Below, in pieces: positions 1 through 64,000 of a DNA stretch of 64,000 bases. Each line of letters begins with the position of its first letter. Within the stretch, counting starts at the first letter, position 1. The notes below the pieces were generated by a model, which worked only from the letters and a program-made list of their open reading frames with translations, was not told the DNA's origin and ran no database searches. The translations under genes were made by a program, and so were the position numbers. Source of the DNA: Thermoanaerobaculia bacterium (lineage in GTDB: Bacteria; Acidobacteriota; Thermoanaerobaculia; UBA5066; Gp7-AA6). The stretch covers positions 5,536 through 69,535 of the forward strand of contig DATBFU010000067.1 of assembly GCA_036558325.1 (NCBI GenBank), read 5' to 3'.

Positions 1-285
1 CCTCGTTCAGCTCGCTGCCGGCGATCGCGGGGATCTCGGGGTCGAGGAGATTGATGAGCATGCGAAGAAGCCGCGTCTTGGCCTGGCCGCGCAACCCCAA
101 GAGCAGCAGGTCGTGGCGGGACAGGATCGCGTTGTGCAGCGCCGGCAGGACCGTGCGCTCGTAGCCGTGGATGCCGGGGAAGGGATTCCGCCCGGCAGCG
201 AGCTCGCGCCGCAGGTTCGCCCGGAGCTCATCCTTGACGGTCCGGGGGCGATAACCGCTCGATTCGAGCTCCTTCAGTGTCGCTG
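1..285 (-). CDS. AAA+ ATPase, MoxR/Mg-chelatase ChlI-like, N-terminal fragment (gene continues beyond window start)
   Basis: Minus-strand ORF with a TTG start at 283-285 preceded by a GAGGAGA RBS. The peptide LLLLGLRGQAKTRLLRMLINLL resembles the MoxR/ChlI-type P-loop region (degenerate GxxGxAKT). Only about 95 aa are in the window. Confidence 0.4.
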
Positions 286-357
286 GCTTGCTCAAGGTTC
301 TCCTCTTCTGGATGGGATCGGATTCCTCGCCGGCTACCTGCCGGCGTTGCGCGAGAC

Positions 358-843
358 TCAGCCCGGCCGGATCGCCGGGACGTTTTCCTCGGGGCGGAAG
401 AAGGGCCGCGACGGGCGTCCCGCGAGCGCCGCCGCGCGCTCCGCAAACGCCTCGAGCTCGAGCTTCTGGAGGCCGACGACGAGGCGCTCGACCCGTCCGT
501 CCCGCGAGACCGCGGCGAACACGGGGACGCTCGCGAGGCCGAGCGCTTCCGACGCCTTCCACGGCGGCGGGTCGTAGAGCACCGGGACCGTCAGACCGAG
601 ACGGGAGACGAACGCCTCCGTCGCCGCCGGATCGTCCTGGGACACCGCGACGACGCGCAGCCCTCGGCCCTCGCCGACCTCCCGGAGCCGTTCCAGAAAC
701 GGGATCGTCATCTCGGAGGTCGGGCACTCGGTGTGAAAGAACGCGTAGAGGGCCTCGGCGTCGGGCCGCGGGGCCGCGCCGCCGGTGTCGGTGCGAAGCG
801 CGTGGAGAGGGAAGACCGTGCCGCGGTCCGGGGAAGAGGCCAC
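358..843 (-). CDS. redoxin / thioredoxin-fold protein (AhpC-TSA/TlpA-like, CPTS monothiol motif)
   Basis: Sub-ORF of the 358..2244 minus ORF. The sequence ALYAFFHTECPTSEMTIPFLERL...VVAVSQDD...LGLTVPVLYDP is typical of a redoxin fold. GTG start at 841-843, TGA at 358-360, no signal peptide. A TATAAT lies immediately upstream of the GTG. Confidence 0.55.
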   Translation of the reverse strand: MASSPDRGTVFPLHALRTDTGGAAPRPDAEALYAFFHTECPTSEMTIPFLERLREVGEGRGLRVVAVSQDDPAATEAFVSRLGLTVPVLYDPPPWKASEALGLASVPVFAAVSRDGRVERLVVGLQKLELEAFAERAAALAGRPSRPFFRPEENVPAIRPG

Positions 844-879
844 CGCGCGATTATAGACTCGCGTCCGGTTCGCTCGCCG

Positions 880-2232
880 ATGAGCTCGAAGAGAAACTCC
901 CGCCGCGGTCTCTCTCGCCGCGAGTTCGTCTCCGGCGCCGCGGCACTCGCGGCCGCGGCCTTTCCCGCCGCGTGCCGCCCCACGCATCCGGCGGCGGCCG
1001 CAAAGAAAACGCTCAAGATTCTTCAGTGGAGCCATTTCGTGCCGGCGTTCGACGAGTGGTTCGACCGTCGCTACACGAAGTCCTGGGGCGAGAAGAACGG
1101 CGTCGACGTCGTCGTGGATCACGTCGCGGCGGCAGAGCTGCCGGCGCGGGCGGCGTCCGAGGCTACCGCCGGAAAGGGGCACGACCTCTTCCTCTTCCAG
1201 TCGCCGCCTGCCGCATACGAGGAGCGCGTGCACGACCTTCGCGATGTCGTCGAGGCGGTCGAAAACAAGCACGGCAGGATGCTTCCCCTCGCGCAGCGCT
1301 CGACGTTCAATCCGAAGACGGGGAGGTACTACGCCTTCTCGCACTCCTACACGGCGGATCCGGGCAACTATCGGATCGATCTGTGGCGGGACGCCGGCTT
1401 CCCCCGCGGGCCCGATACGTGGGAGGACTTGCGCGTCGGCGGCGGAAAGATCCGGAGGGCGACCGGGATCTGCGTGGGCATCGGCTTCTCGCAGGAGCCC
1501 GACTCGAACATGGCGCTCCGGGGGCTCTTGTGGTCTTTCGGGGGAGCGGAGCAGGACGAGGAGGGACGCGTCACGATCGGGGGATCGGGGACAGTCGAGG
1601 CCCTGAAGTTCGCCCGCGCGCTCTACCAGGAGACGATGACGCCCGAGGTCTTCACCTGGGATCCGTCGTCGAACAACCGGATGATCCTCGCCGGCCGGGG
1701 GTCTTTCGTCCAGAACGCGATCTCCGTCACGCGCGCCGGGGAAAAGACGGACCCGGACATGGCGCGGCGGATCGGGCTGACGCCGGCGCTCGCGGGCCCC
1801 GTGCGGAGGCTCGCGTGCGAGCACATCATGCACTGCTACGTCATCTGGAAATTCGCCGACCAGCCCGATCTCGCGCGGAAGTTCCTCGTGGACATGGCCG
1901 ACGACCTGCCGGCCGTCTTTCGCGAGAGCGAGTTCTACAATCTGCCCTGCTTTCCGGGGACGGTGCCGGATCTGGCCGACCGGCTTGCGACGGATCCCCG
2001 CGGCGACCCGCCCGGCAAGTACTCCGTCCTCGCATCGGCGCTCGATTGGTCCACCAACGTCGGCTACCCGGGTTTCGCGACCGCGGCCATGGACGAGGCG
2101 TTCAACAAGTTTCTCGTGCCGACGATGTTCGCCCGCGTGGTCCGCGGCGAGGTGGCGCCGGAAGTCGCGGCGCGCGCCGCGGATCAGGAGCTGCGGCGGA
2201 TCGTGGATCGCTGGACCGCGCCCGCGTCGTGA
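880..2232 (+). CDS. ABC transporter substrate-binding protein, Tat-signal (orphan paralog of 16405..17736)
   Basis: ATG at 880. N-terminal SRREFVSGAAALAAAAFPAACRP is a twin-arginine signal. About 60-65% identity by eye to the SBP at 16405..17736 (LKILQWSHFVP..., WDPSSNNR..., ALDWSTNVGYPG...). Confidence 0.85.
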   Translation: MSSKRNSRRGLSRREFVSGAAALAAAAFPAACRPTHPAAAAKKTLKILQWSHFVPAFDEWFDRRYTKSWGEKNGVDVVVDHVAAAELPARAASEATAGKGHDLFLFQSPPAAYEERVHDLRDVVEAVENKHGRMLPLAQRSTFNPKTGRYYAFSHSYTADPGNYRIDLWRDAGFPRGPDTWEDLRVGGGKIRRATGICVGIGFSQEPDSNMALRGLLWSFGGAEQDEEGRVTIGGSGTVEALKFARALYQETMTPEVFTWDPSSNNRMILAGRGSFVQNAISVTRAGEKTDPDMARRIGLTPALAGPVRRLACEHIMHCYVIWKFADQPDLARKFLVDMADDLPAVFRESEFYNLPCFPGTVPDLADRLATDPRGDPPGKYSVLASALDWSTNVGYPGFATAAMDEAFNKFLVPTMFARVVRGEVAPEVAARAADQELRRIVDRWTAPAS

Positions 2233-2993
2233 GCGGCCCCCCACCTTCCGTTTTCAAGGACCACTTCTCGGCCAACGCCGCGTCTTACGCACGGTACCGG
2301 CCCGACTATCCGCCGGAGCTCTTCGCGTATCTCGCGGGGCTCGCGCCGTCCCACCGGCGTGCCTGGGACTGCGCGACCGGGAACGGCCAGGCGGCGCTCG
2401 GCCTCGCGGAGCACTTCACGGAGGTCGTGGCGACCGATGCGAGCTCGAAGCAGCTCGCGGAAGCGGCGCCGCATGCGCGCGTGACGTATCGCGCCGCGCC
2501 GGCGGAGGACTCGGGCCTGCCGGAGGCCTGCTTCGACCTCGTGACCGCGGCGCAGGCGGCGCACTGGTTCGACCGGCCGCGGTTCTGGCGCGAGGCCCGG
2601 CGCGTGCTCGTGCCCGACGGGATCGTCGCCGTCTGGTGCTACGAGCTCTTCCGTTCGACGCCCGAGATCGACCGCGTCATCGACCGCCTCTATCACGATG
2701 TCGTCGGCCCGCACTGGCCTCCCGAGCGCCGGCTCACGGAGGACGGATTCCGCTCGCTCGACTTTCCGTTTCCCGAGATCGCGCCGCCGGAGTTTCAAAT
2801 GGAAAAGCGGTGGACCCTGGCGGAGCTTCAAGGCTACCTCACGACCTGGTCCGCCGCGCGCCGCTACCGGGAGGCGCGGGGCGGCGATCCCGTGGACGAG
2901 GTCCGCGAGGACCTGGCGCGCGCCTGGGGCCCGCCGGAGGAGGCGCGAAGCATCTGCTGGGAGATCGGGATGCGGGTCGGTCGAAGCACGTAG
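2229..2993 (+). CDS. class I SAM-dependent methyltransferase
   Basis: GTG start overlapping the SBP stop (GTGA). Motifs WDCATGNGQAALGLAEHF...VVATDAS...FDLVTAAQAAHWFD are typical of Methyltransf_11-type enzymes. Confidence 0.8.
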   Translation: MSGPPPSVFKDHFSANAASYARYRPDYPPELFAYLAGLAPSHRRAWDCATGNGQAALGLAEHFTEVVATDASSKQLAEAAPHARVTYRAAPAEDSGLPEACFDLVTAAQAAHWFDRPRFWREARRVLVPDGIVAVWCYELFRSTPEIDRVIDRLYHDVVGPHWPPERRLTEDGFRSLDFPFPEIAPPEFQMEKRWTLAELQGYLTTWSAARRYREARGGDPVDEVREDLARAWGPPEEARSICWEIGMRVGRST

Positions 2994-3004
2994 AATTCGG
3001 GGGG

Positions 3005-4027
3005 ATGGCTGTTTCCGACGCCTTCGCGCGCCCGCTCCGAAACCTCCGGATTTCGGTGACGGACCGGTGCAATCTGCGCTGCTCCTATTGCATGCCGGAA
3101 CGCGACTACTCGTGGCTGCCGCGGCGCGACATCCTGGATTTCGAAGAGATCTCGAGGCTGGCCGGCGTCTTCGCCGGTCTCGGCGTCACGCGGGTCCGGC
3201 TGACCGGCGGCGAGCCGCTGGTTCGGCGCGACCTCCCGAGGCTCGTCCGTCTTCTCGCGGCCGATGAACGCCTGACCGACCTCGCGCTCACGACGAACGG
3301 CGTGCTGCTCGCGGACGAGGCGCGCCCGCTCCGCGAGGCGGGCCTCCACCGGATCAGCGTGAGCCTCGATACGCTGCGCCCCGAGAGGTTTCGCGAGCTG
3401 ACGCGGCGGGACGACCTCCGGCGCGTGCTCGACGGGATCGAAGCGGCCGCGGCGGTGGGTCTTTCGCCGCTGAAGCTCGACGCCGTGGTGCTGCGCGGCG
3501 TGAACGACGACGAGCTGACGGATCTCCTGGCTTACGGACGGAGGGTCGGAGCCGAGGTGCGCTTCATCGAGTACATGGACGTCGGCGGTGCCACGCGCTG
3601 GTCGGCCGCGGACGTCGTCTCCCGCGCGGAGATGCTCGACCGCATCGCCCGCGAGGTCGGATCGGCGGAGCCGCTTCCGCGCAACAGTTCGGCGCCGGCG
3701 GAGCAGTACCGGCTGCCCGACGGGACGGTCTTCGGCATCATTGCTTCGACGACGGCGCCCTTCTGCGGCTCCTGCGACCGAAGCCGCCTGACGGCCGACG
3801 GGCTCTGGTACCTCTGCCTCTACGCGGCGCGGGGGACCGACCTGCGCGGGCCGCTGCGCGCCGGCGCCACGGACGAGGAGCTGCGCGCGATCGTGGCGCG
3901 GGGCTGGACGGACCGGACGGACCGCGGCGCGGAAGAGCGCCTCCGGGTACGCGAAAGATCTCCGCTCGTCGTGCGCGAGGCGCTCGAGCGCGATCCGCAT
4001 CTCGAGATGCATACGCGGGGAGGATAG
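3005..4027 (+). CDS. moaA: GTP 3',8-cyclase (molybdenum cofactor biosynthesis radical SAM protein MoaA)
   Basis: CNLRCSYC radical-SAM cysteine triad near the N-terminus. C-terminal FCGSCDRSRLTADG second Fe-S cluster motif. Length 340 aa. Confidence 0.9.
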   Translation: MAVSDAFARPLRNLRISVTDRCNLRCSYCMPERDYSWLPRRDILDFEEISRLAGVFAGLGVTRVRLTGGEPLVRRDLPRLVRLLAADERLTDLALTTNGVLLADEARPLREAGLHRISVSLDTLRPERFRELTRRDDLRRVLDGIEAAAAVGLSPLKLDAVVLRGVNDDELTDLLAYGRRVGAEVRFIEYMDVGGATRWSAADVVSRAEMLDRIAREVGSAEPLPRNSSAPAEQYRLPDGTVFGIIASTTAPFCGSCDRSRLTADGLWYLCLYAARGTDLRGPLRAGATDEELRAIVARGWTDRTDRGAEERLRVRERSPLVVREALERDPHLEMHTRGG

Positions 4028-4330
4028 TTGGCCGACGTGCGTTCCGGTGACGGGGGGGATTTCCCCGACCTTCCCGGCGCTCGAGGCGTTGCCCTTGAGC
4101 GGACTCCGGTGCGGACGCGTGAGGCCGACACGACGCTCTCCGCCTGGCGCTTGCGCGTCGAGTCCGACCGCGGAACCGGGCTCATCGTCGTCGTCGAGAG
4201 AGCGGGGGAGCCCATCTACCGCGGCGAAGGTATCCTGCTCGGCTGGTCACAGGACCGGCTCGCGGCGGCATATCGGGCGCTCCGGCCGTCTTCGGATGAA
4301 CCGCCGGTGGAAACCTTGCAGCTGGGATAG
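4028..4330 (+). CDS. hypothetical small protein (TTG start immediately after moaA stop)
   Basis: 100-aa ORF with no recognisable domain. Could be a GC artifact. Confidence 0.2.
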   Translation: MADVRSGDGGDFPDLPGARGVALERTPVRTREADTTLSAWRLRVESDRGTGLIVVVERAGEPIYRGEGILLGWSQDRLAAAYRALRPSSDEPPVETLQLG

Positions 4331-4376
4331 GTCGGACGCTCCAAGTTGTGAGAGGAGAAACGGGAGAGGAGGGGGT

Positions 4377-5342
4377 ATGAAACATCGAAATCGGAGGGCG
4401 TTCGCGTCGGTGCTTCTCGGAGCCTCCGTCGTCTTTCTCTGGGCGTGCTCCGGGATGGAGTACGTTCCCGGCGGAAGATTTTTCTTCTACCACAAGGAGC
4501 TGCCGGAATCGCAGAAGGCCATCGACGCGGCGCGGAGGGCCGGCAAGGACAAGGAGTGCCCCGCCGACTTCCAGGCCGCCGAGAAGATGAAGAACGACGC
4601 CTACGAGCTGTACTACGCGTGCCACACGGCGGAGGCGATCGCGAAAGCGAAGGAAGCGATCGCACGGGCGGCCTCGCTCTGTCCGCGGGTCGCCGAGACG
4701 CCGAAGCCGGCTCCTCCGCCCGCGGCGGCCACCCCGCCTCCCGCGCCGCGGCCCCGCGTTCTGTCCTTCTCCGGCTCGCCGAGCTCCGTCCGGTCGGGCG
4801 ACTGCGCGACGCTCACCTGGTCGACCGCGGGTGCGACCGGAGCGGCGATCGACTCGGGGATCGGAGCCGTGGACACGAGCGGATCGCACCGGGTTTGTCC
4901 CGACCGCACCACGCGCTATACCCTCACGGCCAGCGGGGAGGGCGGATCCGATTCCCAGTCCACGACGATCGACGTGACGGCGGTCCCGCCGGCGCCCATC
5001 GATCGGATGACCGTTCACGTGAACTTCGACATCGACAAGTCGGAGGTTCGGAGGGCCGACCACGACGAGCTCGAGAAGGCGCTTCACTTCGTCGAGAAGT
5101 ATCCGGGGTGCAAGATCTCGGTCGAGGGCCACACGGATTCCACCGGGTCGAGCGCCTACAACCAGGCCCTCTCGGAGCGCCGGGCGGCCGCGGTGAAGAA
5201 ATACTTGATCGACCACGGCGTGACGTCGGCCGACCGCATCGAGAGCGTCGGGTACGGCGAAACCCGGCCGATCGCGGACAACAAGACGGCGAAGGGACGC
5301 TCCGGGAACCGCCGCGTCGAGATCGTGATCGTCTCGCGCTAG
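4377..5342 (+). CDS. OmpA-family lipoprotein (OmpA C-terminal peptidoglycan-binding domain)
   Basis: Strong RBS GGGAGAGGAGGGGG before the ATG at 4377. Lipobox LLGASVVFLWAC. C-terminus VEGHTDSTGSSAYNQALSERRAAAVKKYL...NRRVEIVI is a canonical OmpA_C domain. Confidence 0.85.
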   Translation: MKHRNRRAFASVLLGASVVFLWACSGMEYVPGGRFFFYHKELPESQKAIDAARRAGKDKECPADFQAAEKMKNDAYELYYACHTAEAIAKAKEAIARAASLCPRVAETPKPAPPPAAATPPPAPRPRVLSFSGSPSSVRSGDCATLTWSTAGATGAAIDSGIGAVDTSGSHRVCPDRTTRYTLTASGEGGSDSQSTTIDVTAVPPAPIDRMTVHVNFDIDKSEVRRADHDELEKALHFVEKYPGCKISVEGHTDSTGSSAYNQALSERRAAAVKKYLIDHGVTSADRIESVGYGETRPIADNKTAKGRSGNRRVEIVIVSR

Positions 5343-5407
5343 AACGCCCGCCCGGGAGCCGCTCCTCCTTCGCGGAGGATGCGGCTCCGCACGCGGCGTT
5401 TGGGAGG

Positions 5408-5854
5408 TCAGTCGGGAGGCGCCTCTTCCCGGAGGCGGCGGAGGTCTTCCGAAGTGAGACGATCCGCGGCGGCAGGGTAGTAGACCGCCTCCATTTCGCG
5501 CTCGTGCGCGGCCAGGCGGCGCCGGAGATTCTCGACGAGCCCGAGGACGTCTCCCAGCGGTGCGTTTCCGGAAGAGATCTCCCGCAGATGGCGCGTGAGC
5601 TCCCGCAGCTGGACGTACTGAAGCCGCAGCTCCCGCGCGGCATCTCGCCCCGGCACGCCGGCCTGCGCGAGGATCGGCAGCAGGACCTCCTCTTCGCGGT
5701 GAGTCCAACGGCGCAGACGTTCCTCGAAGTCGCGCAGGGCGAGCGACTGCGCGGCCCGGTCCCTCCGGTCGAGGGCACCGAGGAAGTCGTCGAACCTCGC
5801 GCGCAGGCGGCGCTGCGGCCCCAGGAGATCGGAGTCGCCGGAGGGAGCATTCAT
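5408..5854 (-). CDS. hemerythrin-like (HHE cation-binding) domain protein
   Basis: 148 aa. HREEEVLLPI...HLREI...AAHEREMEAVYYPAA resembles hemerythrin HHE helices. Confidence 0.45.
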   Translation of the reverse strand: MNAPSGDSDLLGPQRRLRARFDDFLGALDRRDRAAQSLALRDFEERLRRWTHREEEVLLPILAQAGVPGRDAARELRLQYVQLRELTRHLREISSGNAPLGDVLGLVENLRRRLAAHEREMEAVYYPAAADRLTSEDLRRLREEAPPD

Positions 5855-5859
5855 CGCTT

Positions 5860-6438
5860 CTAGAGGCCCGCGAGGCCCGGCTCGATTCTTTCGAAGCCCT
5901 CTTCACGCGCCCAGAGATCGAGCGAGAGGGAGAGAAGATCGTCCACCTCTGGAATCGGCCTCGTGTCCTCCGAGAGGTCGATCGACTTGACGTACCGGCG
6001 GCATGTTTCGCAGGCCTCGATGCGGACGAGAGGATGTTTGTCGGTCTGAAACGAGGGCAGCCGGCGCGGATCTTCCTCGAAGCATGCGGGACAGAGGATC
6101 CGCGCGAAGAGCCATTCGCCGCCGCACAGCGCGCAGACGAGCATCCGCTTGGCGCCCTCCATCAGGGAGCCTTCGCGGCGCGCGCCCATGACGGGCGCTC
6201 CTCCGCAGAAGGGGCATTGTCCGCGCCGGTGGATCCGATCGGGTGCGATCGCAGCGATGCGGAGGACTGCCACATAGGGCCGCAGGGCTGCCCGGATCAG
6301 GTAGTCCTCCCCCCGCAGCGCATCGCCGCCCCAGTAGGACAGGAGGCGCGTTCGCGCCGTCTCGGGGGGGTCGCCTTCGCGGGCGCGGGCCGCGTCGGCG
6401 AGAGACGGCGGCCCCGCCTCCGCGGCGTACCGTGCCAC
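5860..6438 (-). CDS. fdhE: formate dehydrogenase accessory protein FdhE (coordinates from first canonical GTG; homologous reading frame is open up to 6675)
   Basis: Four CxxC pairs (CPFCGG, CALCGG, CPAC, CETCRRY) match the FdhE Zn-ribbon C-terminal domain. In the same frame upstream, RRAARAESLLAEAPAAPDALRFASGLFHLQ resembles the FdhE N-terminal region, but it has no ATG/GTG/TTG. Confidence 0.7.
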   Translation of the reverse strand: MARYAAEAGPPSLADAARAREGDPPETARTRLLSYWGGDALRGEDYLIRAALRPYVAVLRIAAIAPDRIHRRGQCPFCGGAPVMGARREGSLMEGAKRMLVCALCGGEWLFARILCPACFEEDPRRLPSFQTDKHPLVRIEACETCRRYVKSIDLSEDTRPIPEVDDLLSLSLDLWAREEGFERIEPGLAGL

Positions 6439-6649
6439 CGCAGCAGTGTTTGAGAGGACGCGCTCGAAGTCGCGGTCGAGATGCCCGGAGAGCGGTTGTC
6501 GGGAGTGCGAGGACTCGAGCTCGGCGGCGATGCGGCTCTGGAGATGAAACAGCCCGGAGGCAAAGCGCAGCGCGTCCGGGGCGGCGGGCGCCTCAGCGAG
6601 AAGCGACTCCGCGCGCGCCGCCCGCCGCTCGAGCTCCGCCGCGGCGGGT

Positions 6650-7348
6650 TTAACGGTGGACGGGGTCCTCGCCCGTCACCTCGCGGTACCAACGCGGATG
6701 GTGCAGGCGGGCCCAGGGTCGCGTGACCGTGCCGCGCGTCATCGATCCGAAGGTCCCCGGCTCCGCCGCCGTGCCGAGATAGACGTGGAAAACGAGCGAG
6801 ACGGCGAAGCAGACAAACGTGAAGTCGTGAAGGAGATAGGAGAACTCGACGAGAAGCTTCGGAAAGCTCTGCGGAAACCAGATGACGAGCCCCGACAGAA
6901 GCAGTCCCACGGCGCCGAGGGAGACCGCCCAGAAATAGAGTTTCTGGCCGCCGTTGTATTTGCCCGTGCGGGGATCGTCCGTCTCGTAGCGCATGTATCG
7001 GATCGCCCGCGAGCCGAACCAGTCGCGCTCCCAGGTCTCGACGTGCATGTCGCCGATCCACTCGACGAACTGAATCCCCGCCGCGATGAAGAAGGCGACT
7101 CCGGCCCAGGGATGCAGCAGGCGGCAGACCGTGAGCCCACCGAAGAGATAGGCCATCCAGCCGAAGACCGGCGTCCAGATCGCCATTCCCGTCAGCATCG
7201 CGACGACGAAGGTTAGAGCGACCGACCAATGGATCACGCGGGACGCGAGCCGATGCCGGACGATTTCGTTGCCGACGACCACGTCCTCTCGGTGGCGGCC
7301 CGCGACGATCGCGGAATCCATGGGGCGTTTCGGTACGACCGCGCTCAT
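6650..7348 (-). CDS. fdnI: formate dehydrogenase-N gamma subunit (cytochrome b556, FdnI)
   Basis: RVIHWSVA...HPWAG...GKYNGGQKLYFW...RPWARLHHPRWYREV matches the FdnI/FdoI family. GGAGG RBS 7 nt before the ATG at 7348. Confidence 0.85.
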   Translation of the reverse strand: MSAVVPKRPMDSAIVAGRHREDVVVGNEIVRHRLASRVIHWSVALTFVVAMLTGMAIWTPVFGWMAYLFGGLTVCRLLHPWAGVAFFIAAGIQFVEWIGDMHVETWERDWFGSRAIRYMRYETDDPRTGKYNGGQKLYFWAVSLGAVGLLLSGLVIWFPQSFPKLLVEFSYLLHDFTFVCFAVSLVFHVYLGTAAEPGTFGSMTRGTVTRPWARLHHPRWYREVTGEDPVHR

Positions 7349-7358
7349 CGCGACCTCC

Positions 7359-8243
7359 TCAGGCGTTCGGCAGGTTGGCGTCCTCGGACTCCGCCCCGCG
7401 AACCTTCTTCGGACCGTACTTGCCGTAATGCGCGAACGCGCCGATCACGGCGCCGAAAATCGCGATCGCGCCGAGAGGGCGAACGAACTTCTTCCAGAGC
7501 TTCACGCCCCACGGCACGTGCGGGTTCGCAGGCAGGGAATACCAGTCCGCGTGATCGCCATGGGCGAGCACCGTCACCACGCTCGTTCCGCCGACGCCCT
7601 GCGGGTCGTAGAGGGAGGCGTTGGCGAAGCCGTTTGCCTTGAGCTGCGCGACGCGGGAATTCCCGAGCGCGACCATGTCGTCCTTCGTGCCGAAGTGGAG
7701 GCAGCCCGTCGGACACGCCTTGATGCACGCGGGCTCGAGCCCGACCGACACCCGGTCGACGCAGAGAGTGCATTTGGCCATCTTCCCCGTCGTCGCGGAG
7801 AAACGAGGCACGTCGAAAGGACAGCCCGTCTCGCAGTACTTGCAACCGATGCACTGGTCGGCGTTGACGTCGACGATTCCGTTCGCGTACTGGACGATCG
7901 CGCCGGGCGCCGGGCACGCCGCGAGGCAGCCGGGTTCCTCGCAGTGCATGCACTGGTCCTTGCGCATGAGCCACACGATGCCGCCGTCGAAGTCCCGTTC
8001 GTTGAACCGGATGAGATTCCAGTAATCCGCATGGAGCGTCGGAAGCGTCTGATAGCTCCCGACCTGTTCGGTCGGAACGACCTTCAAGTCGTTCCATTCT
8101 TGACACGCGACCTCGCAGGCCTTGCAGCCAATGCAGGTCGTCGTGTCGATGTATTTCGAGACGGTCGCCTCCTTCCGCATGCCCGAGAGGCTGCCCCACA
8201 CGGATGCGGAGGAGCGTCGGATCTCGAGGCTCTGTGTCGTCAT
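7359..8243 (-). CDS. fdnH: formate dehydrogenase-N beta subunit (4x[4Fe-4S], FdnH)
   Basis: Four CxxCxxCxxxCP ferredoxin motifs and a C-terminal TM anchor. Typical FdnH/FdoH. Confidence 0.9.
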   Translation of the reverse strand: MTTQSLEIRRSSASVWGSLSGMRKEATVSKYIDTTTCIGCKACEVACQEWNDLKVVPTEQVGSYQTLPTLHADYWNLIRFNERDFDGGIVWLMRKDQCMHCEEPGCLAACPAPGAIVQYANGIVDVNADQCIGCKYCETGCPFDVPRFSATTGKMAKCTLCVDRVSVGLEPACIKACPTGCLHFGTKDDMVALGNSRVAQLKANGFANASLYDPQGVGGTSVVTVLAHGDHADWYSLPANPHVPWGVKLWKKFVRPLGAIAIFGAVIGAFAHYGKYGPKKVRGAESEDANLPNA

Positions 8244-8256
8244 TCCGCTCCTCCTT

Positions 8257-11200
8257 TCATGCCTTCTCGAGCTGGACGAGGAAGGTCTTGTATTCAGGCG
8301 TCCACGTGTTGGGGTCCATGGCCGAAGGCGTCAGGAAGTTGGCCAGCGGACCGGTGTGACCGGGAGTCGCGTCGTAACCCCAGTGCAGCGGAAAACCGAT
8401 GTACCACTGCGTCTTGCCGTTGACTTGGAGCGGACGGAGACGCTTGGTCACCATCGCGACCCCCTCGACGGAGCCGCGCGCGGAGGTTACGCGGGCGCGG
8501 CCTCCGTTGACGATCCCCTTCTCTTTGGCGAGCTCCTCCGGAATCTCTATGAAGAAGCCGGGCTGGAGCTGGTTCAGTCGGTCGATGTTCTTCGTCCAGT
8601 AGTGGTACATCTCGGTCAAGCGGTAAGTGGTGCAGATGATCGGAAACTTATCCGCCGTGCCGTAGACGTCCTTGTCCGTCTTGAACCGCTTGGTCGCCGG
8701 GTTCGAAGTCACCTTCGGATGGAGCGGGTTCTCGATCGCCGCCTCGACCGCCTCGTAGTGCTCGGGGAAGGGCCCGTCGTTCAGCGGCGCGAAGATCTTC
8801 CCCACCCCTTCCGGTAGCATGATGAAAGCGCCGTACTCGCCGGGCGGCGCGTCGGGCTTCATGTCGGGAACGTCTCCGACCCATTTTTCTCCGTTCCATT
8901 TGATGCCGACCCGCGTGGGGTCCCAGGGCTTACCCTCCGCGTCCGCCGATGCCCGGTTGTACATGACGCGGCGATTGGCGGGCCAGGAAAAAGTCCAGTT
9001 GTGGTACATGCCCAAACCAGACGGATCGTCGATCGAATTTCGGCGCTGGGTCAGGTTTCCGGCTTCCGTGAAGCAGCCGGACATCAGCCAGTTGCCGCAC
9101 ATCGTCGTGCCGTCGTCCTGCAGCTGGCCGAAACCATCGACCTGTTGTCCGGCGGTCTTGAGGACCTTCGTCTTGTCCTTGGGGTCGGGGATGTCGGCGA
9201 GCGCCCGTCCGTTCAGCTCCTTGAGGCATTCCGCCAGGTCCGGCGCCACGGGGTTGCTGTAGGACCAATCGATGTTGAGCACTGCCTCAGGAAGCGCACC
9301 GCCTTCCTTGCGGTAGAGATCCCTCACGGCGAGGAAGATGCGAGAAAGGATCTCCTGATCCGACCTGGCCTGCCCGGGGGGATCCACGGCCTTCCATTTC
9401 CACTGGATCCAGCGCGCGGAGTTGGTGAAGCTCCCGTCCTTCTCGGCGAACGTCGCGGCGGGAAGCTGGAACACCTCCGTCGGGATCTTCGAGGCCTCGG
9501 ACGTCCCGTATTCTTTGGGGGCCTGCCAGAAGTTCGCCGTCTCGATCTCGTGATTCTCTCCGACGACGAGCCATTTCAGCTTGGAGAGAGCGGCGATCAT
9601 CTTGGGAGAGTTCGGCCCGATCCCGACGGGATTCATTCCGAACGTGATCAGGCCCTCCGGTCCGGGCTCCTGTCCTCCGGCGCGCGTCGAATTTCCGCGG
9701 TACATGTCGTCGAAGATGTACATCCAGGAGTAATTGCCGTCGACCTTGGGGAGCCAGGCGTATCCAAATTCGTTTTCTTTCGTGCCCGCTTTGCCGTAAG
9801 TCGCTTTCAGCAGCGAGGCCATGAACTTGGGATAGTTCTGCCAGTAGTTCATCGACGGCCCGAGCGCTTTGGGGATGTTGGCCTCGTTGTACTCCTTGAG
9901 GCTCTGCCACTGGGACTGCGGGGTCTTGACATATCCGGGAAGGATTTCGAACGTGCCCGCGGTATCCGTCGCCCCCTGGATATTCGAGTGCCCGCGCAGG
10001 GCGTTGACGCCGCCGCCGGGCCGGCCGACGTTGCCGAGAAGGAGCTGCAGCATCGCCGCCGTGCGGATCATCTGCACCCCGACCGAATGCTGCGTCCAGC
10101 CGAGCGCGTACATGATCGTTCCGGCGCGCTGCGCGTTGCCCGTCGATGTCACGACCTCGGCGACCTTGAGAAACGTGTCCTTCGGGGTGCCGCAGACCCT
10201 TTCGACCATCTCCGGCGTGTAGCGGTCGACGTGCTTCTTCAGGAGCTGGAACACGCAATTCGGATCCTGAAGCGTCCGATCGGTCTTCGCGAAACCGGTC
10301 TTCGCCTCGGTCTGATAGGCCCAGGTGTCCCGGTTGTAGCTGCCGGAGGCTGCGTCGAAGCCGGAGAACAAGCCGTCGTCGAACTCGAATGCCGGGTTGA
10401 TCAGAAGAGGGGCGCTCGTGTGGATCTTGACGTAGTCCTCGTGGTAGCGATTGTTGGCGATCGCGTAACGGATGATGCCCAGCAGATACGCGATGTCGGT
10501 GCCCGGCCGGATCGGGGAATAGAGATCGGCGACCGCGCCGGTGCGCGTGAAGCGCGGATCGACTGCGACGATCTTGGCGTTACGAGTCTTCTTGGCCTCG
10601 ATCGCCCATTTGAAGCCGCAGGGATGGTTCTCGGCGGGATTGCCTCCCATGCAGAGGACGACATCGGCGTTCTTGATGTCGACCCATCCGTTGGTCATCG
10701 CTCCCCGGCCGAACGTGGCGGCCAAACTGGCCACCGTCGGCCCGTGTCAAACCCGGGCCTGGCTGTCCCGGTACGGCACCCCCAGGGCCGTGATGACCTT
10801 CCATTGGAGCCAGTTGAATTCGGTGGTGTCCGTGCAGCCACCGATCATCGCGATGCCGGGAGTGCGATTGACGACTTGTCCCTTCGCGTTCTTCGCGACG
10901 AAAGTCTTGTCGCGCGTGTCCTTGATGTGGCGCGCGATCTTGGCGACCGCTTCGTCCCAGCTGATGTCCTCCCAGTGATCCGATCCCGGCCGTCGGACCT
11001 TCGGCTTCATCAGGCGGTCTTTGCTGATGATGTCGTCCTTCACGGTCGCGCCCTTGGGGCAGAGCGTTCCGCGATTGATCGGATGGTCGGGGTCGCCTTC
11101 GACATGGACGACGGCGGCCGTCGCGTTCTTCGCCTTGTCGCCGAGAGTATGGATGATCATTCCGCACGAGACCGCGCAGTACGGGCAGGTACTTCGGGTC

Positions 11201-11328
11201 TCGGTGGTGCGCGAGATCTTGAACTCGCGCATCTCGGCTTGCGCGTCGGAAACGTCGAAGCCGAGCGCGATCGACGTTCCGATGCCGGTTGCCTTGAGGA
11301 ATCCGCGTCGCGAGATCTGCACCTTCAT
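8257..11328 (-). CDS. fdnG: formate dehydrogenase-N alpha subunit, selenocysteine-containing (in-frame TGA at 10747-10749), Tat signal
   Basis: Two adjacent track ORFs (10747..11328 and 8257..10734) are in the same frame, separated only by TGA. The flanking peptide DSQARV-U-HGPTVASL matches E. coli FdnG ...ARVUHGPTVASL. The N-terminus SRRGFLKATG is a Tat motif. Confidence 0.9.
10700..10746 (-). promoter_or_regulatory. putative SECIS hairpin immediately downstream of the Sec UGA of fdnG
   Basis: mRNA ACGGUGGCC-AGUUU-GGCCGCCACGU can fold as a bulged stem-loop about 10 nt after the UGA, as bacterial SECIS elements require. Confidence 0.4.
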
Positions 11329-11379
11329 GCGACCCCTCCTGCAAAGCGCAAACTATTCCAGACCCTTCGGTCTAGGTTG

Positions 11380-12246
11380 TCAAGATCGATCTACAGGAAT
11401 GCGATATTTCGGATCCCGACCGATTCCCGCGGGGTCGCCGCCGAGGACCCGCCGCGAATGGCTGTACACGTTGAAACGGCGCTCCCTCAGGAAGCCGACG
11501 AGCGTCACGCCGCCCGCGTCCGCCAGCTCGACGGCGAGGCTCGACGGCGCGGAGACCGACGCGACGACCGGGATCCCGGCGTTGTACGCTTTTTGAACAA
11601 TCTCGAAGCCCGCGCGGCCGGAAACCATCAGGATCCGGTCGCCCGCCGGGACGGCGCCGTCACGGAAGAGGCGTCCGACGAGCTTGTCCGTGGCGTTGTG
11701 GCGCCCGATGTCTTCGCGCACCGCCAGACGGGATCCGGTGGCGTCGAAGAGCGCCGCCGCGTGAAGGCCTCCAGTCCGGGAAAAGACGGATTGCGACTCG
11801 CGGAGCTTGTCCGGGAGCCCGTAGAGGACCTCCGCCGCGACGCGGAGTGGGGATGTCAGGGGAGGGCGCCCCGCCGGGAGGATCGCGTCGATGGAGGTCC
11901 TTCCGCAGACGCCGCAGGCGGAGCCCATGACCGTCGAGCGCCGCAGGGCGCGGGCGCGCCCGACAGCCTCGGGCCGTACCGTGGCGATCAGGACGTTCTC
12001 GCGCATGTCCGATTCCATCCGGGGGTCGGAGGACCGGCGCAGGGAACACAGATCCGCCGGAGTCGCCAGGACCCCCTCGGCAAAGAGCAATCCCGCGGAG
12101 AGGTCCTCGTCCTCTCCGGGGGTCCTCATCGTGACGACGAAGGCCTCGGGCGACCCGCCGTTTTCCTCCTGCAGCCGGATCTCGAGTGGCTCCTCGACGG
12201 CGAGAGAGTCCTCGCGCTCGCGAACGTCGTCTCCGTCGCGGGACAT
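11380..12246 (-). CDS. fdhD: formate dehydrogenase accessory sulfurtransferase FdhD
   Basis: GRHNATDKLVG and SGRAGFEIVQKA motifs, CGVCG. Internal ATG at 12244-12246 chosen (about 288 aa, like E. coli FdhD). Confidence 0.85.
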   Translation of the reverse strand: MSRDGDDVREREDSLAVEEPLEIRLQEENGGSPEAFVVTMRTPGEDEDLSAGLLFAEGVLATPADLCSLRRSSDPRMESDMRENVLIATVRPEAVGRARALRRSTVMGSACGVCGRTSIDAILPAGRPPLTSPLRVAAEVLYGLPDKLRESQSVFSRTGGLHAAALFDATGSRLAVREDIGRHNATDKLVGRLFRDGAVPAGDRILMVSGRAGFEIVQKAYNAGIPVVASVSAPSSLAVELADAGGVTLVGFLRERRFNVYSHSRRVLGGDPAGIGRDPKYRIPVDRS

Positions 12247-12359
12247 CACGCGAACGGACTGGTACGGCTTCACGCGGCGATCGTACCAAGCGAACGCCCC
12301 CGGGGTCGTTCCGAATGTCGGGACGGAGGCGCGAACGCCTCCGTCCCGGCATCCTTCTC

Positions 12360-13583
12360 CTAGAACGTGAAGAGGGCCGAAAGCGCCATCTGCCGGCCGT
12401 TGACCTTCTGGTCGCCCGATGTCGTCGTCTTCAGCGAGTCGAGCATGTATTCGGCGCCGATCGCGAAGGGGCCGGAGCGCCACCGCAACATCCCCGCGTA
12501 CATGGTGTTCTTCAGCCGCGTGTTCTTCGATGCGATGACGTCGGAATCCTTGGGATCGTCCATGCCCCAGAAAGCGAAGAGACTCCAGTTCTTGGTGAAG
12601 TCGAACCCGACCTGAGCCCAGCCTCCCTGGCCCTGAATCTTTCCGAACTGCGTGATCATGCCGAACTGCTGGCCGATCGAATGGCCGGTGTACCCGTTGC
12701 CCTGGAGCATGACCGGTCCGATCTGGAATTTCGCGCCGATCTCGAACGCAGTGCCTTGCAGATGATCGTTGGGCTCGACTCCGCCCGAACCACCGGGGCC
12801 GGACAGGTCTTTCTCATCGACGTGCCCGACGACGTATCCGCTCCACGTGAAGTGATCCGACTTGCCGCCGACGTTGAATCGCAACTCGAACTCGGGCCAC
12901 GTGCCGCTGCCTGCGGAGTGATTGTCGATGTTGTCGTTGTTGCAGGCCGTCGCGATCGGAGCGGTGCAGTTCCACGAGCCCGCCATCATGGCGACCTGAG
13001 CCTCCGCCGTGACGGACGCGTCCTTGGGCGTCAACGCCTGGTAGACGAAGATGCCCGGAAACCGCCATCCGATGTCTCCTGCGGAGCCGTATCCGAGAGG
13101 GAAGGCGATGTGGGCCAGGGAGACGGCGGTGTTCCCGAAGAGCGGCGACCACTGCTGTCCAATCCGGATCGTGGTCGAGCCGTTAGTCAGATCCGCAAAC
13201 CCGAGGCGCAGGCGCGGCAGCGGCTGCTGTCCGCTGAAGGCCCCGGTGCCGTTGTTCCCGCCGAAGAAATCCATCTCGACCGTTCCGGCCACCTTGAAGG
13301 AGCCCACCACCTTCGGACCGTCGAAGACCATCGTGAGGCGGGTATTGCGGACGTCCCCGCCTCCGAACCAACGGTCGACCTGAGACTCGGGCGGTGTTGG
13401 GTATTCGGCGTTTTGGCCGTTACCGAAAGTGAAACTCTGATCCTGGGCGAACGCCGTGGCGCTGATGAATCCGTGAAACGTCAGACTGATGTCCTTTCCC
13501 ATCTGTACGGTTTGAGCCGACGCCCGGGACGCACACAAAACCGTCGACGCCGCGAGAAGCGTGAATCCGACCCTGGCTCTCAT
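12360..13583 (-). CDS. outer-membrane beta-barrel porin (signal peptide, C-terminal Phe)
   Basis: Signal peptide MRARVGFTLLAASTVLCASRASA. Alternating amphipathic strands, Gly/aromatic-rich, ends ...ALFTF. Confidence 0.6.
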   Translation of the reverse strand: MRARVGFTLLAASTVLCASRASAQTVQMGKDISLTFHGFISATAFAQDQSFTFGNGQNAEYPTPPESQVDRWFGGGDVRNTRLTMVFDGPKVVGSFKVAGTVEMDFFGGNNGTGAFSGQQPLPRLRLGFADLTNGSTTIRIGQQWSPLFGNTAVSLAHIAFPLGYGSAGDIGWRFPGIFVYQALTPKDASVTAEAQVAMMAGSWNCTAPIATACNNDNIDNHSAGSGTWPEFELRFNVGGKSDHFTWSGYVVGHVDEKDLSGPGGSGGVEPNDHLQGTAFEIGAKFQIGPVMLQGNGYTGHSIGQQFGMITQFGKIQGQGGWAQVGFDFTKNWSLFAFWGMDDPKDSDVIASKNTRLKNTMYAGMLRWRSGPFAIGAEYMLDSLKTTTSGDQKVNGRQMALSALFTF

Positions 13584-13622
13584 CGAGTCCTCCTTTCGAT
13601 CGATGGTGGGCGCATCGAATCG

Positions 13623-14471
13623 TCACTTCACCGCCCCGACGGTGAAGCCAGCGATGAAGCGGTCGAGGAAAAGGTTGTAGAGAATTCCGATCGGCAGGCT
13701 GGCGATGAGGCAGGCGGCCATGAGCGAGCCCCAGTAGTACACGTCTCCGCGCACGAGATAGATCGGCACGCCGACTCCCACGGTCTGGTGCGCCGCCGAG
13801 GAGATGAACGTGAGCGCGTAAACGAACTCTTGGGTCACCAGCGTAAACGCGAAGATGACCACCGTCACGATGCCGGAAAAAGAGATCGGGACCACCATCC
13901 GAACGAAGGCCTGGAAGCGCGTGAGGCCGTCCACCATGGCCGCATCCTCGAGCTCCATCGGGATCGCCTTGAAAAACCCCATCAGGAGCCACGTGGCGAA
14001 GGGGATCGTGAAACTGGGATAAACGACGATGATCGCCCAGATGGAGTCCTGAACGCCCAGGCCCGCCACGATACGCGAGAGCGGAATGAACAGCAGGGTC
14101 GGAGGGACCAGATACGTCAGGAAGATCGCGATGCCGAGCTGTTCGCCCAGACGGCCGGTCAGCCGCGCGAGCGCGTAAGCGGCCGGCATGGCCAGCGCCA
14201 GCGTGATGATGGCGACGAGGAGCCCGGCGAAGCATGTGTTCGCGAACCATCGCAGAAAGAGCGTCTCCTGGAGGAGCAGGCGCAAGTGCTCGAACGTCGG
14301 CCGCTCCGAAAAGAGGAACGGGTTGTTCTTCAAGTTGTAGAGATCCGTGGTTCGCTTGAAGCTCGTGATGGCCATCCAGTAGAACGGGAAAGCGAGGGCC
14401 ACCGAGAAGACGACGAGGATCGTCCTCTTGATGCCGCGCTCCACCGCGCTTCCCGGCCGACCGTCGGACAT
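13623..14471 (-). CDS. carbohydrate ABC transporter permease (MalG/UgpE-like)
   Basis: ATG at 14469-14471 overlaps the upstream stop (ATGA). EAA-loop region AAMVDGLTRFQAFVRMVVP. Confidence 0.85.
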   Translation of the reverse strand: MSDGRPGSAVERGIKRTILVVFSVALAFPFYWMAITSFKRTTDLYNLKNNPFLFSERPTFEHLRLLLQETLFLRWFANTCFAGLLVAIITLALAMPAAYALARLTGRLGEQLGIAIFLTYLVPPTLLFIPLSRIVAGLGVQDSIWAIIVVYPSFTIPFATWLLMGFFKAIPMELEDAAMVDGLTRFQAFVRMVVPISFSGIVTVVIFAFTLVTQEFVYALTFISSAAHQTVGVGVPIYLVRGDVYYWGSLMAACLIASLPIGILYNLFLDRFIAGFTVGAVK

Positions 14472-15355
14472 CACGCCACCTCGGCCCGACGAGCGGTCCG
14501 AAGCATCAGCCATGCCACCACCCCGAGGAGCGGGACCAGGAAGAGCGAGATCGCCGCTCCTTCGGCCAGATCGCTGCCGAGGATTCCGGTGAAGAAAGCC
14601 AGAGACGGAAGAACCTGCGTCGTGTCGTAGGGCCCGCCCCGCGTCAGAATGTACACGACGGTCATATCGGTGAACGTGAAGATGATCCCGAAGAGCAGGG
14701 CGACGTTCACGATCGGCAGGAGCATCGGCAGCGTGATCTGGAAGAGCGTCCGGAAGTACCCGGCGCCGTCGACGGCCGCGGCCTCGGGAATGTCCCTGGG
14801 GATCGCCGTCCATCCGGCGAGCAGGATCACCGTCGCGAACGGCAGGATGTGCCAGGTGTGGACGAGGATCACGGAAATCATCGCGAGCGTCGGCTGGCCA
14901 AGCCACATCGGCACGTCGAGCGGCTTGACCAGATGGAGCCGGACGAGTGTCCAGTTGATGACGCTGTAGAGGGAGTCGAGAATCCACTTCCACCCGATCG
15001 AGCCGATGGAGACCGGCGCCACCCAGGGGAGCAGGATCAGGAACCGAAAGAACTGCCTTCCGCGGAACGCGTCCTTGAGTGTCAGTGCGAGCATGTTGGC
15101 GCCGACGAGCACGAGAATCTGCGACGTGATCGTGAAGACGAACGAGTTGCGAAGGGCGTGCCGGAAGGTCGGGTTCTCGAGCACCGAGCGGAAGTTCGCG
15201 AGGCCGACGAAGTGCCAGCCGACGGAGCCCACCTTGACGTCCCCGAGAGCGTAGAAAAAAGCGAGCACGAACGGCACTCCCACGAGCGCCAGGACGTAGA
15301 GGACGGCCGGAAAGAGCATCGCCGGCCCGAGCCAGCGTTGTCGCCCGCCGCTCAT
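14471..15355 (-). CDS. carbohydrate ABC transporter permease (MalF/UgpA-like)
   Basis: Internal ATG at 15353-15355 overlaps the ATPase stop (ATGA). EAAAVDGAGYFRTLFQITLP EAA motif. Confidence 0.85.
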   Translation of the reverse strand: MSGGRQRWLGPAMLFPAVLYVLALVGVPFVLAFFYALGDVKVGSVGWHFVGLANFRSVLENPTFRHALRNSFVFTITSQILVLVGANMLALTLKDAFRGRQFFRFLILLPWVAPVSIGSIGWKWILDSLYSVINWTLVRLHLVKPLDVPMWLGQPTLAMISVILVHTWHILPFATVILLAGWTAIPRDIPEAAAVDGAGYFRTLFQITLPMLLPIVNVALLFGIIFTFTDMTVVYILTRGGPYDTTQVLPSLAFFTGILGSDLAEGAAISLFLVPLLGVVAWLMLRTARRAEVA

Positions 15356-16395
15356 GCGAGCGGAATCGCGGCGCGGCGCCGTCCGGTCCGGGGATCGAAG
15401 AACTTCAGGTCCTCGCGGGCCACCTCGAAGGCGGCAGGCTCGGAGGAGGCGAGAAGGCGGGACCATGTCGACGGGACGCGGGCGATCGCCTTGCTGCCGT
15501 GGAACGGGCCGCCCTCGATCCAGCCGTAAAGAATGCGCTCGGCTCCCAGATACTCTTCGTGGCTGAAGCGAAACGAAATTGGAAGAGCGGCGCAGTCCGC
15601 CGGGAGCGTCCCGGCCGGCCGAATGTGCTCCGGGCGGAACCCCACGAGGGCGTCGTCGGTCTCGGCGACGTTCATCGGCGGTGATCCGAGAAACGTGGCG
15701 ACGAACGTATCGGCCGGATCGTCGTAGACCTCGCGCGGCGTTCCGATCTGGCAGACCCTGCCGTGATTCATGACGACCACCCGGTCTCCCATCGCCATCG
15801 CCTCCACCTGGTCGTGAGTCACATAGATGGTGGTCGTCCCGATGCGCTTCTGGAACTGCTCGATCTCCTCGCGGGCGGAGGCGCGGAGCTTGGCGTCGAG
15901 ATTTGAGAGGGGCTCATCGAGCAGGAAAACGGAGGGCTCCCGCACGATCGCCCGCGCCAGGGCGACGCGTTGCCGCTCGCCGCCGGAAAGCTCGCGCGGC
16001 TTTCGGCCGAGCAGGTGGCCGATGCCGAGCAGCCCGGCGGCCCACGCGGCCTTCTTGTCGCGCTCCGCGCGCGCGACTCGCTGCGCCTTGAGCGGGAACA
16101 CGATGTTCCCGTGAACCGTCAGATGCGGATAGAGCGCGTAGCTCTGGAACACCATGGCGATCCGGCGCTGGCGCGGCGAAAGCCCATTGACGACGGTGCC
16201 TCCGATCCAGATCTCCCCCGAAGTCGGCTCCTCGAGTCCCGCGATCATGCGCAGCAGCGTCGTTTTCCCCGATCCGGAAGGCCCGAGCAGCACCAGGAAC
16301 TCGCCTTCGACGCTCCGAAGGTCGACGTCGATGACGGCGCCGACCTGTCCGCGCTGAAACACTTTGGTCAGGCCCCGGGTCTCGACGACGGCCAC
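15352..16395 (-). CDS. ABC transporter ATP-binding protein (MalK/UgpC-type)
   Basis: Walker A GPSGSGKTT, signature LSGGERQRV, Walker B FLLDEPLS, C-terminal TOBE-like region. Confidence 0.9.
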   Translation of the reverse strand: MAVVETRGLTKVFQRGQVGAVIDVDLRSVEGEFLVLLGPSGSGKTTLLRMIAGLEEPTSGEIWIGGTVVNGLSPRQRRIAMVFQSYALYPHLTVHGNIVFPLKAQRVARAERDKKAAWAAGLLGIGHLLGRKPRELSGGERQRVALARAIVREPSVFLLDEPLSNLDAKLRASAREEIEQFQKRIGTTTIYVTHDQVEAMAMGDRVVVMNHGRVCQIGTPREVYDDPADTFVATFLGSPPMNVAETDDALVGFRPEHIRPAGTLPADCAALPISFRFSHEEYLGAERILYGWIEGGPFHGSKAIARVPSTWSRLLASSEPAAFEVAREDLKFFDPRTGRRRAAIPLA

Positions 16396-16404
16396 GGGTG
16401 GACT

Positions 16405-17736
16405 TTACTTCCACTTGTCGAAGATTCGTTTGATCTCCTTCTCCGCCGCGCGCGCCGACTCTTCCGGAGTCATCATGCCCTGAGCCGCCTTGGCGAACAT
16501 CGTCGGCAGGACGAAGGTGTTGAAGACTTCGTCGATCGCCGCGGTCGCATAGCCCGGATAACCCACATTCGTCGACCAGTCGAGAGCGCTCGAGAGGACC
16601 CTGTATTTGTCCGACGGGACGGCTTTCGGATCGTTGGCGAGCTGCTGCGCCAGGTCCGGGACGGTCGAGGGAAAGCACGGAAAGTTGTAGAACTCGCTCG
16701 CCTTGAAGGCCGCGCCGAAATTGGCGAGGTAGTCGATGAGGAACTGCTTGGCGCCATCCTTGTTCTCGGCGAAATCCCAGATCGCGTAGCAGCTCATCAC
16801 GTGCTCGGAGGCGATCCGGCGCACCGGTCCCTTGAGCGCCGGAGTCAGCTGGATCGCCTTGGACATCTCGGGATTGTCCTTCTCCGCCGCCCGCGTGACC
16901 GAGATGGCGTTGTCGACGTAGGAGAGCTTTCCCGCCAGGATCCCGCGGTTGTTGGAGGACGGGTCCCAGGTGAACACCTCGGGCGTCATGGTCTCGTTGA
17001 AAAGGGCCTTCATGTACTTGATCGACTCGATCGTCTCCTTGGAATAGATCGTCACGTTGCCCGCGGCGTCCTGCTCGGCGCCGCCGAAGGACCACAGCAG
17101 CGCACGGACCGCCATGTTTGTATCGAGCTCCTGAGAGAGACCGACACCGACGGGATTGCCGGATTGCTCCTTGATCTTCCGGCCCCCGACGCGGAGGTCT
17201 TCCCAGGAATCCGGCCCCTTGGGAAAGCCGGCCTTGGACCAGAGGTCCTGCCGATAGTTGCCGGGATCGGGGACGTAGGAGTCCGAAAACGCGAAATATT
17301 TCTTCGTCTTCGGATTGAAGGTCGACCTTTCGGCGAGGGGAATCATCTTGCCGTGGCTCTTTTGAACGGTTTCGTAGATCTCGCGATGGTCGATGACCTG
17401 CTTTTCGTAAGCCGCCGGGGGGGAGAGGAACATGAAGAGGTCGTGTCCCTTCTTCGCGGCGACTTCGGCGGCCGCGCGTGCGTTGATCTCCCCGATCGCG
17501 ATGTGATCGACGACGACCTCGGTGCCGTGTTTCTGCCCCCACTCCTTGGTGAAGACGCCGTCGAACCACTTGTCGTATCCGGGGACGAAGTGGCTCCACT
17601 GGATGATCTTCAGCGTCTTCTCCTGCGCGGCGGCGCGGCTGGGTACGAGGAAGGCGGGGGCGCCGGCGGCGAGCGCGCCGGCTCCCGCGAGCTTGCTGAA
17701 TTGTCGGCGGGTCAAGCCCCGAGAACGTCGTGCCAT
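16405..17736 (-). CDS. ABC transporter substrate-binding protein (first gene of the importer operon), Tat/Sec signal
   Basis: RRQFSKLAGAGALAAGAPAF signal. Paralog of 880..2232. Confidence 0.9.
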   Translation of the reverse strand: MARRSRGLTRRQFSKLAGAGALAAGAPAFLVPSRAAAQEKTLKIIQWSHFVPGYDKWFDGVFTKEWGQKHGTEVVVDHIAIGEINARAAAEVAAKKGHDLFMFLSPPAAYEKQVIDHREIYETVQKSHGKMIPLAERSTFNPKTKKYFAFSDSYVPDPGNYRQDLWSKAGFPKGPDSWEDLRVGGRKIKEQSGNPVGVGLSQELDTNMAVRALLWSFGGAEQDAAGNVTIYSKETIESIKYMKALFNETMTPEVFTWDPSSNNRGILAGKLSYVDNAISVTRAAEKDNPEMSKAIQLTPALKGPVRRIASEHVMSCYAIWDFAENKDGAKQFLIDYLANFGAAFKASEFYNFPCFPSTVPDLAQQLANDPKAVPSDKYRVLSSALDWSTNVGYPGYATAAIDEVFNTFVLPTMFAKAAQGMMTPEESARAAEKEIKRIFDKWK

Positions 17737-17787
17737 GGTGGCCCTCCTTATCGGATCGAGCGAGACGCCGTCGCCTTTCGCCCGTGA

Positions 17788-19398
17788 TCAAAAATCATGT
17801 CGGATGTCCCGATCCTTGGTCTCCCGCAGGAAGAGGCTGCCGATCACGAAGCTCATGATCGCGACGATGATCGGATACCAGAGGCCCGCGTAGATGTTGC
17901 CCTTCGAGGCCACCATCGCGGTCGCGAGGAGCGGCAGCATGCCTCCGAACCACCCGTTGCCGATGTGATACGGCAGTGACATCGACGTATAGCGGATGCG
18001 CGTCGGGAAGAGCTCGACCAGGAAGGCGGCGATCGGGCCGTACACCATCGTGACATAGATGACCATGATGACGAGGATCAGCAGCGTCAACGGGAAATTG
18101 ATCGCGGCCTTGTCGATCGTGGCGGGGTAGCCGCCCGCTTTGAGCGCGGCCTTGTACTGGTCCTCGTTCCAGCCTTTGAGCTCGGTGTCGCCGATCTTCG
18201 TGACGACCGACTCTCCCGAGACGGCCGGCAGCTTCTGGAAGGAAAGGCCGGCCTTGGTCAGGAAGTCCATCGCCTTGTCGCAGTCGGAATACCGCGTCTT
18301 CGGCGTGGGAAAGATGTGCATCGAGCAGTCCGAAGCGGCGACGCTGATCGGCGTGTTCTTGGCGTACTGCTCGAGCGCGGGATTGACGGAGTGCGTCAGG
18401 GCCCTGAAGAGCGGGAAATAGGTGAGGGCGGCGATCAGGCAGCCCGCCATGATGATCCACTTACGGCCGATGCGGTCGGAGAGCCAGCCGAAGAAGATGA
18501 AGAACGGCGTTCCGATGATCAGCGACAGTCCGATGAGCTTGTAGGTCGTCAGGTAGTCCATCTTGAGATACAGGGTCAGGAAGAAGAGCGCGTAGAACTG
18601 GCCCGTGTACCACACGACGCCCTGGCCCGCGGTCGCCCCGAAAAGGGCGAGCAGAACGATCTTCAGATTGGGCCACCGGGCAAAGCTGTCCGTCAGCGGC
18701 GCCTTGGAGCCCTTTCCTTGCTCCTTCATCGCGCGGAAGATCGGAGATTCCTGCAGCTTCAGCCGGATGTAGACGGAGAACGCGAGCAGGATCACCGAGA
18801 GCAGGAACGGAATCCGCCAGCCCCACTCCTTGAACGCGTCCACCGACATCTTCACGCGGCACACCCCGATGATGATCAGGGCCAGAAGAAGGCCGAGGGT
18901 CGCCGTCGTTTGGATCCAGCTCGTGTTGTAACCTCGCTTGCCGTGGGCCGAGTGCTCGGCGACGTAGGTTGCAGCGCCGCCGTACTCGCCCCCGAGCGCG
19001 AGCCCTTGGAGGAGGCGCAGGGCGACGAGGAGGATGGGAGCGGCGAACCCGATCTTCGCGTAGGTCGGCAGGAGGCCGACGGCGGCCGTGGAGGAGCCCA
19101 TGACCACGATGGTCACCAGGAACGTGTACTTCCGGCCGACGAGATCGCCGATTCGGCCGAAGACCAGAGCGCCGAAGGGGCGGACGAGGAACCCGGCCGC
19201 GTAAGCGACGAAGGACGAGAGCAGCGCCGCCGTGGCGTTTCCCGGCGGAAAGAACAGTGCCGCGAAGAATGGGGCGAGCGTCGCATAGAGGTAGAAGTCG
19301 TACCACTCGAAGACGGTGCCGAGGGACGAAGCGAAGATGACCCGTCGTTCCTCCTTCACCTCGGTCGGACCCAGCACATCGGTGGTTGCCGTCGCCAT
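17788..19398 (-). CDS. MFS transporter, metabolite:H+ symporter (MHS) family
   Basis: 12 TM. GRIGDLVGRKYTF and LSDRIGRK MFS signature loops. Resembles ProP/KgtP-like transporters. Confidence 0.85.
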   Translation of the reverse strand: MATATTDVLGPTEVKEERRVIFASSLGTVFEWYDFYLYATLAPFFAALFFPPGNATAALLSSFVAYAAGFLVRPFGALVFGRIGDLVGRKYTFLVTIVVMGSSTAAVGLLPTYAKIGFAAPILLVALRLLQGLALGGEYGGAATYVAEHSAHGKRGYNTSWIQTTATLGLLLALIIIGVCRVKMSVDAFKEWGWRIPFLLSVILLAFSVYIRLKLQESPIFRAMKEQGKGSKAPLTDSFARWPNLKIVLLALFGATAGQGVVWYTGQFYALFFLTLYLKMDYLTTYKLIGLSLIIGTPFFIFFGWLSDRIGRKWIIMAGCLIAALTYFPLFRALTHSVNPALEQYAKNTPISVAASDCSMHIFPTPKTRYSDCDKAMDFLTKAGLSFQKLPAVSGESVVTKIGDTELKGWNEDQYKAALKAGGYPATIDKAAINFPLTLLILVIMVIYVTMVYGPIAAFLVELFPTRIRYTSMSLPYHIGNGWFGGMLPLLATAMVASKGNIYAGLWYPIIVAIMSFVIGSLFLRETKDRDIRHDF

Positions 19399-19644
19399 CA
19401 GATCCTCCTTCCTCAGACCGAAGCCGCTGTCGACTTAGCGCGAAGGCGGCGGCCCGCGCCGCCGGTCGCGAGGAACATTCGAGTAAACGTCGAGGGGACG
19501 GCGCTCGCAGGCGCCGCGGCGAGGCGGAGCTCCGGGTAGGGAAGACTCGGCTCGACGCATCGGCCTCCCTCTTGCGCGCGAGTCTTTCAGAGTCTCGCGC
19601 AATGTCAAGAGCAGCCGTACGGCGGGCGCCGGCGAGCCTGACGC

Positions 19645-21048
19645 CTAGTCGGACGCCTCCAAGGCCTTCACGACCGTGACGGTGCAATCGGCCTGGGCGA
19701 CGATCTGAGAGGAAACGCTGCCGAGGTATCGCCGCAGCGTGGAGCTGCCGCGCGAACCGACGAGAATCTGCGCGGCACGGTTTGCGCTGGCGAAGTCGAG
19801 GATCGCGGCGCCGGGGTCCGGCGCGCCGAGCACGTGATAGGTCGTGCGACTGGTGGGCAGTCCCAGCGGGCGGGCCCAGTGCTCGAGCTCGACGAGCCGC
19901 CGGACGTGCAGATTTCGACCCTCCTTGTCCACCAGGGCGTCCATTCCGATCCGGTGGGTCTTGAGGACGGTCACGCAAGCGAGGCGCGCTCCGGGCTGGA
20001 GGATCCGGCCGATCGCTGCGCGCATGGCGGCGTCGAGAGGTTCCGAAGGGTGGGCGAGGTCGATCGCCGCCACCACGAGCGGCTCCCGGTTCTTCCCGCG
20101 CACCCTGGCAGCGGGGACCCGGGCCTCTCCGAGGGATCGCGCGTATCGCGCCACGACGGTCCAGAACGGGTCACGGACTTCGCGCCGTGCGCGGTCGGTC
20201 AGGGCAACCCGCCTGGGATCCCGAAGCGCCGCCGCCACCTCCTCCGCGCTCGCATAGCGGGCGGAGGGATCGACCTCGAGGCAGCGGAGGACAATCTCCT
20301 GCAGCCAGGGAGGATAGTCCGGGTCGGCCATTCGGGGGGGCGAGGGGTCACGATACAGGCGACGGCGGAGGCCGCGCACGCTGGCCGGGTTGCCGAACGG
20401 ACGCCGTCCGGTCGAAAGCAGATACAGCACGACGCCGAGCGCGAAGAGGTCGCTTCGGGGATCGTCCCGAGTCCGGAGGATCTGCTCGGGCGAGATGTAG
20501 GGTCCGGTGCCGATTGGGGTCTTGAGCTCCTCCGCGAGCAGATCCGGGAGGTCCCGATGCCGGGAGGTGCCGAAATCGATCAGGACGGCCTCTCCGGTCT
20601 CGCGAAAGAGCACGTTGCTCGGTTTGACGTCCAGGTGGATGACGTGCTGCCGGTGAATGTCGGCGAGCGCCGTGGCCACGCGCGCGCCGATGGCCGCGAC
20701 GTCGCCGGACGGCAGAGGCGCATCGGTCAGGCGCGCGCGGAGCGAGGGAAGCGAAAGGTACTCCATGACGATGTACGGTTCCGTCGAGAGGCCCTGGGAC
20801 GCGACGAACCGGGGAACGTGCACCCCGGTCAGGAGGGGCAGGATCCCGGCCTCGACTTCGAAGCCGACGATCGCAGCCGGATCGTCGAACTCCCGGAGGA
20901 GGGGAATTTTCATGGCGAGCGGCTTCCCGGGCGCCGACGCCGAGGCGACGCGCCAGATGTTCGACATGCGCCCGCGGTGGAGGATCTCTTCGAGCCGAAA
21001 TCCTCCGACGACCGCCCCCGGTTCGTGATGGCGGCAGTCTCCGGTCAC
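19645..21048 (-). CDS. Hanks-type Ser/Thr protein kinase fused to a C-terminal universal stress protein (UspA) domain
   Basis: HLDVKPSNVLF catalytic loop, DFGTSR, PEQ. C-terminal about 140 aa VVAAIDLAHPSE...ILVGSRGSSTLRRYLGSVSSQIV is a UspA fold. GTG start with GGGAGGAG RBS. Confidence 0.8.
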   Translation of the reverse strand: MTGDCRHHEPGAVVGGFRLEEILHRGRMSNIWRVASASAPGKPLAMKIPLLREFDDPAAIVGFEVEAGILPLLTGVHVPRFVASQGLSTEPYIVMEYLSLPSLRARLTDAPLPSGDVAAIGARVATALADIHRQHVIHLDVKPSNVLFRETGEAVLIDFGTSRHRDLPDLLAEELKTPIGTGPYISPEQILRTRDDPRSDLFALGVVLYLLSTGRRPFGNPASVRGLRRRLYRDPSPPRMADPDYPPWLQEIVLRCLEVDPSARYASAEEVAAALRDPRRVALTDRARREVRDPFWTVVARYARSLGEARVPAARVRGKNREPLVVAAIDLAHPSEPLDAAMRAAIGRILQPGARLACVTVLKTHRIGMDALVDKEGRNLHVRRLVELEHWARPLGLPTSRTTYHVLGAPDPGAAILDFASANRAAQILVGSRGSSTLRRYLGSVSSQIVAQADCTVTVVKALEASD

Positions 21049-21149
21049 GCTCCTCCCTTTCGCGCCCGAACGCTGTGACGATGTTAGTCCACCGGCCGGG
21101 AGCCGGCCCTCGACTGCAATAAGATCGACTCGAACGGAGGAGGGACGAC

Positions 21150-23117
<1,968 letters not shown>

Positions 23118-23152
23118 TCGGCGCGATTCGGCAGCCCGATTTCGGTCTTACA

Positions 23153-24322
23153 ATGGCCCCGGTGACCAATCTCGAGTCGGTCTTCGACGCGCGGACGCTC
23201 GCGCGCCTGGATCGCTGGCGGAAAGCGCGTGCTCTCTTCCTCCGACCCGACACCACGACGGCCGAACGCGCCCTCTCGGAGATCCTGGAGAAACGGTGGC
23301 TGCGCGCGCAGGTCTACGGGCGGGCGCGTCGCGTGCTGGCCGAGCGGATCCCGTTCCTGCTGCCGGAGCTGCTGCAGAAGCTCGGACCGGCGGCGGAGCA
23401 GGTGCGCGTCTCGCCCGAGGACATGAACCAGACCAAATGGGACGCGATCGGGAACCTTATGCCCCTGACGCTCGCCTGCCGGCAGGTGCGCGCGCTGTGG
23501 CTCCTCGACGTTCTGCGTTCCGGGAGCATCTACGTCGAGTTCCAGCCGATCTTCGATCTGCGCAGCGGCGAGGCGTTGGGCTACGAGGGCCTTCTGCGCG
23601 GCCAGTCTCCCGACGGGGCACGGCACCTCGCGGCCGAAATCTTTCCCGCGGCGGTCGTGCTCGGCATCGAGGCGCCGTTCGAGAGGCTTTCCTGGATCTC
23701 CGTTCTCGACGCGGCCAAGCGGCTGCCGTCGGAGTCCATGGTCTTCCTGAACGTGAACCCGGAGCTGCTGGCCGCGGCGGATTCCTCGCTCGCGCGCCTC
23801 GGAGAGGAGGCGGAGCGGATGGAGTTCCCGTACGCCCGCCTCGCTCTCGATCTCGTCGAGATCGAGCGGATGCAGTCGCTGGATCTCCTGCAGAAGGCGC
23901 TCGCCGTTCCGCACGACCTGGGCGTCGCGATCGCGCTCGACGACGTGACGTCGGGCTACGGGACCCTCAAGTACTGCTCCGGCCTCGCCCCGCGTTGGAT
24001 CAAGGTGGACAGCGAGATCACGCGCAGCATCCGCGGAGACGCCCAGCGCCGGGCGATCCTGCAGCTGCTCGCCCAGGTCGCGCGGGAGGCGCGCGTGGGT
24101 CTCATCGCGGAAGGCATCGAGTTCGCCGACGATCTCGACGTCTGCCTCGAGGAGGGCGTCTTCGCGGCGCAGGGCTACTTCCTGGCGCGCCCCGGTGCCG
24201 AGCCGCCCGAGCCGACCGAGGAATTTCGGTCGTGGCTCGAGGCGCGCCGCGGGACGGCGGGGGAGCCGCGGCCGGCCGCGCCGGTCGAGACGGCGGACGC
24301 CGAGCCCGCCGACGACCTGTAG
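23153..24322 (+). CDS. EAL-domain protein (c-di-GMP phosphodiesterase-like, atypical EFQ in place of EAL)
   Basis: YVEFQPIFDL...ALDDVTSGYGTLKY...WIKVDSEITRSI...EGIEFADDLDVCLEEGVFAAQGYFLARP matches the EAL fold. Confidence 0.75.
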   Translation: MAPVTNLESVFDARTLARLDRWRKARALFLRPDTTTAERALSEILEKRWLRAQVYGRARRVLAERIPFLLPELLQKLGPAAEQVRVSPEDMNQTKWDAIGNLMPLTLACRQVRALWLLDVLRSGSIYVEFQPIFDLRSGEALGYEGLLRGQSPDGARHLAAEIFPAAVVLGIEAPFERLSWISVLDAAKRLPSESMVFLNVNPELLAAADSSLARLGEEAERMEFPYARLALDLVEIERMQSLDLLQKALAVPHDLGVAIALDDVTSGYGTLKYCSGLAPRWIKVDSEITRSIRGDAQRRAILQLLAQVAREARVGLIAEGIEFADDLDVCLEEGVFAAQGYFLARPGAEPPEPTEEFRSWLEARRGTAGEPRPAAPVETADAEPADDL

Positions 24323-24350
24323 CGCCGGAGCGCCCCCCGCGGAGGACGCC

Positions 24351-24746
24351 CTGGCGCCGCCGGAATCCTCGCCCGAAACGGTCCGCGTCGACGTCTGGCT
24401 CGACGTCGCGTGCGTCCTTCCGACGCGGGCCCAGGCGAAGCTCGCCTGCGAGGGCGGCAAGGTGGACGTCAACGGAGAGCGCGCGCGGGCGCATCGGCGC
24501 ATCCGCGAGGGCGACCGGGTGGGCGTGACGACGCCGCGGGGACGGCGGGAGCTCGTCGTCCGGGGCCTCGCGGAGCGCTCCATTCCCCGGTCCCTCGCGC
24601 GAACCCTCTACGAGGACGTCACCCCGCCTCCGTCGGCCGAGCAGATCGAGGTGCGGCGGCTCGATCGGATGCTCGCCCCGCGGCGGGACGAGGGCCGGCC
24701 GGATCGGAGAGAGCGCCGGGAGCGCCGCCGGCGCAAGGGCTGGTAG
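24351..24746 (+). CDS. ribosome-associated heat shock protein Hsp15-like S4 RNA-binding protein (start unresolved; CTG at 24351 proposed)
   Basis: VRVDVWLDVACVLPTRAQAKLACEGGKVDVNGERA aligns to E. coli Hsp15 VEVRLDKWLWAARFYKTRALAREMIEGGKVHYNGQRS. There is no ATG/GTG/TTG between the EAL stop (24322) and the domain. GGAGGA lies 4-5 nt before the CTG at 24351. The alternative is ATG 24195 overlapping EAL by 128 nt. Confidence 0.55.
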   Translation: MAPPESSPETVRVDVWLDVACVLPTRAQAKLACEGGKVDVNGERARAHRRIREGDRVGVTTPRGRRELVVRGLAERSIPRSLARTLYEDVTPPPSAEQIEVRRLDRMLAPRRDEGRPDRRERRERRRRKGW

Positions 24747-24867
24747 CGGCCGCCTGCCCGCTCTTCCGCGCCGGTCGAGGTTGGCGATCGGCGTGCGCTG
24801 CGGTCAGGCGAACGTCGGGCTCCGCCGCGCTTCGGAACGCGGCGCCGAGCGGAAGTAGACTTGGCTC

Positions 24868-25155
24868 GTGGACTTCGAGGTGCTCTGCCCCTGCTGCAAC
24901 GCGCGATTGAAGGTCGACGCGGAGTTGAAAGCCGTGATCGACCACGAGGCGCCCAAGACCGCACGGAAGTTTGCCTCCGTCGACGACGCCGTGGGGGCGC
25001 TCAAGACGCACGACGAAGAGCGGGAAAAGAAGTTCGCGGCCTCGGTCGAGGCGGAGAAGTCGAAGAAAGACGTCCTCAATCGGAAGTTCGAGGAGCTCTT
25101 TCAGAAGTCGAAGGGCGATACCTCGAAGCCCGTTCGCGACATCGACCTGGACTAG
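24868..25155 (+). CDS. small zinc-ribbon protein (MJ0042-like N-terminal CPCC finger, Lys/Glu-rich tail)
   Basis: GTG start. VLCPCCNARLKVDAELKAV. Lower local GC and clean codon usage. 20 nt upstream of the next gene. Confidence 0.45.
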   Translation: MDFEVLCPCCNARLKVDAELKAVIDHEAPKTARKFASVDDAVGALKTHDEEREKKFAASVEAEKSKKDVLNRKFEELFQKSKGDTSKPVRDIDLD

Positions 25156-25174
25156 CGGCGGCGGGTCCAGTCGG

Positions 25175-27070
25175 ATGGGGCGAGCCTCGAGAATCGCGGT
25201 CCTGGCCTGCGTGGCGTTCGCGGCGGCGTCGCCGCCGGCCCGCGGGTGGATCTATTCGGAGCACCGCGCCATCACCGCCCGCGGTCTCGACACGCTCGAT
25301 CCGCGGCACCGCGGGCTGCTCGACGCGGTCTGGTCGCAGGCGCGTTCCGACCGCGGCGTGCGTCTCTGCCAGGCCCTGGACGCCGGGACACAGGGCGAGA
25401 AGCCGGCGTGCATCGATCTCGCCGCCTGGCCTGCGATCGCCGGCGATCACTCCTGCACGCCGCCGGAGCTGCTCGCGACGATCCTCGAAAGCGACTGGAT
25501 TCTGCCGGTGGCCGCCATCGCCGAGCGGACGGGAGAAAAGATCTCGAAGGCGAAGAACGAGAGCGAGCGCCGGAACGCTCAGATGAACGGCGATCTGGGC
25601 CTCGAGCGGACGGACAAGGAATATTCGACGCGCGCGGGGGCGAGCAATGCGCACTTTCTGCTGCCGCGCGGCGTGGCGGATCCGAAATCCTATGCCGCGG
25701 AAGCGTTGCGGGGCGGCGCCGAGCCCAACGCGATGGCTCTCTACGTCCTTTTCCACCTGGCCGCGATGCATCGGGCGGCGGCGGCGGGCGAATCGGGACC
25801 GCCGTCTCCGGGGGAGGCCCGCGAGATCCTGGCGCTCGAGTCGTTCGCTCTCCACTTCCTCGAGGATTCCTTCGCCGCCGGGCATATCGCAGGCTCCTGG
25901 GGGAAGGCGGCCGAGCGCAAAGGCACGCACGATTACTACAACGAGCACGGCCTCGACACGGAAACGTGGAAGCACGAGTCGATCGTCCTGTTCGGCGACG
26001 GACACATGCAGTCGGTAGACCTCGCGCGCGCCGGCGAGGCGGTCCGCCGGAGCCTCGCGGAGGTCCTGGACGCGGGAGTTCCCGGAATGGACGCGCAGCG
26101 TGCGTCGCTCGCCGTGACGCCGCCGGAAGGCGTCGTCTCCGGCAGCTTCAATCTCTGCCTCGCCGCGCACATGCCCGACTGGCCGATTCCGGATTCCATG
26201 GATCCCTTTCTCCGCGAGGTGCTCCTCGAAACTCCGATTCCGTTCCGCGGCCAGGGAGTCGCGTCGCTGCCGAGATTCCGCGCCGAGATCGGTTCATTCC
26301 TCGGCGTCGTGAGCGGCTTTTCCTTCCTGGGCGCGGATGGTGGTTTCGTCGCCGGCAACAGCGGCGGCGCCCAGGGATCGCTCGACGTGGGCCTGCGCCT
26401 CGGCGTGGGCCTCGACGCGCTGCTCGGAGACGGCGGCGACGGTCTCCTCTACCTCCAGGGCGGCATCTCGATGCAGTCGCGCTCCTCCGGAAGCTGCGAG
26501 CCCTACTGCTCGAGCGACCCGCTCATCCAGCAGTTCGTGCCGGGCGTGCCGGCGCGGACCGGATTGTCGCTGCGGCTCCGGATGCCCTACTGGCTCATTC
26601 CGGGAGACCTGATCCTCGCGACGCCGATCCTCGCCTTCACCGATCCCAAACTTCTCGAGAAGATGGCGATCACGGCCGCCGACGGCGGTCTCGTTCCATG
26701 GCAGACCAAGCTCTCGACGCCCTTTGGGCGCGTCCAGTTCGTGCTCGGTCGCGAGGTGGCCGTCCATCTCTTCGGCCGTCTCGCCGGGAAGGACGCGTTT
26801 CTGGCGATCAATCCGGACGGCCCGAACGGCCAGCCCGTCCTGACGCCGGTGGCGATCCGGTCGATCCAGTGGGATTTCCCGCTCGTCGAGCTCCGTCCGT
26901 TCCGCGAGTACGGGACGCGCTATGCGTTCGCCGGCTTCCTGCAGATCGGGGGCGGCTTCGACCGGCCGCTCGACGCGGAGACGCTTCTGGCCGGGCAGGC
27001 GCTGCCCAAGCTCAAGACCCGCTACTTCGGCTATGTCCGCATCTATTTCGACGGCCGGCGCTACTTCTGA
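25175..27070 (+). CDS. secreted protein, zinc-dependent phospholipase C / S1-P1 nuclease-like N-terminal domain, large C-terminal region ending in Phe
   Basis: Signal peptide MGRASRIAVLACVAFAAASPPARG, then WIYSEH (predicted N-terminal Trp after cleavage, as in PLC/P1 nuclease). HFLEDSFAAGH resembles the H-[FY]-x-x-D-x(5)-H zinc motif. C-terminus ...RIYFDGRRYF. Confidence 0.5.
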   Translation: MGRASRIAVLACVAFAAASPPARGWIYSEHRAITARGLDTLDPRHRGLLDAVWSQARSDRGVRLCQALDAGTQGEKPACIDLAAWPAIAGDHSCTPPELLATILESDWILPVAAIAERTGEKISKAKNESERRNAQMNGDLGLERTDKEYSTRAGASNAHFLLPRGVADPKSYAAEALRGGAEPNAMALYVLFHLAAMHRAAAAGESGPPSPGEAREILALESFALHFLEDSFAAGHIAGSWGKAAERKGTHDYYNEHGLDTETWKHESIVLFGDGHMQSVDLARAGEAVRRSLAEVLDAGVPGMDAQRASLAVTPPEGVVSGSFNLCLAAHMPDWPIPDSMDPFLREVLLETPIPFRGQGVASLPRFRAEIGSFLGVVSGFSFLGADGGFVAGNSGGAQGSLDVGLRLGVGLDALLGDGGDGLLYLQGGISMQSRSSGSCEPYCSSDPLIQQFVPGVPARTGLSLRLRMPYWLIPGDLILATPILAFTDPKLLEKMAITAADGGLVPWQTKLSTPFGRVQFVLGREVAVHLFGRLAGKDAFLAINPDGPNGQPVLTPVAIRSIQWDFPLVELRPFREYGTRYAFAGFLQIGGGFDRPLDAETLLAGQALPKLKTRYFGYVRIYFDGRRYF

Positions 27071-27085
27071 GGCCGGCGGGCGCCA

Positions 27086-28057
27086 TCACGGCGCCGGCGC
27101 CTTCGCGTAAGCCATCGCCCGGAGCAGCGCGATCCGCCGGGCGATCGGAGGGTGCGTCGAGAAGAGGCTCGCCCAGGCGCCGGAACGCTCGTTGATCGGT
27201 CTTCCCAGCGGATCGGCGATGCAGAGCTGCGCCACGCCCTGCTTGATCGAAGGGGTCGGCGCCACGGCGGCGTCGATCTTCTCGAGCGCCGAGGCGAGCG
27301 CGAGGGGGTTGCGCGTCAGCTCGGCGCCCGAAGCGTCGGCCAGGTACTCGCGTTCGCGTGAAAGGGCGAGCGCGACGAGCCGCGCCACCAGGGGCGCGAG
27401 CAGCAGCGAGACGACCCAGAGCACGAAGAAGACGATCCCGAAGAGGCCCGAGCGGCCCTCGCGGCGCCCCGCCGCGCGGCCGCCGCCCCAGCGCAGGCCG
27501 CGCCGCGACGCGTCCGCCACGAGCAGGATCGCCCCCGCGAGCGCCGCCACGACGGTCATGAGGCGGATGTCGAGATTGCGTACGTGCGACATCTCGTGCG
27601 CCACGACGCCCTGCAGCTCTTCGCGGTTGAGCGCGTCGAGCGTCCCGCGCGTGACGGCGATCGACGCGCGAGCGGGGCCGGGTCCGGTGGCGAACGCGTT
27701 CGGATCGGAATCCGGAATCACATAGACGGACGGCTTGGGAATCCCGGCGGCGATCGCCATCTCCTCGACGACGTTGTCGAGCGCGCGCTCGGCCGGATCG
27801 GCCGGGTTCAGCGGCCGCGCCGTCGCGGATTCGAGGATCGCGCGATCGCCCGAGGAGAGCGCCCACCACGCCGAGAGACCGCCGAAGGCCAGGGCGCCGA
27901 TCGTGCAGATCGGCACGCCCGGAGACCCTCCGGCGCCGTAGAGGAAGCCGTCCGCGCCGAGGCCGAGGATCGTGAGAAAGAGGACGATCGCGGCGAGAAA
28001 AACGGCCGTGCGCTCCCGATTGCGCTTCTGCTGCTCGTAGAGGTTGGTCGCGCTCAA
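27086..28057 (-). CDS. htpX: protease HtpX homolog (M48 zinc metalloprotease)
   Basis: HEMSH zinc motif, two N-terminal TMs, about 320 aa. Confidence 0.9.
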   Translation of the reverse strand: MSATNLYEQQKRNRERTAVFLAAIVLFLTILGLGADGFLYGAGGSPGVPICTIGALAFGGLSAWWALSSGDRAILESATARPLNPADPAERALDNVVEEMAIAAGIPKPSVYVIPDSDPNAFATGPGPARASIAVTRGTLDALNREELQGVVAHEMSHVRNLDIRLMTVVAALAGAILLVADASRRGLRWGGGRAAGRREGRSGLFGIVFFVLWVVSLLLAPLVARLVALALSREREYLADASGAELTRNPLALASALEKIDAAVAPTPSIKQGVAQLCIADPLGRPINERSGAWASLFSTHPPIARRIALLRAMAYAKAPAP

Positions 28058-28067
28058 CGCGCCGGAA

Positions 28068-28649
28068 TCAGGACGGTCGGACGGAGAGGTCCACCTTGGG
28101 GACTTCGCGCTCCGCCGCGTCGCGGATCTCGTAGAGCTCGACCGGCTGGAATCGGAAGGTCTGCGCGATGAAGCTGTCGGGGAAGACCTGCTGCGCCGTG
28201 TTGAAGCGCGTCGCGAGATCGTTGTAGAACTGCCGCGCGAATCCGATCTTGTTCTCGGTCGAGGTCAGCTCCTCCATCAGCGCCCGCACGCTCTCGTTCG
28301 ACTTGAGGTTCGGGTAGCTCTCCGCGAGCGCGAAGAGCCGGGACAGCGTCTGGGTGAGCTGGTTCTCTTTCTGCGCGGTGTCCGCCACGCCGTGTGCGCC
28401 CGCCGCCGCGTTGCGCGCCGCGATGACCTTTTCGAGGGTGTCCTGCTCGAACTGCATCTCCCCCTTGACCGAGGCGATGAGGTTGGGGATGAGGTCGTGG
28501 CGGCGCTTCAGCTGGACGTCGATCTGCTTCCAGGCGTTGGCGACCTGATTCTTCAGGGAAACGAGGTTGTTGTAGCGCCAGATCGCCCAGATGGCCGCGA
28601 CGAACGCGAGGGCGACGAGAAAGAACAGGCAGCCTCCGACGGCCATCAT
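28068..28649 (-). CDS. lemA: LemA family protein
   Basis: N-terminal TM plus the conserved LemA core (WKQIDVQLKRRHDLIPNLIASVKGEM..., FYNDLATRFN). 10 nt upstream of htpX. Confidence 0.9.
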   Translation of the reverse strand: MMAVGGCLFFLVALAFVAAIWAIWRYNNLVSLKNQVANAWKQIDVQLKRRHDLIPNLIASVKGEMQFEQDTLEKVIAARNAAAGAHGVADTAQKENQLTQTLSRLFALAESYPNLKSNESVRALMEELTSTENKIGFARQFYNDLATRFNTAQQVFPDSFIAQTFRFQPVELYEIRDAAEREVPKVDLSVRPS

Positions 28650-28653
28650 CGCG

Positions 28654-29784
28654 TCAGGCGTTCAGTCCCTGCCGCAGCTCCCGGGACAGGATCTCGACGG
28701 CCGACCGCGTCCCGCCGGTCATCTTTTCCTTCCAGACGGTGTCGGTCTCGAAGCGGCGGTCGCCGATGGATTCGGCCCACGGCCGCAGGGCGGCGTCGAG
28801 CTCGCTCGCCGACCAGACGTCGCCGCCGCGGCTGCGGGTCATGGCGATGACGTAAGGCACCGTCCGGATGAACGCGCGCAGCGCCGTCGAGCTCTTGATC
28901 GAGTATTTGCGGCCCGCAAACGCCGCCGGGAAGGCCTTCGCCGCCGCCTTGAAATAATTGAGGAAGAATCGGCGTGCGTTCTCGCGGAACTCCCGGGCGA
29001 TCCGTCCGCCGGCGGCATCCATCGCCGCGAAAACGTCGCGCAGCTCGTCCGCGAGCGATGCCTGGGTGACCGCGCCCTTGCCGATGCCGAGCACCTTGAT
29101 CTGACCCTTCAGCGGCGAGTGCTCGTCCTCGTTCAGCGCGCGGATGATGTCGTGCGCGGCGGCGAGGTTCTCGTCGCGGTAGAGGCGCCGTCCGGAGAGC
29201 GAGATCAGATGCGAAGGGTTGAGCTTGGTGTGCTTGCTGTTGATCGTCACGAAGAGCTCGACGACCTGATCCGGCGTCAGGGAATCGAAGACGACGGCCG
29301 GGACCTGGAAGTCCTTCAGGTTGTGCTTCTCCGCGAGCTGGTGCAGGGCGAGCAGCCGGTGCTGTCCGTCGAGCGCCCGCAGGATGCCGGACTCGTCCGG
29401 CAGCTTCAAGGTGCCGATGTCGTTGCGCGAGGCCGAGGAGGTGAAGTCGAGCCGCTTCTCGGACACGAGCAGCACGCTGCCGGGAATCGCCGGGAGCGTC
29501 CCGGAATCCGCGCACTGGAGGTAGTAGGCGACGAGCTCCTCGATCTTCTTCTGGATGATGGGCCGCTGGAACGCCTGCTCGGAGGCCGCGATCTTTTTCT
29601 CCAGGAACTCCCAGTTCACCCGGACTTCCTTGCCCTTGCGCGCGTGGGGCCGCGTGGTTTGCGAATGCGGCCCGAAGGAGAGGACCTCGAAGCCGACCAG
29701 GGTCTGGAGGTCGGCGCCGGACAGCAGAGCCTCGTAGAACCGCACGCCGAATTGGTTCAGCCGGAGCGAGGGAACAGACAGCAT
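28654..29784 (-). CDS. DGQHR domain-containing protein (DndB-like, ParB/Srx superfamily)
   Basis: Motif RALDGQHRLLALHQL. Second ATG (29782-29784) chosen because AAGGGGGG lies 7 nt upstream and the first ATG sits inside a TATAAT box. The stop is 4 nt before the lemA start. Confidence 0.8.
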   Translation of the reverse strand: MLSVPSLRLNQFGVRFYEALLSGADLQTLVGFEVLSFGPHSQTTRPHARKGKEVRVNWEFLEKKIAASEQAFQRPIIQKKIEELVAYYLQCADSGTLPAIPGSVLLVSEKRLDFTSSASRNDIGTLKLPDESGILRALDGQHRLLALHQLAEKHNLKDFQVPAVVFDSLTPDQVVELFVTINSKHTKLNPSHLISLSGRRLYRDENLAAAHDIIRALNEDEHSPLKGQIKVLGIGKGAVTQASLADELRDVFAAMDAAGGRIAREFRENARRFFLNYFKAAAKAFPAAFAGRKYSIKSSTALRAFIRTVPYVIAMTRSRGGDVWSASELDAALRPWAESIGDRRFETDTVWKEKMTGGTRSAVEILSRELRQGLNA

Positions 29785-29847
29785 CCGGATCCCCCCTTGT
29801 CGCGGGCGCATTATATGTAAGGGCCCGGCGAGGGCCCGGCCGGATCG

Positions 29848-30192
29848 TCAGGGAGGGGAGATCGCCCGCCAGTCGGCCGCGCCGGCCATCCGTTCGTGCA
29901 TCTGGGACGCCCCGGCGAGGATTCCCCGCAGCTCGGCGGTCAGGAGCTTTTCGAGGTCCGGGAGGTTCGCCGGATCGGCGAGCGGAACCGAGCACTCGAT
30001 GGCCGTCTGGCCGAGCGAGGCGAAGAAGGGCGACGGCCGGCGGGTCCAGTCGGACTCGTTGCGCCGGTGCTTGGTCATCAGGAAGGCGGCGAGTCGGCGC
30101 TCATCCCAGGGCTCGATGAGCGTCCAGCGAAAGTTCGCCCGGGCGCCCTTGTGCTGCACTTCGGGCTTCTCCGCGGCCAGAGCGATCGACAT
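29848..30192 (-). CDS. hypothetical protein
   Basis: 114-aa ORF upstream of the DGQHR gene. AT-rich divergent promoter region upstream (30193-30235). No recognisable domain. Confidence 0.4.
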   Translation of the reverse strand: MSIALAAEKPEVQHKGARANFRWTLIEPWDERRLAAFLMTKHRRNESDWTRRPSPFFASLGQTAIECSVPLADPANLPDLEKLLTAELRGILAGASQMHERMAGAADWRAISPP

Positions 30193-30235
30193 AGATTTGG
30201 TTTAAAGATAGCATCCGCGTCAAAACGAGCCACCC

Positions 30236-31006
30236 GTGAAGGTCCATTTCGCGACGATTTTGGCGCTCGGGCTTCGGGTCTGGCTCGGGGCCGCCGGCAC
30301 CGCGTCGGCGGCGGAGGGGCCGGCCGATCGCGTCTATCCGTCCCACCTCATGGTGGATCAGGAGGTCGTGGTCGCCGCCCGGATCACCGGGATCGTGGAC
30401 GAGATCCTGGTCGATCGCGGGGCGTCCGTGGCCAAGGACCAGCCGCTCTGCCGCCTCGACGCCCGGGAGCTCGACGCCGAGGTCGCCGAGGCCAAGGAGC
30501 AGATGGACCTGAAGAAGCTCGAGCTCGAGCGGGCGAACCGGCTCTCCGACGGCAAGGTCCTTTCCGCGGCCGACCTCGACGAGAAGAAGGCCGAGTACCA
30601 GGTGGCGGTGGCGCAGTACGACCGCGTCCGGACCATGCGCGACTACACGGTGATCCGCGCGCCGTTCTCGGGCGTCGTGACCGAGAAATACGCGCGGGTG
30701 GGACAGAAGGTCATCGAGGATCGGGCGGAGCCGCTCTTCAAGATCACGGCCTCCGAGCCGCTCCTTGCGCGCGTGTACCTTCCCGAGGAGGATCTGCTCA
30801 AAGTGAAGCGCGGCGATCCGGTCGATGTGACCCTCGACCGGTTTCCGCGGGCGCGCGCGACCGGCACGGTCCAGTTTCTGAGCCCCACGGTCGACGCGGC
30901 GAGCGGCACCTTTCAGGTCGTCGTTCAGGTCCGACGCGACCCTTCGCTGCCGGAGCTGCGCCCCGGTGTGGCCGTGAAGGTGCACTTCCGCGGCTCGCGC
31001 AACTGA
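30236..31006 (+). CDS. HlyD-family periplasmic adaptor (membrane-fusion protein), short form with signal peptide
   Basis: GTG start. Signal MKVHFATILALGLRVWLGAAGTASA. Lipoyl-like and beta-barrel segments (VAARITGIVDEILVDRGASVAKDQPLCRLD...IRAPFSGVVTEKYARVGQKV). Confidence 0.75.
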   Translation: MKVHFATILALGLRVWLGAAGTASAAEGPADRVYPSHLMVDQEVVVAARITGIVDEILVDRGASVAKDQPLCRLDARELDAEVAEAKEQMDLKKLELERANRLSDGKVLSAADLDEKKAEYQVAVAQYDRVRTMRDYTVIRAPFSGVVTEKYARVGQKVIEDRAEPLFKITASEPLLARVYLPEEDLLKVKRGDPVDVTLDRFPRARATGTVQFLSPTVDAASGTFQVVVQVRRDPSLPELRPGVAVKVHFRGSRN

Positions 31007-31010
31007 GGGC

Positions 31011-31724
31011 ATGGCGGGCGGGCGCTCGTCGAAACGGCTGCGCGACGCGATCGATCGCGTCCTGATCCACGACATCAAGAACATGGGTTTCCGGCTGGAG
31101 ATGCTCCGGTCCAACCTGGACGAGCACTACGGCGAGCCCGAGTTCAAGCGCTCGGTCCAGGAGCTTCTGGCCGCGACCGTCGACCGGCTCGACAAGATCG
31201 TCGGACGCTTCGCGGCGCACGAGGACGCGGTCCTCATCAAGGTCGCGCTCGATCTGAACGCCCTGGTCCGCGACGTGGGCGACGCTCCGACGCGGCGCGG
31301 AGCGCGGCCGAGGCGCGCGGGAGGAGGCGAGCTCGGCCGGCTGTCTCTCGCCCTCGGAGAGGTGCCGCCGGTCTGGGGCGACCCGTACTATCTGCGCGAC
31401 GCGCTCGCGAGCCTCGTCGACAACGCGCTCGAGGCCGCCGGGCCGCCGGGCAAGGTTCTCGTGCGCAGCTTCGCGACCGGCAAAGGAGCCCGGCGGCGCG
31501 CCAACATCGAGATCATCGACAACGGCCCGGGCATGTCGGCCGACTTCGTCCGCGACCGCCTCTTCCAGCCGTTCCAGACGACCAAATCGGACGGCGTCGG
31601 CCTCGGCCTCTTCACGGCCAACCAGATCGTCCGCCACCACGGCGGGACCGTCCGTTTGAAGTCGCGCCCGGGGGAAGGCACGCTCGTCCGCCTGTCCTTT
31701 CCGGCGGTCCGGGCCGAGCCGTGA
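31011..31724 (+). CDS. sensor histidine kinase, cytoplasmic, no sensory or TM domain (HisKA+HATPase only)
   Basis: IHDIKN H-box. DNALEAA...IEIIDNGPGM...GVGLGLF are the N, G1 and G2 boxes. 237 aa. Confidence 0.8.
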   Translation: MAGGRSSKRLRDAIDRVLIHDIKNMGFRLEMLRSNLDEHYGEPEFKRSVQELLAATVDRLDKIVGRFAAHEDAVLIKVALDLNALVRDVGDAPTRRGARPRRAGGGELGRLSLALGEVPPVWGDPYYLRDALASLVDNALEAAGPPGKVLVRSFATGKGARRRANIEIIDNGPGMSADFVRDRLFQPFQTTKSDGVGLGLFTANQIVRHHGGTVRLKSRPGEGTLVRLSFPAVRAEP

Positions 31725-33097
31725 CGGCCGCCGAGGAACTGCCGCGGATCCTGATCGTCGAGGACGATCCCTTTCTCCTGGATCAGCTCCGTTTCGCGCT
31801 CTCGGGCCGGTTCGCCGTCACGGGAGCGCGCGACGCGACCGAGGGACGGGCGCATCTGGCGGGCGAAGCCGACGTCTATCTCTTCGACCTTCGCCTGCCG
31901 CCGTCCCACACCGTCGAAGAAGGCTTCGGCCTCCTTCGGGAGGTCCGGCGGCGCGACCCGGACGCCACGGTAGTCGTGATGTCCGGAGAGACCGAGCGGC
32001 GCGAGGCCCTGCGTGCGGTCGAGCTCGGCGCCTTCGACTTCTTTCGCAAGCCGGTGGACGCGGCCGAGCTGCTCGTCATCCTGACGCGCGCCCTCGAGCG
32101 CCGCCGTCTCCTCGCCGAGAATCGCACCCTGCGTCTGGAGACGAAGGCGCCCGGCCCCTTCGACCGGCTGGTGGGGGAGAGCTCCGTCATGCGCCGGCTC
32201 CTCGACGAGATCCGGCGGCTGGCGCCTTCCGACGCCACGGTGCTCGTCGTCGGCGAGAGCGGCACCGGCAAGGAGCTCGTCGCGCACGCGATCCACGACG
32301 GAAGCCCGCGCGCGAAACGTCCGTTCGTGGCCGTCAACGCCGCGGCGCTGCCGGAGGCGCTCGCCGAATCCGAGCTCTTCGGGCACGAGAAGGGAGCGTT
32401 CACGGGGGCCGTGTCGTCGCGCCCCGGCCGCTTCGAGCTCGCGGCCGGCGGAACGCTTTTCCTCGACGAGGTCGGGACGCTCTCGCCGGCGATCCAGGCG
32501 AAGCTCCTGCGCGCCATCGAGTCCCGTCAGATCGAGCGGGTCGGCGGACAGCGCACCATTCCGGTGGATCTGCGGCTCGTCTCGGCGACCAACGAAGACC
32601 TGGACGGCGCCGTCGCCCGCGGGAGCTTCCGCGAGGATCTCTATTACCGGATCAATACCGTGCCGATCCGAATTCCGCCGCTCCGCGAGCGGCTGGAGGA
32701 TCTGGAACCCCTGTCGGCGCACTTCCTCGCGAAGTACGGCGAGCGGCACCGGCGGCCCGGCCGGCGTCTCGGTTCGGGCGTCCTCGAGCGCCTGCGCCAG
32801 CATCCCTGGCGCGGCAACGTGCGGGAGCTCGAGCACGTGATCGAGATGCTGGTGCTCTTCTCCGACCAGGAGGAGATCGGTCCGGAGGACCTGCCGCGCG
32901 TGCTGCGCGACCGGGCGGGCGCGGCGTCGGGCCGACCAGCCGGCGGCCTGCCGTTCGCCAGGGCCGTCGAGGAGTTCGAGAAGAGCCTTCTCGCCCAGGC
33001 GATCGCCGACGCGGGAGGGGTCAAGGCCGAGGCCGCCCGAAGGCTGGGACTCGACGGCAACCAGATCAAGTACCTCTGCAGGAAATACGGCCTCTAG
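31721..33097 (+). CDS. sigma-54-dependent Fis-family response regulator (NtrC-type: REC + AAA+ + HTH)
   Basis: GTG overlaps the HK stop. ILIVEDD...D(54) REC, GESGTGKE Walker A, GAFTGA sigma-54 contact motif, C-terminal Fis HTH. Confidence 0.9.
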   Translation: MTAAEELPRILIVEDDPFLLDQLRFALSGRFAVTGARDATEGRAHLAGEADVYLFDLRLPPSHTVEEGFGLLREVRRRDPDATVVVMSGETERREALRAVELGAFDFFRKPVDAAELLVILTRALERRRLLAENRTLRLETKAPGPFDRLVGESSVMRRLLDEIRRLAPSDATVLVVGESGTGKELVAHAIHDGSPRAKRPFVAVNAAALPEALAESELFGHEKGAFTGAVSSRPGRFELAAGGTLFLDEVGTLSPAIQAKLLRAIESRQIERVGGQRTIPVDLRLVSATNEDLDGAVARGSFREDLYYRINTVPIRIPPLRERLEDLEPLSAHFLAKYGERHRRPGRRLGSGVLERLRQHPWRGNVRELEHVIEMLVLFSDQEEIGPEDLPRVLRDRAGAASGRPAGGLPFARAVEEFEKSLLAQAIADAGGVKAEAARRLGLDGNQIKYLCRKYGL

Positions 33098-33109
33098 CCG
33101 GGCGCCGGG

Positions 33110-33135
33110 GTTGAAGAATTCAACCGCCGGTTGAA
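33110..33135 (+). promoter_or_regulatory. putative enhancer (UAS) for the NtrC-type activator: GTTGAA-N3-TTCAAC inverted repeat plus a second GTTGAA
   Basis: gGTTGAAgaaTTCAACcgccgGTTGAAaaatc lies about 120 bp upstream of the sigma-54 promoter. An AT-rich bendable spacer (33140-33215) lies between. Confidence 0.35.
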
Positions 33136-33228
33136 AAATCTTTCTCTTTGACCGCTGATGGAGGTCCCGGCAATCTATGAAATCATTTCTTTTCAAAGGT
33201 TTGGATGAGGCGTCGCAGGCGCCGGCGG

Positions 33229-33245
33229 TTGGTCCCAACCTTGCG
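33229..33245 (+). promoter_or_regulatory. sigma-54 (RpoN) promoter, -24 GG / -12 GC
   Basis: TTGGTCCCAACCTTGCG fits TGGYRYR-N4-TTGCW with exact GG-N10-GC spacing. It lies 33 nt upstream of the AAGGAGGG RBS and the ATG at 33278. Confidence 0.55.
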
Positions 33246-33277
33246 ATATCGGCTGTCAGAGCAAGGAGGGAACTGAA

Positions 33278-33805
33278 ATGGCGAACGAAGTGAGAATCAA
33301 GCTGACGGACGAGCAGAAGGCGAAGATCAAGGAAGCCACGGGCAAGGACATGCCGGAGATCCGGGTCGGCAGCCTCGGCGACAACCCCGCCCTCTCGGCG
33401 AAGACGGTCGCCCCGCACGCCTCGGCGCGCAACATCCACGCCGCCCGTAACGTCCAGGCGGCCCGTAACGTCCAGGCGGCCCGTAACGTCCAGGCGGCCC
33501 GCAACGTCCAGGCGGCCCGCAACGTCCAGGCGGCCCGAAACGTCCAGGCGGCGCGCAACGTCCAGGCCGCCCGCAACGTCGCGGCGGCGAAAAGCATCTC
33601 GGCAGCCAAGAACATCGCGGCAGCCAAGAACATCGCGGCGGCCAAGAACATCTCCGCGGCCAAGAACATCACGGCCGCCAAGACGGTCTCCCCGCGCAAC
33701 ATGGCCCGCAACCTGTCGGCCCGCAACGCGACGCGCAATCTCTCGGCGCGCAACGCGAGCCGGAATCTGTCCTCCCGCAACTCGACGCGCGGCACGACCA
33801 AGTAA
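33278..33805 (+). CDS. repeat protein of unknown function: about 45-aa N-terminal region followed by about 14 tandem hexapeptide repeats ([RK]N[IV]xAA) and 9-mer RNxxRNLSA repeats rich in N-x-S/T
   Basis: Strong RBS and ATG. 18-bp perfect and near-perfect DNA tandem repeats from about 33443. Sigma-54 promoter upstream, rho-independent terminator downstream. No homolog recognised. Confidence 0.7.
   Translation: MANEVRIKLTDEQKAKIKEATGKDMPEIRVGSLGDNPALSAKTVAPHASARNIHAARNVQAARNVQAARNVQAARNVQAARNVQAARNVQAARNVQAARNVAAAKSISAAKNIAAAKNIAAAKNISAAKNITAAKTVSPRNMARNLSARNATRNLSARNASRNLSSRNSTRGTTK
33443..33790 (+). repeat. in-frame tandem repeat tract (14 x 18 bp units GCCCGYAACGTCCAGGCG / GCCAAGAACATCGCGGCR, then 27-bp units)
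   Basis: The first three units are identical; later units drift. Entirely coding within 33278..33805. Confidence 0.85.
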
Positions 33806-33827
33806 CCTCGCGCCACCGGATCTTCGA

Positions 33828-33858
33828 GCGCCCCGCCTCGGCGGGGCGCTTTCTTTTT
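33828..33858 (+). terminator. rho-independent terminator (GCGCCCCGCC-tcg-GCGGGGCGC + TTTCTTTTT)
   Basis: Perfect 9-10 bp GC stem followed by a U-tract 22 nt after the repeat-gene stop. The stop codon of the convergent gene lies within the T-tract. Confidence 0.65.
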
Positions 33859-36080
33859 CACCAGAGGACGGTCTGGAGCCAGCGCTTCAGGACCCGGAAC
33901 GTGCTTCCGAGGACCGAGGCGCGGGGCCCGGAGATCTTGGCGAGCCCCGTCATTCCGGGCCGGAGCGAGCGGTCCGCGTTGTCGAACTCCGCCCGGGCGA
34001 CGAATCGGTCGGGACGAGCCGGCGGAGCGGACGGGTCGGCGGTGGACGAGGGCGTCGCGGGATGCTCGAGCGTCGCCGCCGAGACCTCGACGATCCGTCC
34101 ATGGGCGGGCCGAAGCGGCCGGCCCGGCAGCATGGCGGAGACCTCCTCGCCGACCTTCACGTCGTCGAGACGGCGTTCCGAGAAATCCAGGTCGGCGCGG
34201 AGCTTCCGCAGGTCGCCCACCTCGGCGAGCATCGTTCCGGCCAGGACGTGACGGCCGCTCCAGTCGGCGGTGCGCGCCGTCAGCACGGTCCCGGCGATCG
34301 GGCTGCGGACCACGAGCCTTTCCTGGCGGGCCCGATCGCTCGAGAGCTCCGATTCGACCGAAGCTCCCCGGCGCTCCGCCGCATACGCCAGCGCCGGATC
34401 GCTTTCGCCGCGCGCACGGTTCGCCTCCTTCTCGAGGTACCCGCGCTCGGCCGAGAGCTCCCGTCCGCGCGAAGCGAGGGCCGGGCTCGCGAGCCGAAAG
34501 ATGGGCTGGCCGGCCGCGACGACGTCGCCTTCGTTCGCCAGGACCTCGGCCACGACGGCGTTCTCCGGAGCTTCGAGGCGCGCCTCGGTCGAGGCCCGCA
34601 GCCGGATGTCGGTGCGGACCTTGCGATGCGTCCAGGGCACGAGGAGAACGACCGCGAGAAGAGCGACGCCCGCGAGCAGAGGCTTCCGGCTGCGGCTGGA
34701 CATGATGAGGTCCTTCTTGTCGAGATAGAAGAGACGGCCCGTCCGCGTCACGAGCCGGACGCGTTTGCGGAAGAGCCGCAGCAGCGTCAGGACCAGAAGC
34801 AGGACGGCGAGATTCGGGAAGTATTTCGAGTAGAAGTTGTAAAAGAGTCCGCCGATGAACGCCATCACGACGCCGATGTAGGCGAGCGCGAGCGGAGCGT
34901 AGATCCAGTAGATGCGCCGCTTGCGCCGCGAGGCCTCGGGGATCTCGACGGGCAGTCGCAGCACTTTCGCCTGGAAAAGGGCGCCGAGATATCGGAACGA
35001 CTCCTCCCGAAGCTCGGGGATCTCGAGGACGCTCGAGAGCGCGTAGTAGCCGTCGATCTTGATGAGCGGGTTGATGTTGAAGAAGACGGTCGACGCCCCC
35101 GTAAAGAGCATCGTCTTGTAGGCGAACTCGTTCAGGAAGCTGTCCGGATACGACACGACCCAGAGGAACGTCGCGGCGAAACAGATGAAACCTTCGATGT
35201 AGATGCCCGCGGTCGTGACCCAGAGCCGGTGCCATTTGCTCTCGAAGAGAAGCGAATCCGTCGTGTCGCAGTAGAAGGCCGGCGTGAAGTACAGGAGCGC
35301 GATGCCGATGTCGTGCACCTCGCCCCCGTAGAACTTCGTCGTGTAGGCGTGGGCGAACTCGTGGATGCATCCGATGATCGAGAGCAGGAGGAAGAACTGG
35401 ATCGCATCGAGCAGCGGCTTCTTCAGAAAGGCGTAAAGCTCGAGCGTGCCGGACCAGATCGGCTGCCAGTGCTGGACGAAGATGCCGACCGTCCAGAGCA
35501 CCGCGAGGCACCAGACGAGGACGACCGGAGGCGTCCAGATCCAGCGCACGTATTTCGCCGTGCGCACGAGGAATCGCTCGGGATCGAGCACGTGGAAAGG
35601 AATGAAGAAGATGTTGCGGCCCTCGGCCTTCTCCTCCGCGGCGCGCTGGCGCGCGGTCTTGGCCCGGGCGAGCAGCTGGAGGTTGCGTTCGGCCACGCCC
35701 TGCTCGATGAGGTCGACCTTCCGGAGCATTTCCTCGAAGTCGAGGACGAGCGTCGCCGAGATCTCGTCCCGCGGGAACTCGCGCCGGTAGTCCTCGAGGA
35801 TCTCCGTTCGCGTCCGTGTGCCGTCGAAGAGCTGGATGAGGCCCCACTCGGCGTCCGAGAAGTTGTAGTACTTGATCGTCTCGGGGTTCTTCACCACCCA
35901 CGTGACTTCGCCCATCTGGACGACGCGGCGGATGACGAGGTCGCCTCGGAGGGCGGGCCGGTCGCCGGCGGCGCCGTGCTTTTCCGCGAGCGCGGCGGCC
36001 GCGTCCCCCGTGCGGGCGGCGAGGAGGCCCCCGGGCCGCGCGCTCAGGGCAGGAGCGGCCAGACCTTTCTCCAGAGCCAT
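33858..36080 (-). CDS. tri-domain fusion: PqqD-like RiPP recognition element + S2P/M50 intramembrane zinc metalloprotease + HlyD-like periplasmic adaptor domain
   Basis: N-terminal PALRGDLVIRRV...YNFSDAEWGLIQLFDGTRTRTEILEDY is PqqD-like. HEFAH zinc motif in a TM helix and NPLIKIDGYY (S2P NPDG-type motif). C-terminal TM then the lipoyl/beta-barrel region (VVAEVLANEGDVVAAGQPIFRLAS...VVRSPIAGTVL). No stop between domains. ATG 36078-36080 overlaps the upstream gene by 37 nt; alternative ATG 35915. Confidence 0.7.
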   Translation of the reverse strand: MALEKGLAAPALSARPGGLLAARTGDAAAALAEKHGAAGDRPALRGDLVIRRVVQMGEVTWVVKNPETIKYYNFSDAEWGLIQLFDGTRTRTEILEDYRREFPRDEISATLVLDFEEMLRKVDLIEQGVAERNLQLLARAKTARQRAAEEKAEGRNIFFIPFHVLDPERFLVRTAKYVRWIWTPPVVLVWCLAVLWTVGIFVQHWQPIWSGTLELYAFLKKPLLDAIQFFLLLSIIGCIHEFAHAYTTKFYGGEVHDIGIALLYFTPAFYCDTTDSLLFESKWHRLWVTTAGIYIEGFICFAATFLWVVSYPDSFLNEFAYKTMLFTGASTVFFNINPLIKIDGYYALSSVLEIPELREESFRYLGALFQAKVLRLPVEIPEASRRKRRIYWIYAPLALAYIGVVMAFIGGLFYNFYSKYFPNLAVLLLVLTLLRLFRKRVRLVTRTGRLFYLDKKDLIMSSRSRKPLLAGVALLAVVLLVPWTHRKVRTDIRLRASTEARLEAPENAVVAEVLANEGDVVAAGQPIFRLASPALASRGRELSAERGYLEKEANRARGESDPALAYAAERRGASVESELSSDRARQERLVVRSPIAGTVLTARTADWSGRHVLAGTMLAEVGDLRKLRADLDFSERRLDDVKVGEEVSAMLPGRPLRPAHGRIVEVSAATLEHPATPSSTADPSAPPARPDRFVARAEFDNADRSLRPGMTGLAKISGPRASVLGSTFRVLKRWLQTVLW

Positions 36081-38464
36081 CGGGCGGGCTTGCGCAGGAG
36101 CAGCGTCGCGATGCTTCGCCGGCCGGCCCAGACCTTTCCCGTGCCGACCATTCCCGTCTTGAGCGCTCCGCCCGGGTTCTCGGCGCGGACCTCGGCGATG
36201 AGGAACCGGTTGTCGCCCTCCTCCCGGACGCGGGCGCCGAGGCGCATCACCGAGCCCGGGAACGTCCGCGTCGGATACGGGTTGATCTTCAGGGCGACCC
36301 GCTGCCCGACGGCGACGAGCGCCGCGTCCGCCTCGGGCACGGCGACCTCGGCCGTGACGGTGCCCGCGTCGGCGACGACGGCAAGCTCGTCGCCGCGATG
36401 AAAGAACTGGCCGACCCGCTCCTCGATCCGCGGCGTCACGATGACGCCGGAGGCCGGCGCGGTCAGGCGCGTTCGCGCGAGCTCTTCCTTCGCGAGGGCG
36501 ACGCGCGCGTCGAGCTCGTCGCGCCGCGACTGCGCCTCGAACATGCGGGCGGAATCGCCCGCCTCCCGGTAGCGCGCGACGTCGCTCGAAGCGATCGCAA
36601 GGTCCGCCTGCGCGTCGGCCAGGCGCGCCGCGTACGCCTCGTCCTTGAGCGTCGCGATGACCTCGCCCGCGGCGACGTGGTCGCCCTCGTGCTTCTGCAC
36701 CGAAGCGAGGACGCCGTCCACGCCGGCCGTCACCGAGCCGCGCGAGGCCGGGCGGACGCGGGCCGGCCCGGCGATGCGCAGCCGCCACGGAACGACACAG
36801 AGGAGCAGGGCGGCCGCGAGGCCCCCGATCCAGACCGCGCGGCGGCGCTTCGGAGCCTCGCCGAGCGCACGGCGTTTGGCCGCGAGCGGTTTCCAGAAGC
36901 CCACGAGCGGCACCTGGCGGTAGAGCTGCGCGTTGCGGACGGCCACGGTCGCCTGGTTGACGAGGATCTGGAGCAGGTCGCGCGTCTCGCCGTCGAAGAC
37001 GAGGGGATCCCTGCTCTCGAACGCGAGCACGCCGAGCTTGCCCTCCTCGTCGGCGAGAAGGGCGGCATGAAACGAGCGCAGGCCCGTCTCCTCGAAGACG
37101 GCGCGGAACTTCTCTTCGGTCTCCGGACGGTCCGCCGTCAGCGCGCCGTCGGGCGTCTGGGTCACCGAGACGTTTTGGCCGGAGAAGAAGACCCACTGGA
37201 GCAGCTCCTCGAGCCGCTTGACCTCGGGCTTCGAGCGGTCGACCTCGTTGGCGCCGGAGATCGCGCCGAGCCGCATCTTTCCCTTCTCGAGGATACCGAT
37301 CGCGCAGCGGTCGTACGTGATGAGCGCCGCCGTCGCGTTGACGATCGTCTGCATGACCTTGTCGAGATCGAGGGTCGCCGTGATCTCCCGGCTCACGGCG
37401 AGAAGGGCGTCGAGCTCTTCAACCTTTTTCTCCGCCTCGTGCTGGCGCGCGGTGCGCAGCGCGCGGACGGCCTGCCGCGCGACGTCCTGGAGCAGCTCCT
37501 CGTCCTCGGGCGCGAACTCGGGATGTCGCCCGCGCTTGTTCGCGAGCACGAGCGCTCCGACCGAAGCCTGCTCCTCGATGAGCGGCACGGCCAGGACGGA
37601 GCGGATCGGGTAGCCGTCGACCTCGGCGGCCAGAGGATCGTCGTCCGGGATCCGATTCCTCCGCAGCGCGCTCTGTTCGGCCAGGACGTCTCCGGCGATC
37701 GACGCGCCGACGGCTTCGGGCGCGGGCGAGATCTCGTAGTTGTCGTTGATCGCCGTCGCGGCGAGGGTCGCGTCGTCGCCCGAGAGGAGCCAGAGCGATC
37801 CGGTCTCAGCCGTCGCGAAGTCGACCGCCTTGCGGACGATCAGCGCCGCGAGCTCCTGCGGCACGATCGTGCCCCCGAAGGCCTTCGAGAGGTCGTAGAG
37901 GTTCGTGAGCCGCTCGATGGCGCGGAGCATCCCGACGGTCTTGCGCTCGGCGCGCAGGGCCCGGCCGAGCGCCGGCGCCGCGTCTTCGAGAAAGCCCGAG
38001 AGCCGCGCGAGCGCCGCATCGGGGTCCTGGCGCCGCCGGAAGAGGAGCACGAGGAGCGCGACGACGAAGCCCTCGGCTTCGAGGGGTAGAGCCACCGCGA
38101 TCTCGGTCCCCGCGGGCATCCCGCGGAGGAACGGGTCGTCGGCCGCGGCGAGCTCCGAGCGCTCGAGCGCGATCGCATGTCGGTCCCGGACGAGCTCCCA
38201 GGCCACCCCCGAATCCCGCGGCACCGAGCGTCGGCGGAAGCCGTCGGTGCCCTCGCCCGCGTTGCCGATGCACAGAAAGAGGGGATGAACGGTGTCCGGC
38301 GCCCAGAGGAGCGCGCCGTCGGCCTGGGCCATCTCGGCGCTCCACCGGGCCGCCCAGCCGGAGGTCTGAGAGAGGTTCTCGCAGAGCGCGAGCTCCGCGA
38401 GCGCCGAGACGGGGCGTTCCCCGTCGTGCCCCTCCGGGCCCCCTCCCTCCGGCTCGTCGGGCAT
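36044..38464 (-). CDS. three N-terminal GAF domains + TM + HlyD-family adaptor domain protein
   Basis: AGGAGA RBS. Three GAF-like blocks in residues 1-520, one TM (AVWIGGLAAALLLCVVPW), then the HlyD lipoyl/beta-barrel region (GVDGVLASVQKHEGDHVAAGEVIATLKDEAY...RLTAPASGVIVTP). Confidence 0.75.
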   Translation of the reverse strand: MPDEPEGGGPEGHDGERPVSALAELALCENLSQTSGWAARWSAEMAQADGALLWAPDTVHPLFLCIGNAGEGTDGFRRRSVPRDSGVAWELVRDRHAIALERSELAAADDPFLRGMPAGTEIAVALPLEAEGFVVALLVLLFRRRQDPDAALARLSGFLEDAAPALGRALRAERKTVGMLRAIERLTNLYDLSKAFGGTIVPQELAALIVRKAVDFATAETGSLWLLSGDDATLAATAINDNYEISPAPEAVGASIAGDVLAEQSALRRNRIPDDDPLAAEVDGYPIRSVLAVPLIEEQASVGALVLANKRGRHPEFAPEDEELLQDVARQAVRALRTARQHEAEKKVEELDALLAVSREITATLDLDKVMQTIVNATAALITYDRCAIGILEKGKMRLGAISGANEVDRSKPEVKRLEELLQWVFFSGQNVSVTQTPDGALTADRPETEEKFRAVFEETGLRSFHAALLADEEGKLGVLAFESRDPLVFDGETRDLLQILVNQATVAVRNAQLYRQVPLVGFWKPLAAKRRALGEAPKRRRAVWIGGLAAALLLCVVPWRLRIAGPARVRPASRGSVTAGVDGVLASVQKHEGDHVAAGEVIATLKDEAYAARLADAQADLAIASSDVARYREAGDSARMFEAQSRRDELDARVALAKEELARTRLTAPASGVIVTPRIEERVGQFFHRGDELAVVADAGTVTAEVAVPEADAALVAVGQRVALKINPYPTRTFPGSVMRLGARVREEGDNRFLIAEVRAENPGGALKTGMVGTGKVWAGRRSIATLLLRKPARWLWRKVWPLLP

Positions 38465-38483
38465 GCGATCTCCTGATTTCTTC

Positions 38484-38819
38484 CTAGAAGCTCAGGACGG
38501 CTTTCTCCAGATCGTCATGAATCTCGAAGACCGAATCGAGCTTGGTCATCTCGAGGAGCTTGCGAACCTGGGGGCCGGCGTTCACGAGCTTCGTCTGTCC
38601 GCCTTCCTTCTGCGAGATGGTCAGCGCGCGCACGAGGGCGCCGAGCCCCGAGCTGTCGAGGAAACCGACCCGGCCGAGATCCACGAGCAGGTGGATGCGG
38701 CCGTCTTCCAGGAGATGGGTGACCGTTCTCTTGAAGTTGGACTCGGCTTCGCCGATGACCAGATCGCCGACGACGGTCAGGACCGTGACCCGCCCGTCCT
38801 CTCTCGTCGTGAGCTCCAT
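38484..38819 (-). CDS. STAS-domain anti-sigma factor antagonist (SpoIIAA-like)
   Basis: 111 aa. GFLDSSGLGALV with the conserved phosphorylatable Ser. 19 nt upstream of the GAF-HlyD gene. Confidence 0.85.
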   Translation of the reverse strand: MELTTREDGRVTVLTVVGDLVIGEAESNFKRTVTHLLEDGRIHLLVDLGRVGFLDSSGLGALVRALTISQKEGGQTKLVNAGPQVRKLLEMTKLDSVFEIHDDLEKAVLSF

Positions 38820-38904
38820 GAAAGCGGCGACATTATGTCGGAAACGCCCTTCTCGTCCAAGGCCCGCCGGACGGGCGCCGGAACTATGATCCGCCCGTGC
38901 GGCG

Positions 38905-39120
38905 ATGAAGTCGGCGCGGACCGCCGATCACGAGGTGGCGGAGGTCGTGCTGCGGCAGGAGCCCGCGGTCGGCGGCCGTGTCACGGTGCGCGGCCCCGTC
39001 GGCGCGGAGGGGGAGTGGATCGTGATCGACCGGCGGCCCGACCCGCACGGATGGCGCGTCACGGCGGTGCGTTGTCTCGCGGCCTGCCGGGAGCATTCTG
39101 GAGCCGACGACCGGACTTGA
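38905..39120 (+). CDS. questionable small ORF (71 aa) overlapping the 3' end of the tRNA
   Basis: ATG ORF in the 280-bp gap between the STAS gene and the tRNA. Overlaps the tRNA by 22 nt. No domain recognised. Confidence 0.15.
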   Translation: MKSARTADHEVAEVVLRQEPAVGGRVTVRGPVGAEGEWIVIDRRPDPHGWRVTAVRCLAACREHSGADDRT

Positions 39121-39174
39121 ACCGGTGACCTGCGGTTTACGAAACCGCTGCTCTACCGACTGAGCTACGTCGGC
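39099..39174 (-). tRNA. tRNA-Thr (anticodon CGU)
   Basis: Cloverleaf by hand. Acceptor GCCGACG/CGTCGGC, D-arm GCTC-AGTCGGTA-GAGC, anticodon arm GCGGT-TTCGTAA-ACCGC, T-arm ACCGG-TTCAAGT-CCGGT, encoded CCA. 76 nt. Confidence 0.9.
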
Positions 39175-39259
39175 CCGCGACGAGTCGCGAAACGGTGAGC
39201 GGAAGCCGGGGATCTTACGGAAACCGGACGCTTCCGTCAACGCGCCGTGCGCGCCCGGT

Positions 39260-42200
39260 TCAGTCGAACCGGACCGAGACGATCTTCGAGCAGCCCGGCT
39301 CTTCCATCGTGACGCCGTACATCGCGTCGGCGGTCTCCATCGTGCGCTTGTTGTGCGTGATCGCGATGAACTGCGTCTCTTCGGTCATGTCGCGCAGGAG
39401 CCGCGTGAACCGGTCGATGTTCGCCTCGTCGAGCGGCGCGTCCACCTCGTCCAGGATGCAGAACGGCGACGGCTTGTAGCGGAAGATCGCGATCAGGAGC
39501 GCGATCGCCGTCAACGCCTTCTCGCCGCCCGAGAGCAGCAGGATCGACTGATTCCGCTTGCCGGGCGGGTGCGCGACGATCTCGATGCCGGACTCGAGCA
39601 GGTCGTTCTCGTCGAGGAGACGCATCTCCGCCGTGCCGCCCTGGAAGAGGCGCGAGAAGACGCCCTTGAAGTTCTCGTTGATGGCCGTGAACGCGTCGCG
39701 GAAGCGCTCCGAGGACGTCGCGTTGATCTTCCGGATGGACTCCTGCAGCTCGGCCACGGAACGCAGCAGATCGTCCCGCTGCGTCGTGAGAAAGGCGAGG
39801 CGCTCCGTCTCTTGTTTGTGCTCCTCGAGGGCGAGCACGTTGACCGGCCCCATGCGTTCGATCGACGCGGCGAGCTCCGCGGCCTCCTGCTCCAGCGCCG
39901 CGAGCGCCTCCTCGGAAGCGTCCGCCGGCGGCGCGAGCTCCGCGGCCTCGGTCGAGAACTCCGTTCGCGCTTCCGCCTCGACGTGCTCGAGATCCGAGCG
40001 GAGCCGCGTCTCGGCGACTTCCGCCTCGAAGCGCGCCTCGCGCGCGGCGTCCAGGGACGCGCGGCGGGCCTTCGTCTCCTCCTCGGTCCGCCGGATGTGA
40101 ATGGCCGAGGCCTCTTCGGCGGTCGTGGCGGCGGAGAGGTCCTCCGCGCGGCCGCGGCGCTGTCCGAGATTCGAAGCCTGGCGGGCGCGGGCTTCCTCTT
40201 CCTCACGCGCGAGCTCGGCGGCCCGTTGGGCGATCCGATCTTCTTCTTCGCGGGCCTCGGCGAGACGGCGATCGAGGGTCCCGCGCGCTTCGATGGTCTT
40301 CTCCCGGGCGCTCTCCAGGGCCCGCCGGCGCTCGGCGGCGACCTCGGCTTCGGTACGGCGGTGGGCGAGCTCTTCGGTCGCCGCCATGGCGAAGGAGCGC
40401 GCCTCGGGCATCTGGAGGGAGAGCGCATCGGCCAGCTCCCGGAGCTTTGCTTCGCGCCCGGCACAGCGCGCCTCCTCCTCGAGCAGCTCGGCGCGGCGGC
40501 GGGCGAGTCCCGCGGCCTCGTCCCGGAGTGCCGCGGCCTCCGCGGTGAGCGTGTCCTCTTCCTTCTTGAGGCGATCGCGCTCCTCGCGGCGCTCCTCGAG
40601 GCGTCCGGCAAACGCCGACAGAGCTCCCGCGGCCCGCCGCTCGGCCTCGCGCCGGCCGGGAATCTCGGCGCTCCGGCGCTCGTGCTCCCGGCGCAGCTCG
40701 GCGGCTCGCGCCTCGGCCTCGCGCGCCTTCTCGCGCGACGATGCCGCCTCTGCGGCGAGGCTCTCGCGGTCGCGAGACAGCGCGAAGCTTCCGGCGACCG
40801 CCGCGTCGTTTCGAAAAGCGCCGTAGAGCGAGCCGCGCACGATCTCGCGCCGCCGCGTCACGAACGTCGTGCCGGGGCTCCGCCGGGAGCGCGCCGCCGC
40901 GTCCGCGAGGCTCTCGACGAACACGGCGGGCGGGAGCGCCGCGCGCTCGGCGGGCGAGAGATCCTTCCAGTTCTCCAGGACGGCCTCCCAGCCGCCGGTC
41001 TCGGGCGCCGCCGACGCCTCGGGCGCCCAGCCCGCGTCCACGAGCCGCAGCGCGGCGACGGTCCCGGCCGCCTCGAGCGCGCGCGCGCCGCCGCCCTCGA
41101 CTTCGACGAGGAGCGCCTCCGCGTCCCGATCGAGGAGCAGGTCGACGGCCTCCTCCCAGCCCCGCTTCGGCCGCAGGCGCGTCGAGAGACTCTCCCGCGC
41201 GCCGATGCCGGCGCTCTCGAGCGCGCGCCGGACGTCCGTCGCGCGGATCTCTCGCCCGCGCGCGACCTCGTCGAGCGCGGCGGCGCGATGTTCGATGCGT
41301 CCGAGAGCCTCCCGGGCCGCGTGGTGCTCTTCTTCGGCGGCGTCCCGCGCCGCGGCCAGACGCGCGAGCTCCGCCTCGAAGGCTTCGAGCGCGCGGGCCG
41401 CGGTCTCGGCCTCGGCGGACAGATCGCGCTCTTCCCGCGCGGCCGCCTCGAACGCGCGCTCGCGACCGTCGAGATCGGCGGCGATCTTGCCGGCGGCGCC
41501 CTCGAGCCGCGCGAGCGAGGCGACGACGCGCTCGGCGGACAGATCCACTTCGTGCCGCGCGTTGCGCGCCGCGACGCCCTCGCCGGCCGCCGTGAGCGTT
41601 TCCGTTCGGGCGCCCTCGAGCTCCGTCTCGAGCCCGGCGAGCGCGGCGGCCGCCGCCGAGGCCTTGCGGTCGGCTTCCTCGCGGTCGAGCGAGCGCGACC
41701 GCGCCTCGGCGATCGCGCGCTCCACGCGCTCCTCGATCTCCTGGAGCTCCCGAAGCGTCCGCGCGTGCTCTTCGCCGAAATCGCGGGTCTCGCGCGCCAG
41801 AGCCTCGCGCCGAGCGGCGAGATCGGCCGCGGAGCGGTGATTCGACTCGATCAGCGCCTCGTCGCGGCCGATGGCCGTCTCGAGCGCCGAGACGACGTCG
41901 CGCGCGCGTTCCCGAGCCGCGGTGGCTTCCGCGGCGTCGAGGCGCGCCTGCGCGAGCTCGGCCTCGCTGCGCCCGAGCGCGGCGGCGGCCTCCGCTTCCC
42001 GGTCGCGCCGCTCGTCGCGCAGCCGCGTCGCGTCGCCGACGGCGGCCGTGAGCCGGTCGTGGCGCGCGCGCAGGAGCGAAGACCGCTTGCCGCGCAGCGC
42101 CTCGGACTGCTCCTTGTAGCGCGCGGCGCGGGAGGCCTGGCGCTTCAACGACGCGACGTTGCGCTCGATTTCCGAGATGATGTCGGAGAGCCTCAGGAGA

Positions 42201-42817
42201 TTTCCGCGGGTCTCCTCGAGCTTCGTTTCGGCGAGGCGCTTGCGGAGCTTGTATCGCGTGATGCCCGCGGCCTCCTCGATCAGGCGCCGCCGGTCCTGGG
42301 GCTTCGTCGAGAGAACCTGGTCGATGCGTCCCTGCTCGATCACGGAGTACGCGCGCACGCCGAGGCCCGTCCCGGAGAGCTGGTCCTGGATGTCCTTCAA
42401 GCGGACCTGCTTGTCGTTGAGGAAATACTCGCCGTGACCCTCGCGGTAAACGCGGCGGCCGATGCGCAGCGACTCGCTCTCCGGAGCCGCCTCGCCGTGT
42501 CCGTTGCCGTTGCCCGGACCGTCGCCTTCTTCGTTGCCGCCGCCGTTGCCGCCGCGCCGCGAGAGCGTGAGCGTCACCTCCGCCATCCCCACCGGGCGAC
42601 GCCTCGCGGAGCCGTTGAAGATCACGTCGTCCATGCGCTCGCCGCGGAGGACCCGGGCGCTCTGCTCTCCGAGGGCCCAGGCGACGGCGTCGCAGATGTT
42701 CGATTTCCCGCAGCCGTTCGGCCCGACCACGGCGGTCACGCGGCCCGGGAAGGCCAGATCCACCTTTTCGTAGAAGGATTTGAACCCCGCGATCTCCACC
42801 CGCTCGAGCCGGAACAT
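39260..42817 (-). CDS. smc: chromosome segregation protein SMC
   Basis: 1185 aa. N-terminal Walker A GPNGCGKSN, long coiled coils, hinge, C-terminal LSGGEKALTAIALLIAIF signature and Walker B ILDEVDAPLD. Confidence 0.95.
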   Translation of the reverse strand: MFRLERVEIAGFKSFYEKVDLAFPGRVTAVVGPNGCGKSNICDAVAWALGEQSARVLRGERMDDVIFNGSARRRPVGMAEVTLTLSRRGGNGGGNEEGDGPGNGNGHGEAAPESESLRIGRRVYREGHGEYFLNDKQVRLKDIQDQLSGTGLGVRAYSVIEQGRIDQVLSTKPQDRRRLIEEAAGITRYKLRKRLAETKLEETRGNLLRLSDIISEIERNVASLKRQASRAARYKEQSEALRGKRSSLLRARHDRLTAAVGDATRLRDERRDREAEAAAALGRSEAELAQARLDAAEATAARERARDVVSALETAIGRDEALIESNHRSAADLAARREALARETRDFGEEHARTLRELQEIEERVERAIAEARSRSLDREEADRKASAAAAALAGLETELEGARTETLTAAGEGVAARNARHEVDLSAERVVASLARLEGAAGKIAADLDGRERAFEAAAREERDLSAEAETAARALEAFEAELARLAAARDAAEEEHHAAREALGRIEHRAAALDEVARGREIRATDVRRALESAGIGARESLSTRLRPKRGWEEAVDLLLDRDAEALLVEVEGGGARALEAAGTVAALRLVDAGWAPEASAAPETGGWEAVLENWKDLSPAERAALPPAVFVESLADAAARSRRSPGTTFVTRRREIVRGSLYGAFRNDAAVAGSFALSRDRESLAAEAASSREKAREAEARAAELRREHERRSAEIPGRREAERRAAGALSAFAGRLEERREERDRLKKEEDTLTAEAAALRDEAAGLARRRAELLEEEARCAGREAKLRELADALSLQMPEARSFAMAATEELAHRRTEAEVAAERRRALESAREKTIEARGTLDRRLAEAREEEDRIAQRAAELAREEEEARARQASNLGQRRGRAEDLSAATTAEEASAIHIRRTEEETKARRASLDAAREARFEAEVAETRLRSDLEHVEAEARTEFSTEAAELAPPADASEEALAALEQEAAELAASIERMGPVNVLALEEHKQETERLAFLTTQRDDLLRSVAELQESIRKINATSSERFRDAFTAINENFKGVFSRLFQGGTAEMRLLDENDLLESGIEIVAHPPGKRNQSILLLSGGEKALTAIALLIAIFRYKPSPFCILDEVDAPLDEANIDRFTRLLRDMTEETQFIAITHNKRTMETADAMYGVTMEEPGCSKIVSVRFD

Positions 42818-43136
42818 CAGTTCCTGAAATTTAGCAAAAGCCCCTCACCATCGCCACAAAATCTTGTGGTTGGGCCGGTCGGCCTCCCCTACGAATGGGA
42901 ATCCGGGCGGGCGGTCACGGGGGGTCGGATTGTCCACCCTCGGGACACCGTCTTCCGGCCTCGGGAGACCTTCGGGGCGCCGCCGGCCTGCCTCCTTCCC
43001 GAGCGCGTTTTTGACGGTCGGTTGACGGATTTCGTCCCCGGGCCATTGTGTTTTCGCTGCACATCCGAACAAGATTCTTGTTCACCGGGGGCCCGGAAGA
43101 GAGTAGATTCCAAAAGGCGAACTCGAAAGCGACAAG

Positions 43137-44249
43137 ATGCTTAGCCTTGAGGTCCGTAAGAGAACGGGCGGCGCGGAAGTCCACCGCGTCAACTCGCCGG
43201 CCCTGACCGTCGGCGCGTCTTCGGGCAACGAGGTCGTCGTGCGCGCGCGCGGCGTCGCGGGCAGGCACTTCCGCATCCTGGAGCGCGACGGCCGCTATCA
43301 CCTCGATCTCTACAAAGGCGTCGACGCCGTGAGCGTCAACGGCCGCGAGTTCACCGGCGGTCCGATCGCGGTCGGCGACCGCATCACGATCGGGGAAGCG
43401 ACGCTGACGGTGCTCGGGGGCCGCGCCGGGCTGCGCACGGCGGTCCTGCCCGAGCCCGCGCGTCCGGAGCCGGTGCGCTTCGAGCCGCAGGTGGCCCCGG
43501 GAACTCTTCTGCAGGTCACCACGGGTCCGATGACCGAGGTGGAGTACCGCACGCTGCGGCTCTCGACCTACGCCCTCTGCCGTTCGAGCCGCTCGCCGGA
43601 GGACTTCGCCGCGCGCCTCGTGGATCTGCTCGACCGCGAGCTGCCGCCGTCCGAGTGGGCCGTGGGTCAGTGGACGCCGGGCGGCGGTTTCCGGCCGTGG
43701 TCCTCGACGTTCCGTGAAGCGCCCGCCTTGCCGCAGAAACTCCTCGCCGACGCCCGCGAGGGAGAGCGCCTCGCGCGCGTCGACACGGTGACCGGGATGT
43801 TCAGCTTCCTGACGGAGCCCGATGTGGAGCCGGGCGACCCGGCGGCGGCGATCTTCGTCCGCGAGGATCCGCGACTGGCCGCCCGCGCGCTGCTCTTCCT
43901 CGAGGAAGTCGTGCAGCTCGCGGGTCTCGTCCTGCGCAAAGCCGGCGGCGCCCTCGAAGAGGAAGAGGATGTTCTCGTCGCGGAGCCGGCCGTCTCGACC
44001 GCGGAGCCCGCGGCTCCGCCATCCGGCAGCGAGATGGAGGCGACGCTCCGACGCACCGACGACCTGAAGAAGATCATCGAGTCCGTCGAGCGAGAGGTCA
44101 TCGACCGCACGATGCGCCGCGTCGAGGGCAATCAGAGCCGTGGCGCGCAGAACCTCAACATCTCGCGCGGCTCGCTCATCGCGAAATTGAAGGATTACGG
44201 GATTCCGGACTACCGATATCTTCGGCGCGAGCGCAACCGCCGGGTGTGA
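43137..44249 (+). CDS. FHA-domain transcriptional regulator with C-terminal Fis-type HTH
   Basis: N-terminal FHA-like VGASSGNEVVVRARGVAGRHFRILERDGRYHLDLYKGVDAVSVNG. C-terminal QSRGAQNLNISRGSLIAKLKDYGI HTH. Confidence 0.7.
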   Translation: MLSLEVRKRTGGAEVHRVNSPALTVGASSGNEVVVRARGVAGRHFRILERDGRYHLDLYKGVDAVSVNGREFTGGPIAVGDRITIGEATLTVLGGRAGLRTAVLPEPARPEPVRFEPQVAPGTLLQVTTGPMTEVEYRTLRLSTYALCRSSRSPEDFAARLVDLLDRELPPSEWAVGQWTPGGGFRPWSSTFREAPALPQKLLADAREGERLARVDTVTGMFSFLTEPDVEPGDPAAAIFVREDPRLAARALLFLEEVVQLAGLVLRKAGGALEEEEDVLVAEPAVSTAEPAAPPSGSEMEATLRRTDDLKKIIESVEREVIDRTMRRVEGNQSRGAQNLNISRGSLIAKLKDYGIPDYRYLRRERNRRV

Positions 44250-44259
44250 GAGCCGGCCG

Positions 44260-45383
44260 CTAGCGTCGCTTCTTTCTTTCTCTCCCTCTCTCCGACTCGC
44301 CGTCCCCCCGCAGCCACCACCAGATCGCGAACGGCGCCGCGAATCGCCCGGCCACCTCGTAGAAGTGAAATCCGCCCGTCCAGAAGTTGCGGGCGGCGCT
44401 CCCGTAATGCGCGGCGCTCCAGGCCCCGAGGGCCGTCGCATAAACCGAGCGCACCTGGAACACGAGCGCGGCGGTCTGGACGGCGAAGAGCGCGAGGCAT
44501 GCGAGGAGGAACGCGGCGACGCGCCTTCCGCCGAGCGGGTGTGGATCGAGCGCGAAGAGGGCGGCGAGCAGAACCAGGTTGAAGTGAAGGTCCGCGGCGG
44601 GCAGACCGGGCCGCGGCGCGCCCGGCGGAAAGTCGGCGCGCTCGACGAGAATCTCTCCGTCCCGGGCCTCCAGGCGGGTGACCGCGGGCCGCTCGGTCGC
44701 GCGGAGGATCGACTCGCCGGCCGCGGCGAGGACGCCCTCGTAGGCGGCGCGGAATCCGAACCAGAACGCCAGGGCGAGGGCGAAGCCGGCGAGCGCCCGC
44801 GCGATCGCGGCGCGCCCGATTCGGGCGCTCGCGGGAGTCGGGGCCAAGGCCGCCGCGCGGCCGGGAGGAGCGGCGTCGTGCGCGCCCGGGCCGCCCACGA
44901 GAGGAAGAGCAGCACGCCGAAGAGAACGACGAAGGACTGCCAGAGAACGGTGTGGGACGCGGAGAAGAGCGCGGGCCGATGGACTCCGATCCAGAAGAGC
45001 GAGACGACGCGGACGAGGTTCACGAGCTCGATCGCGGCGAATCCCAGGAGAAGCCCCGCGAGGCGCCGCTTCCAGGGCGCCGGGAACGCGAACACGGCGG
45101 CGGCGAAGAGGAGCACCGTCTCGAGCCCGTTGCAGCCGTTCTCGATCCGGACGGCGAATGAAGGGGACCGAATCTCGGTTCCGGACACGGCGGCCGGCTC
45201 GCCGAGCGCGTTGAGGATCGCGCCGGAGACGCGCGCGATCGCGGAGGTGAAGGGTACGACGGCCGTCCGGTCCACCGGCCGGACCGCGACGGCGACGTAG
45301 AAGAGGACGAGGAGAGCGCCGAAACGCGCGAGGAAGGCGAGGGACTCCCGCCGGGACGAGGCGGAGTCCGCGGCGCGCTTCAC
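44260..45383 (-). pseudogene. exosortase/archaeosortase-family integral membrane protein, apparently frameshifted near 44880-44900 (or two adjacent membrane-protein genes)
   Basis: Frame A (45383 to about 44880) carries the exosortase-like RIENGCNGLETVLLF Cys motif and the IELVNLVRVV Asn/Arg motif. Frame A then has no stop until 42915. Frame B (GTG 44898 to 44260) encodes a further TM-rich region. GTG 45381-45383 overlaps the thioesterase stop. Confidence 0.4.
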
Positions 45384-45865
45384 CCGGCGTCCTTCGACGG
45401 CGCGGGCGCGAGGGGTCCCGTCGGCTGGGACTCCCGGATCTCCCGCACGAGCTTCGCGATGGGCGCCGGCAGCGCCAGCAGCAGCTCTCCTTTCGCGTTC
45501 AGAACGACCTGCTCGGTCTCGGCCGTGGCGAGGAGACGGCCCCCGCCGTCGCGCAGCTCGTAGTCGAGCACGATCCGCGCGGCCTCGGGCTCCCGCAGGC
45601 GCGCCGTCACGCGCACCGTCGTGTCGGCGAGGATCGCCTGGCGGTAGCGGATCTCCATCCGGGTGATGGGGACGCGATACCCGAGCGCGAGCGAACGCGT
45701 CGCGGTGAAGCCGTGCCTGGCGGTCAGCGCCTCCCGGACCTGCTCCATATAGAGCGCGTAGTGGCCGTGCCACACGACGCCGTAGGCGTCGCACTCGGCG
45801 AAGCGGACGGGGATCTCGATCGAGAATCCGGCGAGCGGCGGCACCTCGGGCCGCCCGCGCTTCAT
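45380..45865 (-). CDS. acyl-CoA thioesterase, hotdog fold (YbgC / 4HBT-like)
   Basis: 161 aa. RFAECDAYGVVWHGHYALYMEQ matches the 4HBT catalytic region. ATGA overlap with the upstream gene. Confidence 0.8.
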   Translation of the reverse strand: MKRGRPEVPPLAGFSIEIPVRFAECDAYGVVWHGHYALYMEQVREALTARHGFTATRSLALGYRVPITRMEIRYRQAILADTTVRVTARLREPEAARIVLDYELRDGGGRLLATAETEQVVLNAKGELLLALPAPIAKLVREIRESQPTGPLAPAPSKDAG

Positions 45866-47001
45866 CGCGCTTCCTCCGCCGCGGACTCCACGACGGCCGC
45901 CAGGAAGTTTCCCCCCGCGCCGAACGAGTTTACGAGCGCCCGGCGAGGCCGGCCGTTCCAGGAGAAGGGGCCGCTCTCGTCCGCGAGGGCGCGACACGCC
46001 GCCACGAGCTGGCCGCCGCCCGAAGCGGCCATCTCGCCGATCGCCCGCTTGACCTCGATCTGGGGAGGCGGAGACCCGAAGAGCCGGCCGAGCGCCTCGG
46101 CTTCGGCCGCGTCCATGTCCTCGACGCCGTCGCGCGAAGGGAAGAGCAGGCCGATGTCGGCCGGCGCGGCGCCGGCGGCTTCGAGAGCGCCGGCCATGGC
46201 CCGCGTCATTGCGTCGGGATCCGGCGCGAAGCGATACGGATCGGTCGGCACTCCCGCGGCGCCGAGGCCCGCGAGGCGCGCGAGCGGCCGGCCGCCGCGG
46301 CGGCGGGCGGACTCTTCGTCTTCGAGGAGGACCGCGAAGGCGCCCTCGCCCTGCACGATTCCGGAGGAGCGCTTCTGCCCCCGCAGCGCGCTCACGCGGT
46401 CGAATCCGAGTGCGTAGAACGGATTCCACTCGTCCACGCCTCCCGCGAGCATCGCCCGGGCACGGCCCGCTTCGATCGCGAGCGACGCGAAGAGGAGCGC
46501 GTTCAGCGCCGACGGGTCCTTCTGCGTCACGGTGACGTTCGGGCCGTAGACCTTGAGCTCGATCGAAACCTGGGAAGCGGGCGCGTTCGCGACCGTGTTG
46601 GGGAAGTGGAACGGGGGCGCCGCCTCCGGCGACTCGGTCAGGAGGACCCGGAGGAACTCGGTGAGCGCTCCGGCGCCGGCCGATCCGGTGCCGAGAGCAA
46701 TGCCGATCGACTCGGGATCCTTCGCGACCTCGTAGCCGGCCTCGGCGATCGCCTGGGCGCAGGCCAAGATCGCGAACTGGCTGCCGCGGTCGAACCGGCG
46801 GGCCTTCATCGGGGGGATCTCGGGCTGCGGAGTGAAGCCGTCGCAGCGCGCGACGTGCGTGGCCTGGAGACCGCGCCGCTCCTCGTCCGTCATGGGGCGA
46901 ACGGCGCTCTCTCCGGAGAAGAGGCGTCGGGAGAACTCCGCCGCCGAGCGGCCGAGCGGGCAGACGGCTCCGGTGCCGGTGAAGACGCCGCGGGAAGGCA
47001 T
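45862..47001 (-). CDS. beta-ketoacyl synthase-like protein lacking the active-site Cys (chain-length-factor / KS-beta-like)
   Basis: Thiolase-fold KS homology. The position of the catalytic Cys reads GPNVTVTQKDPSALNA. Pairs with the KS at 47009..48220. Confidence 0.65.
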   Translation of the reverse strand: MPSRGVFTGTGAVCPLGRSAAEFSRRLFSGESAVRPMTDEERRGLQATHVARCDGFTPQPEIPPMKARRFDRGSQFAILACAQAIAEAGYEVAKDPESIGIALGTGSAGAGALTEFLRVLLTESPEAAPPFHFPNTVANAPASQVSIELKVYGPNVTVTQKDPSALNALLFASLAIEAGRARAMLAGGVDEWNPFYALGFDRVSALRGQKRSSGIVQGEGAFAVLLEDEESARRRGGRPLARLAGLGAAGVPTDPYRFAPDPDAMTRAMAGALEAAGAAPADIGLLFPSRDGVEDMDAAEAEALGRLFGSPPPQIEVKRAIGEMAASGGGQLVAACRALADESGPFSWNGRPRRALVNSFGAGGNFLAAVVESAAEEAR

Positions 47002-47008
47002 GAACGAG

Positions 47009-48220
47009 TCAGGCGCGCGCGAGGACGATCACCGTGCTGTTGCCCCCGAAAGCGAAAGAGTTCGAGAGGGCGACGCGCACGCTCGCCGCGCGCGCCTCGT
47101 TGGGGACGTAGTCGAGATCGCAGGCCGGATCCGGATTTTCGTAGTGGATGGTCGGCGGCACCGTCTGCTCCCGGATGGTGAGCGCGGTGGCCACGGCCTC
47201 GATGGCTCCCGACGCGCAGAGGCAGTGGCCGATCATCGACTTGATCGAGGAGACCGGGATCTCGCGGGCGCGCTCGCCGAGCCCGGTCTTCAACGCGGCC
47301 GTCTCCGCAGAGTCGTTCTGAGGCGTGGCGGTGCCGTGAGCGTTGACGTAGTCGACCCGTTCCGCGCCGATGCCGGCCGACGCGAGCGCGGCGCGCACCG
47401 TCCGTCCGCCGGCCGACCCCGAAGGGTCCGGCGCCGTCATGTGGAACGCATCGGAGGTCACGCCGTATCCGAGAAACTCGGCGACGACCGGCGCTCCGCG
47501 GCGCCGCGCGCGTCCTTCCTCCTCGAAGACGAGGATGCCCGCGGCTTCGCCGATCGAAAGGCCGCGGCGCTCGCGGTCGAACGGGCGGCAGGGATCGGGA
47601 TCCACGGACCGCAGCGAATTGAAGCCGCCGTAGGTGAGCCGCGCGAGCACGTCGGAGCCGCCCGTCAGGACGACGTCCGCGAGACCCGAGGCGATGGCGT
47701 CGAAGGCGTATCCCATCGCGTTGGCCGAAGAGGAGCAGGCCGTCGTGATCGTGGACTTGATGCCCTGCAGGCTCCAGCGCTGCGCGACGCGGTCGGTGAT
47801 GGCGTCGGGCAGGTGGTTGAGCACGCGCGAGGGCCGGCCCCTTTTGCCTTCGAGGTGCCGCGCGAAAAACTCCTCCGAGTCGAGGAGCCCCGACGTGCCT
47901 CCGCCGAGGATCACGCCGACGCGCGTCGGGTCCTCCCGGCCGAGATCGAGCCCCGAGGCGGCGATCGCCTCCGACGCGGCGGCGATTCCCATGCGGTCGG
48001 CGCGCGACATCCGCCGCTTCTCGGCGGGAGAGAGCTCGGCGTCGGGAATGTCCCGGACCTCCGCCGCCGTCTGGGTCCGATAAGAAGATGCGTCGAAGAG
48101 CGACAACGGCCGGATGCCGCAGACGCCGGCGATCAGGTTCTTCCAGAACTCGGGCACGCTCGTGCCGATCGCCGTCACGGCTCCGAGCCCCGTCACGACC
48201 ACGCGGCGTCGATTCCCCAT
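47009..48220 (-). CDS. fabF: beta-ketoacyl-ACP synthase II (FabF-like)
   Basis: MGNRRRVVVTGLG N-terminus like E. coli FabF MSKRRVVVTGLG. Active-site TACSSS, HGTAT, GHCLCASG. Internal ATG 48218-48220 chosen. Confidence 0.8.
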   Translation of the reverse strand: MGNRRRVVVTGLGAVTAIGTSVPEFWKNLIAGVCGIRPLSLFDASSYRTQTAAEVRDIPDAELSPAEKRRMSRADRMGIAAASEAIAASGLDLGREDPTRVGVILGGGTSGLLDSEEFFARHLEGKRGRPSRVLNHLPDAITDRVAQRWSLQGIKSTITTACSSSANAMGYAFDAIASGLADVVLTGGSDVLARLTYGGFNSLRSVDPDPCRPFDRERRGLSIGEAAGILVFEEEGRARRRGAPVVAEFLGYGVTSDAFHMTAPDPSGSAGGRTVRAALASAGIGAERVDYVNAHGTATPQNDSAETAALKTGLGERAREIPVSSIKSMIGHCLCASGAIEAVATALTIREQTVPPTIHYENPDPACDLDYVPNEARAASVRVALSNSFAFGGNSTVIVLARA

Positions 48221-48266
48221 GGGGTTCGGAGATTGTGTCATATCGCGCTGGTGCATAATCCGCCGC

Positions 48267-48710
48267 GTGTCCGGGCGCGTCGATTGGCACACGTACTTCA
48301 TGAACATCGCGCGGCAGGTCGCGACCCGCTCGACCTGTCCGCGCAAGCACGTCGGCGCCGTGATCGTTCGCGACCGGACGATCCTCTCGACCGGATACAA
48401 CGGGTCGATCCGCGGGCAGCCGCACTGCGAGGACGTCGGGTGCCTGATCGAGGACGGTCATTGCGTGAACACCGTGCACGCCGAAGCCAACGCCATCCTG
48501 CAGGCGGCGAAAAACGGGGTCGGCGTTGCGGGCGCCGAGATCTACACGACCGCGAGCCCCTGCTGGCCCTGCTTCAAGCTCATCGCCAACGCCGGCCTGT
48601 CGCGCGTCTATTACGGGGAGTTCTATCGCGACGAGCGGTCGATCGCGGTCGCGCGCAGCGCCGGGATCGAGCTCGTGGATCTCGGGCAGTCGAAGGCGAA
48701 GAATTTCTAG
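48267..48710 (+). CDS. dCMP deaminase / ComEB-type cytidine-deoxycytidylate deaminase
   Basis: HAEANA and PCWPC zinc motifs. RVDWHTYFMNIA aligns with ComEB RISWNQYFMAQS, so the GTG at 48267 is preferred over the ATG at 48300. Confidence 0.75.
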   Translation: MSGRVDWHTYFMNIARQVATRSTCPRKHVGAVIVRDRTILSTGYNGSIRGQPHCEDVGCLIEDGHCVNTVHAEANAILQAAKNGVGVAGAEIYTTASPCWPCFKLIANAGLSRVYYGEFYRDERSIAVARSAGIELVDLGQSKAKNF

Positions 48711-48731
48711 AGCGCGTCCCGAGGGAATCGG

Positions 48732-49412
48732 CTACCGCGCCTCGGCGAGCGAGAGGAGCCGCAGGCAGTCCTCCAGATAGGCTCGGGATGCCTGCGTGAG
48801 CCGGAAAAAGCGGCAACCGAGGCCGGGGTCCGGCTCCGCGCCGAGGCGAACGACGATCGCTTCCGCGACGACGTTGCGGTCCGCGCGCTCGCCCGGGATC
48901 TCGAACGAGACCTCGATGCGGGCGCCGATCGGGAGCGCGATGGGCGTCCGGACGAAGAATCCTCCTCGGGAGAGATCCCGGATCGCGCCGGAGTGCTCGC
49001 TGCCGTCCCGCCAGAAGACCACACGCCACGGGACGGGGGAGCGCTCGTTGGTGCGGGGGAAGAGCTGGAGAAAGCGGCGCAGCGTGCCGAAGAACGCCGT
49101 GTCGTCGAAGGCGCGGGGGAGGATCCCGTCGGCGGCCGCCCGGCGAACCTCCGTGCCCTCCTCGTCGGTGGCGAGGACGACCGGCGTCCGGGCGAATCGG
49201 GGATCCGCCTTGAGCACGCGGCAGACGTCGAGGCCGCTCATGCCCGAGAGCTCGGCGTCCAGGAAGACCAGGTCGGGCCTCTCTTCGCGCGCCACGGTGA
49301 GCGCGTCCGAGCCGCTCGAGGCGGTGAGGACGCGGCACGAGGTGCGCCGGCGAATCGCGTCGGCGACGCTCCGGAAAAGGCCGCTGTCGTCGACGAGGAG
49401 GACCGAATTCAC
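48732..49412 (-). CDS. response-regulator receiver domain fused to a PilZ domain
   Basis: LLVDDS...D(53)...K REC. C-terminal RRFLQLFPRTNERSPV...DLSRGGFFV is a PilZ RxxxR / DxSxGG motif. Confidence 0.75.
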   Translation of the reverse strand: MNSVLLVDDSGLFRSVADAIRRRTSCRVLTASSGSDALTVAREERPDLVFLDAELSGMSGLDVCRVLKADPRFARTPVVLATDEEGTEVRRAAADGILPRAFDDTAFFGTLRRFLQLFPRTNERSPVPWRVVFWRDGSEHSGAIRDLSRGGFFVRTPIALPIGARIEVSFEIPGERADRNVVAEAIVVRLGAEPDPGLGCRFFRLTQASRAYLEDCLRLLSLAEAR

Positions 49413-50434
49413 CCATCAATTATAGGGCCGCCGTCGATCCGCAGCCCCCCGGTATCATCCGGGCCACCATGGACACGATCACTCACGGCATCGCGGGCGG
49501 CGTCCTGGCGCGGTCGGCTTCGGATCGGCCGGGGGCGCGCGCGGCGGTCGCGATCGGGCTCATCGCGGCGATGCTGCCGGACCTCGACATCCTCTACATC
49601 CGCACCCGGCTCGACTACCTGCGCTACCACCGCGGATTGACACATTCCTTCGTCGTGCTGCCGGTCTTCGCGCTCCTCGTCGCGCTGGCGGCGCGTCTCG
49701 TGTTCCGGCGCGCGCGGCTCACGACGCTCTGGCTCTTCGCGGCCATCGGGATCGCTTCGCACATCGTCCTCGACTGGATCACGTCGTTCGGCACGATGTT
49801 CTTCTTTCCGCTGTCGCAGCACCGCTACTCGCTCGACTGGGTCTTCATCCTGGACCCTTTCTTCACCGGGCTCGCGGCGCTGACGCTCTTCGCATCGCTC
49901 GTGTACCGGAGCCGCGGACGCGCGATCGCCGTCGCGGGGTCCTCGGCTCTGGCCGTCTACGTCGCGTTCTGCGCCGTGCAGCACGCTCGCGCTCTCGACG
50001 CCTGGCGCCGCGCGGACCGGCCGCCGCTCGGCTCCCGGGTCGCGGCGCTGCCGCAGTTCCTGTCGCCCTTCCGCTGGCTCGGGCTGTCGGATCGGGGCGA
50101 CGCCGTGGACGCCGGCTTTTTCGACGTCGGCCCGTTCGCGCGGGGCGTGGACGATCCCCGCCCCCCGCGGCGGTTCTCCGAAATCCTCGCGAGCCTCGCC
50201 GACTTCTATCCGCCGATCGCGCGCGTCAAGATCCGGCGATTCCCCCACCCGCCGCCGTCTCCGGCGCTCGCGGCGGCGCGCTCCCGGCCGGACGTCGAGG
50301 CCTATCTGCGTTTCGCGCGTTTTCCGCGGGCCGTCGTGCGCGCCGGACCCGGCGGCGGCACCGAGATCGTCTGGGAGGACCTGCGTTTCCTGCCCTGGTT
50401 CGCCGGACCGTGGCAGATGGACGCGAAAGGCGTG

Positions 50435-55539
<5,105 letters not shown>

Positions 55540-55579
55540 CCCGTCAGAGGCTGGCGTCGAAGCCGGCCGGGAGGATCGC

Positions 55580-55798
55580 TTGGTGGACCTGCCCGCTCGC
55601 GTGATCGTCTTCTGCCCGACCCTCGAGCTCAAGAACAAGCCGGGCCGCCTGATGGCCGTGTCGCCCAACGGCTACTACGAGGTCTGGCTCGACTTCGCCG
55701 ACCGCAACCATGCCGTCCTCCTGCCGATCGCCGGAAGCGCGTTGATCTTCCAGGAGCCCAATTCGACGGTGGGGGAGATCCCGGATCTGGAGCGCTGA
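55580..55798 (+). CDS. hypothetical small protein (TTG start)
   Basis: 72-aa ORF after ligA. No domain recognised. Confidence 0.25.
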   Translation: MVDLPARVIVFCPTLELKNKPGRLMAVSPNGYYEVWLDFADRNHAVLLPIAGSALIFQEPNSTVGEIPDLER

Positions 55799-55806
55799 GC
55801 CGGACC

Positions 55807-56499
55807 TCAGGGAAAAAGATCCAGCAACTCCCGAAGCTTCGCGACTCGCTCGACTCCCTCCGGGGCCGCGCCCGTTCCGATGAGGATCGCGTGCAATCCC
55901 GCCGCCTGCGCGCCGAGCACGTCGATCTCGTAGATGTCGCCGACGTAGGCGCAGGCCTCGGGCGGAAGGTCGAGGCGGTCGGTCGCGGCGCGGAAGATGC
56001 GCGGGTCGGGCTTCTCGAAGCCGACTTCGGACGAATCGACCACGAGCTCGAGAAACGGCGCGAGGCCGGCGCGCTCGAGCAGCCCTCGCACCCGGCCGTC
56101 GGCGTTCGAAACGACGCCCATCCGGTAGCCGCGGCGCGCCAGGGCTTCGAGCGTCGGGGCCGCGTCCGTGGAGGCCCGGGACCAGAGGTTCGAGCGCCGA
56201 TGCTCGGCCGCGATGCGCTCGGACGCCGCGCGCCGCTCGTCGGGCCGGATTCGGAGATCCGAGAGGATCGCCTCGAGGAAGAGCGGCAGCCTTTCGGCAT
56301 CCGTCGAGCCGGGCCGCTCGAGCACGAGACGCTGCACCGCGGCGACGCCGGCCGCCTCGGCGCGATCGAACGCGCCCTCATCCCAGGAGAGTCCGGCGGC
56401 GGCGGTGAGGCGCTCGCCGTCCACGCGAATGAGCGTGCCGCCGGCGTCGAAGAGGATGGCCCGGGCGCGGTCTCGACTCGCGGGCCGGCCGCCTTTCAG
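55807..56499 (-). CDS. HAD-family hydrolase (haloacid dehalogenase-like), start unresolved (CTG overlapping glmM stop proposed)
   Basis: AILFDAGGTLI motif I, VVSNADG motif II, GDIYEIDV motif IV. No ATG/GTG/TTG between the glmM stop and motif I. A CTGA overlap and GGGAG lie 8 nt upstream. Confidence 0.65.
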   Translation of the reverse strand: MKGGRPASRDRARAILFDAGGTLIRVDGERLTAAAGLSWDEGAFDRAEAAGVAAVQRLVLERPGSTDAERLPLFLEAILSDLRIRPDERRAASERIAAEHRRSNLWSRASTDAAPTLEALARRGYRMGVVSNADGRVRGLLERAGLAPFLELVVDSSEVGFEKPDPRIFRAATDRLDLPPEACAYVGDIYEIDVLGAQAAGLHAILIGTGAAPEGVERVAKLRELLDLFP

Positions 56500-57833
56500 T
56501 GGGGCAGCTCCCGCTTCGCGACGGACTCGAGCTCGTCGGCGACCGAGAGCACCTCCTTTTCGTCCCGTCCTTCGACGAGGATCCGCAGGAGGGCCTCCGT
56601 GCCCGAGTAACGGAGGAAAACGCGACCGCGGCCGGCCAGGGCGTTCTCGGCGCGCCGCACGGCCTGGACGAGCGCGGTCACCTCCTCGAGCGGGACGCGC
56701 CGCGCCGCCCGCACGTTGCGGAGCGACTGCGGCACCTTCTCGAGCGTCGCGAGACGGCCGAGGCTCCCGCCGTTTTCCGAGAGGATCCGGGCGAGAGTCA
56801 GGCAGGTCAGGATCCCGTCGCCCGCCGGCGAGAGCGACAGGAGGATGTGGCCGGAGGTCTCGCCGCCGATCGTCGCGCCCTCCTCCTCCATCTTGCGCGC
56901 GACGTTGCGGTCCCCGACCGCCGCGCGGTGGAAGGCGATGCCTTCGCGGCCCAGAGCCGCCTCGAGGCCGAAGTTGGACATGACCGTGCCCACGACGCCT
57001 CCCGGCGCGAGCCGACCCTGCCGCTTCCATTCGCGCGCGACGATCCAGAGGACGTCGTCTCCGTCGAGGATGCGGCCGGTTTCGTCGGCGAAGATCGATC
57101 GATCCGCGTCGCCGTCGAACGCGACGCCCATCGCCGCGCCGCGCTCCTTCGTCCGCCGCGCCATGCCCTCGGGGTGAAGGGCGCCGCACCCGCGATTGAT
57201 GTTGCGCCCGTCGGGCGCGACCGACATCGTCTCGACGCGCGCGCCGGCTCGGGTCAGCGCCGCCGGCCCGAGCTCCCAGGCGGCGCCGTTGCCGGCGTCC
57301 ACGACGATCGCGAGACCCGTCAGGTGCGCGGGCATCAGCGCGGCCAGCCGGTCGAGGTAGGCGCGCGCGAGCGCCGGATCGCGGCTCGGGGCGTGGCCGT
57401 TCGAAGAGTCCGGGGCGTCCGCAATCCCGTCGCGGCCAGCGAGCAGGATTTCTTCGAGCGCCTGTTCGTCCGCGTCCGGCCACTTCCGGCCGTCGGGCCC
57501 GAAGATCTTCACGCCGTTGTCCTCGTAGGGATTGTGAGACGCCGAGACCGACACGCCGGCGCCGGCGCGGCATTCGAGGACGAGCTCGGCGATCCCGGGC
57601 GTCGTCATGACGCCGGCCGCGGCGACCGCGCAGCCGCTCTCCGCGAGACCCGCGGCCAGACGAGCGATCATCCGCTCCGTGGACTCGCGCGTGTCGCCGC
57701 CGAGGACGACCGGCGGCCGGCCGGCCCGGACGACCCGGCGGCCGAGCTCGCGTCCGATGCGGACGAGCGACGCGTCGTCGAGCGGGAACTCTCCCGCGCG
57801 GCCGCGAAGCCCGTCGGTGCCGAAGAGCCTCAT
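56496..57833 (-). CDS. glmM: phosphoglucosamine mutase
   Basis: SASHNP active-site serine loop, FDGDADR, GETSGH. Confidence 0.95.
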   Translation of the reverse strand: MRLFGTDGLRGRAGEFPLDDASLVRIGRELGRRVVRAGRPPVVLGGDTRESTERMIARLAAGLAESGCAVAAAGVMTTPGIAELVLECRAGAGVSVSASHNPYEDNGVKIFGPDGRKWPDADEQALEEILLAGRDGIADAPDSSNGHAPSRDPALARAYLDRLAALMPAHLTGLAIVVDAGNGAAWELGPAALTRAGARVETMSVAPDGRNINRGCGALHPEGMARRTKERGAAMGVAFDGDADRSIFADETGRILDGDDVLWIVAREWKRQGRLAPGGVVGTVMSNFGLEAALGREGIAFHRAAVGDRNVARKMEEEGATIGGETSGHILLSLSPAGDGILTCLTLARILSENGGSLGRLATLEKVPQSLRNVRAARRVPLEEVTALVQAVRRAENALAGRGRVFLRYSGTEALLRILVEGRDEKEVLSVADELESVAKRELPH

Positions 57834-58534
57834 GGCCGCGCCTTTCGCGGTGTCGGCTCCGGCACTTGAGTCGGCGGGATCGCCTCGAGGCGGACGGTGA
57901 CGGCGACGCTGGACGCCTGTCGCAGGCGGAGGGCCGGCGCCTCTACCGTGAGCGCCGCGGGTACCGTGAACGTAGCCGTCCGGCCGGCGACGGAGACCGG
58001 GACCGTCGCCACCTGATTCAGGCGGGCGAGGACCGAAGCCGGGCCCGCCACACGCGCGCTCGGCGGGTCCGCGCTCACCCCGGCGATCCGAACGCCGGGC
58101 GCCGGATCGCCGACGACCGCGGGGACGACCGGAACGCTCTTCTCCTCGACGGTGTCGAGCCGGAAGGGGATCTCCTGAGGCGAGATCGAGATGACCTCGA
58201 CCTCGGGCGGCACGTTGACGTCGTCGGCCGTCAGCCGATAAACGCGCTCGCCCGGCGTCGCCTCCTTGAGATCGAGCACCGCCTCCAGCCGGTCCGGCTC
58301 GAGCTGTCGAAAAGCGGTGAACGGCGCGCGCAACCGCACGTCCACGGAGGGCGGCATGGCCGAGGCGACGAGCGAGCGCGGCGGAATGTTCACGATCGAG
58401 AGAGGAACATGGTACGTCCTTTCGGACGTGCGCTCTCGCCGTTCTCCGGAGAGCGAGAACCAGAGGGCGAGCGCGATGGCGAGCGCCAGGAGCTTTGCGC
58501 CGGCGTTCCGGACGAGAAAACGCGGGAGCGCCAT
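57830..58534 (-). CDS. cdaR: YbbR-domain protein, CdaR-type regulator of diadenylate cyclase
   Basis: N-terminal TM plus YbbR-like repeats. Sits between cdaA and glmM as in the conserved operon. ATGA overlap with glmM. Confidence 0.75.
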   Translation of the reverse strand: MALPRFLVRNAGAKLLALAIALALWFSLSGERRERTSERTYHVPLSIVNIPPRSLVASAMPPSVDVRLRAPFTAFRQLEPDRLEAVLDLKEATPGERVYRLTADDVNVPPEVEVISISPQEIPFRLDTVEEKSVPVVPAVVGDPAPGVRIAGVSADPPSARVAGPASVLARLNQVATVPVSVAGRTATFTVPAALTVEAPALRLRQASSVAVTVRLEAIPPTQVPEPTPRKARP

Positions 58535-58549
58535 GCCTTCGTCGAACCC

Positions 58550-59329
58550 TCAGCGGCCCGTGGCGAACTCGCGCAGGAGCGAGTCGCGCAGGGACTTGGC
58601 GTCGAGCTCGTCGAGCAGCTCCCCCTGGCGCGCGAGCGACACCGTGCCGCGCTCCTCGGAGACCACGATGGCCAGGGCGTCGGTCTCCTCGGTGATGCCG
58701 ATTGCGGCGCGGTGGCGGGTCCCGTAACGCTTCGAGAGGCTGTCCTTCAGGGTCAGCGGAAGGAAACAGGAAGCGGCGGCGATCCGCTCCCCCGAGACGA
58801 TGACGGCGCCGTCGTGCAGCGGTGTGCCGGGCGCGAAGAGCGTCACGAGAAGATCATAAGAGACGGACGAATCGAGCCGGACGCCGTTCTCGATGTATGC
58901 CTTCAGTCCCTCCTGCCGCTCGAGCACGATCAAGGCGCCGACGCGGCGCGTCGAGAGCGACGTCGTCGCGAGCACGATCTCCGAGATCAGCTCCTCGGCG
59001 TGGTACGAGGAGAACCAGAGCGGCGTGCGGCCGAACGCCGCGAGGGCGCGCCGCAGCTCCTGCGCGAAGAGCACGATGATCCCGAACGGCAGGTAGAAGA
59101 TCAGGGTCTTCAGGACCTCGCGCAGCGTCGCGAGGCGGAGCGCCACGGCGAGCCGGTAGACCAGGAAGACGATCAGGAGCCCGACGACCATCTGGACGGC
59201 GCGGGTTCCGCGGATGAGCCGCAGCAGCGTGTAGGCGATCAGGGCGACGGCGAGGATGTCGATGGCGTCGCGCCAGGTGAACGCAAGGCGCGAGAGGGCG
59301 CCGAGTGGTCCGGAGAGGCGTTCGATCAC
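58550..59329 (-). CDS. cdaA: diadenylate cyclase CdaA (DisA_N / DAC domain, membrane-anchored)
   Basis: Three N-terminal TMs, DGAVIV and RHRAAIGI DAC motifs. GTG 59327-59329 overlaps the folP stop (GTGA). Confidence 0.9.
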   Translation of the reverse strand: MIERLSGPLGALSRLAFTWRDAIDILAVALIAYTLLRLIRGTRAVQMVVGLLIVFLVYRLAVALRLATLREVLKTLIFYLPFGIIVLFAQELRRALAAFGRTPLWFSSYHAEELISEIVLATTSLSTRRVGALIVLERQEGLKAYIENGVRLDSSVSYDLLVTLFAPGTPLHDGAVIVSGERIAAASCFLPLTLKDSLSKRYGTRHRAAIGITEETDALAIVVSEERGTVSLARQGELLDELDAKSLRDSLLREFATGR

Positions 59330-60483
59330 CGGGCCTCCGACGTCGCGGGCGTTCGGGCGGTCGCGGCCTCGGGCCGCGCGATCGCCCGCGTCATGCGCAG
59401 GAACCGCACGGTGTCCGCCACGTCGTGGACGCGCACGAGCGCCGCCCCGGCGGAGGCGGCCGCGGCGACCGCGGCGAGCGAGCCGGGGAGCCGCTCGGCG
59501 GCGGAGGAGTCCTCGGCCACTCCGGAGAACCGGCGGACGAAGCCCTTGCGCGAGGCGCCGACGGCGACCGGATAGCCGAGCGTCCGGAGGGCGTCGAGGT
59601 GGCGGAGAAGAATCAGGTTGCCTTCGGGGCTCTTTCCGAAGCCGAGTCCCGGGTCGACGGCGATCTTTTCGGCGGCGACGCCGGCCGCGCGCGCCGACGC
59701 GGCCGCGGACGCGAGCGCCTCGGCGACGTCCGCGACGGGGTGCGCATACGTCGTGTCGTCCTGCATGCGTCGCGGATCGTCTCCGCGCATGTGCATGAGG
59801 ACGAGTGCCGCCCGGGCCGCCGCGACGACGCCCGCCATCTCCCGGTCGTGGCGCAGCGCGGAGACGTCGTTGACCGCGTCGGCGCCCTCCGCGAGCGCGG
59901 CCCGCGCCACCGCGGCCTTGCGCGTGTCGATCGAGAGGGGAGCGGCGCTCGCGCGGCGGATGCCGCGAATCACCGGGACGATCCGGTCGAGCTCCTCCTC
60001 GAGCGGGACCTCGGAGGCTGCGCCGTAGTTGGCCGGCCGCGTCGATTCTCCGCCGACGTCGACCATGTCGGCCCCTTCCTCGAAGAGACGGAGCGCCCGC
60101 TCGACGGCGCGCCCGCGGTCGAAGGCGAGGCCGCCGTCGGAGAAGGAATCCGGCGTGACATTCACGACCCCCATGACGAGCGGCGCCGATGCGAGATCGA
60201 GCGCCCGGCCGCCCGCGAGCCCGAGGCGCGCCGGCGCGCGCTCGGCCCGCTCGAAGGCCGCCCGTGCGCGGTCCCGCAGCGTCGCCGGGAGGGCCTTCAG
60301 CGTTTCGGTGCGGCGGGCCCGGGAGACGACGACCGGCGGGGAGGCCGACCCGGAGAAGCGGACGACGTCCACCGGGAATTCGGCGGCGGAGAAGGAGGGA
60401 AGCCGGACCGCGTCCCACCCGGCGACCTCCGCCAGGGCCTCGCGGTCCTTCGCCGGGAAGACCAGGTCCGATTCGGCCGCCAC
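59326..60483 (-). CDS. folP: dihydropteroate synthase with about 95-aa N-terminal extension
   Basis: LVMGVVNVTPDSFSDGG...VDVGGESTRP...DPGLGFGK is a canonical DHPS core. The first ATG gives an extra N-terminal region of unknown function. An internal ATG at MGVVNVT would give a short form like S. aureus. Confidence 0.8.
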   Translation of the reverse strand: MAAESDLVFPAKDREALAEVAGWDAVRLPSFSAAEFPVDVVRFSGSASPPVVVSRARRTETLKALPATLRDRARAAFERAERAPARLGLAGGRALDLASAPLVMGVVNVTPDSFSDGGLAFDRGRAVERALRLFEEGADMVDVGGESTRPANYGAASEVPLEEELDRIVPVIRGIRRASAAPLSIDTRKAAVARAALAEGADAVNDVSALRHDREMAGVVAAARAALVLMHMRGDDPRRMQDDTTYAHPVADVAEALASAAASARAAGVAAEKIAVDPGLGFGKSPEGNLILLRHLDALRTLGYPVAVGASRKGFVRRFSGVAEDSSAAERLPGSLAAVAAAASAGAALVRVHDVADTVRFLRMTRAIARPEAATARTPATSEAR

Positions 60484-60517
60484 GCGGGCAGTGTAGCGGA
60501 AGGGCCGCCGGGTCCGA

Positions 60518-61009
60518 TCAGATCGACTCGTCCGCGGTCGGACCGTAGACGGCCGGCAGCGGGACGTCGTTCAACCTCAGGTAAACGGTCAGCTGCCCGC
60601 GGTGATGGATGAGGTGATTGAGGAGCAGCCGGCGCACGGCCGCTTTCCGCGGAAGCTGGAAGAAGATGCTGCCGTCCGGCTTGAGCACCGGGAATTCCTC
60701 GGCCATGTCGTCATCGGAGCGTGAGGCGATCGCAGCGCGGCTCTCCGCCACGTTCTGATCGAAGCGGGCGAGCAGGTCCGGCGTCGTGCGCAGCGCCGGC
60801 GCCTTTTCGCTGCCGACCTGAAAGCTCGGTGCCGAGAGCCGAATGCCCCAGCGCATCGTCTCGGTCACGTGCGTCGCGAGCTCTCCGAGGCTGCGCGACT
60901 TGGGATGCGGCTTCCAGTCGAGGCGGTCCATGGGAACGCGCTCGAGGAGCCGTCGCGTGGAAGCCGCCTCGGCGTCGAGCTCGGGGAGGTATCTCTCGGC
61001 GATACTCAT
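60518..61009 (-). CDS. DinB/YfiT-family (DinB_2) putative metal-dependent hydrolase
   Basis: 163 aa. Conserved His spacing (H...HxxxH...HHRGQ) of the DinB_2 four-helix bundle. Confidence 0.7.
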   Translation of the reverse strand: MSIAERYLPELDAEAASTRRLLERVPMDRLDWKPHPKSRSLGELATHVTETMRWGIRLSAPSFQVGSEKAPALRTTPDLLARFDQNVAESRAAIASRSDDDMAEEFPVLKPDGSIFFQLPRKAAVRRLLLNHLIHHRGQLTVYLRLNDVPLPAVYGPTADESI

Positions 61010-61048
61010 GCGCTCCGGCGCCCACGCGCTCGCGAAGCGAGCGTTTCC

Positions 61049-62965
<1,917 letters not shown>

Positions 62966-63037
62966 CGGGTCTTCTCCTCGGGCTCTTCCTCAGGCTCTCC
63001 GGGCCAGGACATCAGCATAACGGAGAAGTGTCGGAAT

Positions 63038-63559
63038 TTATTGCCCGGCCGCGATTTCGGCCACGAAGGGGAGGTTGCCGAAGAGGCCCTTGTATTCCAT
63101 TCCGTAGCCGACGAAAGTGCCGCCCTCCGACGTGAAGAGGGGATAGTCCACCGTCAGGTCGGTCCGCCGCTCGTGGGGCTTGTCCACGATGGCCGCGATC
63201 CGGACGCTCTCGACCCCGCTGCCCCGGAGCTGGTCCGAGAGATACGTCTCGATCACGCCCGTGTTGACGACGTCCTTGAGGAGGACGACGGCCTTGCCGG
63301 ACAGGTCGAATTTCGTGGCGAAGTCGATCTGGAGGATCTCGTCGCTGCCTTCGGCGCGCCGCACGCTGATGTATTCGAGCGCCGCCGGGGTGCGGACCTG
63401 GCGCGAGAGGTCGGCAGTAAACAGCGCCGCGCCCTTGAGGATCGAGAGGAAGACGACGGGGCGGCCGCGGAAGTCCTCGTCCAGGCGCCGGGCGACTTCC
63501 GAGACGCGCGCAGCGATTTTCTCCGCCTCGAAACGCCGCTCAAAGCTCGGTGCGTCCAT
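63038..63559 (-). CDS. hpt: hypoxanthine phosphoribosyltransferase
   Basis: VLLKDVVNTGVI PRPP-binding motif. 173 aa. Confidence 0.9.
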   Translation of the reverse strand: MDAPSFERRFEAEKIAARVSEVARRLDEDFRGRPVVFLSILKGAALFTADLSRQVRTPAALEYISVRRAEGSDEILQIDFATKFDLSGKAVVLLKDVVNTGVIETYLSDQLRGSGVESVRIAAIVDKPHERRTDLTVDYPLFTSEGGTFVGYGMEYKGLFGNLPFVAEIAAGQ

Positions 63560-63589
63560 TCGTCTTGTGCTGGCTTGCTTGAGGAAATC

Positions 63590-64000
63590 CTACACCCGGG
63601 GGGAGGCGCGACGCACGACGGGACGCACGGCGGCGACGCGGAGGAGGCTTCCCCGGCGCTCGACACGGACGCGCCGCCCGGCCTCGAAGCGGAAGTCTGC
63701 GCCGGCGGCGAGGCGGTCCAGGATCGCTTCGCGCTCGCGCCCGGTGAACGGCGGATGGCCGGGCCGCGCGAACGGCGCCGCGGCCTCGGAGATCGCCCGG
63801 CGCGCGAGGTCCCGCGGGCACGCCGCGAGGAAGACGGCGTCGGCGAGGGTCGCTCCCGGGCCGAAGTGGACACGCGGGCGCACGGCGCGTTCGAATTCCT
63901 CGTCGATGCGGGCGCGGGCGGCCGCGTGTTCGGTCGCGGACGCGCCGAGACGCTCGCGGGCGTCCGCGGGCGCGTCGGCGATGTCGCGGCGGGCGCGGTT
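63590..64000 (-). CDS. C-terminal fragment of a CDS running off the window end (possibly tilS, given the tilS-hpt-ftsH synteny)
   Basis: The frame is open from 64000 down to the TAG at 63590-63592. Function inferred only from the conserved gene order. Confidence 0.3.
   Translation of the reverse strand, partial: NRARRDIADAPADARERLGASATEHAAARARIDEEFERAVRPRVHFGPGATLADAVFLAACPRDLARRAISEAAAPFARPGHPPFTGREREAILDRLAAGADFRFEAGRRVRVERRGSLLRVAAVRPVVRRASPRV

Follow-up and report, generated by a model that had tools for sequence, protein, structure and literature searches.

The near-cognate codons CUG, AUU, AUC, and AUA are listed as initiation codons in NCBI translation table 11, and an AUU start is used by infC and pcnB of E. 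coli. Non-AUG starts are already known; one is annotated by PGAP (NCBI) in an orthologue, and the present cases are a further example. A CUG start in E. coli reaches about 1-2% of the initiation seen with AUG (bioRxiv 10.1101/063800). The NTGA overlap of stop and start codons (-4 nt) is the commonest spacing in prokaryotes and is associated with termination-reinitiation coupling (PMC6728339, PMC12548453). We found no discussion of CTGA overlaps in a review on stop-start overlaps, and a literature search returned no paper on CTG starts in Acidobacteriota.

Genes without a canonical start near their coding onset

The DNA analysed here is a single stretch of 64,000 nucleotides (the window), and its source is an uncultured soil acidobacterium. 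The first-pass annotation had reported that conserved N-termini lie ahead of any ATG, GTG, or TTG in three genes, namely fdhE, an hsp15-like gene, and a gene for a HAD-family hydrolase. This was borne out at all three sites. In a codon-usage survey of coding onset over 56 gene-like segments of the window, only these three had no canonical start near the onset. The other segments flagged by the survey were set aside: one was cut by the window edge, and two were marginal and were read as onset overshoot. fdhD (11380-12315) and the segments 49415-50524, 51505-53679, and 58550-59368 were rejected as onset overshoot, having a canonical start 13-20 codons from the onset or a GTGA overlap. A gene-set filter based on GC3/GC1/GC2 was too crude, since antisense frames passed it, and the log-odds scan of codon usage for coding onset was used instead. 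Truncation by automated annotation had also been predicted, and Prodigal-type callers give 192 aa for fdhE (P0002), 94 aa for the hsp15-like gene (P0343), and 205 aa for the HAD gene (P0121).

Two explanations had been proposed, three assembly indels or recurrent CTG initiation. The window is probably part of a metagenome-assembled genome. Local errors do arise in such assemblies and could conceal canonical starts at the three sites. However, other metagenome assemblies from different samples, one to three per site, reproduce every junction base for base (fdhE in L003-L005, hsp15-like in L012-L014, HAD in L008). Diverged relatives have the same CTG states, and where relatives differ at the three sites, fdhE included, the changes are substitutions and not frameshifts, the only indel at fdhE being an in-frame one of 6 nt. 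Sequencing or assembly errors are thus exceedingly improbable. Recurrent CTG initiation gained comparative evidence at the hsp15-like and HAD genes and failed at fdhE, which has no CTG and carries a GCG derived from GTG. With a probability of roughly 0.7, we consider all three sites to be real sequence that represents two phenomena, CUG starts in the hsp15-like and HAD genes and a lost start in fdhE. As CTG is the commonest Leu codon in this genome of 69% GC, its mere presence means little, and the argument is based on positional homology and conservation.

CTG codons at the start positions of the hsp15-like and HAD genes

The features of the hsp15-like locus are as follows.

24320-24322, + strand: stop codon TAG of an EAL-domain gene, the upstream neighbour of the hsp15-like gene
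24341-24346, + strand: Shine-Dalgarno sequence GGAGGA, followed by a 4-nt spacer and the CTG at 24351-24353
24351-24746, + strand: hsp15-like S4-domain gene, 131 aa from the CTG; equal in length to the orthologue P0241 and aligned with the MAPPES.. orthologues
24462-24464, + strand: first downstream GTG, inside the S4 domain; start picked by JGI's caller (94 aa, P0343)

A CTG behind GGAGGA with an S4 domain soon after had been described here, and the Pfam S4 match indeed begins 10 codons 3' of CTG 24351 (31.6 bits against a threshold of 22.8). The Hsp15 equivalog NF007673 scored 50.6 bits, below its cut-off of 148, and the S4 domain alone passed its threshold. Judged by these matches, the product is best called an Hsp15-like S4-domain protein. 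The same codon is CTG in the window, L011, L095, and L096, GTG in the relative L010, and ATG in the MAPPES.. orthologues. A GGAG-type motif is kept ahead of the CTG in L011, L095, and L096, and the spacing in the window is in line with that of its genes with a strong Shine-Dalgarno sequence (GGAGG plus 5-8 nt). The 27 orphaned S4 codons showed a pN/pS of 0.086 across five lineages, indicating purifying selection. Independent CTG-only cases of the CTGA type were found in L110, L130/L132/L133, and L142, and NCBI's own annotation of the L110 gene starts at the CTG (P0293). For the hsp15-like gene, the initiator tRNA would read CTG 24351 with the aid of the strong GGAGGA Shine-Dalgarno sequence.

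The earlier description needs one caveat, namely that the hsp15-like frame continues open upstream of the CTG, where it has a GTG at 24195, 128 nt inside the EAL-domain gene. A start at this GTG would give a protein of 183 aa with a 52-residue extension, and this ORF is present in the ORF listing. The upstream frame is open in all four CTG lineages, which leaves room for a longer product as far as stop codons are concerned. However, the position is not conserved. The upstream canonical starts of the window, L011, L095, and L096 lie at -65, none (in 139 upstream codons), -94 (TTG), and -50 (TTG) codons, respectively. Coding potential begins at about 24330, the GTG has no Shine-Dalgarno sequence, and the orthologues are 122-145 aa long. 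Initiation at GTG 24195 is very improbable, and CTG 24351 remains the preferred start.

The HAD gene overlaps the end of glmM.

55807-56499, - strand: HAD-family hydrolase gene, 230 aa from CTG 56499; Pfam Hydrolase at residues 13-201 (82 bits)
56496-56499, - strand: CTGA junction, with the HAD CTG (56499-56497) over the glmM TGA (56498-56496)
56422-56424, - strand: first canonical start GTG of the HAD gene, after the Asp codon; picked by callers (205 aa, P0121)
56496-57833, - strand: glmM, the upstream partner in the CTGA overlap, with four PGM_PMM domains

Motif I of the HAD product is DAGGT, in which the nucleophile Asp is present and the second Asp of DxDxT is replaced by Gly; motifs of this type occur in haloacid-dehalogenase-like and REG-2-like members. 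The HAD subfamily models scored below their cut-offs. In agreement with the first-pass annotation, the CTGA junction precedes motif I, whose Asp codon lies at 56448-56446, and the first canonical start, GTG 56424, follows the motif. No canonical in-frame start was found upstream for 193 codons in the window and for at least 187 codons across the lineages compared. An ATC at 56457 also lies ahead of motif I; it is not conserved, being CTC in L007 and L015, and was rejected as the start. Readthrough of the glmM stop codon was rejected as well because the frame is wrong.

The in-frame CTGA is kept together with motif I in the window, L006, L007/L016, and L015, at 82-86% amino acid identity, dS of 0.45-0.66, and omega of 0.15-0.19. 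The frame was maintained even though the linker is almost unalignable and 18 nt have been deleted in frame. L015 has an in-frame stop 11 codons 5' of the CTG, and between this stop and the motif no NTG or ATH codon other than the CTG occurs. Neither L007 nor L015 has a canonical start anywhere in the open frame. The 12 codons dropped by callers showed a pN/pS of 0.16 in four lineages, again indicating purifying selection. At 45 HAD loci, the NTGA junction was GTGA in 17, ATGA in 11, CTGA in 11, and TTGA in 6. CTG was present in 4 of 27 HAD clusters (78% identity), and clusters of similar sequence have ATG or GTG at the same codon. Canonical codons at the corresponding positions in relatives were found for both genes: orthologues have ATG, GTG, or TTG at the CTG position.

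If the gene callers were right, the GTGs downstream would be the true starts of the hsp15-like and HAD genes, leaving the homology ahead of them as an untranslated remnant. Many such truncated models are present in databases (P0121-P0127, P0242, P0343). The sister HAD models among them (P0122-P0127, 205 aa) do start downstream, an outcome that had been named as evidence against the longer genes, yet their DNA has the same CTGA junction, so these starts are the same caller artefact. In addition, the HAD product would be without its Asp nucleophile and the Hsp15-like product without half of its S4 domain, and the cut-off segments are strongly constrained in lineages without a canonical start. 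Downstream initiation is accordingly very improbable, and the CTG codons are favoured as starts.

The HAD CTG lies in the CTGA overlap with GGGAG 8 nt upstream. The initiator tRNA would read CTG 56499 via this 4-nt overlap, by termination-reinitiation coupling with glmM. Since the C of CTGA is the third base of the last glmM codon, GC-biased drift at this position can convert ATGA or GTGA to CTGA, and the weaker CTG start produced in this way may be tolerated.

The CTG state of both genes is common to four diverged sister lineages (dS about 0.2-0.7), and CTG arose independently in other clades of both genes. When all NTGA junctions of the retrieved loci, with few non-target junctions among them, were crudely scanned, no other CTG-only junction turned up beyond the target genes, and a tRNA scan found only a tRNA-Thr and no initiator tRNA. 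Direct observation covers the sequence states and their homology to canonical starts, the persistence and recurrence of these states, and the signatures of selection. We infer from them that CUG is the codon actually used in the hsp15-like and HAD genes. These results support the view that the near-cognate CTG starts of the two genes extend beyond the source organism to sister lineages and independent clades.

The fdhE gene and its ancestral start

fdhE and the preceding fdoI have the following features.

5860-6672, - strand: fdhE coding region, from the GCG at the ancestral start codon to the stop TAG (5862-5860)
6670-6672, - strand: GCG at the ancestral GTG start of fdhE, with T-to-C at 6671
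6676-6678, - strand: in-frame TGA, the upstream limit of the open fdhE frame
6436-6438, - strand: first canonical start GTG of fdhE, the choice of JGI's caller (192 aa); no Shine-Dalgarno sequence; inside predicted helix 65-86 of the N-terminal domain
6650-7348, - strand: fdoI, cytochrome b subunit; stop TAA at 6652-6650; the ancestral fdhE start lies within its 3' end
N-terminal part of fdhE: includes ELERRAARAESLLAEAPAAPDALR

By its domain matches, the fdhE product is a member of the FdhE family without equivalog-level identity. Pfam FdhE_central and FdhE_C scored 31.5 and 39.9 bits, both above the 27-bit cut-off, and the TIGR01562 equivalog scored 81 bits, below its cut-off of 187.65. On the stop-to-stop translation, the TIGR01562 alignment spans residues 4-264 and that of PDB 2fiy residues 25-267. 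The translation has four CxxC motifs (CPFC, CALC, CPAC, and CETC) and is 75% identical to P0001 over the full length. The FdhE-like region had been placed between TGA 6678-6676 and GTG 6438, and RRAARAE..LRFA does lie there, with the GTG 79 codons after the stop. From the stop to the conserved RRAARAE, no ATG, GTG, TTG, or CTG was found, and AGG 6669 alone remains as a near-cognate codon at the junction. A GTG at 6679 was rejected as the start because it is in the fdoI frame and gives a 9-residue peptide.

The junction is GGGTGA in L001, L002, and L179 and GGGCGA in the window, and the window form is identical in L003-L005. The start GTG is ancestral, lies 23 nt inside fdoI, and is now GCG (6672-6670). 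The P0003 locus has the same 23-nt geometry of the fdoI-fdhE overlap, and about 120 FdhE homologues start with V or M about 17 residues ahead of RRAARAE. The T-to-C change at 6671 is at the third base of an fdoI Gly codon and is synonymous (GGT to GGC). This silent change in fdoI would have turned GTG into GCG and thereby removed the fdhE start codon. These results suggest that the fdhE start was lost and that the gene is now probably weakened or decaying.

The rate of evolution was compared with that of the sister P0001 using the Tajima relative-rate test. In the N-terminal part, the window lineage evolved faster, with 13 versus 2 unique changes (p=0.007), a signal of 15 sites. The C-terminal part had 8 versus 11 (p=0.65), and the contrast between the two parts was significant in Fisher's test (p=0.013). 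Pairwise dN/dS is still low, at 0.154 in the orphaned part and 0.168 in the rest. Three changes in the orphaned part are at highly conserved sites and are conservative (A to S, Y to F, and R to H). The frame is intact save for an in-frame 6-nt deletion, the sole indel relative to the relatives, and the rest of the formate dehydrogenase operon, with its Sec codon and SECIS element, is intact. A start at GTG 6438 would cut helix 3 of the confidently predicted six-helix N-terminal domain of FdhE. The nature of the protein that fdhE now yields we infer from these patterns: most likely, little or no full-length FdhE is produced, and its N-terminal domain is under relaxed constraint.

Given the intact frame, the low dN/dS, the conservative changes, and the helix cut, full-length FdhE could still be made by some non-canonical route. 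Initiation would then occur by the old start, at GCG 6672 or the near-cognate AGG 6669, with help from the SD-like sequence GAGGTGA just upstream or from fdoI-terminating ribosomes scanning back from 20 nt downstream. Non-near-cognate codons initiate at 0.01-1% of the AUG level in E. coli (10.1101/063800), and since FdhE is an assembly factor, small amounts may suffice. The truncated form would begin mid-helix without a Shine-Dalgarno sequence, and the rest of the operon has stayed intact. Another FdhE lineage has ATC at the start position in four assemblies, which suggests that non-canonical starts are tolerated at this junction. However, pairing with the initiator anticodon would involve two mismatches for GCG and one, in the middle, for AGG; the GCG state occurs in one lineage only, and the N-terminal part evolved faster in the window lineage. 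We therefore regard continued full-length synthesis as possible but doubtful.

Fusion of FdoI and FdhE by +1 frameshifting near the fdoI stop, for example by slippage of tRNA-Pro on CCC-G at 6664-6661, would also bypass the missing start. The fdhE frame is +1 to fdoI, and the TAA follows CCC-G at a distance of 9 nt, with GAGG 1 nt ahead of the CCC-G. The C-terminus of FdoI is presumably cytoplasmic, by analogy with E. coli FdnI, and this was counted in favour of a fusion. However, the site is not prfB-like, as CGU-UAA-A cannot re-pair in +1 and the Shine-Dalgarno spacing is wrong, and relatives have an ordinary separate fdhE start. A fusion is highly unlikely, and loss of the start is the preferred reading of fdhE.

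A broader reading, which we consider rather unlikely, is that CTG and occasionally ATC are routine extra starts in Thermoanaerobaculia, arising by GC-biased drift and tolerated through laxer discrimination, with the GCG/AGG fdhE still functional. If so, drift at third positions of overlapping or adjacent upstream genes would keep producing CTG. Reinitiating or strongly SD-bound ribosomes would be less strict, for example through differences in IF3 or the initiator tRNA.

Consequences and comparison with known systems

CTG is not considered as a start by Prodigal (PMC2848648), so in IMG- and ENA-type annotations of this entire clade the HAD hydrolase lacks its catalytic Asp, the S4 domain is reduced to one half, and FdhE to two-thirds. 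These truncated models spread as cluster representatives (P0121-P0127, P0242, P0343, P0002, and P0093). The NTGA junctions form a natural series with a freely drifting first base, and C, although rarer than G at this base, persists over dS of about 0.5. The series may thus offer a rare comparative estimate of the cost of a CUG start. The fdhE case suggests that a start codon inside an overlapping gene can disappear through a change to which selection on the other gene is blind.

fdhE shares with prfB, where +1 frameshifting occurs, a downstream frame that is +1 and begins close to an in-frame stop, here that of fdoI. Unlike prfB, the site lacks a slippery codon able to re-pair at the stop, a well-spaced Shine-Dalgarno sequence, and conservation, and this parallel was ranked low. 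fdhE resembles start-codon loss and incipient pseudogenisation in that a point mutation removed the start and the orphaned 5' part evolves faster. It differs in that the mutation is silent in fdoI and follows the GC3 bias, and in that the frame remains unbroken and the downstream part constrained.

The glmM-HAD pair is similar to coupled NTGA genes, being co-directional with a 4-nt overlap and having ATGA, GTGA, and TTGA at the orthologous junctions. Unlike the usual overlaps, N is C at this junction. Like known near-cognate starts, the CTG codons of the hsp15-like and HAD genes are single-base variants of AUG at the homologous position behind a Shine-Dalgarno sequence, presumably read by the initiator tRNA, and low expression is expected here too by the E. 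coli CUG figure. Unlike in infC, no regulatory role such as autoregulation is evident for either CTG. Annotated non-canonical starts make up roughly 0.05% or less in model genomes, whereas, within one bacterial class, CTG is found in the hsp15-like and HAD genes of about 7-15% of the lineages sampled.

Three gene starts in the window

Protein matches assign the window (GC content 69%) to Acidobacteriota, class Thermoanaerobaculia. Scanning it by codon-usage log-odds gave 56 gene-like segments. One segment truncated by the edge of the window and two marginal ones taken as onset overshoot were set aside, and among the scanned segments a canonical start (ATG, GTG or TTG) was missing near the onset of coding potential only in the following genes.

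5860-6672, minus strand: fdhE, overlapping fdoI at its start
24351-24746, plus strand: hsp15-like gene, preceded by an EAL-domain gene
55807-56499, minus strand: HAD hydrolase gene, preceded by glmM

The first-pass annotation described all three sites accurately. It also expected automated annotation to mis-start or truncate these genes, and the JGI caller proteins are indeed short, at 192 aa for fdhE (P0002), 94 aa for the hsp15-like gene (P0343) and 205 aa for HAD (P0121). As explanations it offered recurrent CTG initiation or three assembly indels. Exact-protein look-up retrieved the same loci from metagenome assemblies of other samples, and the junctions were base-identical to the window for fdhE in L003-L005, for hsp15 in L012-L014 and for HAD in L008. 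These results demonstrate that the junctions are not assembly errors. The proposal of CTG starts was retained for the hsp15-like and HAD genes, in which CTG at the same codon in sister lineages and in other clades points to its use, but not for fdhE.

CTG codons at the hsp15-like and HAD genes

In the hsp15-like gene, GGAGGA (24341-24346) and a 4-nt spacer precede CTG 24351, and the S4 domain begins 10 codons after this CTG. The canonical start that follows, GTG 24462, is already within S4. About one-third of window genes have a strong GGAGG 5-8 nt 5' of the start, and the context of CTG 24351 is exactly the same. The N-terminus reads LAPPES in the window and MAPPES or MVLPES in orthologues, and in the DNA alignment the CTG aligns with the GTG of relative L010. 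CTG occupies the identical codon in the window, L011, L095 (a long-read MAG) and L096, which are four distinct lineages (dS 0.18-0.53). For the 27 S4 codons lost in the caller models, pN/pS was 0.086. GTG 24195 was rejected as a start because the nearest upstream canonical codon is not conserved: it lies at -65, -94 and -50 in three of the four lineages and is absent from 139 codons in the other. We propose that the Shine-Dalgarno sequence would direct initiation at the CUG.

In loci of other clades (L110, L130/L132/L133 and L142), the hsp15-like CTG forms a CTGA with the upstream stop, and at least 46 codons offer no canonical start in its place. Translation table 11 includes non-AUG starts, and PGAP can annotate them. 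The NCBI annotation of L110 (DATIBN010000033.1; protein P0293, 'MTAAES') starts at the CTGA-type CTG, 9 codons 5' of the D of DVWLD, indicating that such starts are within reach of PGAP but not of Prodigal. In L128, L135 and L139, which have 'WLHV' for 'WLDV', the 40 codons ahead of the S4 motif contain no ATG, GTG, TTG, CTG or ATH; these homologues may be fused to the upstream ORF.

The HAD CTG (56499) shares bases with the glmM stop as CTGA, and the first canonical start, GTG 56424, lies 3' of the nucleophile Asp of motif I. The nearest database proteins beyond the window's own population (82-85% identity) are all 205-206 aa. This appears to support orthologues starting downstream, but in the DNA of L006, L007/L016 and L015 the glmM stop is again part of a CTGA whose CTG is in frame with motif I. 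The CTGA-to-motif linker measures 16, 10, 16 and 16 codons across the clade and is nearly unalignable, with the frame kept; an 18-nt deletion accounts for the length difference. No canonical start occurs in the whole open frame of L007 or L015. In L015 the frame is closed by a stop 11 codons 5' of the CTG, and this CTG is the sole NTG or ATH codon ahead of motif I. The window's ATC two codons before motif I was rejected as a start, being CTC in L007 and L015. Within the window/L006/L007/L015 clade, dS was 0.45-0.66 and omega 0.15-0.19, and pN/pS was 0.16 for the 12 codons 5' of the callers' GTG. This conservation, which includes the cut-off codons, argues against an enzyme dead for want of its nucleophile. 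Among prokaryotic coupling geometries NTGA is the most frequent (PMC12548453, PMC6728339), and ribosomes ending glmM may reinitiate at the overlapping CUG.

At 45 metagenome HAD loci, the first base of the in-frame NTGA was G in 17, A in 11, C in 11 and T in 6. Clustering at 78% identity placed CTG in 4 of the 27 clusters; their closest neighbors by sequence have ATG or GTG in its place, and CTG thus arose at least four times. The variable base also forms the third position of the last glmM codon, where changes are silent for Ala, Ser, Val and Thr tails. In genomes whose GC3 is near 0.85-0.9, C was expected about as often as G. From C being about threefold rarer, and A and T strongly enriched, we read the HAD CTG start as selected against yet viable.

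Some HAD orthologues (P0217 and P0225; 390 aa) carry a fused GNAT acetyltransferase domain. A further CTGA (23114-23117, plus strand), at the end of an acetyl-CoA synthetase-like gene, is in frame with the EAL-domain gene, which has canonical starts 13-16 codons 3' of it (23153/23162); this is probably a coincidence. A crude scan of further NTGA junctions in the retrieved loci, a small sample, gave no other clear CTG case.

The fdhE start and the fate of its N-terminal part

The fdhE frame contains TGA 6678-6676 and then 79 codons without ATG, GTG or TTG up to GTG 6438. These codons encode RRAARAE...LRFA and match FdhE profiles and the solved FdhE homologue 2fiy. About 120 homologues (~272 aa) start with V or M ~17 residues ahead of RRAARAE. 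In the closest relative, P0001 (75% identity; L001/L002), and in L179, the fdhE GTG lies 23 nt inside fdoI, in ACG-GGT-GA, and gene calls place the same overlap at the P0003 locus. The window has ACG-GGC-GA, which leaves GCG (6672-6670) at the start position. The T-to-C change is synonymous in fdoI (GGT to GGC) and follows the GC3 bias of the genome. AGG 6669 is the sole near-cognate codon between the TGA and RRAARAE, and the first CTG (6570) is already within the conserved region. Judged from these aligned junctions, fdhE is best read as a lost start, not a CTG start.

Compared with L001 and L179, the window fdhE also has a 6-nt in-frame deletion just 3' of the fdoI stop (~6645-6650, minus strand). 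In a second FdhE lineage, P0093 (L175-L178), the start position holds ATC immediately 3' of the fdoI TAG (e.g. L177 816-830), identically in four JGI assemblies, and the callers' model is a truncated 240-aa protein. The window is thus not alone in having a non-canonical codon at the fdoI-fdhE junction.

A relative-rate test was performed on the window fdhE against its sister P0001, with 117 other homologues as outgroup. Unique replacements numbered 13 in the window and 2 in the sister 5' of GTG 6438 (p=0.007), compared with 8 and 11 3' of it (p=0.65); the two regions differed by Fisher's test (p=0.013). This faster replacement 5' but not 3' of GTG 6438 suggests that constraint is relaxed on the part that lost its start, and we somewhat favor an impaired or decaying fdhE over full-length FdhE still being made by non-canonical initiation. 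Pointing to the latter are a pairwise dN/dS of still only 0.154 in the N-terminal part vs 0.168 in the rest, conservative changes at highly conserved sites and the intact frame. In addition, GTG 6438 has no Shine-Dalgarno sequence and cuts into helix 65-86 of the six-helix N-terminal domain (AlphaFold; domain pLDDT 80-94, overall a modest 70.5). These observations suggest that the loss is recent or that some full-length FdhE is made.

The same cluster encodes a selenoprotein, the alpha subunit of formate dehydrogenase, with an in-frame TGA (10749-10747, minus strand) followed by a SECIS match. ORF tools split its gene into 10747-11328 and 8257-10746.

10694-10752, minus strand: Rfam SECIS_3 region with the alpha-subunit TGA (66 bits)

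Downstream of fdhE, the window (5408-5854, minus strand) and relatives (L003, L179) carry a hemerythrin-domain gene, which appears to be a conserved member of the cluster.

Comparison with known non-AUG starts

In E. coli, CUG initiates at ~1-2% of the AUG level (0.02% to 3% by construct), and non-near-cognate codons at 0.01-1% (bioRxiv 10.1101/063800). Canonical starts make up 81.8%, 13.8% and 4.35% in model genomes, and annotated non-canonical starts at most ~0.05% (10.1101/063800), whereas CTG was found here in 4/27 HAD clusters. The Hsp15-like CTG occurs in ~5/75 species outside the window clade. Non-AUG starts are already known; the incremental additions are how often the same genes carry CTG across Thermoanaerobaculia, and the tie of CTG to third-position drift in the overlapping neighbor gene.

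Follow-up and report, generated by a model that had tools for sequence, protein, structure and literature searches.

A stand-alone DGQHR-domain protein encoded next to lemA-htpX in a Thermoanaerobaculia bacterium

Results

Genes and expression signals at the locus

The window (the whole stretch of DNA that was analysed, 64 kb in length) comes from a Thermoanaerobaculia (Acidobacteriota) bacterium and is a stretch of ordinary core chromosome. Three of its genes, coding for a DGQHR-domain protein, a LemA protein and an HtpX-type protease, lie in this order on the minus strand (Table 1). The stop codon of the DGQHR gene (28654-28656) is 4 nt away from the lemA ATG at 28649, and the lemA stop, which ends at 28068, is followed by 10 nt and then by the TTG of htpX at 28057; the operon-like packing pointed out in an earlier, sequence-only reading of this DNA is indeed found in the source genome. 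In a mechanical list of open reading frames, the DGQHR frame extends from 28654 to 29811 on the minus strand (385 aa). Since the homologues are in every case 374-382 aa long, and since a ribosome-binding site is found just upstream of the second ATG, at 29784, we place the start of the gene there. The GC3 of the gene (0.91) matches that of its neighbours.

Table 1. Coordinates of genes, motifs and expression signals at the DGQHR-lemA-htpX locus
Feature	Position in the window	Strand	Remarks or basis
htpX-type M48 zinc metalloprotease, 323 aa	27086..28057	minus	TTG start; HEMSH; PF01435
lemA, 193 aa	28068..28649	minus	N-terminal transmembrane helix and LemA domain; PF04011
Junction CGCG, DGQHR stop to lemA ATG	28650..28653	minus	4 nt
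DGQHR-domain protein gene, 376 aa	28654..29784	minus	Homologue lengths, RBS position, TIGR03187, PF14072
FxxxN motif codons (F178-V-T-I-N182)	29239..29253	minus	Invariant in alignments
DGQHR codons (D139-G-Q-H-R143)	29356..29370	minus	Sequence and motif search
QR pair codons (Q73-R74)	29563..29568	minus	Invariant in alignments A2 and A5
Shine-Dalgarno sequence AAGGGGGG	29791..29798	minus	Separated by 6 nt from the ATG at 29784
TATAAT, -10-like box of the DGQHR gene	29810..29815	minus	25 nt upstream of the ATG
GGGCCC-N5-GGGCCC hairpin	29821..29837	minus	Downstream of the orf114 stop, upstream of the -10 box
orf114	29848..30192	minus	Lineage-specific upstream neighbour

The DGQHR gene had also been credited with a TATAAT box and a strong ribosome-binding site of its own, and both are present. 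TATAAT occurs three times in the 64 kb, counting both strands (0.45 expected), and 13 of 18 aligned upstream regions of Thermoanaerobaculia have (C/A)TATAAT equally far from the ATG. These come from the syntenic clade as well as from a clade of ~75% identity, two clades that keep the box and whose downstream genes differ; in the other five, the box is located ~95 nt upstream (three regions) or is missing (two). Relatives of the gene also carry a G-rich Shine-Dalgarno sequence. A simple promoter scan missed the DGQHR promoter, for which there is no -35 match, so that the case for a dedicated promoter leans on the conservation of the -10 box; we predict that the gene is transcribed from its own σ70-like promoter. 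Further upstream, the GGGCCC-N5-GGGCCC hairpin, which a simple terminator scan did not report, has GC-rich counterparts at the equivalent position in relatives, and is likely to be the terminator of orf114, separating it from the DGQHR transcription unit. orf114 itself, which has no match in Pfam, NCBIfam or PADLOC, is limited to the clade of at least 83% identity and lies outside the conserved context of the DGQHR family. A hairpin between a C-tract and a G-tract in the 5′-untranslated region, hiding the ribosome-binding site, was considered and rejected, because the C-tract probably precedes the transcription start and is missing in the ~75% clade. An Rfam scan of the 26-34.5 kb region returned only a sub-threshold ncS54 match (28.7 bits; gathering score, 43) that has no bearing on the locus.

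The two downstream genes correspond to a clear LemA and an HtpX-type M48 protease, as in the known membrane quality-control pair. LemA matches PF04011 over essentially its full length (184 bits, profile positions 1-148 of 149), and its N-terminus aligns with those of relatives from the annotated ATG, which excludes a mis-annotated lemA start behind the 4-nt gap. The protease scores 107 bits against PF01435 (Peptidase_M48) and has the HExxH motif in the form HEMSH; its best NCBIfam HtpX model gives 287.6 bits, below the equivalog cut-off of 355, and we therefore call it HtpX-like at the family level. lemA and htpX are also adjacent, and co-regulated, in the unrelated bacterium Streptococcus pneumoniae (PMC8546594).

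The protein is a genuine DGQHR protein, distinct from DndB and DpdB

The protein is a genuine stand-alone, ParB-like DGQHR protein: it scores 115.2 bits against TIGR03187 (cut-off, 58.85) and 55.4 bits against PF14072 (cut-off, 29.1), in the latter case with a match confined to its N-terminal half (profile positions 22-185 of 338), and the ParB/Srx-type identity proposed from the sequence-only reading is in this respect upheld. The DGQHR domain is defined by a QR pair, a nearly invariant DGQHR pentapeptide and an FxxxN motif (PMC4619093). All three are present, as FQR (residues 72-74), DGQHR (139-143, within an LDGQHRL stretch encoded at ~29353-29373) and FVTIN (178-182), with no variation in alignments A2 or A5; QR, DGQHR and FxxxN are invariant even when a distant, 25%-identical paralogue group is included. 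The pentapeptide is the core of a GxxRxxA signature, GQHRLLA (residues 140-146; G140, R143 and A146 invariant), which is constant across the three tiers of identity represented in the alignments. Motifs of the DGQHR type are homologous to the GxxRxxA of ParB, which is box II-like and phosphate-binding (PMC10164549), and NTP-binding roles have been described for them (PMC10164549, PMC12704722); judged by these motifs, the protein is probably nucleotide-binding. In all, ~60 residues are invariant over the range of 25-98% identity, among them H142, H148, D167, E176, T186, N189, S191 and H192.

An AF2 model of moderate confidence (pLDDT 69.9) consists of an N-terminal α/β domain and an all-helical domain (residues 241-375); the loop formed by residues 184-203 is highly conserved and modelled with low confidence. 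The C-terminal domain is basic (pI 10.2), and the C-terminal half alone, searched against Pfam at E ≤ 10, gave only noise, with no recognisable helix-turn-helix (HTH) or other DNA-binding domain. Neither did a profile search of PDB sequences return any relative, and a Foldseek search of the PDB with the model gave nothing significant (best relevant match SspE, 6jiv, E = 0.8), so that the assignment of a ParB fold rests on family membership and motifs. With the CTP-dependent DNA clamps ParB, Noc and KorB, the protein has in common the box II-type GxxRxxA signature and, as we propose, NTP-gated dimerisation on DNA; it differs from them in having no detectable similarity to the solved ParB structures, no HTH that could be found and no parA/parS context. 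A motif search found no EHxxP or HNH nuclease motif, and an 'EHSPL' sequence is not conserved (residue 222 is H in 15, D in 13 and T in 12 of 43 sequences). The only Cys residue, C91, is not invariant.

DndB is an ATP-modulated, DNA-binding repressor of the dnd phosphorothioation operon, and the protein shares with it a DGQHR domain with the QR, DGQHR and FxxxN motifs. However, the score against the DndB model TIGR03233 is 32.3 bits, for the N-terminal half only and for an equivalog cut-off of 328, so that the C-terminal half falls outside the DndB profile; the PADLOC DndB model gives 31.7 bits. A grouping with bona fide DndB, which the sequence-only reading had named as evidence that would speak against its case, is not borne out by these values. 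The best named library match is DpdB (NF041060; 47.3 bits over residues 79-299, equivalog cut-off 300), a protein with an N-terminal ParB-fold and a helical C-terminal domain (PMC10164549). The AF2 model, with its moderate confidence, conforms to this layout, an N-terminal α/β and a helical C-terminal domain with no nuclease motif, but the protein has DGQHR in place of DGQQR, and is solitary and vertically inherited. With scores about a tenth of the curated cut-offs, an identity as DndB or DpdB was rejected.

The DGQHR orthologues are solitary and mostly vertically inherited

Orthologues share 74-98% identity within Thermoanaerobaculia and 50-60% in Binatia, Methylomirabilota, Desulfobacterota, Myxococcota and Vicinamibacterales. 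In a neighbour-joining (NJ) tree, Thermoanaerobaculia (as two sister clades) and Vicinamibacterales are monophyletic, and Methylomirabilota and Binatia form one clade each, within which one or two MAGs bear a different label. The tree is thus largely congruent with taxonomy; no orthologues were found on plasmids or phages, and the group is chromosomal and mostly vertically inherited. The DGQHR protein is the most conserved of its gene block.

The protein had been described as solitary, and this holds well beyond its immediate surroundings. When every plausible ORF of the 64-kb window was compared with Pfam, no dnd-, ssp-, dpd- or pbe-type genes were detected, nor any gene of the PAPS_reduct, DndE, Aminotran_5, DndD-type, TGT or DUF262 families. 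At ~90 related loci, no neighbour coding for a PAPS-reductase, DndE, a DndD-type ABC ATPase, TGT or a DUF262 protein was found; in particular, dndACDE genes are missing near the source gene and beside every orthologue, as are dpdA/TGT and the other dpd genes from the window and all related loci, and no other DNA-modification genes occur in the 64 kb or beside the ~90 loci. The distant paralogue group of 25% identity is likewise solitary. The neighbours are housekeeping genes that differ from clade to clade and do not make up a defence island: no family is common to the flanks of different DGQHR clades, and the commonest one accounts for only 11 of 126 immediate neighbours. Among the 25 of 71 matched families listed in a PADLOC search of the window proteins are PD-T4-6, RtcR/PspF, mad3/6/8, IetA and AriA; these we take as generic matches to kinase, σ54 AAA+ and ABC/SMC domains, since Pfam detects such domains among the window proteins.

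The short junction with lemA is a derived deletion

The sequence-only reading had found the joining of a DNA-targeting type of domain to a membrane-stress protease pair unexpected; a functional meaning of this arrangement is not supported. It had itself counted a linkage unique to this genome as evidence against its case, and this is essentially what we find: lemA and htpX lie beside the DGQHR gene only in the sub-lineage of at least 83% identity, where the order is kept in ~23 loci, and are absent from this position in nine Thermoanaerobaculia loci at ~75% identity and in 61 loci of other phyla at 49-60% identity. Even in the syntenic loci, the gap between the DGQHR gene and lemA varies from 4 to 266 nt (median, 73.5), and a spacer of 58-266 nt is present in all but three of them. 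At 21-29 nt before the lemA ATG, 14 of 19 loci carry the sequence RAAC-N16-CGTA, and one more carries it with N17 (background, 0.005 per 200 nt); by its motif, (G/A)AAC-N16-CGTA is a putative ECF-σ-type promoter of lemA. The spacers normally also hold a ribosome-binding site for lemA, and in some of them REP-like hairpins (-54 to -122 kcal/mol) are inserted.

An alignment of the junctions, read without its L009 row, shows that both the ECF-type motif and the lemA ribosome-binding site are gone from the source locus. The short junction is common only to this locus and a relative of 98% identity, and the source locus and L058 are nested among spacer-bearing loci in the junction alignment and in the NJ tree. 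Since the source locus and its 98%-identical sister have lost the spacer, the 4-nt junction is a derived and recent deletion of an ancestral spacer of ~60-80 nt, confined to one narrow lineage. The source pair differs from the ordinary lemA-htpX arrangement in that it has neither an ECF-type promoter nor an RBS of its own and is fused behind an unrelated gene. The coupling of the DGQHR gene to lemA-htpX is a by-product of this deletion, with no functional partnership. Nevertheless, the 4-nt junction makes co-expression likely in the source genome, where a lineage-specific regulatory coupling may exist.

Discussion

We think it rather probable that the locus brings together two independent units that merely lie side by side, an NTP-gated, ParB-fold DNA-binding switch or regulator and a separate lemA-htpX envelope-stress module. 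The first is a stand-alone, chromosomally inherited protein of the ParB/Srx (ParB-CTPase-fold) superfamily, within which it falls in the DGQHR branch. By analogy with DndB and DpdB, NTP would most likely be bound in a pocket formed by the invariant QR, DGQHR (GxxRxxA) and FxxxN motifs, and its binding and hydrolysis would gate dimerisation and DNA binding through the basic, helical C-terminal domain. DndB, as an ATP-modulated DNA-binding repressor, and DpdB, as a dimeric ParB-fold ATPase whose helical C-terminal domain encircles DNA, may serve as model analogues, and a DndB-like protein binds ATP and GTP (PMC12704722). The protein would then act as a regulator or as a DNA clamp on a chromosomal target, and not as a nuclease. 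lemA-htpX is an ordinary membrane protein quality-control pair that ancestrally had an RBS and a putative ECF-σ-type envelope-stress promoter of its own. A deletion of ~70 nt in the immediate source lineage removed the spacer; with its loss, transcription of lemA and htpX most likely continues from the DGQHR promoter, and their translation would depend on stop-start coupling.

A broader proposal, which we put forward tentatively and with the odds rather against it, is that the solitary DGQHR group represents an undescribed housekeeping NTP switch of the ParB-CTPase fold that has nothing to do with DNA modification or defence and acts as a chromosome-associated clamp or as a global regulator. 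It would be conserved among the core genes of Acidobacteriota, Methylomirabilota, Binatota, Desulfobacterota and Myxococcota, and in the source lineage its transcription unit would have secondarily captured lemA-htpX.

It is improbable that the protein is a stand-alone defence or conflict effector, degrading NTPs or acting as a nuclease against invading DNA. The ParB superfamily does contain conflict nucleases and NTPases (PMC10853773), and the modification-sensing nucleases SspE and GmrSD have, in their N-terminal DUF262 (a DGQQR NTPase), a related ParB/Srx-like domain with the same trio of motifs (PMC4619093). The similarity is, however, weak, with GmrSD_N scores of 23-25 bits, below the Pfam cut-off of 33.2, and with the SspE structure as a top relevant but non-significant match; the protein has no DUF1524/HNH domain, EHxxP or other conserved nuclease motif. 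Housekeeping neighbours that change from clade to clade, strong purifying selection (50-60% identity across phyla), a tree that largely follows taxonomy and the absence from plasmids and phages also argue against such an effector.

An enzyme acting on a non-DNA substrate, in which a Srx-like ATP pocket would serve a sulfiredoxin-like reaction or nucleotidyl or phosphoryl transfer to a protein or small molecule, appears quite improbable. The ~60 invariant residues, polar ones included, resemble an active site more than a binding surface alone, and sulfiredoxin has the same fold and a GCHR-type motif (PMC4619093), but the protein has no conserved cysteine, its C-terminal domain is strongly basic, and the DGQHR/DGQQR proteins characterised so far all work on DNA or together with it (PMC12704722, PMC10853773, PMC10164549).

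That the protein is a true DndB or DpdB, working in trans on phosphorothioation or 7-deazaguanine insertion with partners (dndCDE, sspABCD or dpdA) encoded elsewhere, is very unlikely: these are its best named relatives, and the two-domain layout is shared with DpdB, but the scores are 7-10 times below the equivalog cut-offs (300, 328 and 450), DndB is a component of dnd gene clusters (PMC10853773), none of which occurs at the ~90 loci or in the window, and a core-like vertical inheritance is unlike the patchy, mobile spread of such systems. Least likely of all is a functional module, in which the DGQHR protein would work with, sense for or regulate LemA and HtpX; the tight packing on one strand, the gene order retained in the sub-lineage and the probable dependence of lemA on DGQHR transcription and translation in the source lineage are in its favour, but it is largely refuted by the phyletic pattern, and the spacers with their independent promoter motif and occasional REP-like insertions, the derived state of the junction and the existence of lemA-htpX pairs away from any DGQHR gene in other bacteria (PMC8546594) also count against it.

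With the two units read as independent, the apparent oddity of a ParB-like DNA protein joined to a membrane protease pair disappears, as a young deletion artefact of synteny, and the locus becomes a small, well-resolved case of operon formation through the loss of an internal ECF-type stress promoter. In most discussions, DGQHR proteins figure only as accessories to phosphorothioation or deazaguanine systems. In several soil phyla that have received little study, the orthologue group described here behaves as a core gene passed on vertically; its NTP-binding signature is intact, and partner genes are absent. This agrees with recent evidence for uses of the ParB-CTPase fold well outside chromosome segregation, and makes the solitary DGQHR protein a clean candidate for biochemistry.

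Results

The product of the DGQHR gene matched TIGR03187, the DGQHR-domain model, at 115 bits (curated cut-off 58.85), and PF14072, the Pfam DndB family, was matched by its N-terminal half only (55 bits; cut-off 29.1). It scored far below the cut-off of every named subfamily: 32 bits for the DndB equivalog (cut-off 328), 47 bits for the DpdB equivalog (cut-off 300) and 47.5 bits for DGQHR_dnd_1 (cut-off 450). The sequence-only reading had called the protein DndB-like, which holds for the domain but not for DndB itself; it is a DGQHR-domain protein, neither DndB nor DpdB. Family membership at this level is already the name that public annotation gives its relatives, the closest of which are Thermoanaerobaculia/Acidobacteriota MAG proteins annotated as 'DGQHR domain-containing protein'. 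The two downstream genes are ordinary: LemA matched PF04011 over its full length (184 bits; cut-off 26.2), and the HtpX-type protease, which has a HEMSH zinc motif, matched Peptidase_M48 at 107 bits (cut-off 20.3) and the best NCBIfam HtpX model at 288 bits (cut-off 355).

In the window sequence, orf114, the DGQHR gene, lemA and the htpX-type gene are four co-directional genes. The mechanical DGQHR ORF (28654-29811) encodes 385 aa; its start was reset to the second ATG because all homologues have 374-382 aa and a Shine–Dalgarno sequence precedes that codon. The GC3 of the gene, 0.91, is like that of its neighbours. The tight DGQHR-lemA-htpX packing, the TATAAT box and the RBS reported earlier were all found on the minus strand, with the lemA ATG 4 nt after the DGQHR stop and the htpX start 10 nt after the lemA stop.

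Features of the DGQHR locus and of other parts of the window
Feature	Position	Strand	Details
ORF of the split formate dehydrogenase gene	8257-10734	minus	
In-frame TGA	10747-10749	minus	within 'SQARV*HGPTVA'
ORF of the split formate dehydrogenase gene	10747-11328	minus	
htpX-type M48 protease gene	27086-28057	minus	TTG start
lemA	28068-28649	minus	
DGQHR gene	28654-29784	minus	376 aa; start reset
Segment SKHTKLNPSHLISL	~29176-29235		residues 184-203 of the DGQHR protein
Shine–Dalgarno AAGGGGGG	29791-29798	minus	6 nt 5′ of the second ATG
TATAAT box of the DGQHR gene	29810-29815	minus	25 nt 5′ of the ATG at 29784
GGGCCC-N5-GGGCCC hairpin	29821-29837		between the orf114 stop and the TATAAT box
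orf114	29848-30192	minus	directly upstream of the DGQHR gene
Repeat ORF	33278-33805	plus	175 aa
18-nt tandem repeat	33423-33683		~9 plus 6 copies
ncS54 match (Rfam)	33736-33857		28.7 vs 43 bits, sub-threshold
Another TATAAT	49419-49424	minus	6 nt 5′ of the listed response-regulator-PilZ start (48732-49412)

The DGQHR box is one of three TATAAT sequences in the window, against an expectation of 0.45 at 69% GC. Across the syntenic clade (loci with a DGQHR protein at least 83% identical) and its ~75% sister clade, (C/A)TATAAT lies 25-30 nt 5′ of the ATG in 13 of 18 aligned upstream regions with differing flanks; it lies ~95 nt upstream in L018, L021 and L024, and is missing in L014 and L019. The gene is thus predicted to have its own promoter. 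The hairpin upstream of the box, matched in position by GC-rich hairpins in the relatives, is probably the terminator of orf114. Another TATAAT, near a PilZ gene, suggests a leaderless transcript or a true gene start further downstream.

One genome for each GTDB species was searched by a profile-guided scan, which gave 469 confirmed relatives, from which 80 loci were kept; eleven further loci were added from metagenomic contigs. Near-complete genomes with an orthologue include contig CAWDEF010000001.1 (4.28 Mb, 93% identity) and chromosome OZ252293.1. When LemA, HtpX, orf114 and HlyD of the window were searched by tblastn against 89 loci (L001-L089), the block HlyD, orf114 > DGQHR > lemA > htpX was found only where the DGQHR protein was at least 83% identical, that is, in a single Thermoanaerobaculia sub-lineage. 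In the sister clade (74-76% identity), the gene is followed by Ser/Thr kinases or a convergent glutamate dehydrogenase and preceded by the gene of a 536-aa protein. LemA and HtpX were absent within 6 kb at every one of the 61 loci with 49-60% identity, which belong to Binatia, Methylomirabilota/Rokubacteria, Desulfobacterota, Myxococcota, Vicinamibacterales and one Verrucomicrobiia-labelled MAG. Clustering of all flanking ORFs gave no family common to the flanks of different clades; a membrane acyltransferase was the commonest Pfam family beside the 63 non-syntenic loci, with 11 of 126 immediate neighbours, the others being unrelated housekeeping genes (e.g., TonB-type receptors, LamB/YcsF, GreA, RNase III and kinases). 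A Polyangia paralogue group, 25% identical, is solitary too. The DGQHR gene is a singleton everywhere, and the proposed linkage to lemA-htpX is not conserved. Pfam, NCBIfam and PADLOC all gave no match for the upstream orf114, which occurs only in the syntenic clade (62-96% identity).

The spacer that separates the DGQHR stop codon from the lemA ATG measures 4 to 266 nt in the syntenic clade (median 73.5 nt). A strict (G/A)AAC-N16-CGTA motif, whose background frequency across all loci is 0.005 per 200 nt, lies 21-29 nt 5′ of the lemA ATG, just 5′ of a GGAGG-type RBS, in 14 of 19 syntenic loci, and a fifteenth has N17 (L003, L009-L014, L016-L022 and L027; e.g., L010:7132-7205). AAC at −35 and CGT at −10, at such spacing, are a hallmark of ECF-sigma promoters (sigma-W/M/X-type consensus). 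ECF promoters with GAAC at −35 and CGTA at −10 have been illustrated (PMC4336711). As judged by sequence, the spacer motif is a putative ECF-sigma-type promoter of lemA. It is absent only from the 4-nt spacers of the window and L058, from the 12-nt spacer of L024 and from the 116-nt hairpin spacer of L015; in the window, no RAAC-N15-17-CGT occurs in the 200 nt upstream. Four spacers fold into hairpins of −54 to −122 kcal/mol (L003:9132-9289, L013:7132-7300, L015:7129-7244 and L027:851-1116), at least three of which resemble inserted REP-like palindromes; the L003 and L027 hairpins consist of CAGC/GCTGA-type repeats, which suggests the spread of a REP- or MITE-like element family within these genomes.

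Alignment of the junctions showed that the window and L058 are without the segment of L010 and L011 that bears the promoter and RBS, with the N-termini of LemA in register from the same ATG. In the NJ tree of DGQHR proteins, the window and L058 are sisters (98% identical) inside L010, L003 and L011, all of them spacer-bearing, and L024 clusters with the spacer-bearing L018 and L021. Because the short-spacer loci are nested in this way, the ancestral lemA-htpX pair would have had a stress-type promoter of its own; the 4-nt junction is derived, and loss occurred twice independently. In Streptococcus pneumoniae, lemA and htpX are adjacent and co-regulated (PMC8546594), which fits an autonomous membrane quality-control pair.

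All plausible ORFs in the 64 kb were scanned against Pfam. No PAPS-reductase-type protein (DndC/SspD), DndE, cysteine desulfurase, DUF262 protein, TGT protein (DpdA), methyltransferase or restriction gene was found in the window, bearing out the earlier remark that no dnd/ssp genes are nearby; the one SMC_N/AAA_23 protein encoded there is the 1185-aa chromosomal SMC. The whole window belongs to the core chromosome and carries a formate dehydrogenase cluster, ABC and MFS transporters, a Ser/Thr kinase-Usp protein, acetyl-CoA synthetase, an EAL protein, HlyD-like proteins, a histidine kinase with a sigma-54 response regulator, SMC, beta-ketoacyl synthases and glmM-ybbR-folP-dinB-ftsH-hpt. A PADLOC scan of 46 window ORFs had mad3, mad6, mad8, IetA, AriA and PD-T4-6 among the matches listed, some with strong E-values; the listed matches seem to reflect generic kinase, AAA+ and ABC/SMC domains in the products of housekeeping genes.

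Two other parts of the window deserve mention. The catalytic subunit of formate dehydrogenase, adjoined by fdhD, an Fe-S subunit, a cytochrome b subunit and fdhE, is split by an in-frame TGA at a position that we take to be the selenocysteine codon classically found in FdnG/FdhA, which makes the two ORFs one selenoprotein gene. An ORF without Pfam match consists largely of AARNVQ and AAKNI(A/S) hexapeptides, encoded by an 18-nt tandem repeat; an ncS54 match overlapping its end is probably due to chance.

In the NJ tree, the Thermoanaerobaculia (two sister clades) and the Vicinamibacterales are monophyletic, Methylomirabilota and Binatia form one clade each, within which one or two MAGs of other labels are nested, and the loci labelled Desulfobacterota do not form a single group. 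The protein of L047 (Verrucomicrobiia-labelled MAG DATJFY010000124.1) falls inside the Methylomirabilota/Rokubacteria clade, through either rare horizontal transfer or a binning error. Identity across phyla is 50-60%; within the syntenic block the DGQHR protein is the most conserved (83-98%, vs 67-88% for HtpX and 44-91% for HlyD). No orthologue was found on 72,556 plasmids or in 50,697 phage genomes, where all matches were partial, at most 30% identical and for the most part annotated as DGQHR-domain proteins of other kinds. When 1.84 billion cluster representatives were searched exhaustively with HMMER, no more than ~1,000 clusters reached E ≤ 0.001, and many of these were fragments. The behaviour of the gene is that of a core gene rather than a defence gene.

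Three motifs define the DGQHR domain, a QR pair, DGQHR and FxxxN (PMC4619093), and FQR (residues 72-74), DGQHR (139-143) and FVTIN (178-182) stay invariant in proteins ranging from 98% to 25% identity. GQHRLLA matches GxxRxxA, the ParB box II nucleotide-binding signature; the motif analogous to this signature in DpdB and SspE is DGQQR. DpdB is a ParB-fold ATPase that forms homodimers, and its helical C-terminal domains make a positively charged dsDNA tunnel (PMC10164549). An AlphaFold2 model from a three-tier alignment (pLDDT 69.9, pTM 0.62) has the layout of DpdB, an N-terminal alpha/beta domain followed by an all-helical domain (241-375); the C-terminal domain has a pI of 10.2. Residues 184-203, strongly conserved yet the lowest-confidence part of the model (pLDDT 39-46), include the family-invariant T186, N189, S191, H192 and L196 and may form a substrate-ordered loop. 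The protein has no EHxxP/HNH nuclease motif (the His of 'EHSPL' is variable) and no DNA-binding domain recognisable by sequence; Foldseek of the model against the PDB gave no significant match (SspE 6jiv at E = 0.8), and a sequence-profile search of the PDB gave no relative.

Discussion

The 'unexpected operon' is local synteny plus a ~70-nt deletion, and a meaningful link between a DNA-targeting domain and a membrane protease pair is not borne out. In the window, expression of lemA-htpX is now likely to rely on transcription reading through from the DGQHR promoter and on translation coupled from stop to start. DndB and DpdB are the proteins that the DGQHR protein would work most like, yet score and genomic context set it apart from both; by analogy, the best mechanistic reading would be an NTP-gated DNA-binding switch, a regulator or clamp, on a chromosomal target. 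The locus is a neat small example of operon capture via loss of an internal, putatively ECF-type, promoter. What remains after the operon dissolves is an uncharacterised but well-delimited group of solitary DGQHR orthologues, a candidate housekeeping ParB-CTPase-fold switch of modest interest.

Follow-up and report, generated by a model that had tools for sequence, protein, structure and literature searches.

We found that a soil acidobacterium of the class Thermoanaerobaculia carries a conserved seven-gene unit in which a membrane protease, a predicted peptide-leader-binding domain and an envelope-spanning adaptor are combined in one chain, and in which the gene for this fusion sits beside a sigma-54-type gene whose product has a conserved leader and rapidly changing short repeats. 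This arrangement looks like an undescribed way of processing, and probably exporting, ribosomal peptides. Cleavage, however, is inferred from homology, and export from domain content alone. We identified the unit in a window of 64,000 nucleotides (GenBank assembly GCA_036558325.1, contig DATBFU010000067.1, positions 5,536 to 69,535 of the forward strand); all coordinates below refer to this window.

Gene content and transcription units

A sequence-only reading of the window had reported seven genes, a sigma-54 promoter and a 37-nt gene overlap, and had proposed a system that binds a peptide or protein, cleaves it in the membrane and exports it. We found each of these elements in place, and the observation is thus confirmed. 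All seven genes have a GC3 of 0.86-0.93. Gene A (30236-31006, +) encodes a small, 256-aa periplasmic membrane-fusion (MFP; HlyD/RND_mfp) protein with a Sec-type N-terminus and no lipobox; it matches HlyD_D23 and HlyD_3, and scores 151.7 bits against TIGR01730, above the cut-off of 94.9. Gene B (31011-31724, +) encodes a 237-aa cytoplasmic histidine kinase with an H-box (LIHDIKN) and a HATPase_c domain, but no transmembrane segment or sensor domain. Gene C (31721-33097, +) encodes an NtrC-type sigma-54 enhancer-binding response regulator with REC, Sigma54_activat (E = 1e-69) and HTH_8 domains. Gene D (33278-33805, +) encodes a 175-aa repeat protein without a Pfam hit. On the opposite strand, gene G (38484-38819, -) encodes a STAS protein, gene F (36044-38464, -) an 806-aa GAF-MFP protein, and gene E (33858-36080, -) the 740-aa fusion protein; the ATG of E lies 37 nt inside F, and the stop of F lies 37 nt inside E.

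The best NCBIfam hits of B and C are the regulators PrsK and PrsR of PEP-CTERM/exosortase systems, in which, as proposed here, an enhancer-binding protein drives a gene for a small low-complexity protein from a -24/-12 promoter. Both scores fall below their cut-offs: B matches the C-terminal part of PrsK at 137 bits against 300, and C matches PEP_resp_reg at 415 bits against 502. B lacks the membrane and GAF sensor part of PrsK, D has neither a C-terminal PEP-CTERM sorting signal nor a transmembrane segment, and no exosortase was found among the ORFs scanned. The locus does not, therefore, qualify as a PEP-CTERM system.

To examine how the genes are transcribed, we searched for promoters and terminators. 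The sigma-54 -24/-12 promoter TGGTCCCAACCTTGCG (33230-33245, +) starts 48 nt upstream of the D ATG and is the only match to TGGY-N7-TTGCR in the 64-kb window. A single match in 64 kb is within chance expectation (mean 0.94). However, 73 of 74 orthologous D genes carry TGG-N9-TGC starting 43-79 nt upstream of their ATG, and tandem paralogues of D each have their own promoter. D thus has the promoter of a sigma-54-dependent gene and an enhancer-binding protein encoded immediately upstream, although dependence on RpoN itself was not measured. A candidate enhancer (33109-33135, no strand assigned) consists of the half-sites GGTTGAA, TTCAACC and GGTTGAA separated by gaa and gcc, with an inverted repeat at 33119-33135; the GGTTGA hexamer occurs in 53 of 74 D-upstream regions, and binding by C is inferred. 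D is monocistronic: an intrinsic terminator with an 11-bp stem, 9 G-C pairs and a T-run lies at 33826-33851 (+), between the convergent genes D and E. Sigma-70-like promoters precede operon A-B-C (30186-30214, +; TCGACA-17-TAGCAT) and operon G-F-E (38832-38859, -; TGGACG-16-CATAAT). Such sites occur only ahead of A, G and the tRNA gene; the three sites in 9.5 kb compare with 0.2 expected, and each lies directly upstream of a transcription unit.

The predicted domains of E and of the adaptors A and F

The sequence-only reading had assigned E a PqqD (RRE) domain, an S2P/M50 protease and an HlyD domain, and had named the failure of domain searches to recover them as grounds for rejecting its proposal. 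We recovered all three, though not all by Pfam. Pfam PqqD (PF05402) does not hit E at E <= 0.01, and a profile search of PDB sequences with the RRE region gave only chance matches. To ask whether the fold could be recognized from structure, we modeled this region with AF2. The model of aa 41-135 (35676-35960, -; pLDDT 80.5) is a cytoplasmic, PqqD-like winged helix of three beta strands and three helices. Its top six Foldseek matches are TbiB1 and the lasso-peptide B1 protein 6jx3, both solved with their leader peptides (probability 0.99-1.0, TM 0.65-0.74). The assignment is further supported by homology to the daptide RRE-peptidase and by precomputed PF05402 hits in several distant homologues; binding of the leader of the adjacent precursor was not assayed, and only co-occurrence is shown.

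The membrane core of E, aa 184-450 (34731-35531, -), contains the site-2 protease motifs HEFAH (aa 240-244; 35349-35363) and NINPLIKIDG (aa 335-344; 35049-35078), both in hydrophobic segments. These HExxH and NxxPLxxxDG motifs are invariant in 15 homologues of 56-100% identity. The Pfam Peptidase_M50 model (PF02163) scores 26.1 bits, just under its gathering score of 27.2, while precomputed PF02163 hits are recorded for many close homologues, so that this score on its own does not settle membership either way. The AF2 model of the core was too poor to use in a structural comparison.

The C-terminal part of E, aa 484-739 (33864-34631, -), is a periplasmic adaptor with lipoyl, alpha-hairpin and beta-barrel domains, preceded by a transmembrane helix at aa 464-486. 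It matches HlyD_D23 and HlyD_3, and a Foldseek search with the full-length E model returned only adaptor proteins, with MexA, AcrA, MacA and ZneB at E about 1e-14; the resemblance includes a short alpha-hairpin. A, E and F all pass the Pfam HlyD thresholds, with the periplasmic side following from a preceding transmembrane helix or signal peptide, but E and F fall below the TIGR01730 cut-off. Unlike the tripartite-pump adaptors, these have no inner-membrane pump partner, and two are fused to other domains: E to a protease and F to GAF domains.

F was read from sequence alone as 3xGAF-TM-HlyD. We confidently detected only two GAF domains (aa 202-336 and 366-511), followed by a transmembrane helix (aa 542-564) and an MFP domain (aa 577-773). 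The N-terminal ~190 aa shows weak, degenerate GAF-like similarity (pairwise E = 0.004), and a search of the PDB with the N-terminal 198 aa returned nothing. G scores 70.7 bits against TIGR00377 (cut-off 53.45) and carries a DSSGLG phospho-serine motif, as in anti-sigma-factor antagonists of the SpoIIAA/RsbV type. No RsbW-type kinase or PP2C phosphatase is in the locus, which leaves the assignment of G to that type undecided.

The closest named family to the protease is that of the daptide leader peptidase MpaP (NF041824, daptide_HExxH). Residues 59-438 of E align to positions 17-363 of the 379-position model at E = 3e-46. The daptide protease is described as an RRE fused N-terminally to a site-2 protease that removes the leader peptide (PMC10036551), and it is encoded beside precursors with a conserved acidic or helical leader. 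The score of 158 bits is, however, below the 300-bit equivalog cut-off; a 260-aa periplasmic adaptor is fused to the protease; the block and its flanks contain no MpaB/C/D/M-type modification enzymes; and the host is diderm. In addition, D is a 175-aa charged repeat protein with its own sigma-54 promoter, ends in RGTTK and has a different leader, whereas daptide precursors are hydrophobic peptides of ~50 aa with an ELExMEAP leader and a C-terminal Thr. E would thus work like this family but is not a member of it. E also matches the YydH/LiaK epipeptide maturation metalloprotease (NF058609), an M50-type HExxH membrane protease of a ribosomal-peptide pathway, over aa 227-359 (E = 4e-11), at 43 bits against a cut-off of 225. 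Those systems use a radical-SAM epimerase and an ABC exporter, and their protease has no fused adaptor. Finally, in Enterococcus, the site-2 protease Eep generates peptide pheromones that end up outside the cell; the substrates there are lipoprotein signal peptides already in the membrane, export uses the separate ABC transporter PptAB, and neither an RRE nor an adaptor is present.

Leader and repeats of D, and conservation of the block

D belongs to a family with a conserved leader of ~20-40 aa (EV[RK]IxLTxxQKxKI...EIRV) followed by hypervariable tandem repeats. The leader region of D, aa 1-40 (33278-33397, +), is MANEVRIKLTDEQKAKIKEATGKDMPEIRVGSLGDNPALS. It is conserved across more than 70 loci, with V5, L9, T10, Q13, I17 and E27 invariant. 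The core (33423-33790, +) is built of tandem 18-nt and 27-nt DNA repeats encoding about 9 ARNVQA-type units (8 exact), then AAKNIA-type units, then SARNxxRNL-type units; it has a net charge of +25 and no transmembrane segment, Cys or Trp. Across the family, repeat units are 4-21 aa, and the cores, of which 48 are basic, 19 acidic and 5 near neutral, differ even between close relatives. Searches of Pfam and NCBIfam with D leaders, and with the LEERIAP peptides described below, gave only low-complexity noise (EntB, collagen, HxsA4). A profile of the leader run against a set of 5.8 billion proteins returned only hypothetical proteins of 83 aa or fewer, some labeled Thermoanaerobaculia, and gave no wider distribution; repeat-induced assembly breaks and frameshifts probably contribute to this.

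These repeats raise the possibility that D is a multi-core precursor: the RRE would dock D, and the protease, alone or with housekeeping peptidases, would cut the array into many copies of a 4-12-aa peptide that acts as a species-specific signal or antimicrobial, with the two-component system closing an autoinduction loop. Consistent with this, cores are near-perfect tandem copies of one short unit (PRANT about 30 times, AKPL about 25 times, GRAAGKSIA about 15 times), they diverge quickly while the leader stays fixed, as in multi-core RiPP precursors, and a two-component system and sigma-54 promoter are attached. However, no conserved cleavage motif flanks the units, whose length and chemistry vary freely; kinase B has no extracellular sensor; several distant systems have non-repetitive low-complexity cores; and the block contains no import or receptor gene. 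We therefore consider this reading unlikely.

To determine whether the genes belong together, we examined related loci with enough flanking sequence, in which E identity falls as low as 49%. G was present in 69 of 69 loci, F in 68 of 69, A in 63 of 63, and B and C each in 62 of 63. D was found by regular expression in 66 of 71; four of the five misses (loci L024, L028, L078 and L080) were found on manual reading of the gap. D lies between E and the NtrC-type gene in essentially every Thermoanaerobaculia locus examined. The absence of a conserved small-protein partner had been set in advance as a result that would count against the proposal, and these data go the other way. In contrast, the outer flanking genes (114-aa, DndB-like, LemA and M48) are retained in only 44-45 of 59 loci; because they are missing from about a quarter of loci that keep the block, we rejected them as parts of the system, and the seven genes are the conserved unit. 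Much of this evidence comes from a single bacterial class, where vertical inheritance inflates co-occurrence.

We asked whether more distant E homologues also have peptide partners. A profile of E finds 4,016 cluster representatives at E <= 1e-30 among 1.84 billion, and most of the best 150 are full-length fusions. Of nine distant loci sampled (L082-L090), eight (L082-L089) have one to four small ORFs with an L-E-x-L-E-E-R-I-A-P leader and low-complexity cores that are (GSK)n, (SK/SR)n, N/P/G-rich or D/H-rich; in seven these lie directly upstream of the fusion gene, and in L084 and L089 a FemAB-like gene lies between. A tenth, more distant locus (L081) repeats the GAF-MFP, E, D-like, activator, kinase and MFP block, with the GAF-HlyD gene preceding E, but lacks G. 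We considered homology between the D leader and the LEERIAP or daptide leaders, but the spacing of the conserved hydrophobic positions differs by one residue, and none is claimed.

Together, these results bear on a third possibility, that E, F and A are ordinary accessory adaptors of an efflux pump encoded elsewhere, with D an unrelated low-complexity neighbor and the synteny reflecting vertical inheritance only. Databases do name E an 'efflux RND transporter periplasmic adaptor subunit', and the outer flanking genes are also often conserved within the class. Nevertheless, the seven genes persist where the outer flanks do not, D keeps its leader and, in 73 of 74 cases, its promoter, unrelated lineages pair the same fusion with leader-bearing peptides, and E carries a predicted RRE and an intact protease active site. 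This explanation is very unlikely.

Proposed mechanism and its implications

Our data led us to the following hypothesis, which we favor with only modest confidence: the block is a self-contained unit for making, processing and probably exporting a ribosomal peptide. In this view, operon A-B-C runs from a sigma-70-type promoter and supplies B and C; C binds GGTTGAA-type sites and fires the sigma-54 promoter of D; and D is a soluble precursor with an N-terminal leader and a highly charged core. The cytoplasmic RRE of E would capture the leader, and its protease domain would cut the leader off or cut the core further. The adaptor domain of E would then assemble an AcrA-like tube, in which the translationally coupled F and the soluble adaptor A take part, and hand the product to an outer-membrane channel encoded elsewhere. 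The GAF domains of F and the STAS protein G would gate the machine or feed back on kinase B. What our analysis establishes is the domain content, the catalytic motifs, the RRE fold (from a predicted model), the conservation of the promoter and of the block, and the leader-plus-variable-core design of D. That C activates D, that D binds and is cut by E, that the product is exported and what drives this, and the roles of F, G, A and the histidine kinase are inferences, with no experimental datum for any step; the earlier phrase 'under GAF-STAS control' is conjecture. The interpretation offered by the sequence-only reading, that of a leader-binding RRE, an intramembrane protease and an MFP/HlyD adaptor acting together, is supported, and the leader-and-repeat design of D and the peptide partners of distant E homologues take it further.

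Several points count against this model. The Pfam M50 score of E is just below threshold, Pfam PqqD is not detected in E, and the AF2 model of the protease core is poor. In addition, we found no ABC, RND or MFS transporter and no outer-membrane factor in the block, in ten flanking ORFs scanned or in ten further large ORFs of the window, and none recurs in the sampled distant loci. The locus therefore does not constitute a tripartite efflux pump or type I secretion system, although such genes elsewhere in the genome are not excluded, and transport across the inner membrane has no identified motor; S2P proteases are not known to translocate hydrophilic chains of 100+ aa. D is hydrophilic and lacks a transmembrane helix, unlike classical S2P substrates. 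An alternative is regulated intramembrane proteolysis or signaling without export: D would stay in the cytoplasm as a disordered, hydrophilin- or LEA-like stress protein or a regulator, its level set by leader-dependent degradation by E, while the adaptor domains of E, F and A sense or scaffold the envelope and GAF and STAS relay the state to kinase B. In favor of this, no transporter or motor is present among the ORFs scanned; S2P proteases classically act in signaling; GAF, STAS, a histidine kinase and an enhancer-binding protein are all signaling parts; and D cores are Ala/Lys/Arg/Ser/Thr-rich with 9-11-residue periodicity, reminiscent of hydrophilins. On the other hand, three complete MFP domains with alpha-hairpins are hard to explain without an outer-membrane channel, the closest named relatives of the protease are leader peptidases of secreted peptides, distant systems consist only of small leader-bearing peptides plus the fusion protein, which is the layout of bacteriocin or RiPP loci, and hypervariable cores are typical of extracellular products. 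We regard this alternative as doubtful.

The leader and core design of D is that of a RiPP precursor, but the conserved block contains no modifying enzyme, and D is thus not a RiPP in the strict sense; some distant systems carry a FemAB-like gene. The logic of the proposed unit is shared with leader-cleaving bacteriocin and microcin exporters that have an adaptor (CvaAB-TolC type; PCAT plus HlyD-family protein): a leader-recognizing protease is physically coupled to an envelope-spanning adaptor, and the precursor genes lie next to it. In those exporters the protease is a C39 cysteine peptidase on an ABC transporter, acting on double-glycine leaders, whereas here it is an RRE-M50 metalloprotease, with no ATPase found among the locus genes or the 20 other window ORFs scanned. 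A match to a characterized system had also been named beforehand as a reason to abandon the proposal, and we found none: no curated Pfam or NCBIfam model describes the architecture. Literature searches on M50-HlyD-PqqD proteins, daptide M50 metalloproteases and RRE-associated peptidases with HlyD returned no papers, those on M50-HlyD precursors and on the EERIAP motif returned only irrelevant ones, and one on site-2 proteases, HlyD and RiPPs gave the daptide paper but no description of this architecture.

A bolder reading, possible but unlikely on present evidence, is that RRE-S2P-MFP fusions define a widespread, so far unrecognized route for exporting ribosomal peptides in diderm bacteria, in which one polypeptide recognizes a leader in the cytoplasm, cleaves it in the membrane and bridges to the outer membrane without a dedicated ATPase. 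Its cargo would be a new class of unmodified, genetically hypervariable low-complexity or tandem-repeat polypeptides whose function depends on bulk charge or composition, for example as matrix, surface, mineral- or metal-binding, or kin-specific agents. In Thermoanaerobaculia, this core would have been elaborated with a GAF-adaptor, a third adaptor, a STAS protein and a private sigma-54 regulon.

There is an annotation gap, with the fusions currently labeled 'efflux adaptor subunit' and their partner peptides matching no curated family. The RRE-M50-MFP fusion together with two leader motifs, EV[RK]IxLTxxQKxKI and LExLEERIAP, provides a concrete, testable handle for genome mining, and the hypervariable charged repeats offer a natural library of sequence-defined polyelectrolyte peptides with an unknown role in soil Acidobacteriota. 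If our reading is correct, the system would raise the question of how a hydrophilic chain crosses the inner membrane without an obvious motor, and would join the C39-ABC type and the signal-peptidase/Sec type as a third type of leader peptidase-exporter, built from a site-2 protease and a periplasmic adaptor.

Gene content and transcription signals of the locus

The window has about 69% G+C, and third-position G+C (0.86-0.93) picks out the real reading frames. Seven genes, which we term A to G, lie between 30236 and 38819, and we assessed the content of each with Pfam and NCBIfam. Gene A (30236-31006, +) encodes a 256-aa protein with HlyD_D23 and HlyD_3 domains and a Sec-type N-terminus, which scores 151.7 bits against TIGR01730 (cut-off 94.9). 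Gene B (31011-31724, +; 237 aa) contains only an H-box and HATPase_c, without a hydrophobic segment, and its best NCBIfam hit is the C-terminal third of PrsK, below cut-off. Gene C (31721-33097, +; 458 aa) encodes REC, Sigma54_activat (1e-69) and HTH_8 domains. Gene D (33278-33805, +; 175 aa) matches no Pfam family. On the opposite strand, gene E (33858-36080, -; 740 aa) contains Peptidase_M50 at aa 229-336, with a score of 26.1 bits that lies just short of the gathering score of 27.2, as well as HlyD_D23 and HlyD_3 at aa 496-677. Gene F (36044-38464, -; 806 aa) encodes GAF domains at aa 202-336 and 366-511 and a HlyD domain at aa 577-773, and the ATG of E lies 37 nt inside its end. Finally, gene G (38484-38819, -; 111 aa) encodes a STAS protein that scores above the TIGR00377 cut-off and carries a DSSGLG phospho-serine motif.

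The sequence-only reading had assigned three GAF domains to F. We found that the N-terminal 198 aa of F resemble the C-terminal half of the next GAF domain only weakly (E = 0.004) and match nothing in the PDB; this claim therefore reduces to two confident domains plus one probable one. E and F both end in a basic, Trp-containing amphipathic helix (33864-33935 in E, ...FRVLKRWLQTVLW; 36047-36118 in F, ...RKPARWLWRKVWPLLP), in which RW and the final W are invariant in E homologues. This helix, which A lacks, may be a shared membrane or partner contact.

The flanks consist of unrelated housekeeping genes. On one side, a tRNA-Thr(CGT) gene (39099-39174, -) with its own sigma-70-like promoter (39240-39212) separates the STAS gene from SMC (39260-42817). 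On the other side, a four-gene block (27086-30192, -) is transcribed divergently from A, with only 44 bp between the start codons, and comprises a 114-aa unknown protein, a DndB/GmrSD_N-like protein (385 aa), LemA and an M48 peptidase. A 699-aa ORF at 24971-27070 (+) with a good coding signature (GC3 0.84) has no Pfam hit at E <= 0.001. Other regulators and enzymes nearby, namely a Ser/Thr kinase fused to a universal stress protein domain, an FHA-HTH_8 protein and two adjacent ketoacyl-synthase genes (19645-21048, -; 43137-44249, +; 45862-48400, -), have no evident link to the locus.

We next examined the transcription signals. The sequence TGGTCCCAACCTTGCG at 33230-33245 has exact -24/-12 spacing and starts 48 nt before the D start codon. 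It is the only match to TGGY-N7-TTGCR in the 64-kb window; however, a single match is within chance expectation (mean 0.94), making conservation the decisive test. We found that 73 of 74 D genes in related loci, including both members of tandem D pairs, carry TGG-N9-TGC starting 43-79 nt upstream. About 100 nt further upstream of the promoter lie three GGTTGAA/TTCAACC half-sites (33109-33135), and the GGTTGA hexamer recurs in 53 of 74 upstream regions, making this a plausible enhancer for C. A strong terminator at 33826-33851 closes D, which is therefore monocistronic. The only sigma-70-like promoters in the scanned 9.5 kb lie ahead of A, ahead of G and ahead of the tRNA gene (3 found, 0.2 expected). 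The layout is therefore three units: A-B-C behind a sigma-70-like promoter; D, with its candidate enhancer, sigma-54 promoter and terminator; and, convergent to D, G-F-E behind a second sigma-70-like promoter.

Predicted domain architecture of protein E

To ask which proteins E most resembles, we compared it with the NCBIfam models. Residues 59-438 are closest to the daptide biosynthesis intramembrane metalloprotease (E = 3e-46, 158 bits, model positions 17-363 of 379), and E also hits the YydH/LiaK epipeptide protease, although both scores are below the equivalog cut-offs. The paper on daptides states that daptide clusters were found through RRE domains, and describes the daptide protease, MpaP, as removing the leader (PMC10036551). 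In an alignment of 15 homologues (56-100% identity), HEFxH (aa 240-244) and NxxPLxxxDG (aa 335-344) are invariant.

Sequence methods did not reveal the RRE: Pfam PqqD is not detected in E, and a sequence profile finds no RRE in the PDB. In contrast, AlphaFold models of aa 38-140 give three strands followed by three helices at pLDDT about 80, and the six best PDB matches to that model are the lasso-peptide leader-binding proteins TbiB1 and 6jx3_B, both solved with their leader peptides (probability 0.99-1.0, TM 0.65-0.74). Several distant homologues carry a precomputed PF05402 hit. The C-terminal 255 aa are modelled confidently as lipoyl, alpha-hairpin and beta-barrel domains, and match MexA, AcrA, MacA and ZneB at about 1e-14. 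Hydrophobicity and the positively charged loop at aa 438-466 put the RRE in the cytoplasm and the adaptor in the periplasm. Together, these results indicate that E is an RRE-S2P-MFP fusion.

Conservation of the seven genes and the design of D

We then asked how far the locus is conserved. E has at least 594 relatives in the protein collection; the best 120 are full-length and are named 'putative peptide zinc metalloprotease' or 'HlyD/RND adaptor', and the labelled ones come from Thermoanaerobaculia or Acidobacteriota. Of the species-representative genomes, 110 encode a relative. We fetched 80 loci (each designated L and a number below), all but one of which are labelled Thermoanaerobaculia or Acidobacteriota; the exception (L075) is labelled Acidithiobacillales but is otherwise typical of the Thermoanaerobaculia set, and is probably a binning error. 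Two MAGs each contribute two separate E loci (L008 and L056 from JBOGJN01; L038 and L073 from JBOGJK01), which could mean paralogous systems or mixed bins. Among loci with enough flank, tblastn finds G in 69/69, F in 68/69, A in 63/63, B in 62/63 and C in 62/63. The F-E overlap also recurs, for example as about 34 nt in L002. In contrast, the outer flanking genes are found in only 44-45 of 59 loci; the four-gene block divergent from A is present in about three quarters of related loci but absent from the rest, and we do not count it as part of the system. These data indicate that the seven genes, rather than the wider neighbourhood, are what is conserved.

Gene D, which lies between E and C on the strand of C in essentially every locus, is the key to the system. 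A regular expression found it in 66 of 71 loci, and reading the gap in four of the five misses showed a D gene with one leader substitution. The N-terminus of D is conserved (MA[NK]EV[RK]I[KQ]LT[DE]xQKAKIKxATGKxMxEIRVxSLGxNPAVS), with V5, L9, T10, Q13, I17 and E27 invariant in 22 diverse sequences. Short paralogues keep only the first ~20 residues, which points to EV[KR][IV]xLTxxQKxKI as the recognition core.

The rest of D is a tandem array whose unit differs from genome to genome: ARNVQA in the window, and elsewhere GRAAGKSIA, PRANT, AKPL, QATRA, KAMRAQ, GLREE, ALRDD, DLSAQ, ADLANS, DTSIESA and many more. Unit length ranges from 4 to 21 aa, and 48 cores are basic, 19 acidic and 5 near neutral. 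Their composition is 25% Ala, 12% Arg and 12% Ser; Cys and Trp are absent and aromatic residues are rare. Relatives whose E protein is 87-89% identical already have different units. In the window, the array consists of 18-nt and 27-nt DNA repeats with 75-89% matches, consistent with evolution by slippage, and D itself has a net charge of +25 and no transmembrane segment.

No Pfam or NCBIfam family matches the D leader, and all 72 database hits to it are unnamed proteins of 83 aa or fewer. This probably reflects assembly breaks in the repeats or a limit of the search. In two MAGs (L001, 12121-13839; L003, 13056-13727), frameshifts in the array carry the D reading frame through its repeats into out-of-frame sequence. 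The repeats appear to break or corrupt assemblies, so this gene family is probably systematically under-called.

Distant homologues and the proposed function

To investigate whether the same logic occurs in distant lineages, we searched with a profile of E and found 4,016 cluster representatives at E <= 1e-30 among 1.84 billion, most of the top 150 being full-length fusions of 680-820 aa. A search seeded with distant members returned proteins of about 700-1,250 aa, the named ones coming from Chthoniobacterales, Acidobacteria and unclassified bacteria. We fetched ten of their loci (L081-L090). L081 repeats the GAF-MFP, E, D-like, activator, kinase and MFP block without STAS, and its D homologue has the leader SVTIKLTDKQRTQIKSATG..EIRV and an (ASKSAL)n core. 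Eight loci (L082-L089) have one to four ORFs of 47-72 aa upstream of the fusion gene, with a FemAB-like gene intervening in L084 and L089. These small ORFs (L082 7683-7850; L083 7343-7783; L084 ~3083-3250; L085 5919-6858; L086 4547-5396; L087 6766-6909; L088 5732-5887; L089 4503-4682) share the leader L-x-[LIV]-E-x-L-E-[EQ]-R-I-A-P; for comparison, the daptide leader motif is ELExMEAP (PMC10036551). Their low-complexity cores are (GSK)n, (SK/SR)n, N/P/G-rich or D/H-rich, and include GSANPEGSANP and NPGNNNPGENN (N/P/G-rich) and DDDHDHDHDHHHDDDD. None matches a Pfam or NCBIfam family. In L090, we found no leader-bearing ORF.

One subtype, comprising the (SK)n-type systems, adds a FemAB-like gene and a related unknown protein (L082 10600-12332; L084 3514-4548 and 7177-8184; L089 4943-5977 and 8649-9656; L090 8828-10288). 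The FemAB-family product could add amino acids from aminoacyl-tRNA onto Lys. The unknown protein contains ...LILNNGSHRAYALR... and was read at 228 aa in L082, 335 aa in L084 and 125 aa in L090, where it is apparently cut short; the 335-aa gene at this position in L089 and a 350-aa unknown gene in the same position in L088 (8369-9421) were not read. This may be a modifying branch of the same superfamily. None of the ten loci has a recurring ABC, RND or MFS partner. The minimal recurring module is therefore one or more leader-bearing low-complexity peptides plus the RRE-S2P-MFP protein, to which the Thermoanaerobaculia version adds a longer leader, much longer cores, two further adaptors, a STAS protein and a private sigma-54 regulon. 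The conservation of the seven genes, the design of D and these distant loci disfavour the possibility that D and E are merely coincidental neighbours.

Our analysis directly shows the domains, motifs, fold, topology cues, promoters, co-conservation and precursor design. From homology to RRE-dependent leader peptidases, we infer that the RRE of E binds the D leader and that the M50 domain cleaves it. On the basis of domain content only, we further infer that the adaptor of E forms an AcrA-like conduit to an outer-membrane factor encoded elsewhere, to which F (whose reading frame overlaps that of E) and A (which is secreted) would contribute, and that the core leaves the cell. The weakest point of this model is translocation across the inner membrane: no motor is encoded in the locus, in the ten flanking ORFs scanned or in the other large ORFs of the window that were examined, and S2P enzymes are not known to pass long hydrophilic chains. 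Two rival explanations are that D is a multi-core precursor cut into unit peptides, and that the locus is an intracellular degradation or signalling circuit. That the GAF domains of F and the STAS protein G gate the machine, or talk to the sensorless kinase B, is conjecture.

Functionally, the system resembles leader-cleaving bacteriocin exporters (CvaAB-TolC type) and the daptide and epipeptide leader peptidases. By membership, E is an M50/S2P protease with an RRE and an MFP domain. It is not a daptide protease equivalog, as the score is too low, the daptide enzymes are absent and the precursor is different. Nor is this a type I or tripartite system, because no transporter or outer-membrane factor was found among the ORFs scanned. 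B and C are not PrsK/PrsR equivalogs, and D is not a RiPP in the strict sense, because the block has no modifying enzyme. We found no curated model that describes the RRE-S2P-MFP fusion or its precursors, and no paper in the literature searched, although this omits most subscription-journal papers and prior description cannot be excluded. Leader-dependent ribosomal-peptide processing and export is already known as a process, and we suggest that this locus represents a different version of it, built around an RRE-S2P-MFP fusion and leader-bearing low-complexity peptides.

What the first reader, a model, noticed from the sequence alone, without database searches (positions are those of the whole stretch)
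33278..33805. Sigma-54-driven 175-aa protein made of tandem hexapeptide repeats with a C-terminal run of eight N-x-S/T motifs
After a K/E-rich 45-aa N-terminal segment, the protein is 7x ARNVQA, then 5x AKNI[AS/T]A, then RNxxRNLSA-type 9-mers. The DNA is 18-bp near-perfect tandem repeats, with the first three units identical, which implies recent expansion and potential length variation. The last 50 aa contain NIS, NIT, NLS, NAT, NLS, NAS, NLS, NST in succession, a pattern that would suit Asn-directed modification (for example NGT-type cytoplasmic N-glycosylation) or be a low-complexity coincidence. The gene is a clean unit (sigma-54 promoter, strong RBS, intrinsic terminator) next to its own activator and convergent to the PqqD-M50-HlyD gene. 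It is a plausible substrate or cargo, or a stress-induced structural protein.
Basis: seen in the sequence. Interest (0 to 1): 0.8.

Follow-up and report, generated by a model that had tools for sequence, protein, structure and literature searches.

The report
Sigma-54-driven leader-plus-tandem-repeat peptide precursor
This small gene encodes a conserved 40-residue "leader" followed by a species-specific array of short peptide repeats. It always sits next to a membrane protease that carries a leader-binding domain, so it is most likely the substrate of an undescribed peptide-processing and export system of Acidobacteria, not a glycosylation target.

Summary
ORF 33278-33805 (+) encodes 175 aa: a K/E-rich N-terminus, 7x ARNVQA, 5x AK[NS]I[AST]A, then 9-mers carrying 8 N-x-S/T motifs. 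It has an RBS and a terminator.

Comparative data change the interpretation. About 60 Thermoanaerobaculia species, and 187 cluster representatives overall, encode the same ~40-aa N-terminus. What follows is a completely different near-perfect tandem repeat in each lineage, with periods of 4-18 aa and tails that are basic, neutral or acidic.

- The sigma-54 -24/-12 element is present in 58 of 66 upstream regions.
- An upstream palindrome is present in 57 of 60.
- All 57 members with enough flanking DNA sit convergent to an RRE(PqqD-fold)-M50-HlyD protein, inside a conserved module: HlyD, histidine kinase, sigma-54 regulator, precursor, M50-HlyD, GAF-HlyD, STAS.
- Repeat units differ mostly at synonymous sites (pN/pS about 0.26), so the unit peptide itself is under selection. 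The arrays are not just recent slippage.
- The N-x-S/T run is not conserved, even in the closest relatives, and no glycosyltransferase lies in the window.

Best reading: a leader-guided precursor cleaved, and probably exported, by a daptide/EpeP-like RRE-dependent intramembrane protease. No tailoring enzymes are present. The product's function is unknown.

The parts
30236..31006 (+). Small periplasmic HlyD/membrane-fusion-type protein (256 aa, N-terminal signal-like segment). First gene of the conserved module.
   Evidence: Pfam HlyD_D23/HlyD_3 and NCBIfam RND_mfp at 151.7 bits, above the cut-off. Same position in L001, L004, L005 and L007.
31011..31724 (+). Soluble histidine kinase (237 aa). 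It has an H-box (HDIKN) and HATPase_c, with no sensor or transmembrane segment.
   Evidence: Pfam HATPase_c. Best NCBIfam match is PrsK-like at 137 bits, below the cut-off. No hydrophobic segment. Conserved in the module.
31721..33097 (+). NtrC-type sigma-54 enhancer-binding response regulator (458 aa).
   Evidence: Pfam Response_reg, Sigma54_activat (234 bits), AAA_lid_14 and HTH_8. NCBIfam PrsR-like at 415 bits, below the 502 cut-off.
33110..33144 (.). Putative upstream activator sites: palindrome GTTGAAGAATTCAAC (33110-33124) plus a degenerate second copy (33130-33144).
   Evidence: GTTGA-N5-TCAAC (up to 2 mismatches) occurs in 57 of 60 homologous upstream regions, at -140 to -226 from the ATG. 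It occurs in 244 of 3000 control windows. Often two copies about 20 bp apart.
33230..33244 (+). Sigma-54 -24/-12 promoter element TGGTCC-N5-TTGC.
   Evidence: TGG[CT][ACT][CT]-N5-TTGC is found in 58 of 66 family upstream regions at -43 to -93, against 29 of 3300 controls. Distant relatives carry near-consensus or consensus versions: TGGCAT-N5-TTGC in L067 and TGGCAC-N5-TTGC in L069.
33263..33269 (+). Ribosome-binding site AAGGAGG, 8 nt upstream of the ATG.
   Evidence: Read directly from the sequence. Conserved in relatives.
33278..33403 (+). Conserved leader-like N-terminal domain (residues 1-42, MANEVRIKLTDEQKAKIKEATGKDMPEIRVGSLGDNPALSAK). Predicted strand-helix-strand.
   Evidence: 14 invariant columns across 18 proteins. 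Present in 59 GTDB species loci and 187 cluster representatives. AF2 predicts strand 5-8, helix 11-21, strand 27-30. No Pfam or NCBIfam family.
33425..33586 (+). Arg-type hexapeptide array: ARNIHA, 7x ARNVQA, ARNVAA.
   Evidence: The 7 ARNVQA units have 4 DNA variants, with 27 synonymous and 0 non-synonymous pairwise differences.
33587..33694 (+). Lys-type hexapeptide array: AKSISA, AKNIAA x2, AKNISA, AKNITA, AKTVSP.
33695..33805 (+). 9-mer array (RNMARNLSA, RNATRNLSA, RNASRNLSS, RNSTRGTTK) and stop codon. It carries six of the eight N-x-S/T motifs.
   Evidence: The C-terminal RNSTRGTTK is shared with L008 and L009.
33826..33860 (+). Intrinsic terminator (11-bp GC-rich stem, then a T-run) between the convergent genes.
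33858..36080 (-). RRE-M50(site-2 protease)-HlyD fusion protein (740 aa). RRE at about residues 40-135 (35676-35963). HEFAH at residue 240, NINPLIKIDG at residue 335. About 6-8 hydrophobic segments. HlyD domain from about residue 490.
   Evidence: Start mapped. Pfam Peptidase_M50 and HlyD. NCBIfam daptide_HExxH at 156 bits (below 300) and YydH/LiaK at 43 bits. PqqD at E = 0.012 over the full profile length. AF2 model of the RRE has pLDDT 84.8. The top 6 PDB fold hits are lasso-peptide RREs TbiB1 and 6jx3_B, TM 0.59-0.74. Catalytic motifs present in 120 of 120 homologs.
36044..38464 (-). GAF-GAF-TM-HlyD protein (806 aa), overlapping the M50-HlyD start by 37 nt (operon).
   Evidence: Pfam GAF x2 and HlyD. 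Single transmembrane segment at 544-562. Conserved in the module.
38484..38819 (-). STAS-domain protein (111 aa, anti-sigma-factor-antagonist type). First gene of the minus-strand operon.
   Evidence: Pfam STAS at 71.6 bits. NCBIfam ant_ant_sig at 70.7 bits, above the cut-off. Conserved in the module.

Best explanation
The 175-aa protein is a ribosomal precursor peptide. A conserved ~40-residue N-terminal leader is fused to a lineage-specific tandem-repeat 'core'.

Proposed steps:
1. Expression (inferred from conserved DNA elements). The adjacent NtrC-type response regulator, fed by the soluble histidine kinase and perhaps by the STAS and GAF-HlyD signalling parts, binds the palindromic sites at 33110-33144. 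It then activates sigma-54 RNA polymerase at 33230-33244. The monocistronic transcript ends at the hairpin at 33826-33851.
2. Recognition (inferred by analogy with daptide MpaP and with lasso B1 proteins). The leader docks on the PqqD-fold RRE at the cytoplasmic N-terminus of the convergent M50-HlyD protein.
3. Cleavage. The site-2-protease domain (HExxH ... NxxPxxxxDG) cleaves the precursor, probably near the conserved G-x-N-P-A junction. In relatives with repeated [DE]RANP or RKAP motifs it may cut at every unit.
4. Export. The repeat peptide or peptides are handed to the periplasm or exterior through an assembly of the three HlyD-type proteins.

Shown here:
- gene structure;
- family-wide leader conservation with hypervariable repeats;
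- strict genomic linkage to the protease;
- RRE fold and intact protease motifs;
- conserved sigma-54 promoter and upstream sites;
- purifying selection on the repeat units.

Inferred only: binding, the cleavage site, export, and the biological role of the product. That role could be a species-specific signal, an antimicrobial, or an envelope or matrix polymer.
For: 1. Conserved leader with a variable core. The N-terminal 40 aa are near-invariant across 18 database proteins, 59 species-level loci and 187 representatives. The tails are unrelated repeats: ARNVQA, ANTPR, KPLA, AGKSIAGRA, EEGLR, ADLANS, ADTSIES and others.
2. Linkage. 57 of 57 members with at least 3.2 kb of downstream DNA have the RRE-M50-HlyD gene convergent and adjacent. 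The 7-gene module is conserved. It recurs in a distant DRANP-type subfamily.
3. The protease carries an RRE. PqqD profile E = 0.012 over its full length. AF2 gives three strands then three helices, pLDDT 84.8. The best PDB fold matches are leader-bound lasso RREs, TM 0.59-0.74.
4. The protease is a homolog of RiPP leader peptidases: daptide_HExxH 156-187 bits and YydH/LiaK 43-52 bits. JGI names it 'putative peptide zinc metalloprotease'.
5. Published precedent. In daptide clusters the RRE is N-terminally fused to a site-2 protease that removes the leader (PMC10028931). The M50 protease EpeP is thought both to cleave and to export EpeX (PMC10885120).
6. Catalytic motifs are intact in 120 of 120 homologs.
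7. Tandem paralogous precursors, each with its own sigma-54 promoter, occur in several genomes. This is typical of precursor-peptide loci.
8. Repeat units are selected at the peptide level. Pooled pS is 0.34 and pN 0.087 (ratio 0.26, CI 0.22-0.30), with pN below pS in 42 of 43 arrays. In the window there are 27 synonymous and 0 non-synonymous differences among the ARNVQA units.
9. Sigma-54 promoter and upstream sites are conserved.
Against: - No tailoring enzyme is in the conserved module, so it is not a RiPP in the strict sense.
- No ABC, RND or MFS transporter and no TolC gene is in the module, so export is conjecture.
- The precursor tails are hydrophilic and 35-190 residues long, unlike known short, hydrophobic M50 RiPP substrates.
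- M50 scores are below every curated family cut-off.
- The leader-RRE interaction could not be modelled.
- There are no transcription, proteomic or biochemical data. Every organism is an uncultured MAG.
- STAS, GAF and PP2C parts also fit a purely regulatory proteolysis cascade.
Confidence: 0.6

Rival explanations
1. Regulatory proteolysis rather than a product. The conserved N-terminal 40 aa is the functional moiety, for example a modulator of the kinase, the regulator or the STAS partner switch. The M50 protease releases or destroys it, as SpoIVFB processes pro-sigma-K. The repeat tail is only a pro-sequence, tether or timer.
For: - The module is rich in signalling parts: STAS, GAF, a soluble histidine kinase, and FHA-GAF-SpoIIE phosphatase in the distant subfamily.
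- Site-2 proteases classically act in regulated intramembrane proteolysis (established knowledge).
- The N-terminus is the only part conserved between species.
- The same strand-helix-strand module occurs duplicated in other proteins.
Against: - Repeat units are under purifying selection for identity, which a mere tether would not need.
- Tandem paralogs with different tails in one genome argue that the tails matter.
- The RRE-S2P architecture is so far documented for leader removal in peptide biosynthesis (PMC10028931).
Confidence: 0.17
2. A cytoplasmic, stress-induced, intrinsically disordered or long-helix structural protein. It could be a histone-H1/AlgP-like polyanion binder or a hydrophilin/LEA-like protectant. 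The N-terminus would be a small interaction domain, and the adjacency to the protease would reflect turnover control.
For: - The window tail is Ala/Arg/Lys/Asn-rich with no acidic residues.
- It is predicted as an ~87-residue single helix with pLDDT above 90 over residues 60-125.
- Median net tail charge in the family is +17.
- There is no signal peptide, and sigma-54 regulons often respond to stress (established knowledge).
Against: - 14 of 62 tails are acidic and one is neutral, down to a net charge of -28. Many tails are Pro/Gly-rich. Neither charge nor helicity is a family property.
- Linkage to an RRE-protease is strict, 57 of 57.
- A compositional function does not predict pN/pS of about 0.26 between units.
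Confidence: 0.12
3. The C-terminal run of N-x-S/T motifs is a target for Asn-directed modification, such as NGT-type cytoplasmic N-glycosylation.
For: - Eight sequons lie in 47 residues, more than composition predicts (mean 2.55, P about 7e-4).
- An R-N-[SA]-T-R-G motif at the C-terminus recurs in the nearest relatives L001, L006, L008, L009 and L011.
Against: - The sequons arise from triplication of one 9-mer and from variants of one hexamer, so there are about 3 independent events.
- 46 of 66 listed members have none and 14 have exactly one. Only L042 (6) and L018 (4) have several.
- The closest relatives replace Asn by Gly or Thr in the hexamers.
- No glycosyltransferase domain was found in the window ORFs scanned or in the conserved module.
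Confidence: 0.04
4. Not a real gene: a spurious ORF created by an 18-bp DNA satellite in a GC-rich intergenic region.
For: The long overlapping antisense ORF 33256..35901 shows that GC-rich sequence here yields spurious ORFs. No protein family matches the product.
Against: - The N-terminus is conserved at the protein level across about 60 species, with saturated synonymous divergence (pS 0.54, pN 0.22).
- The reading frame and stop are conserved, including the C-terminal RNSTRGTTK, in relatives once long-read indels are allowed for.
- RBS, promoter and terminator are present, and GC3 is 0.93.
Confidence: 0.01

Closest known systems
Daptide biosynthesis leader peptidase MpaP (RRE fused to an intramembrane site-2 protease) and its precursors (PMC10028931)
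   Same: - An N-terminal PqqD-fold RRE is fused to an M50/site-2 protease with HExxH.
- It is the best NCBIfam hit of the neighbouring protein (daptide_HExxH, 156-187 bits, alignment starting in the RRE region).
- Short precursor ORFs sit next to it, have conserved N-termini and are often present in several copies.
   Different: - The score is below the 300-bit family cut-off.
- There are no MpaB/C/D/M-type tailoring enzymes.
- Precursors lack the ELExMEAP leader motif, the aliphatic core and the invariant C-terminal Thr. Their cores are hydrophilic tandem repeats of 35-190 aa.
- The protease carries an extra C-terminal HlyD domain.
- Control is by sigma-54 and a two-component system, and the hosts are Acidobacteriota, not Actinomycetota or Bacillota.
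Epipeptide system YydF/EpeX with M50 protease YydH/EpeP (PMC10885120)
   Same: - An M50 intramembrane metalloprotease matures a small ribosomal peptide and is thought also to export it.
- JGI annotates the homologs with the YydH-type name.
- There is a weak NCBIfam YydH/LiaK match.
   Different: - There is no radical-SAM epimerase and no ABC transporter.
- The 43-bit score is far below the 225 cut-off.
- The substrate is a long repeat array rather than a 17-residue epimerised peptide.
Lasso-peptide B1 proteins (TbiB1, PDB 5v1u/5v1v; 6jx3), stand-alone RREs
   Same: They are the best structural matches of the N-terminal domain (TM 0.59-0.74, three strands plus three helices). In those structures the leader binds as an added beta-strand.
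   Different: The similarity is in fold only (11-16% identity). No lasso cyclase or B2 protease is present, and here the RRE is fused to a membrane protease.
Multi-copy (polyprotein) peptide precursors: cyanobactin PatE cassettes, fungal KexB-processed repeat precursors (ustiloxin type), yeast alpha-factor, and Haft's His-Xaa-Ser repeat proteins (all from my own knowledge, not tested here)
   Same: One leader is followed by many copies of a short unit, and the copies are kept identical at the peptide level. The DRANP and RKAP relatives look like a recognition motif alternating with variable cassettes.
   Different: In the window the units abut with no recognisable flanking cleavage sites. No release of unit peptides has been shown. 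The processing enzyme type (RRE-S2P-HlyD) differs from all of these.
NHLP/Nif11 leader families with HlyD plus a peptidase-ABC exporter (from my own knowledge; weak NCBIfam NHLM_micro_HlyD hits)
   Same: A long conserved leader, a hypervariable core, multiple paralogs and an HlyD-type adaptor in the locus.
   Different: The leader sequence is unrelated. There is no C39-peptidase ABC transporter, and the protease is an M50.
PEP-CTERM PrsK/PrsR sigma-54 two-component system
   Same: The kinase and regulator give their best NCBIfam matches to PrsK and PrsR.
   Different: Both scores are below the cut-offs (137 against 300, 415 against 502). The kinase lacks the PrsK membrane sensor. No PEP-CTERM proteins or exosortase are in the module.

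Membership tests
RRE-dependent intramembrane leader peptidase systems (daptide MpaP type) | PqqD-fold RRE fused N-terminally to a site-2 (M50) protease | tested here: met
   Pfam PqqD E = 0.012 over the full profile. AF2 model pLDDT 84.8 with three strands then three helices. Top PDB fold hits are TbiB1 and 6jx3_B, TM 0.59-0.74. Pfam Peptidase_M50.
RRE-dependent intramembrane leader peptidase systems (daptide MpaP type) | Intact zinc-protease motifs HExxH and NxxPxxxxDG | tested here: met
   HEFAH at residue 240 and NINPLIKIDG at residue 335. Both motifs are present in 120 of 120 homologs.
RRE-dependent intramembrane leader peptidase systems (daptide MpaP type) | Reaches the curated NCBIfam cut-off for daptide_HExxH (300 bits) | tested here: not met
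   156.4 bits for the window protein and 187.4 bits for L067.
RRE-dependent intramembrane leader peptidase systems (daptide MpaP type) | [quoted passage not shown] | tested here: not met
   The module contains only HlyD, histidine kinase, response regulator, M50-HlyD, GAF-HlyD and STAS genes. The precursor ends ...GTTK and its leader is unrelated.
RRE-dependent intramembrane leader peptidase systems (daptide MpaP type) | Adjacent short ORFs with a conserved N-terminus and variable C-terminus, often several per locus | tested here: met
   Adjacency is 57 of 57. There are 2-3 tandem paralogs in L060 and L062-L065.
RiPP (strict definition) | Post-translational modification of the core by a dedicated enzyme | tested here: not met
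   No modifying enzyme is recognisable in the conserved module by Pfam or NCBIfam. Modification by unlinked enzymes is not testable here.
Epipeptide (YydF/EpeX) systems | YydH/LiaK-family protease at or above 225 bits, plus a radical-SAM epimerase | tested here: not met
   43.4 bits. No radical-SAM gene is in the module.
Sigma-54-dependent gene | -24 GG and -12 GC elements with canonical spacing upstream of the gene | tested here: met
   TGGTCC-N5-TTGC at 33230-33244. Conserved in 58 of 66 family upstream regions against 0.9% of controls.
Sigma-54-dependent gene | Cognate enhancer-binding protein and upstream activator sites | tested here: met
   Sigma54_activat plus HTH_8 regulator immediately upstream. 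Palindrome GTTGA-N5-TCAAC in 57 of 60 regions.
Sigma-54-dependent gene | Transcription start at the predicted site and dependence on rpoN and the activator | not testable with these tools
   Needs 5'-RACE, RNA-seq or reporter assays.
NGT (GT41)-type N-glycosylation substrate | N-x-S/T sequons in the protein | tested here: met
   Eight sequons at residues 124-170.
NGT (GT41)-type N-glycosylation substrate | Sequons conserved in orthologs | tested here: not met
   46 of 66 listed members have none and 14 have one. L008 has 2, L018 has 4 and L042 has 6. Frame-corrected reading gives 2 for L008 and 3 for L009.
NGT (GT41)-type N-glycosylation substrate | Glycosyltransferase encoded nearby or in the genome | tested here: not met
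   No GT domain was found in the window ORFs scanned or in the conserved module. The rest of the genome is not available.
Tripartite / type I secretion (HlyD membrane-fusion protein systems) | Membrane-fusion (HlyD) domains | tested here: met
   Three proteins carry HlyD_D23/HlyD_3.
Tripartite / type I secretion (HlyD membrane-fusion protein systems) | Inner-membrane ABC, RND or MFS pump and a TolC-type channel as partners | tested here: not met
   None is present in the conserved module. An unlinked TolC cannot be excluded.
Multi-core (cassette) precursor peptides | Repeated units maintained by selection at the peptide level | tested here: met
   pN/pS of 0.26 (CI 0.22-0.30) in 43 arrays. The window ARNVQA block has 27 synonymous and 0 non-synonymous differences.
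Multi-core (cassette) precursor peptides | Recognition or cleavage motifs flanking each unit, and release of unit peptides | tested here: inconclusive
   Repeated [DE]RANP and RKAP motifs punctuate the tails of distant relatives. The window units abut without flanks. Release is not testable here.

The most novel reading that the evidence does not exclude
An undescribed class of bacterial 'polyprotein' peptide precursors in Acidobacteriota. A universal leader delivers a species-specific array of identical short units to an RRE-site-2-protease-HlyD envelope machine. The machine cuts the array into many copies of a 4-18-residue peptide and exports them as a sigma-54-controlled, species-specific signal or weapon. 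This would be a bacterial counterpart of alpha-factor and neuropeptide precursors, using an intramembrane protease as the inner-membrane component of an MFP-type exporter.
Probability: 0.25. Interest if true: 0.85.

Novelty: new variant of a known kind. Interest (0 to 1): 0.72.

Why it matters
If the model holds, three things follow.
1. RRE-fused intramembrane proteases, so far tied to daptides in Gram-positive bacteria, would extend to a widespread system in Acidobacteriota that has no tailoring enzymes. Acidobacteriota are abundant and almost uncultured.
2. A protease-membrane-fusion-protein fusion would point to a new way of moving peptides across a diderm envelope.
3. Tandem peptide arrays whose units are kept identical by selection, yet differ completely between species, would be a new kind of ribosomal product. 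It could be a species-specific signal, an antimicrobial or a matrix polymer. It is directly testable by co-expressing two genes.

There is also a practical caveat. Short-read contigs can break inside these repeat arrays: L071 from the same population ends inside the ARNVQA array. Such genes may therefore be under-represented in short-read assemblies.

Tried and rejected
1. Co-folding the leader with the RRE. The binding step therefore stays untested.
2. Copy-number polymorphism.
   - The exact protein is not on record elsewhere.
   - The only other contig of the same population, L071, is 100% identical over 303 nt but ends inside the ARNVQA array. It gives no independent copy number.
   - Only species-level relatives could be compared: L008 has about 18 hexamers and L009 about 12.
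3. Literature searches found nothing describing this family. I searched sequence strings (ADRANP, LTDEQKAKIK) and combinations of M50, HlyD, RRE, tandem repeat, Acidobacteria and sigma-54.
4. Pfam and NCBIfam gave nothing for the precursor or leader. The only hit was a low-complexity match to EntB at 26 bits against a 780-bit cut-off, which I rejected as compositional.
5. A polyanion-binding (histone-like) function as the family-wide role was rejected once acidic tails were found.
6. My first search for the upstream palindrome used the wrong spacer (7 nt) and found nothing. Corrected to 5 nt, it worked.
7. My first regex extraction of the RRE picked up spurious ORFs. I replaced it with an HMM search.
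8. Conserved unknown ORFs were checked for a hidden tailoring enzyme, and nothing significant came up. These were the 114-aa ORF at 29848-30192, the 377-aa ORF in L067 and the 353-aa ORF in L005.
I treat it only as a lead because that sequence was not verified.
Full report
**1. The observation**

Tandem Repeats Finder reports an 18-bp array of 9.2 copies (33423-33588), a second 18-bp array of 6.1 copies (33575-33683) and a 27-bp array of 3.1 copies (33707-33790).

Read unit by unit, the tail runs as follows:
- ARNIHA, then 7x ARNVQA, then ARNVAA;
- AKSISA, AKNIAA x2, AKNISA, AKNITA, AKTVSP;
- four 9-mers: RNMARNLSA, RNATRNLSA, RNASRNLSS, RNSTRGTTK.

Eight N-x-S/T motifs lie at residues 124-170. 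The gene has AAGGAGG 8 nt before the ATG, an 11-bp GC-rich hairpin with a T-run at 33826-33860, and TGGTCC-N5-TTGC at 33230-33244. GC3 is 0.93 in a window of 69% GC.

**2. The neighbourhood**

- Upstream on the same strand lie a small HlyD-type protein (30236-31006), a sensor-less histidine kinase (31011-31724) and an NtrC-type sigma-54 activator (31721-33097).
- Convergent to the repeat gene is a 740-aa protein (33858-36080, start mapped). It has an N-terminal PqqD-like domain, an M50 site-2-protease core and a C-terminal HlyD domain.
- Upstream of that, in the same operon, lie a GAF-GAF-TM-HlyD protein (36044-38464) and a STAS protein (38484-38819).

**3. Relatives**

A word-indexed search found 17 proteins. 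A scan of GTDB species representatives found 59 loci. All but one are labelled Acidobacteriota, Acidobacteria or Thermoanaerobaculia; L025 is labelled Acidithiobacillales. An exhaustive profile search with the first 42 residues found 187 cluster representatives, 84 of them at E <= 1e-10.

All of them share a near-invariant N-terminus: M-[AGS]-[NK]-E-V-[RK]-I-x-L-T-x-x-Q-K-A-K-I-K-x-A-T-G-x(4)-E-I-R-V-x(3)-G-x-N-P-A.

What follows is a different near-perfect tandem repeat in every lineage. Examples are ANTPR, KPLA, AAPRG, AGKSIAGRA, KAMRAQ, SPSLK, EEGLR, GDQEALRA, ADLANS and ADTSIES.
- Periods range from 4 to 18 residues.
- Net tail charge ranges from -28 to +43.
- 17 of 62 tails are Pro-rich.
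- Several genomes carry two or three paralogs in tandem.

So neither basic charge, helicity nor N-x-S/T is a family property. The only constants are the leader and the fact of short-period repetition.

**4. Genomic linkage**

The seven-gene module is the same in every long contig examined: small HlyD, kinase, sigma-54 regulator, precursor, then convergent M50-HlyD, GAF-HlyD and STAS. An HMM of the protease's N-terminal domain hits 59 of 67 loci. All 57 family members with at least 3.2 kb of downstream sequence have the domain on the opposite strand, mostly about 2.2 kb from the precursor stop.

A distant subfamily has the leader variant KEVTIKLT[DE][DE]QR.QIK.AIGQDI.EVKV. Its tails are punctuated by repeated [DE]RANP motifs separated by variable 3-9-residue spacers. 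It carries the same module plus an FHA-GAF-SpoIIE phosphatase. A related group repeats RKAP in the same way. The window family keeps one copy of such a motif, G-D-N-P-A, at the leader-repeat junction.

**5. Regulation**

The element TGG[CT][ACT][CT]-N5-TTGC occurs in 58 of 66 distinct upstream regions at -43 to -93 from the ATG, mostly -44 to -51. It occurs in 29 of 3300 control windows from the same loci. Nearly every tandem paralog has its own copy. The DRANP relatives carry TGGCAT-N5-TTGC (L067) and consensus TGGCAC-N5-TTGC (L069).

A palindrome, GTTGA-N5-TCAAC, often duplicated about 20 bp apart, lies at -140 to -226 in 57 of 60 regions, against 8% of controls. In the window it is at 33110-33124, with a degenerate copy at 33130-33144, directly after the stop codon of the activator gene.

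This is the standard layout of an enhancer-dependent sigma-54 promoter. The claim rests on conservation, not on transcript data.

**6. The protease**

- Its residues about 40-135 match Pfam PqqD weakly but over the full profile length (E = 0.012).
- An AF2 model built on 31 homologs (pLDDT 84.8) has three strands followed by three helices.
- The six best PDB fold matches are leader-bound lasso-peptide RREs: TbiB1 (5v1u, 5v1v) and 6jx3_B, with TM 0.59-0.74.
- HExxH and NxxPxxxxDG are present in all 120 homologs retrieved.
- The best curated family match is the daptide intramembrane metalloprotease (156 bits, cut-off 300), followed by YydH/LiaK (43 bits, cut-off 225).

The daptide paper describes exactly this RRE-site-2-protease fusion as the RRE-dependent leader peptidase (PMC10028931). 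A review notes that the M50 protease EpeP is thought both to cleave and to export its peptide (PMC10885120). No tailoring enzyme, ABC, RND or MFS pump, or TolC gene is in the conserved module.

**7. Are the repeats just recent slippage?**

In the window, three ARNVQA units are DNA-identical, which fits a recent duplication. The seven units nevertheless comprise four DNA variants that differ only synonymously: 27 synonymous and 0 non-synonymous pairwise differences. That needs at least four mutations, all synonymous, where 26% of sites are synonymous. My own arithmetic from these numbers (0.26 to the fourth power) puts the chance of that at about 0.005.

Across 43 arrays with a clear period, adjacent units have pooled pS 0.34 and pN 0.087. 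The ratio is 0.26 (bootstrap CI 0.22-0.30), with pN below pS in 42 of 43 arrays and pS at least 0.3 in 23.

Short-read assemblies may be biased against DNA-perfect arrays. L071, from the same population as the window, breaks inside the ARNVQA array. Arrays from long-read MAGs, taken without any filter, still give a ratio of 0.445.

The peptide sequence of the unit is therefore under purifying selection within arrays, while it changes wholesale between lineages.

**8. The closest relatives**

L008 and L009 are long-read MAGs whose N-terminal region is 83-90% identical to the window protein. They need frame correction for indels. After correction they show the same architecture: Arg-type hexamers, then Lys-type hexamers, then 9-mers ending in RNSTRGTTK.
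- Their units are ARGVQA and AKG[VI]QA.
- They have about 18 and about 12 hexamers, against 15 in the window.
- They keep only 2-3 sequons.

Copy number and unit sequence therefore vary between species, and the reading frame is conserved.

**9. The N-x-S/T idea**

The eight motifs exceed the compositional expectation (mean 2.55, P about 7e-4). They stem from one triplicated 9-mer plus variants of one hexamer, so the events are few. 46 of the 66 listed members have none and 14 have one. The nearest relatives lose the Asn. No glycosyltransferase domain was found in the window ORFs scanned. I rate functional Asn modification at about 4%.

**10. Structure of the window protein**

AF2 predicts strand 5-8, helix 11-21 and strand 27-30 (pLDDT 71-85). 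A low-confidence linker covers residues 31-49. A single helix spans 50-136, with pLDDT above 90 for residues 60-125, and a less confident helix spans 139-163. This describes this species' Ala-rich array only. Pro/Gly-rich arrays in relatives cannot be helical.

**11. Mechanism proposed**

- Shown: items 1-8 above.
- Inferred: the activator drives sigma-54 transcription of the precursor. The leader docks on the RRE. The site-2 protease cleaves at or near the G-x-N-P-A junction, and possibly at each RANP or RKAP motif in relatives. The three HlyD-type proteins then form the periplasmic part of a cleave-and-export assembly.
- Unknown: the role of the released repeat peptide or peptides. Lineage-specific units, tight regulation and tandem paralogs would suit a signal or an antimicrobial.
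- Probabilities: about 0.6 that the protein is the substrate of the neighbouring protease, and about 0.4 that the product is exported.

**12. Rivals**

- A purely regulatory proteolysis, in which the conserved N-terminus is the active part (0.17).
- A cytoplasmic disordered or helical stress protein (0.12).
- An Asn-modified substrate (0.04).
- A spurious ORF (0.01).

**13. Novelty**

The parts are known kinds: leader, RRE, M50 leader peptidase, membrane-fusion domains and a sigma-54 two-component switch. The combination is not in Pfam or NCBIfam and did not turn up in the literature searches. That combination is hydrophilic tandem-repeat cores with selected unit identity, an RRE-S2P-HlyD fusion, no tailoring enzymes, and restriction to Acidobacteriota. 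I classify it as a new variant of a known kind, with a 25% chance that it is a new class of polyprotein-type exported peptides.

Noticed in passing
window 10694-10752 (-); ORFs 10747-11328 and 8257-10734 (-): A SECIS_3 element (66 bits, above the gathering score) sits immediately after an in-frame TGA. The TGA splits the formate-dehydrogenase alpha subunit into two ORFs (Molybdop_Fe4S4, then Molybdopterin). This points to a selenocysteine-containing Fdh, within an operon that also has an FeS subunit (7359-8243), cytochrome b (6650-7348), FdhE (5860-6438) and FdhD (11380-12483).
   Followed up: partly
P0216, P0218, P0222, P0231, P0236, P0242, P0252, P0268, P0280-P0317; loci L067-L069: A distant subfamily of the same leader has tails punctuated by repeated [DE]R[AS]NP motifs with variable 3-9-aa spacers. 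It has the same M50-HlyD / HlyD / GAF-HlyD / sigma-54 module plus an FHA-GAF-SpoIIE (PP2C) phosphatase and STAS. It looks like a motif-plus-cassette precursor.
   Followed up: partly
P0229, P0254, P0256, P0273, P0278; P0238, P0247: More leader relatives have other recurring motifs in the tail: RKAP[FLWY] separated by variable acidic spacers, or AKAAAKLP repeats. Their genomic context was not examined.
   Followed up: no
P0213, P0215, P0221, P0227, P0233: The strand-helix-strand 'leader' module (I-x-L-T-x-x-Q-x-x-x-I-K-x-A-T-G) occurs twice in some proteins, including ~190-aa proteins flanked by hydrophobic segments. It may be an independent small domain with a wider distribution.
   Followed up: no
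window 29848-30192 (-): A 114-aa ORF with no family match lies divergent to the small HlyD gene. An ORF of the same size and position occurs in L001, L006 and L007, so it may belong to the module.
   Followed up: partly
window 27086-29811 (-): HtpX-like M48 protease, LemA and a DGQHR/DndB-like protein form a cluster just upstream of the module. The cluster is syntenic in the closest relatives (L001, and partly in L006, where the DndB position holds an unannotated ORF) but absent in L004, L005 and L067.
   Followed up: partly
L071 (JGI 3300036835), equal to window 33528-33830: A short-read contig from the same population is 100% identical but ends inside the ARNVQA array. Repeat-induced assembly breaks may hide family members, or truncate them, in short-read metagenomes.
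   Followed up: yes
L008 8001-8600 and L009 8001-8700: In these long-read MAGs the orthologous genes carry single-base indels inside the repeats. The called ORFs therefore run on as 572-aa and 223-aa artefacts. The true products are recovered by switching frame.
   Followed up: yes
window 39102-39174 (-): A tRNA gene (Rfam, 73.9 bits) lies between the STAS gene and the SMC gene (39260-42817). In L001 a GH63-like gene and a Kdo-hydroxylase gene occupy the space between STAS and SMC instead.
   Followed up: no
window 43137-44249 (+): A 370-aa protein has an FHA-like (Yop-YscD_cpl) N-terminus and a Fis-type HTH_8 C-terminus but no AAA+ sigma-54 interaction domain. This is an unusual architecture.
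   Followed up: no
window 19645-21048 (-) and 48732-49412 (-): A Ser/Thr protein kinase fused to a universal stress protein domain, and a response-regulator receiver fused to PilZ.
   Followed up: no
L025 (JBLMYG010000459.1): One family member sits in a MAG labelled Acidithiobacillales, while all the others are Acidobacteriota. This is either mis-binning or horizontal transfer.
   Followed up: no
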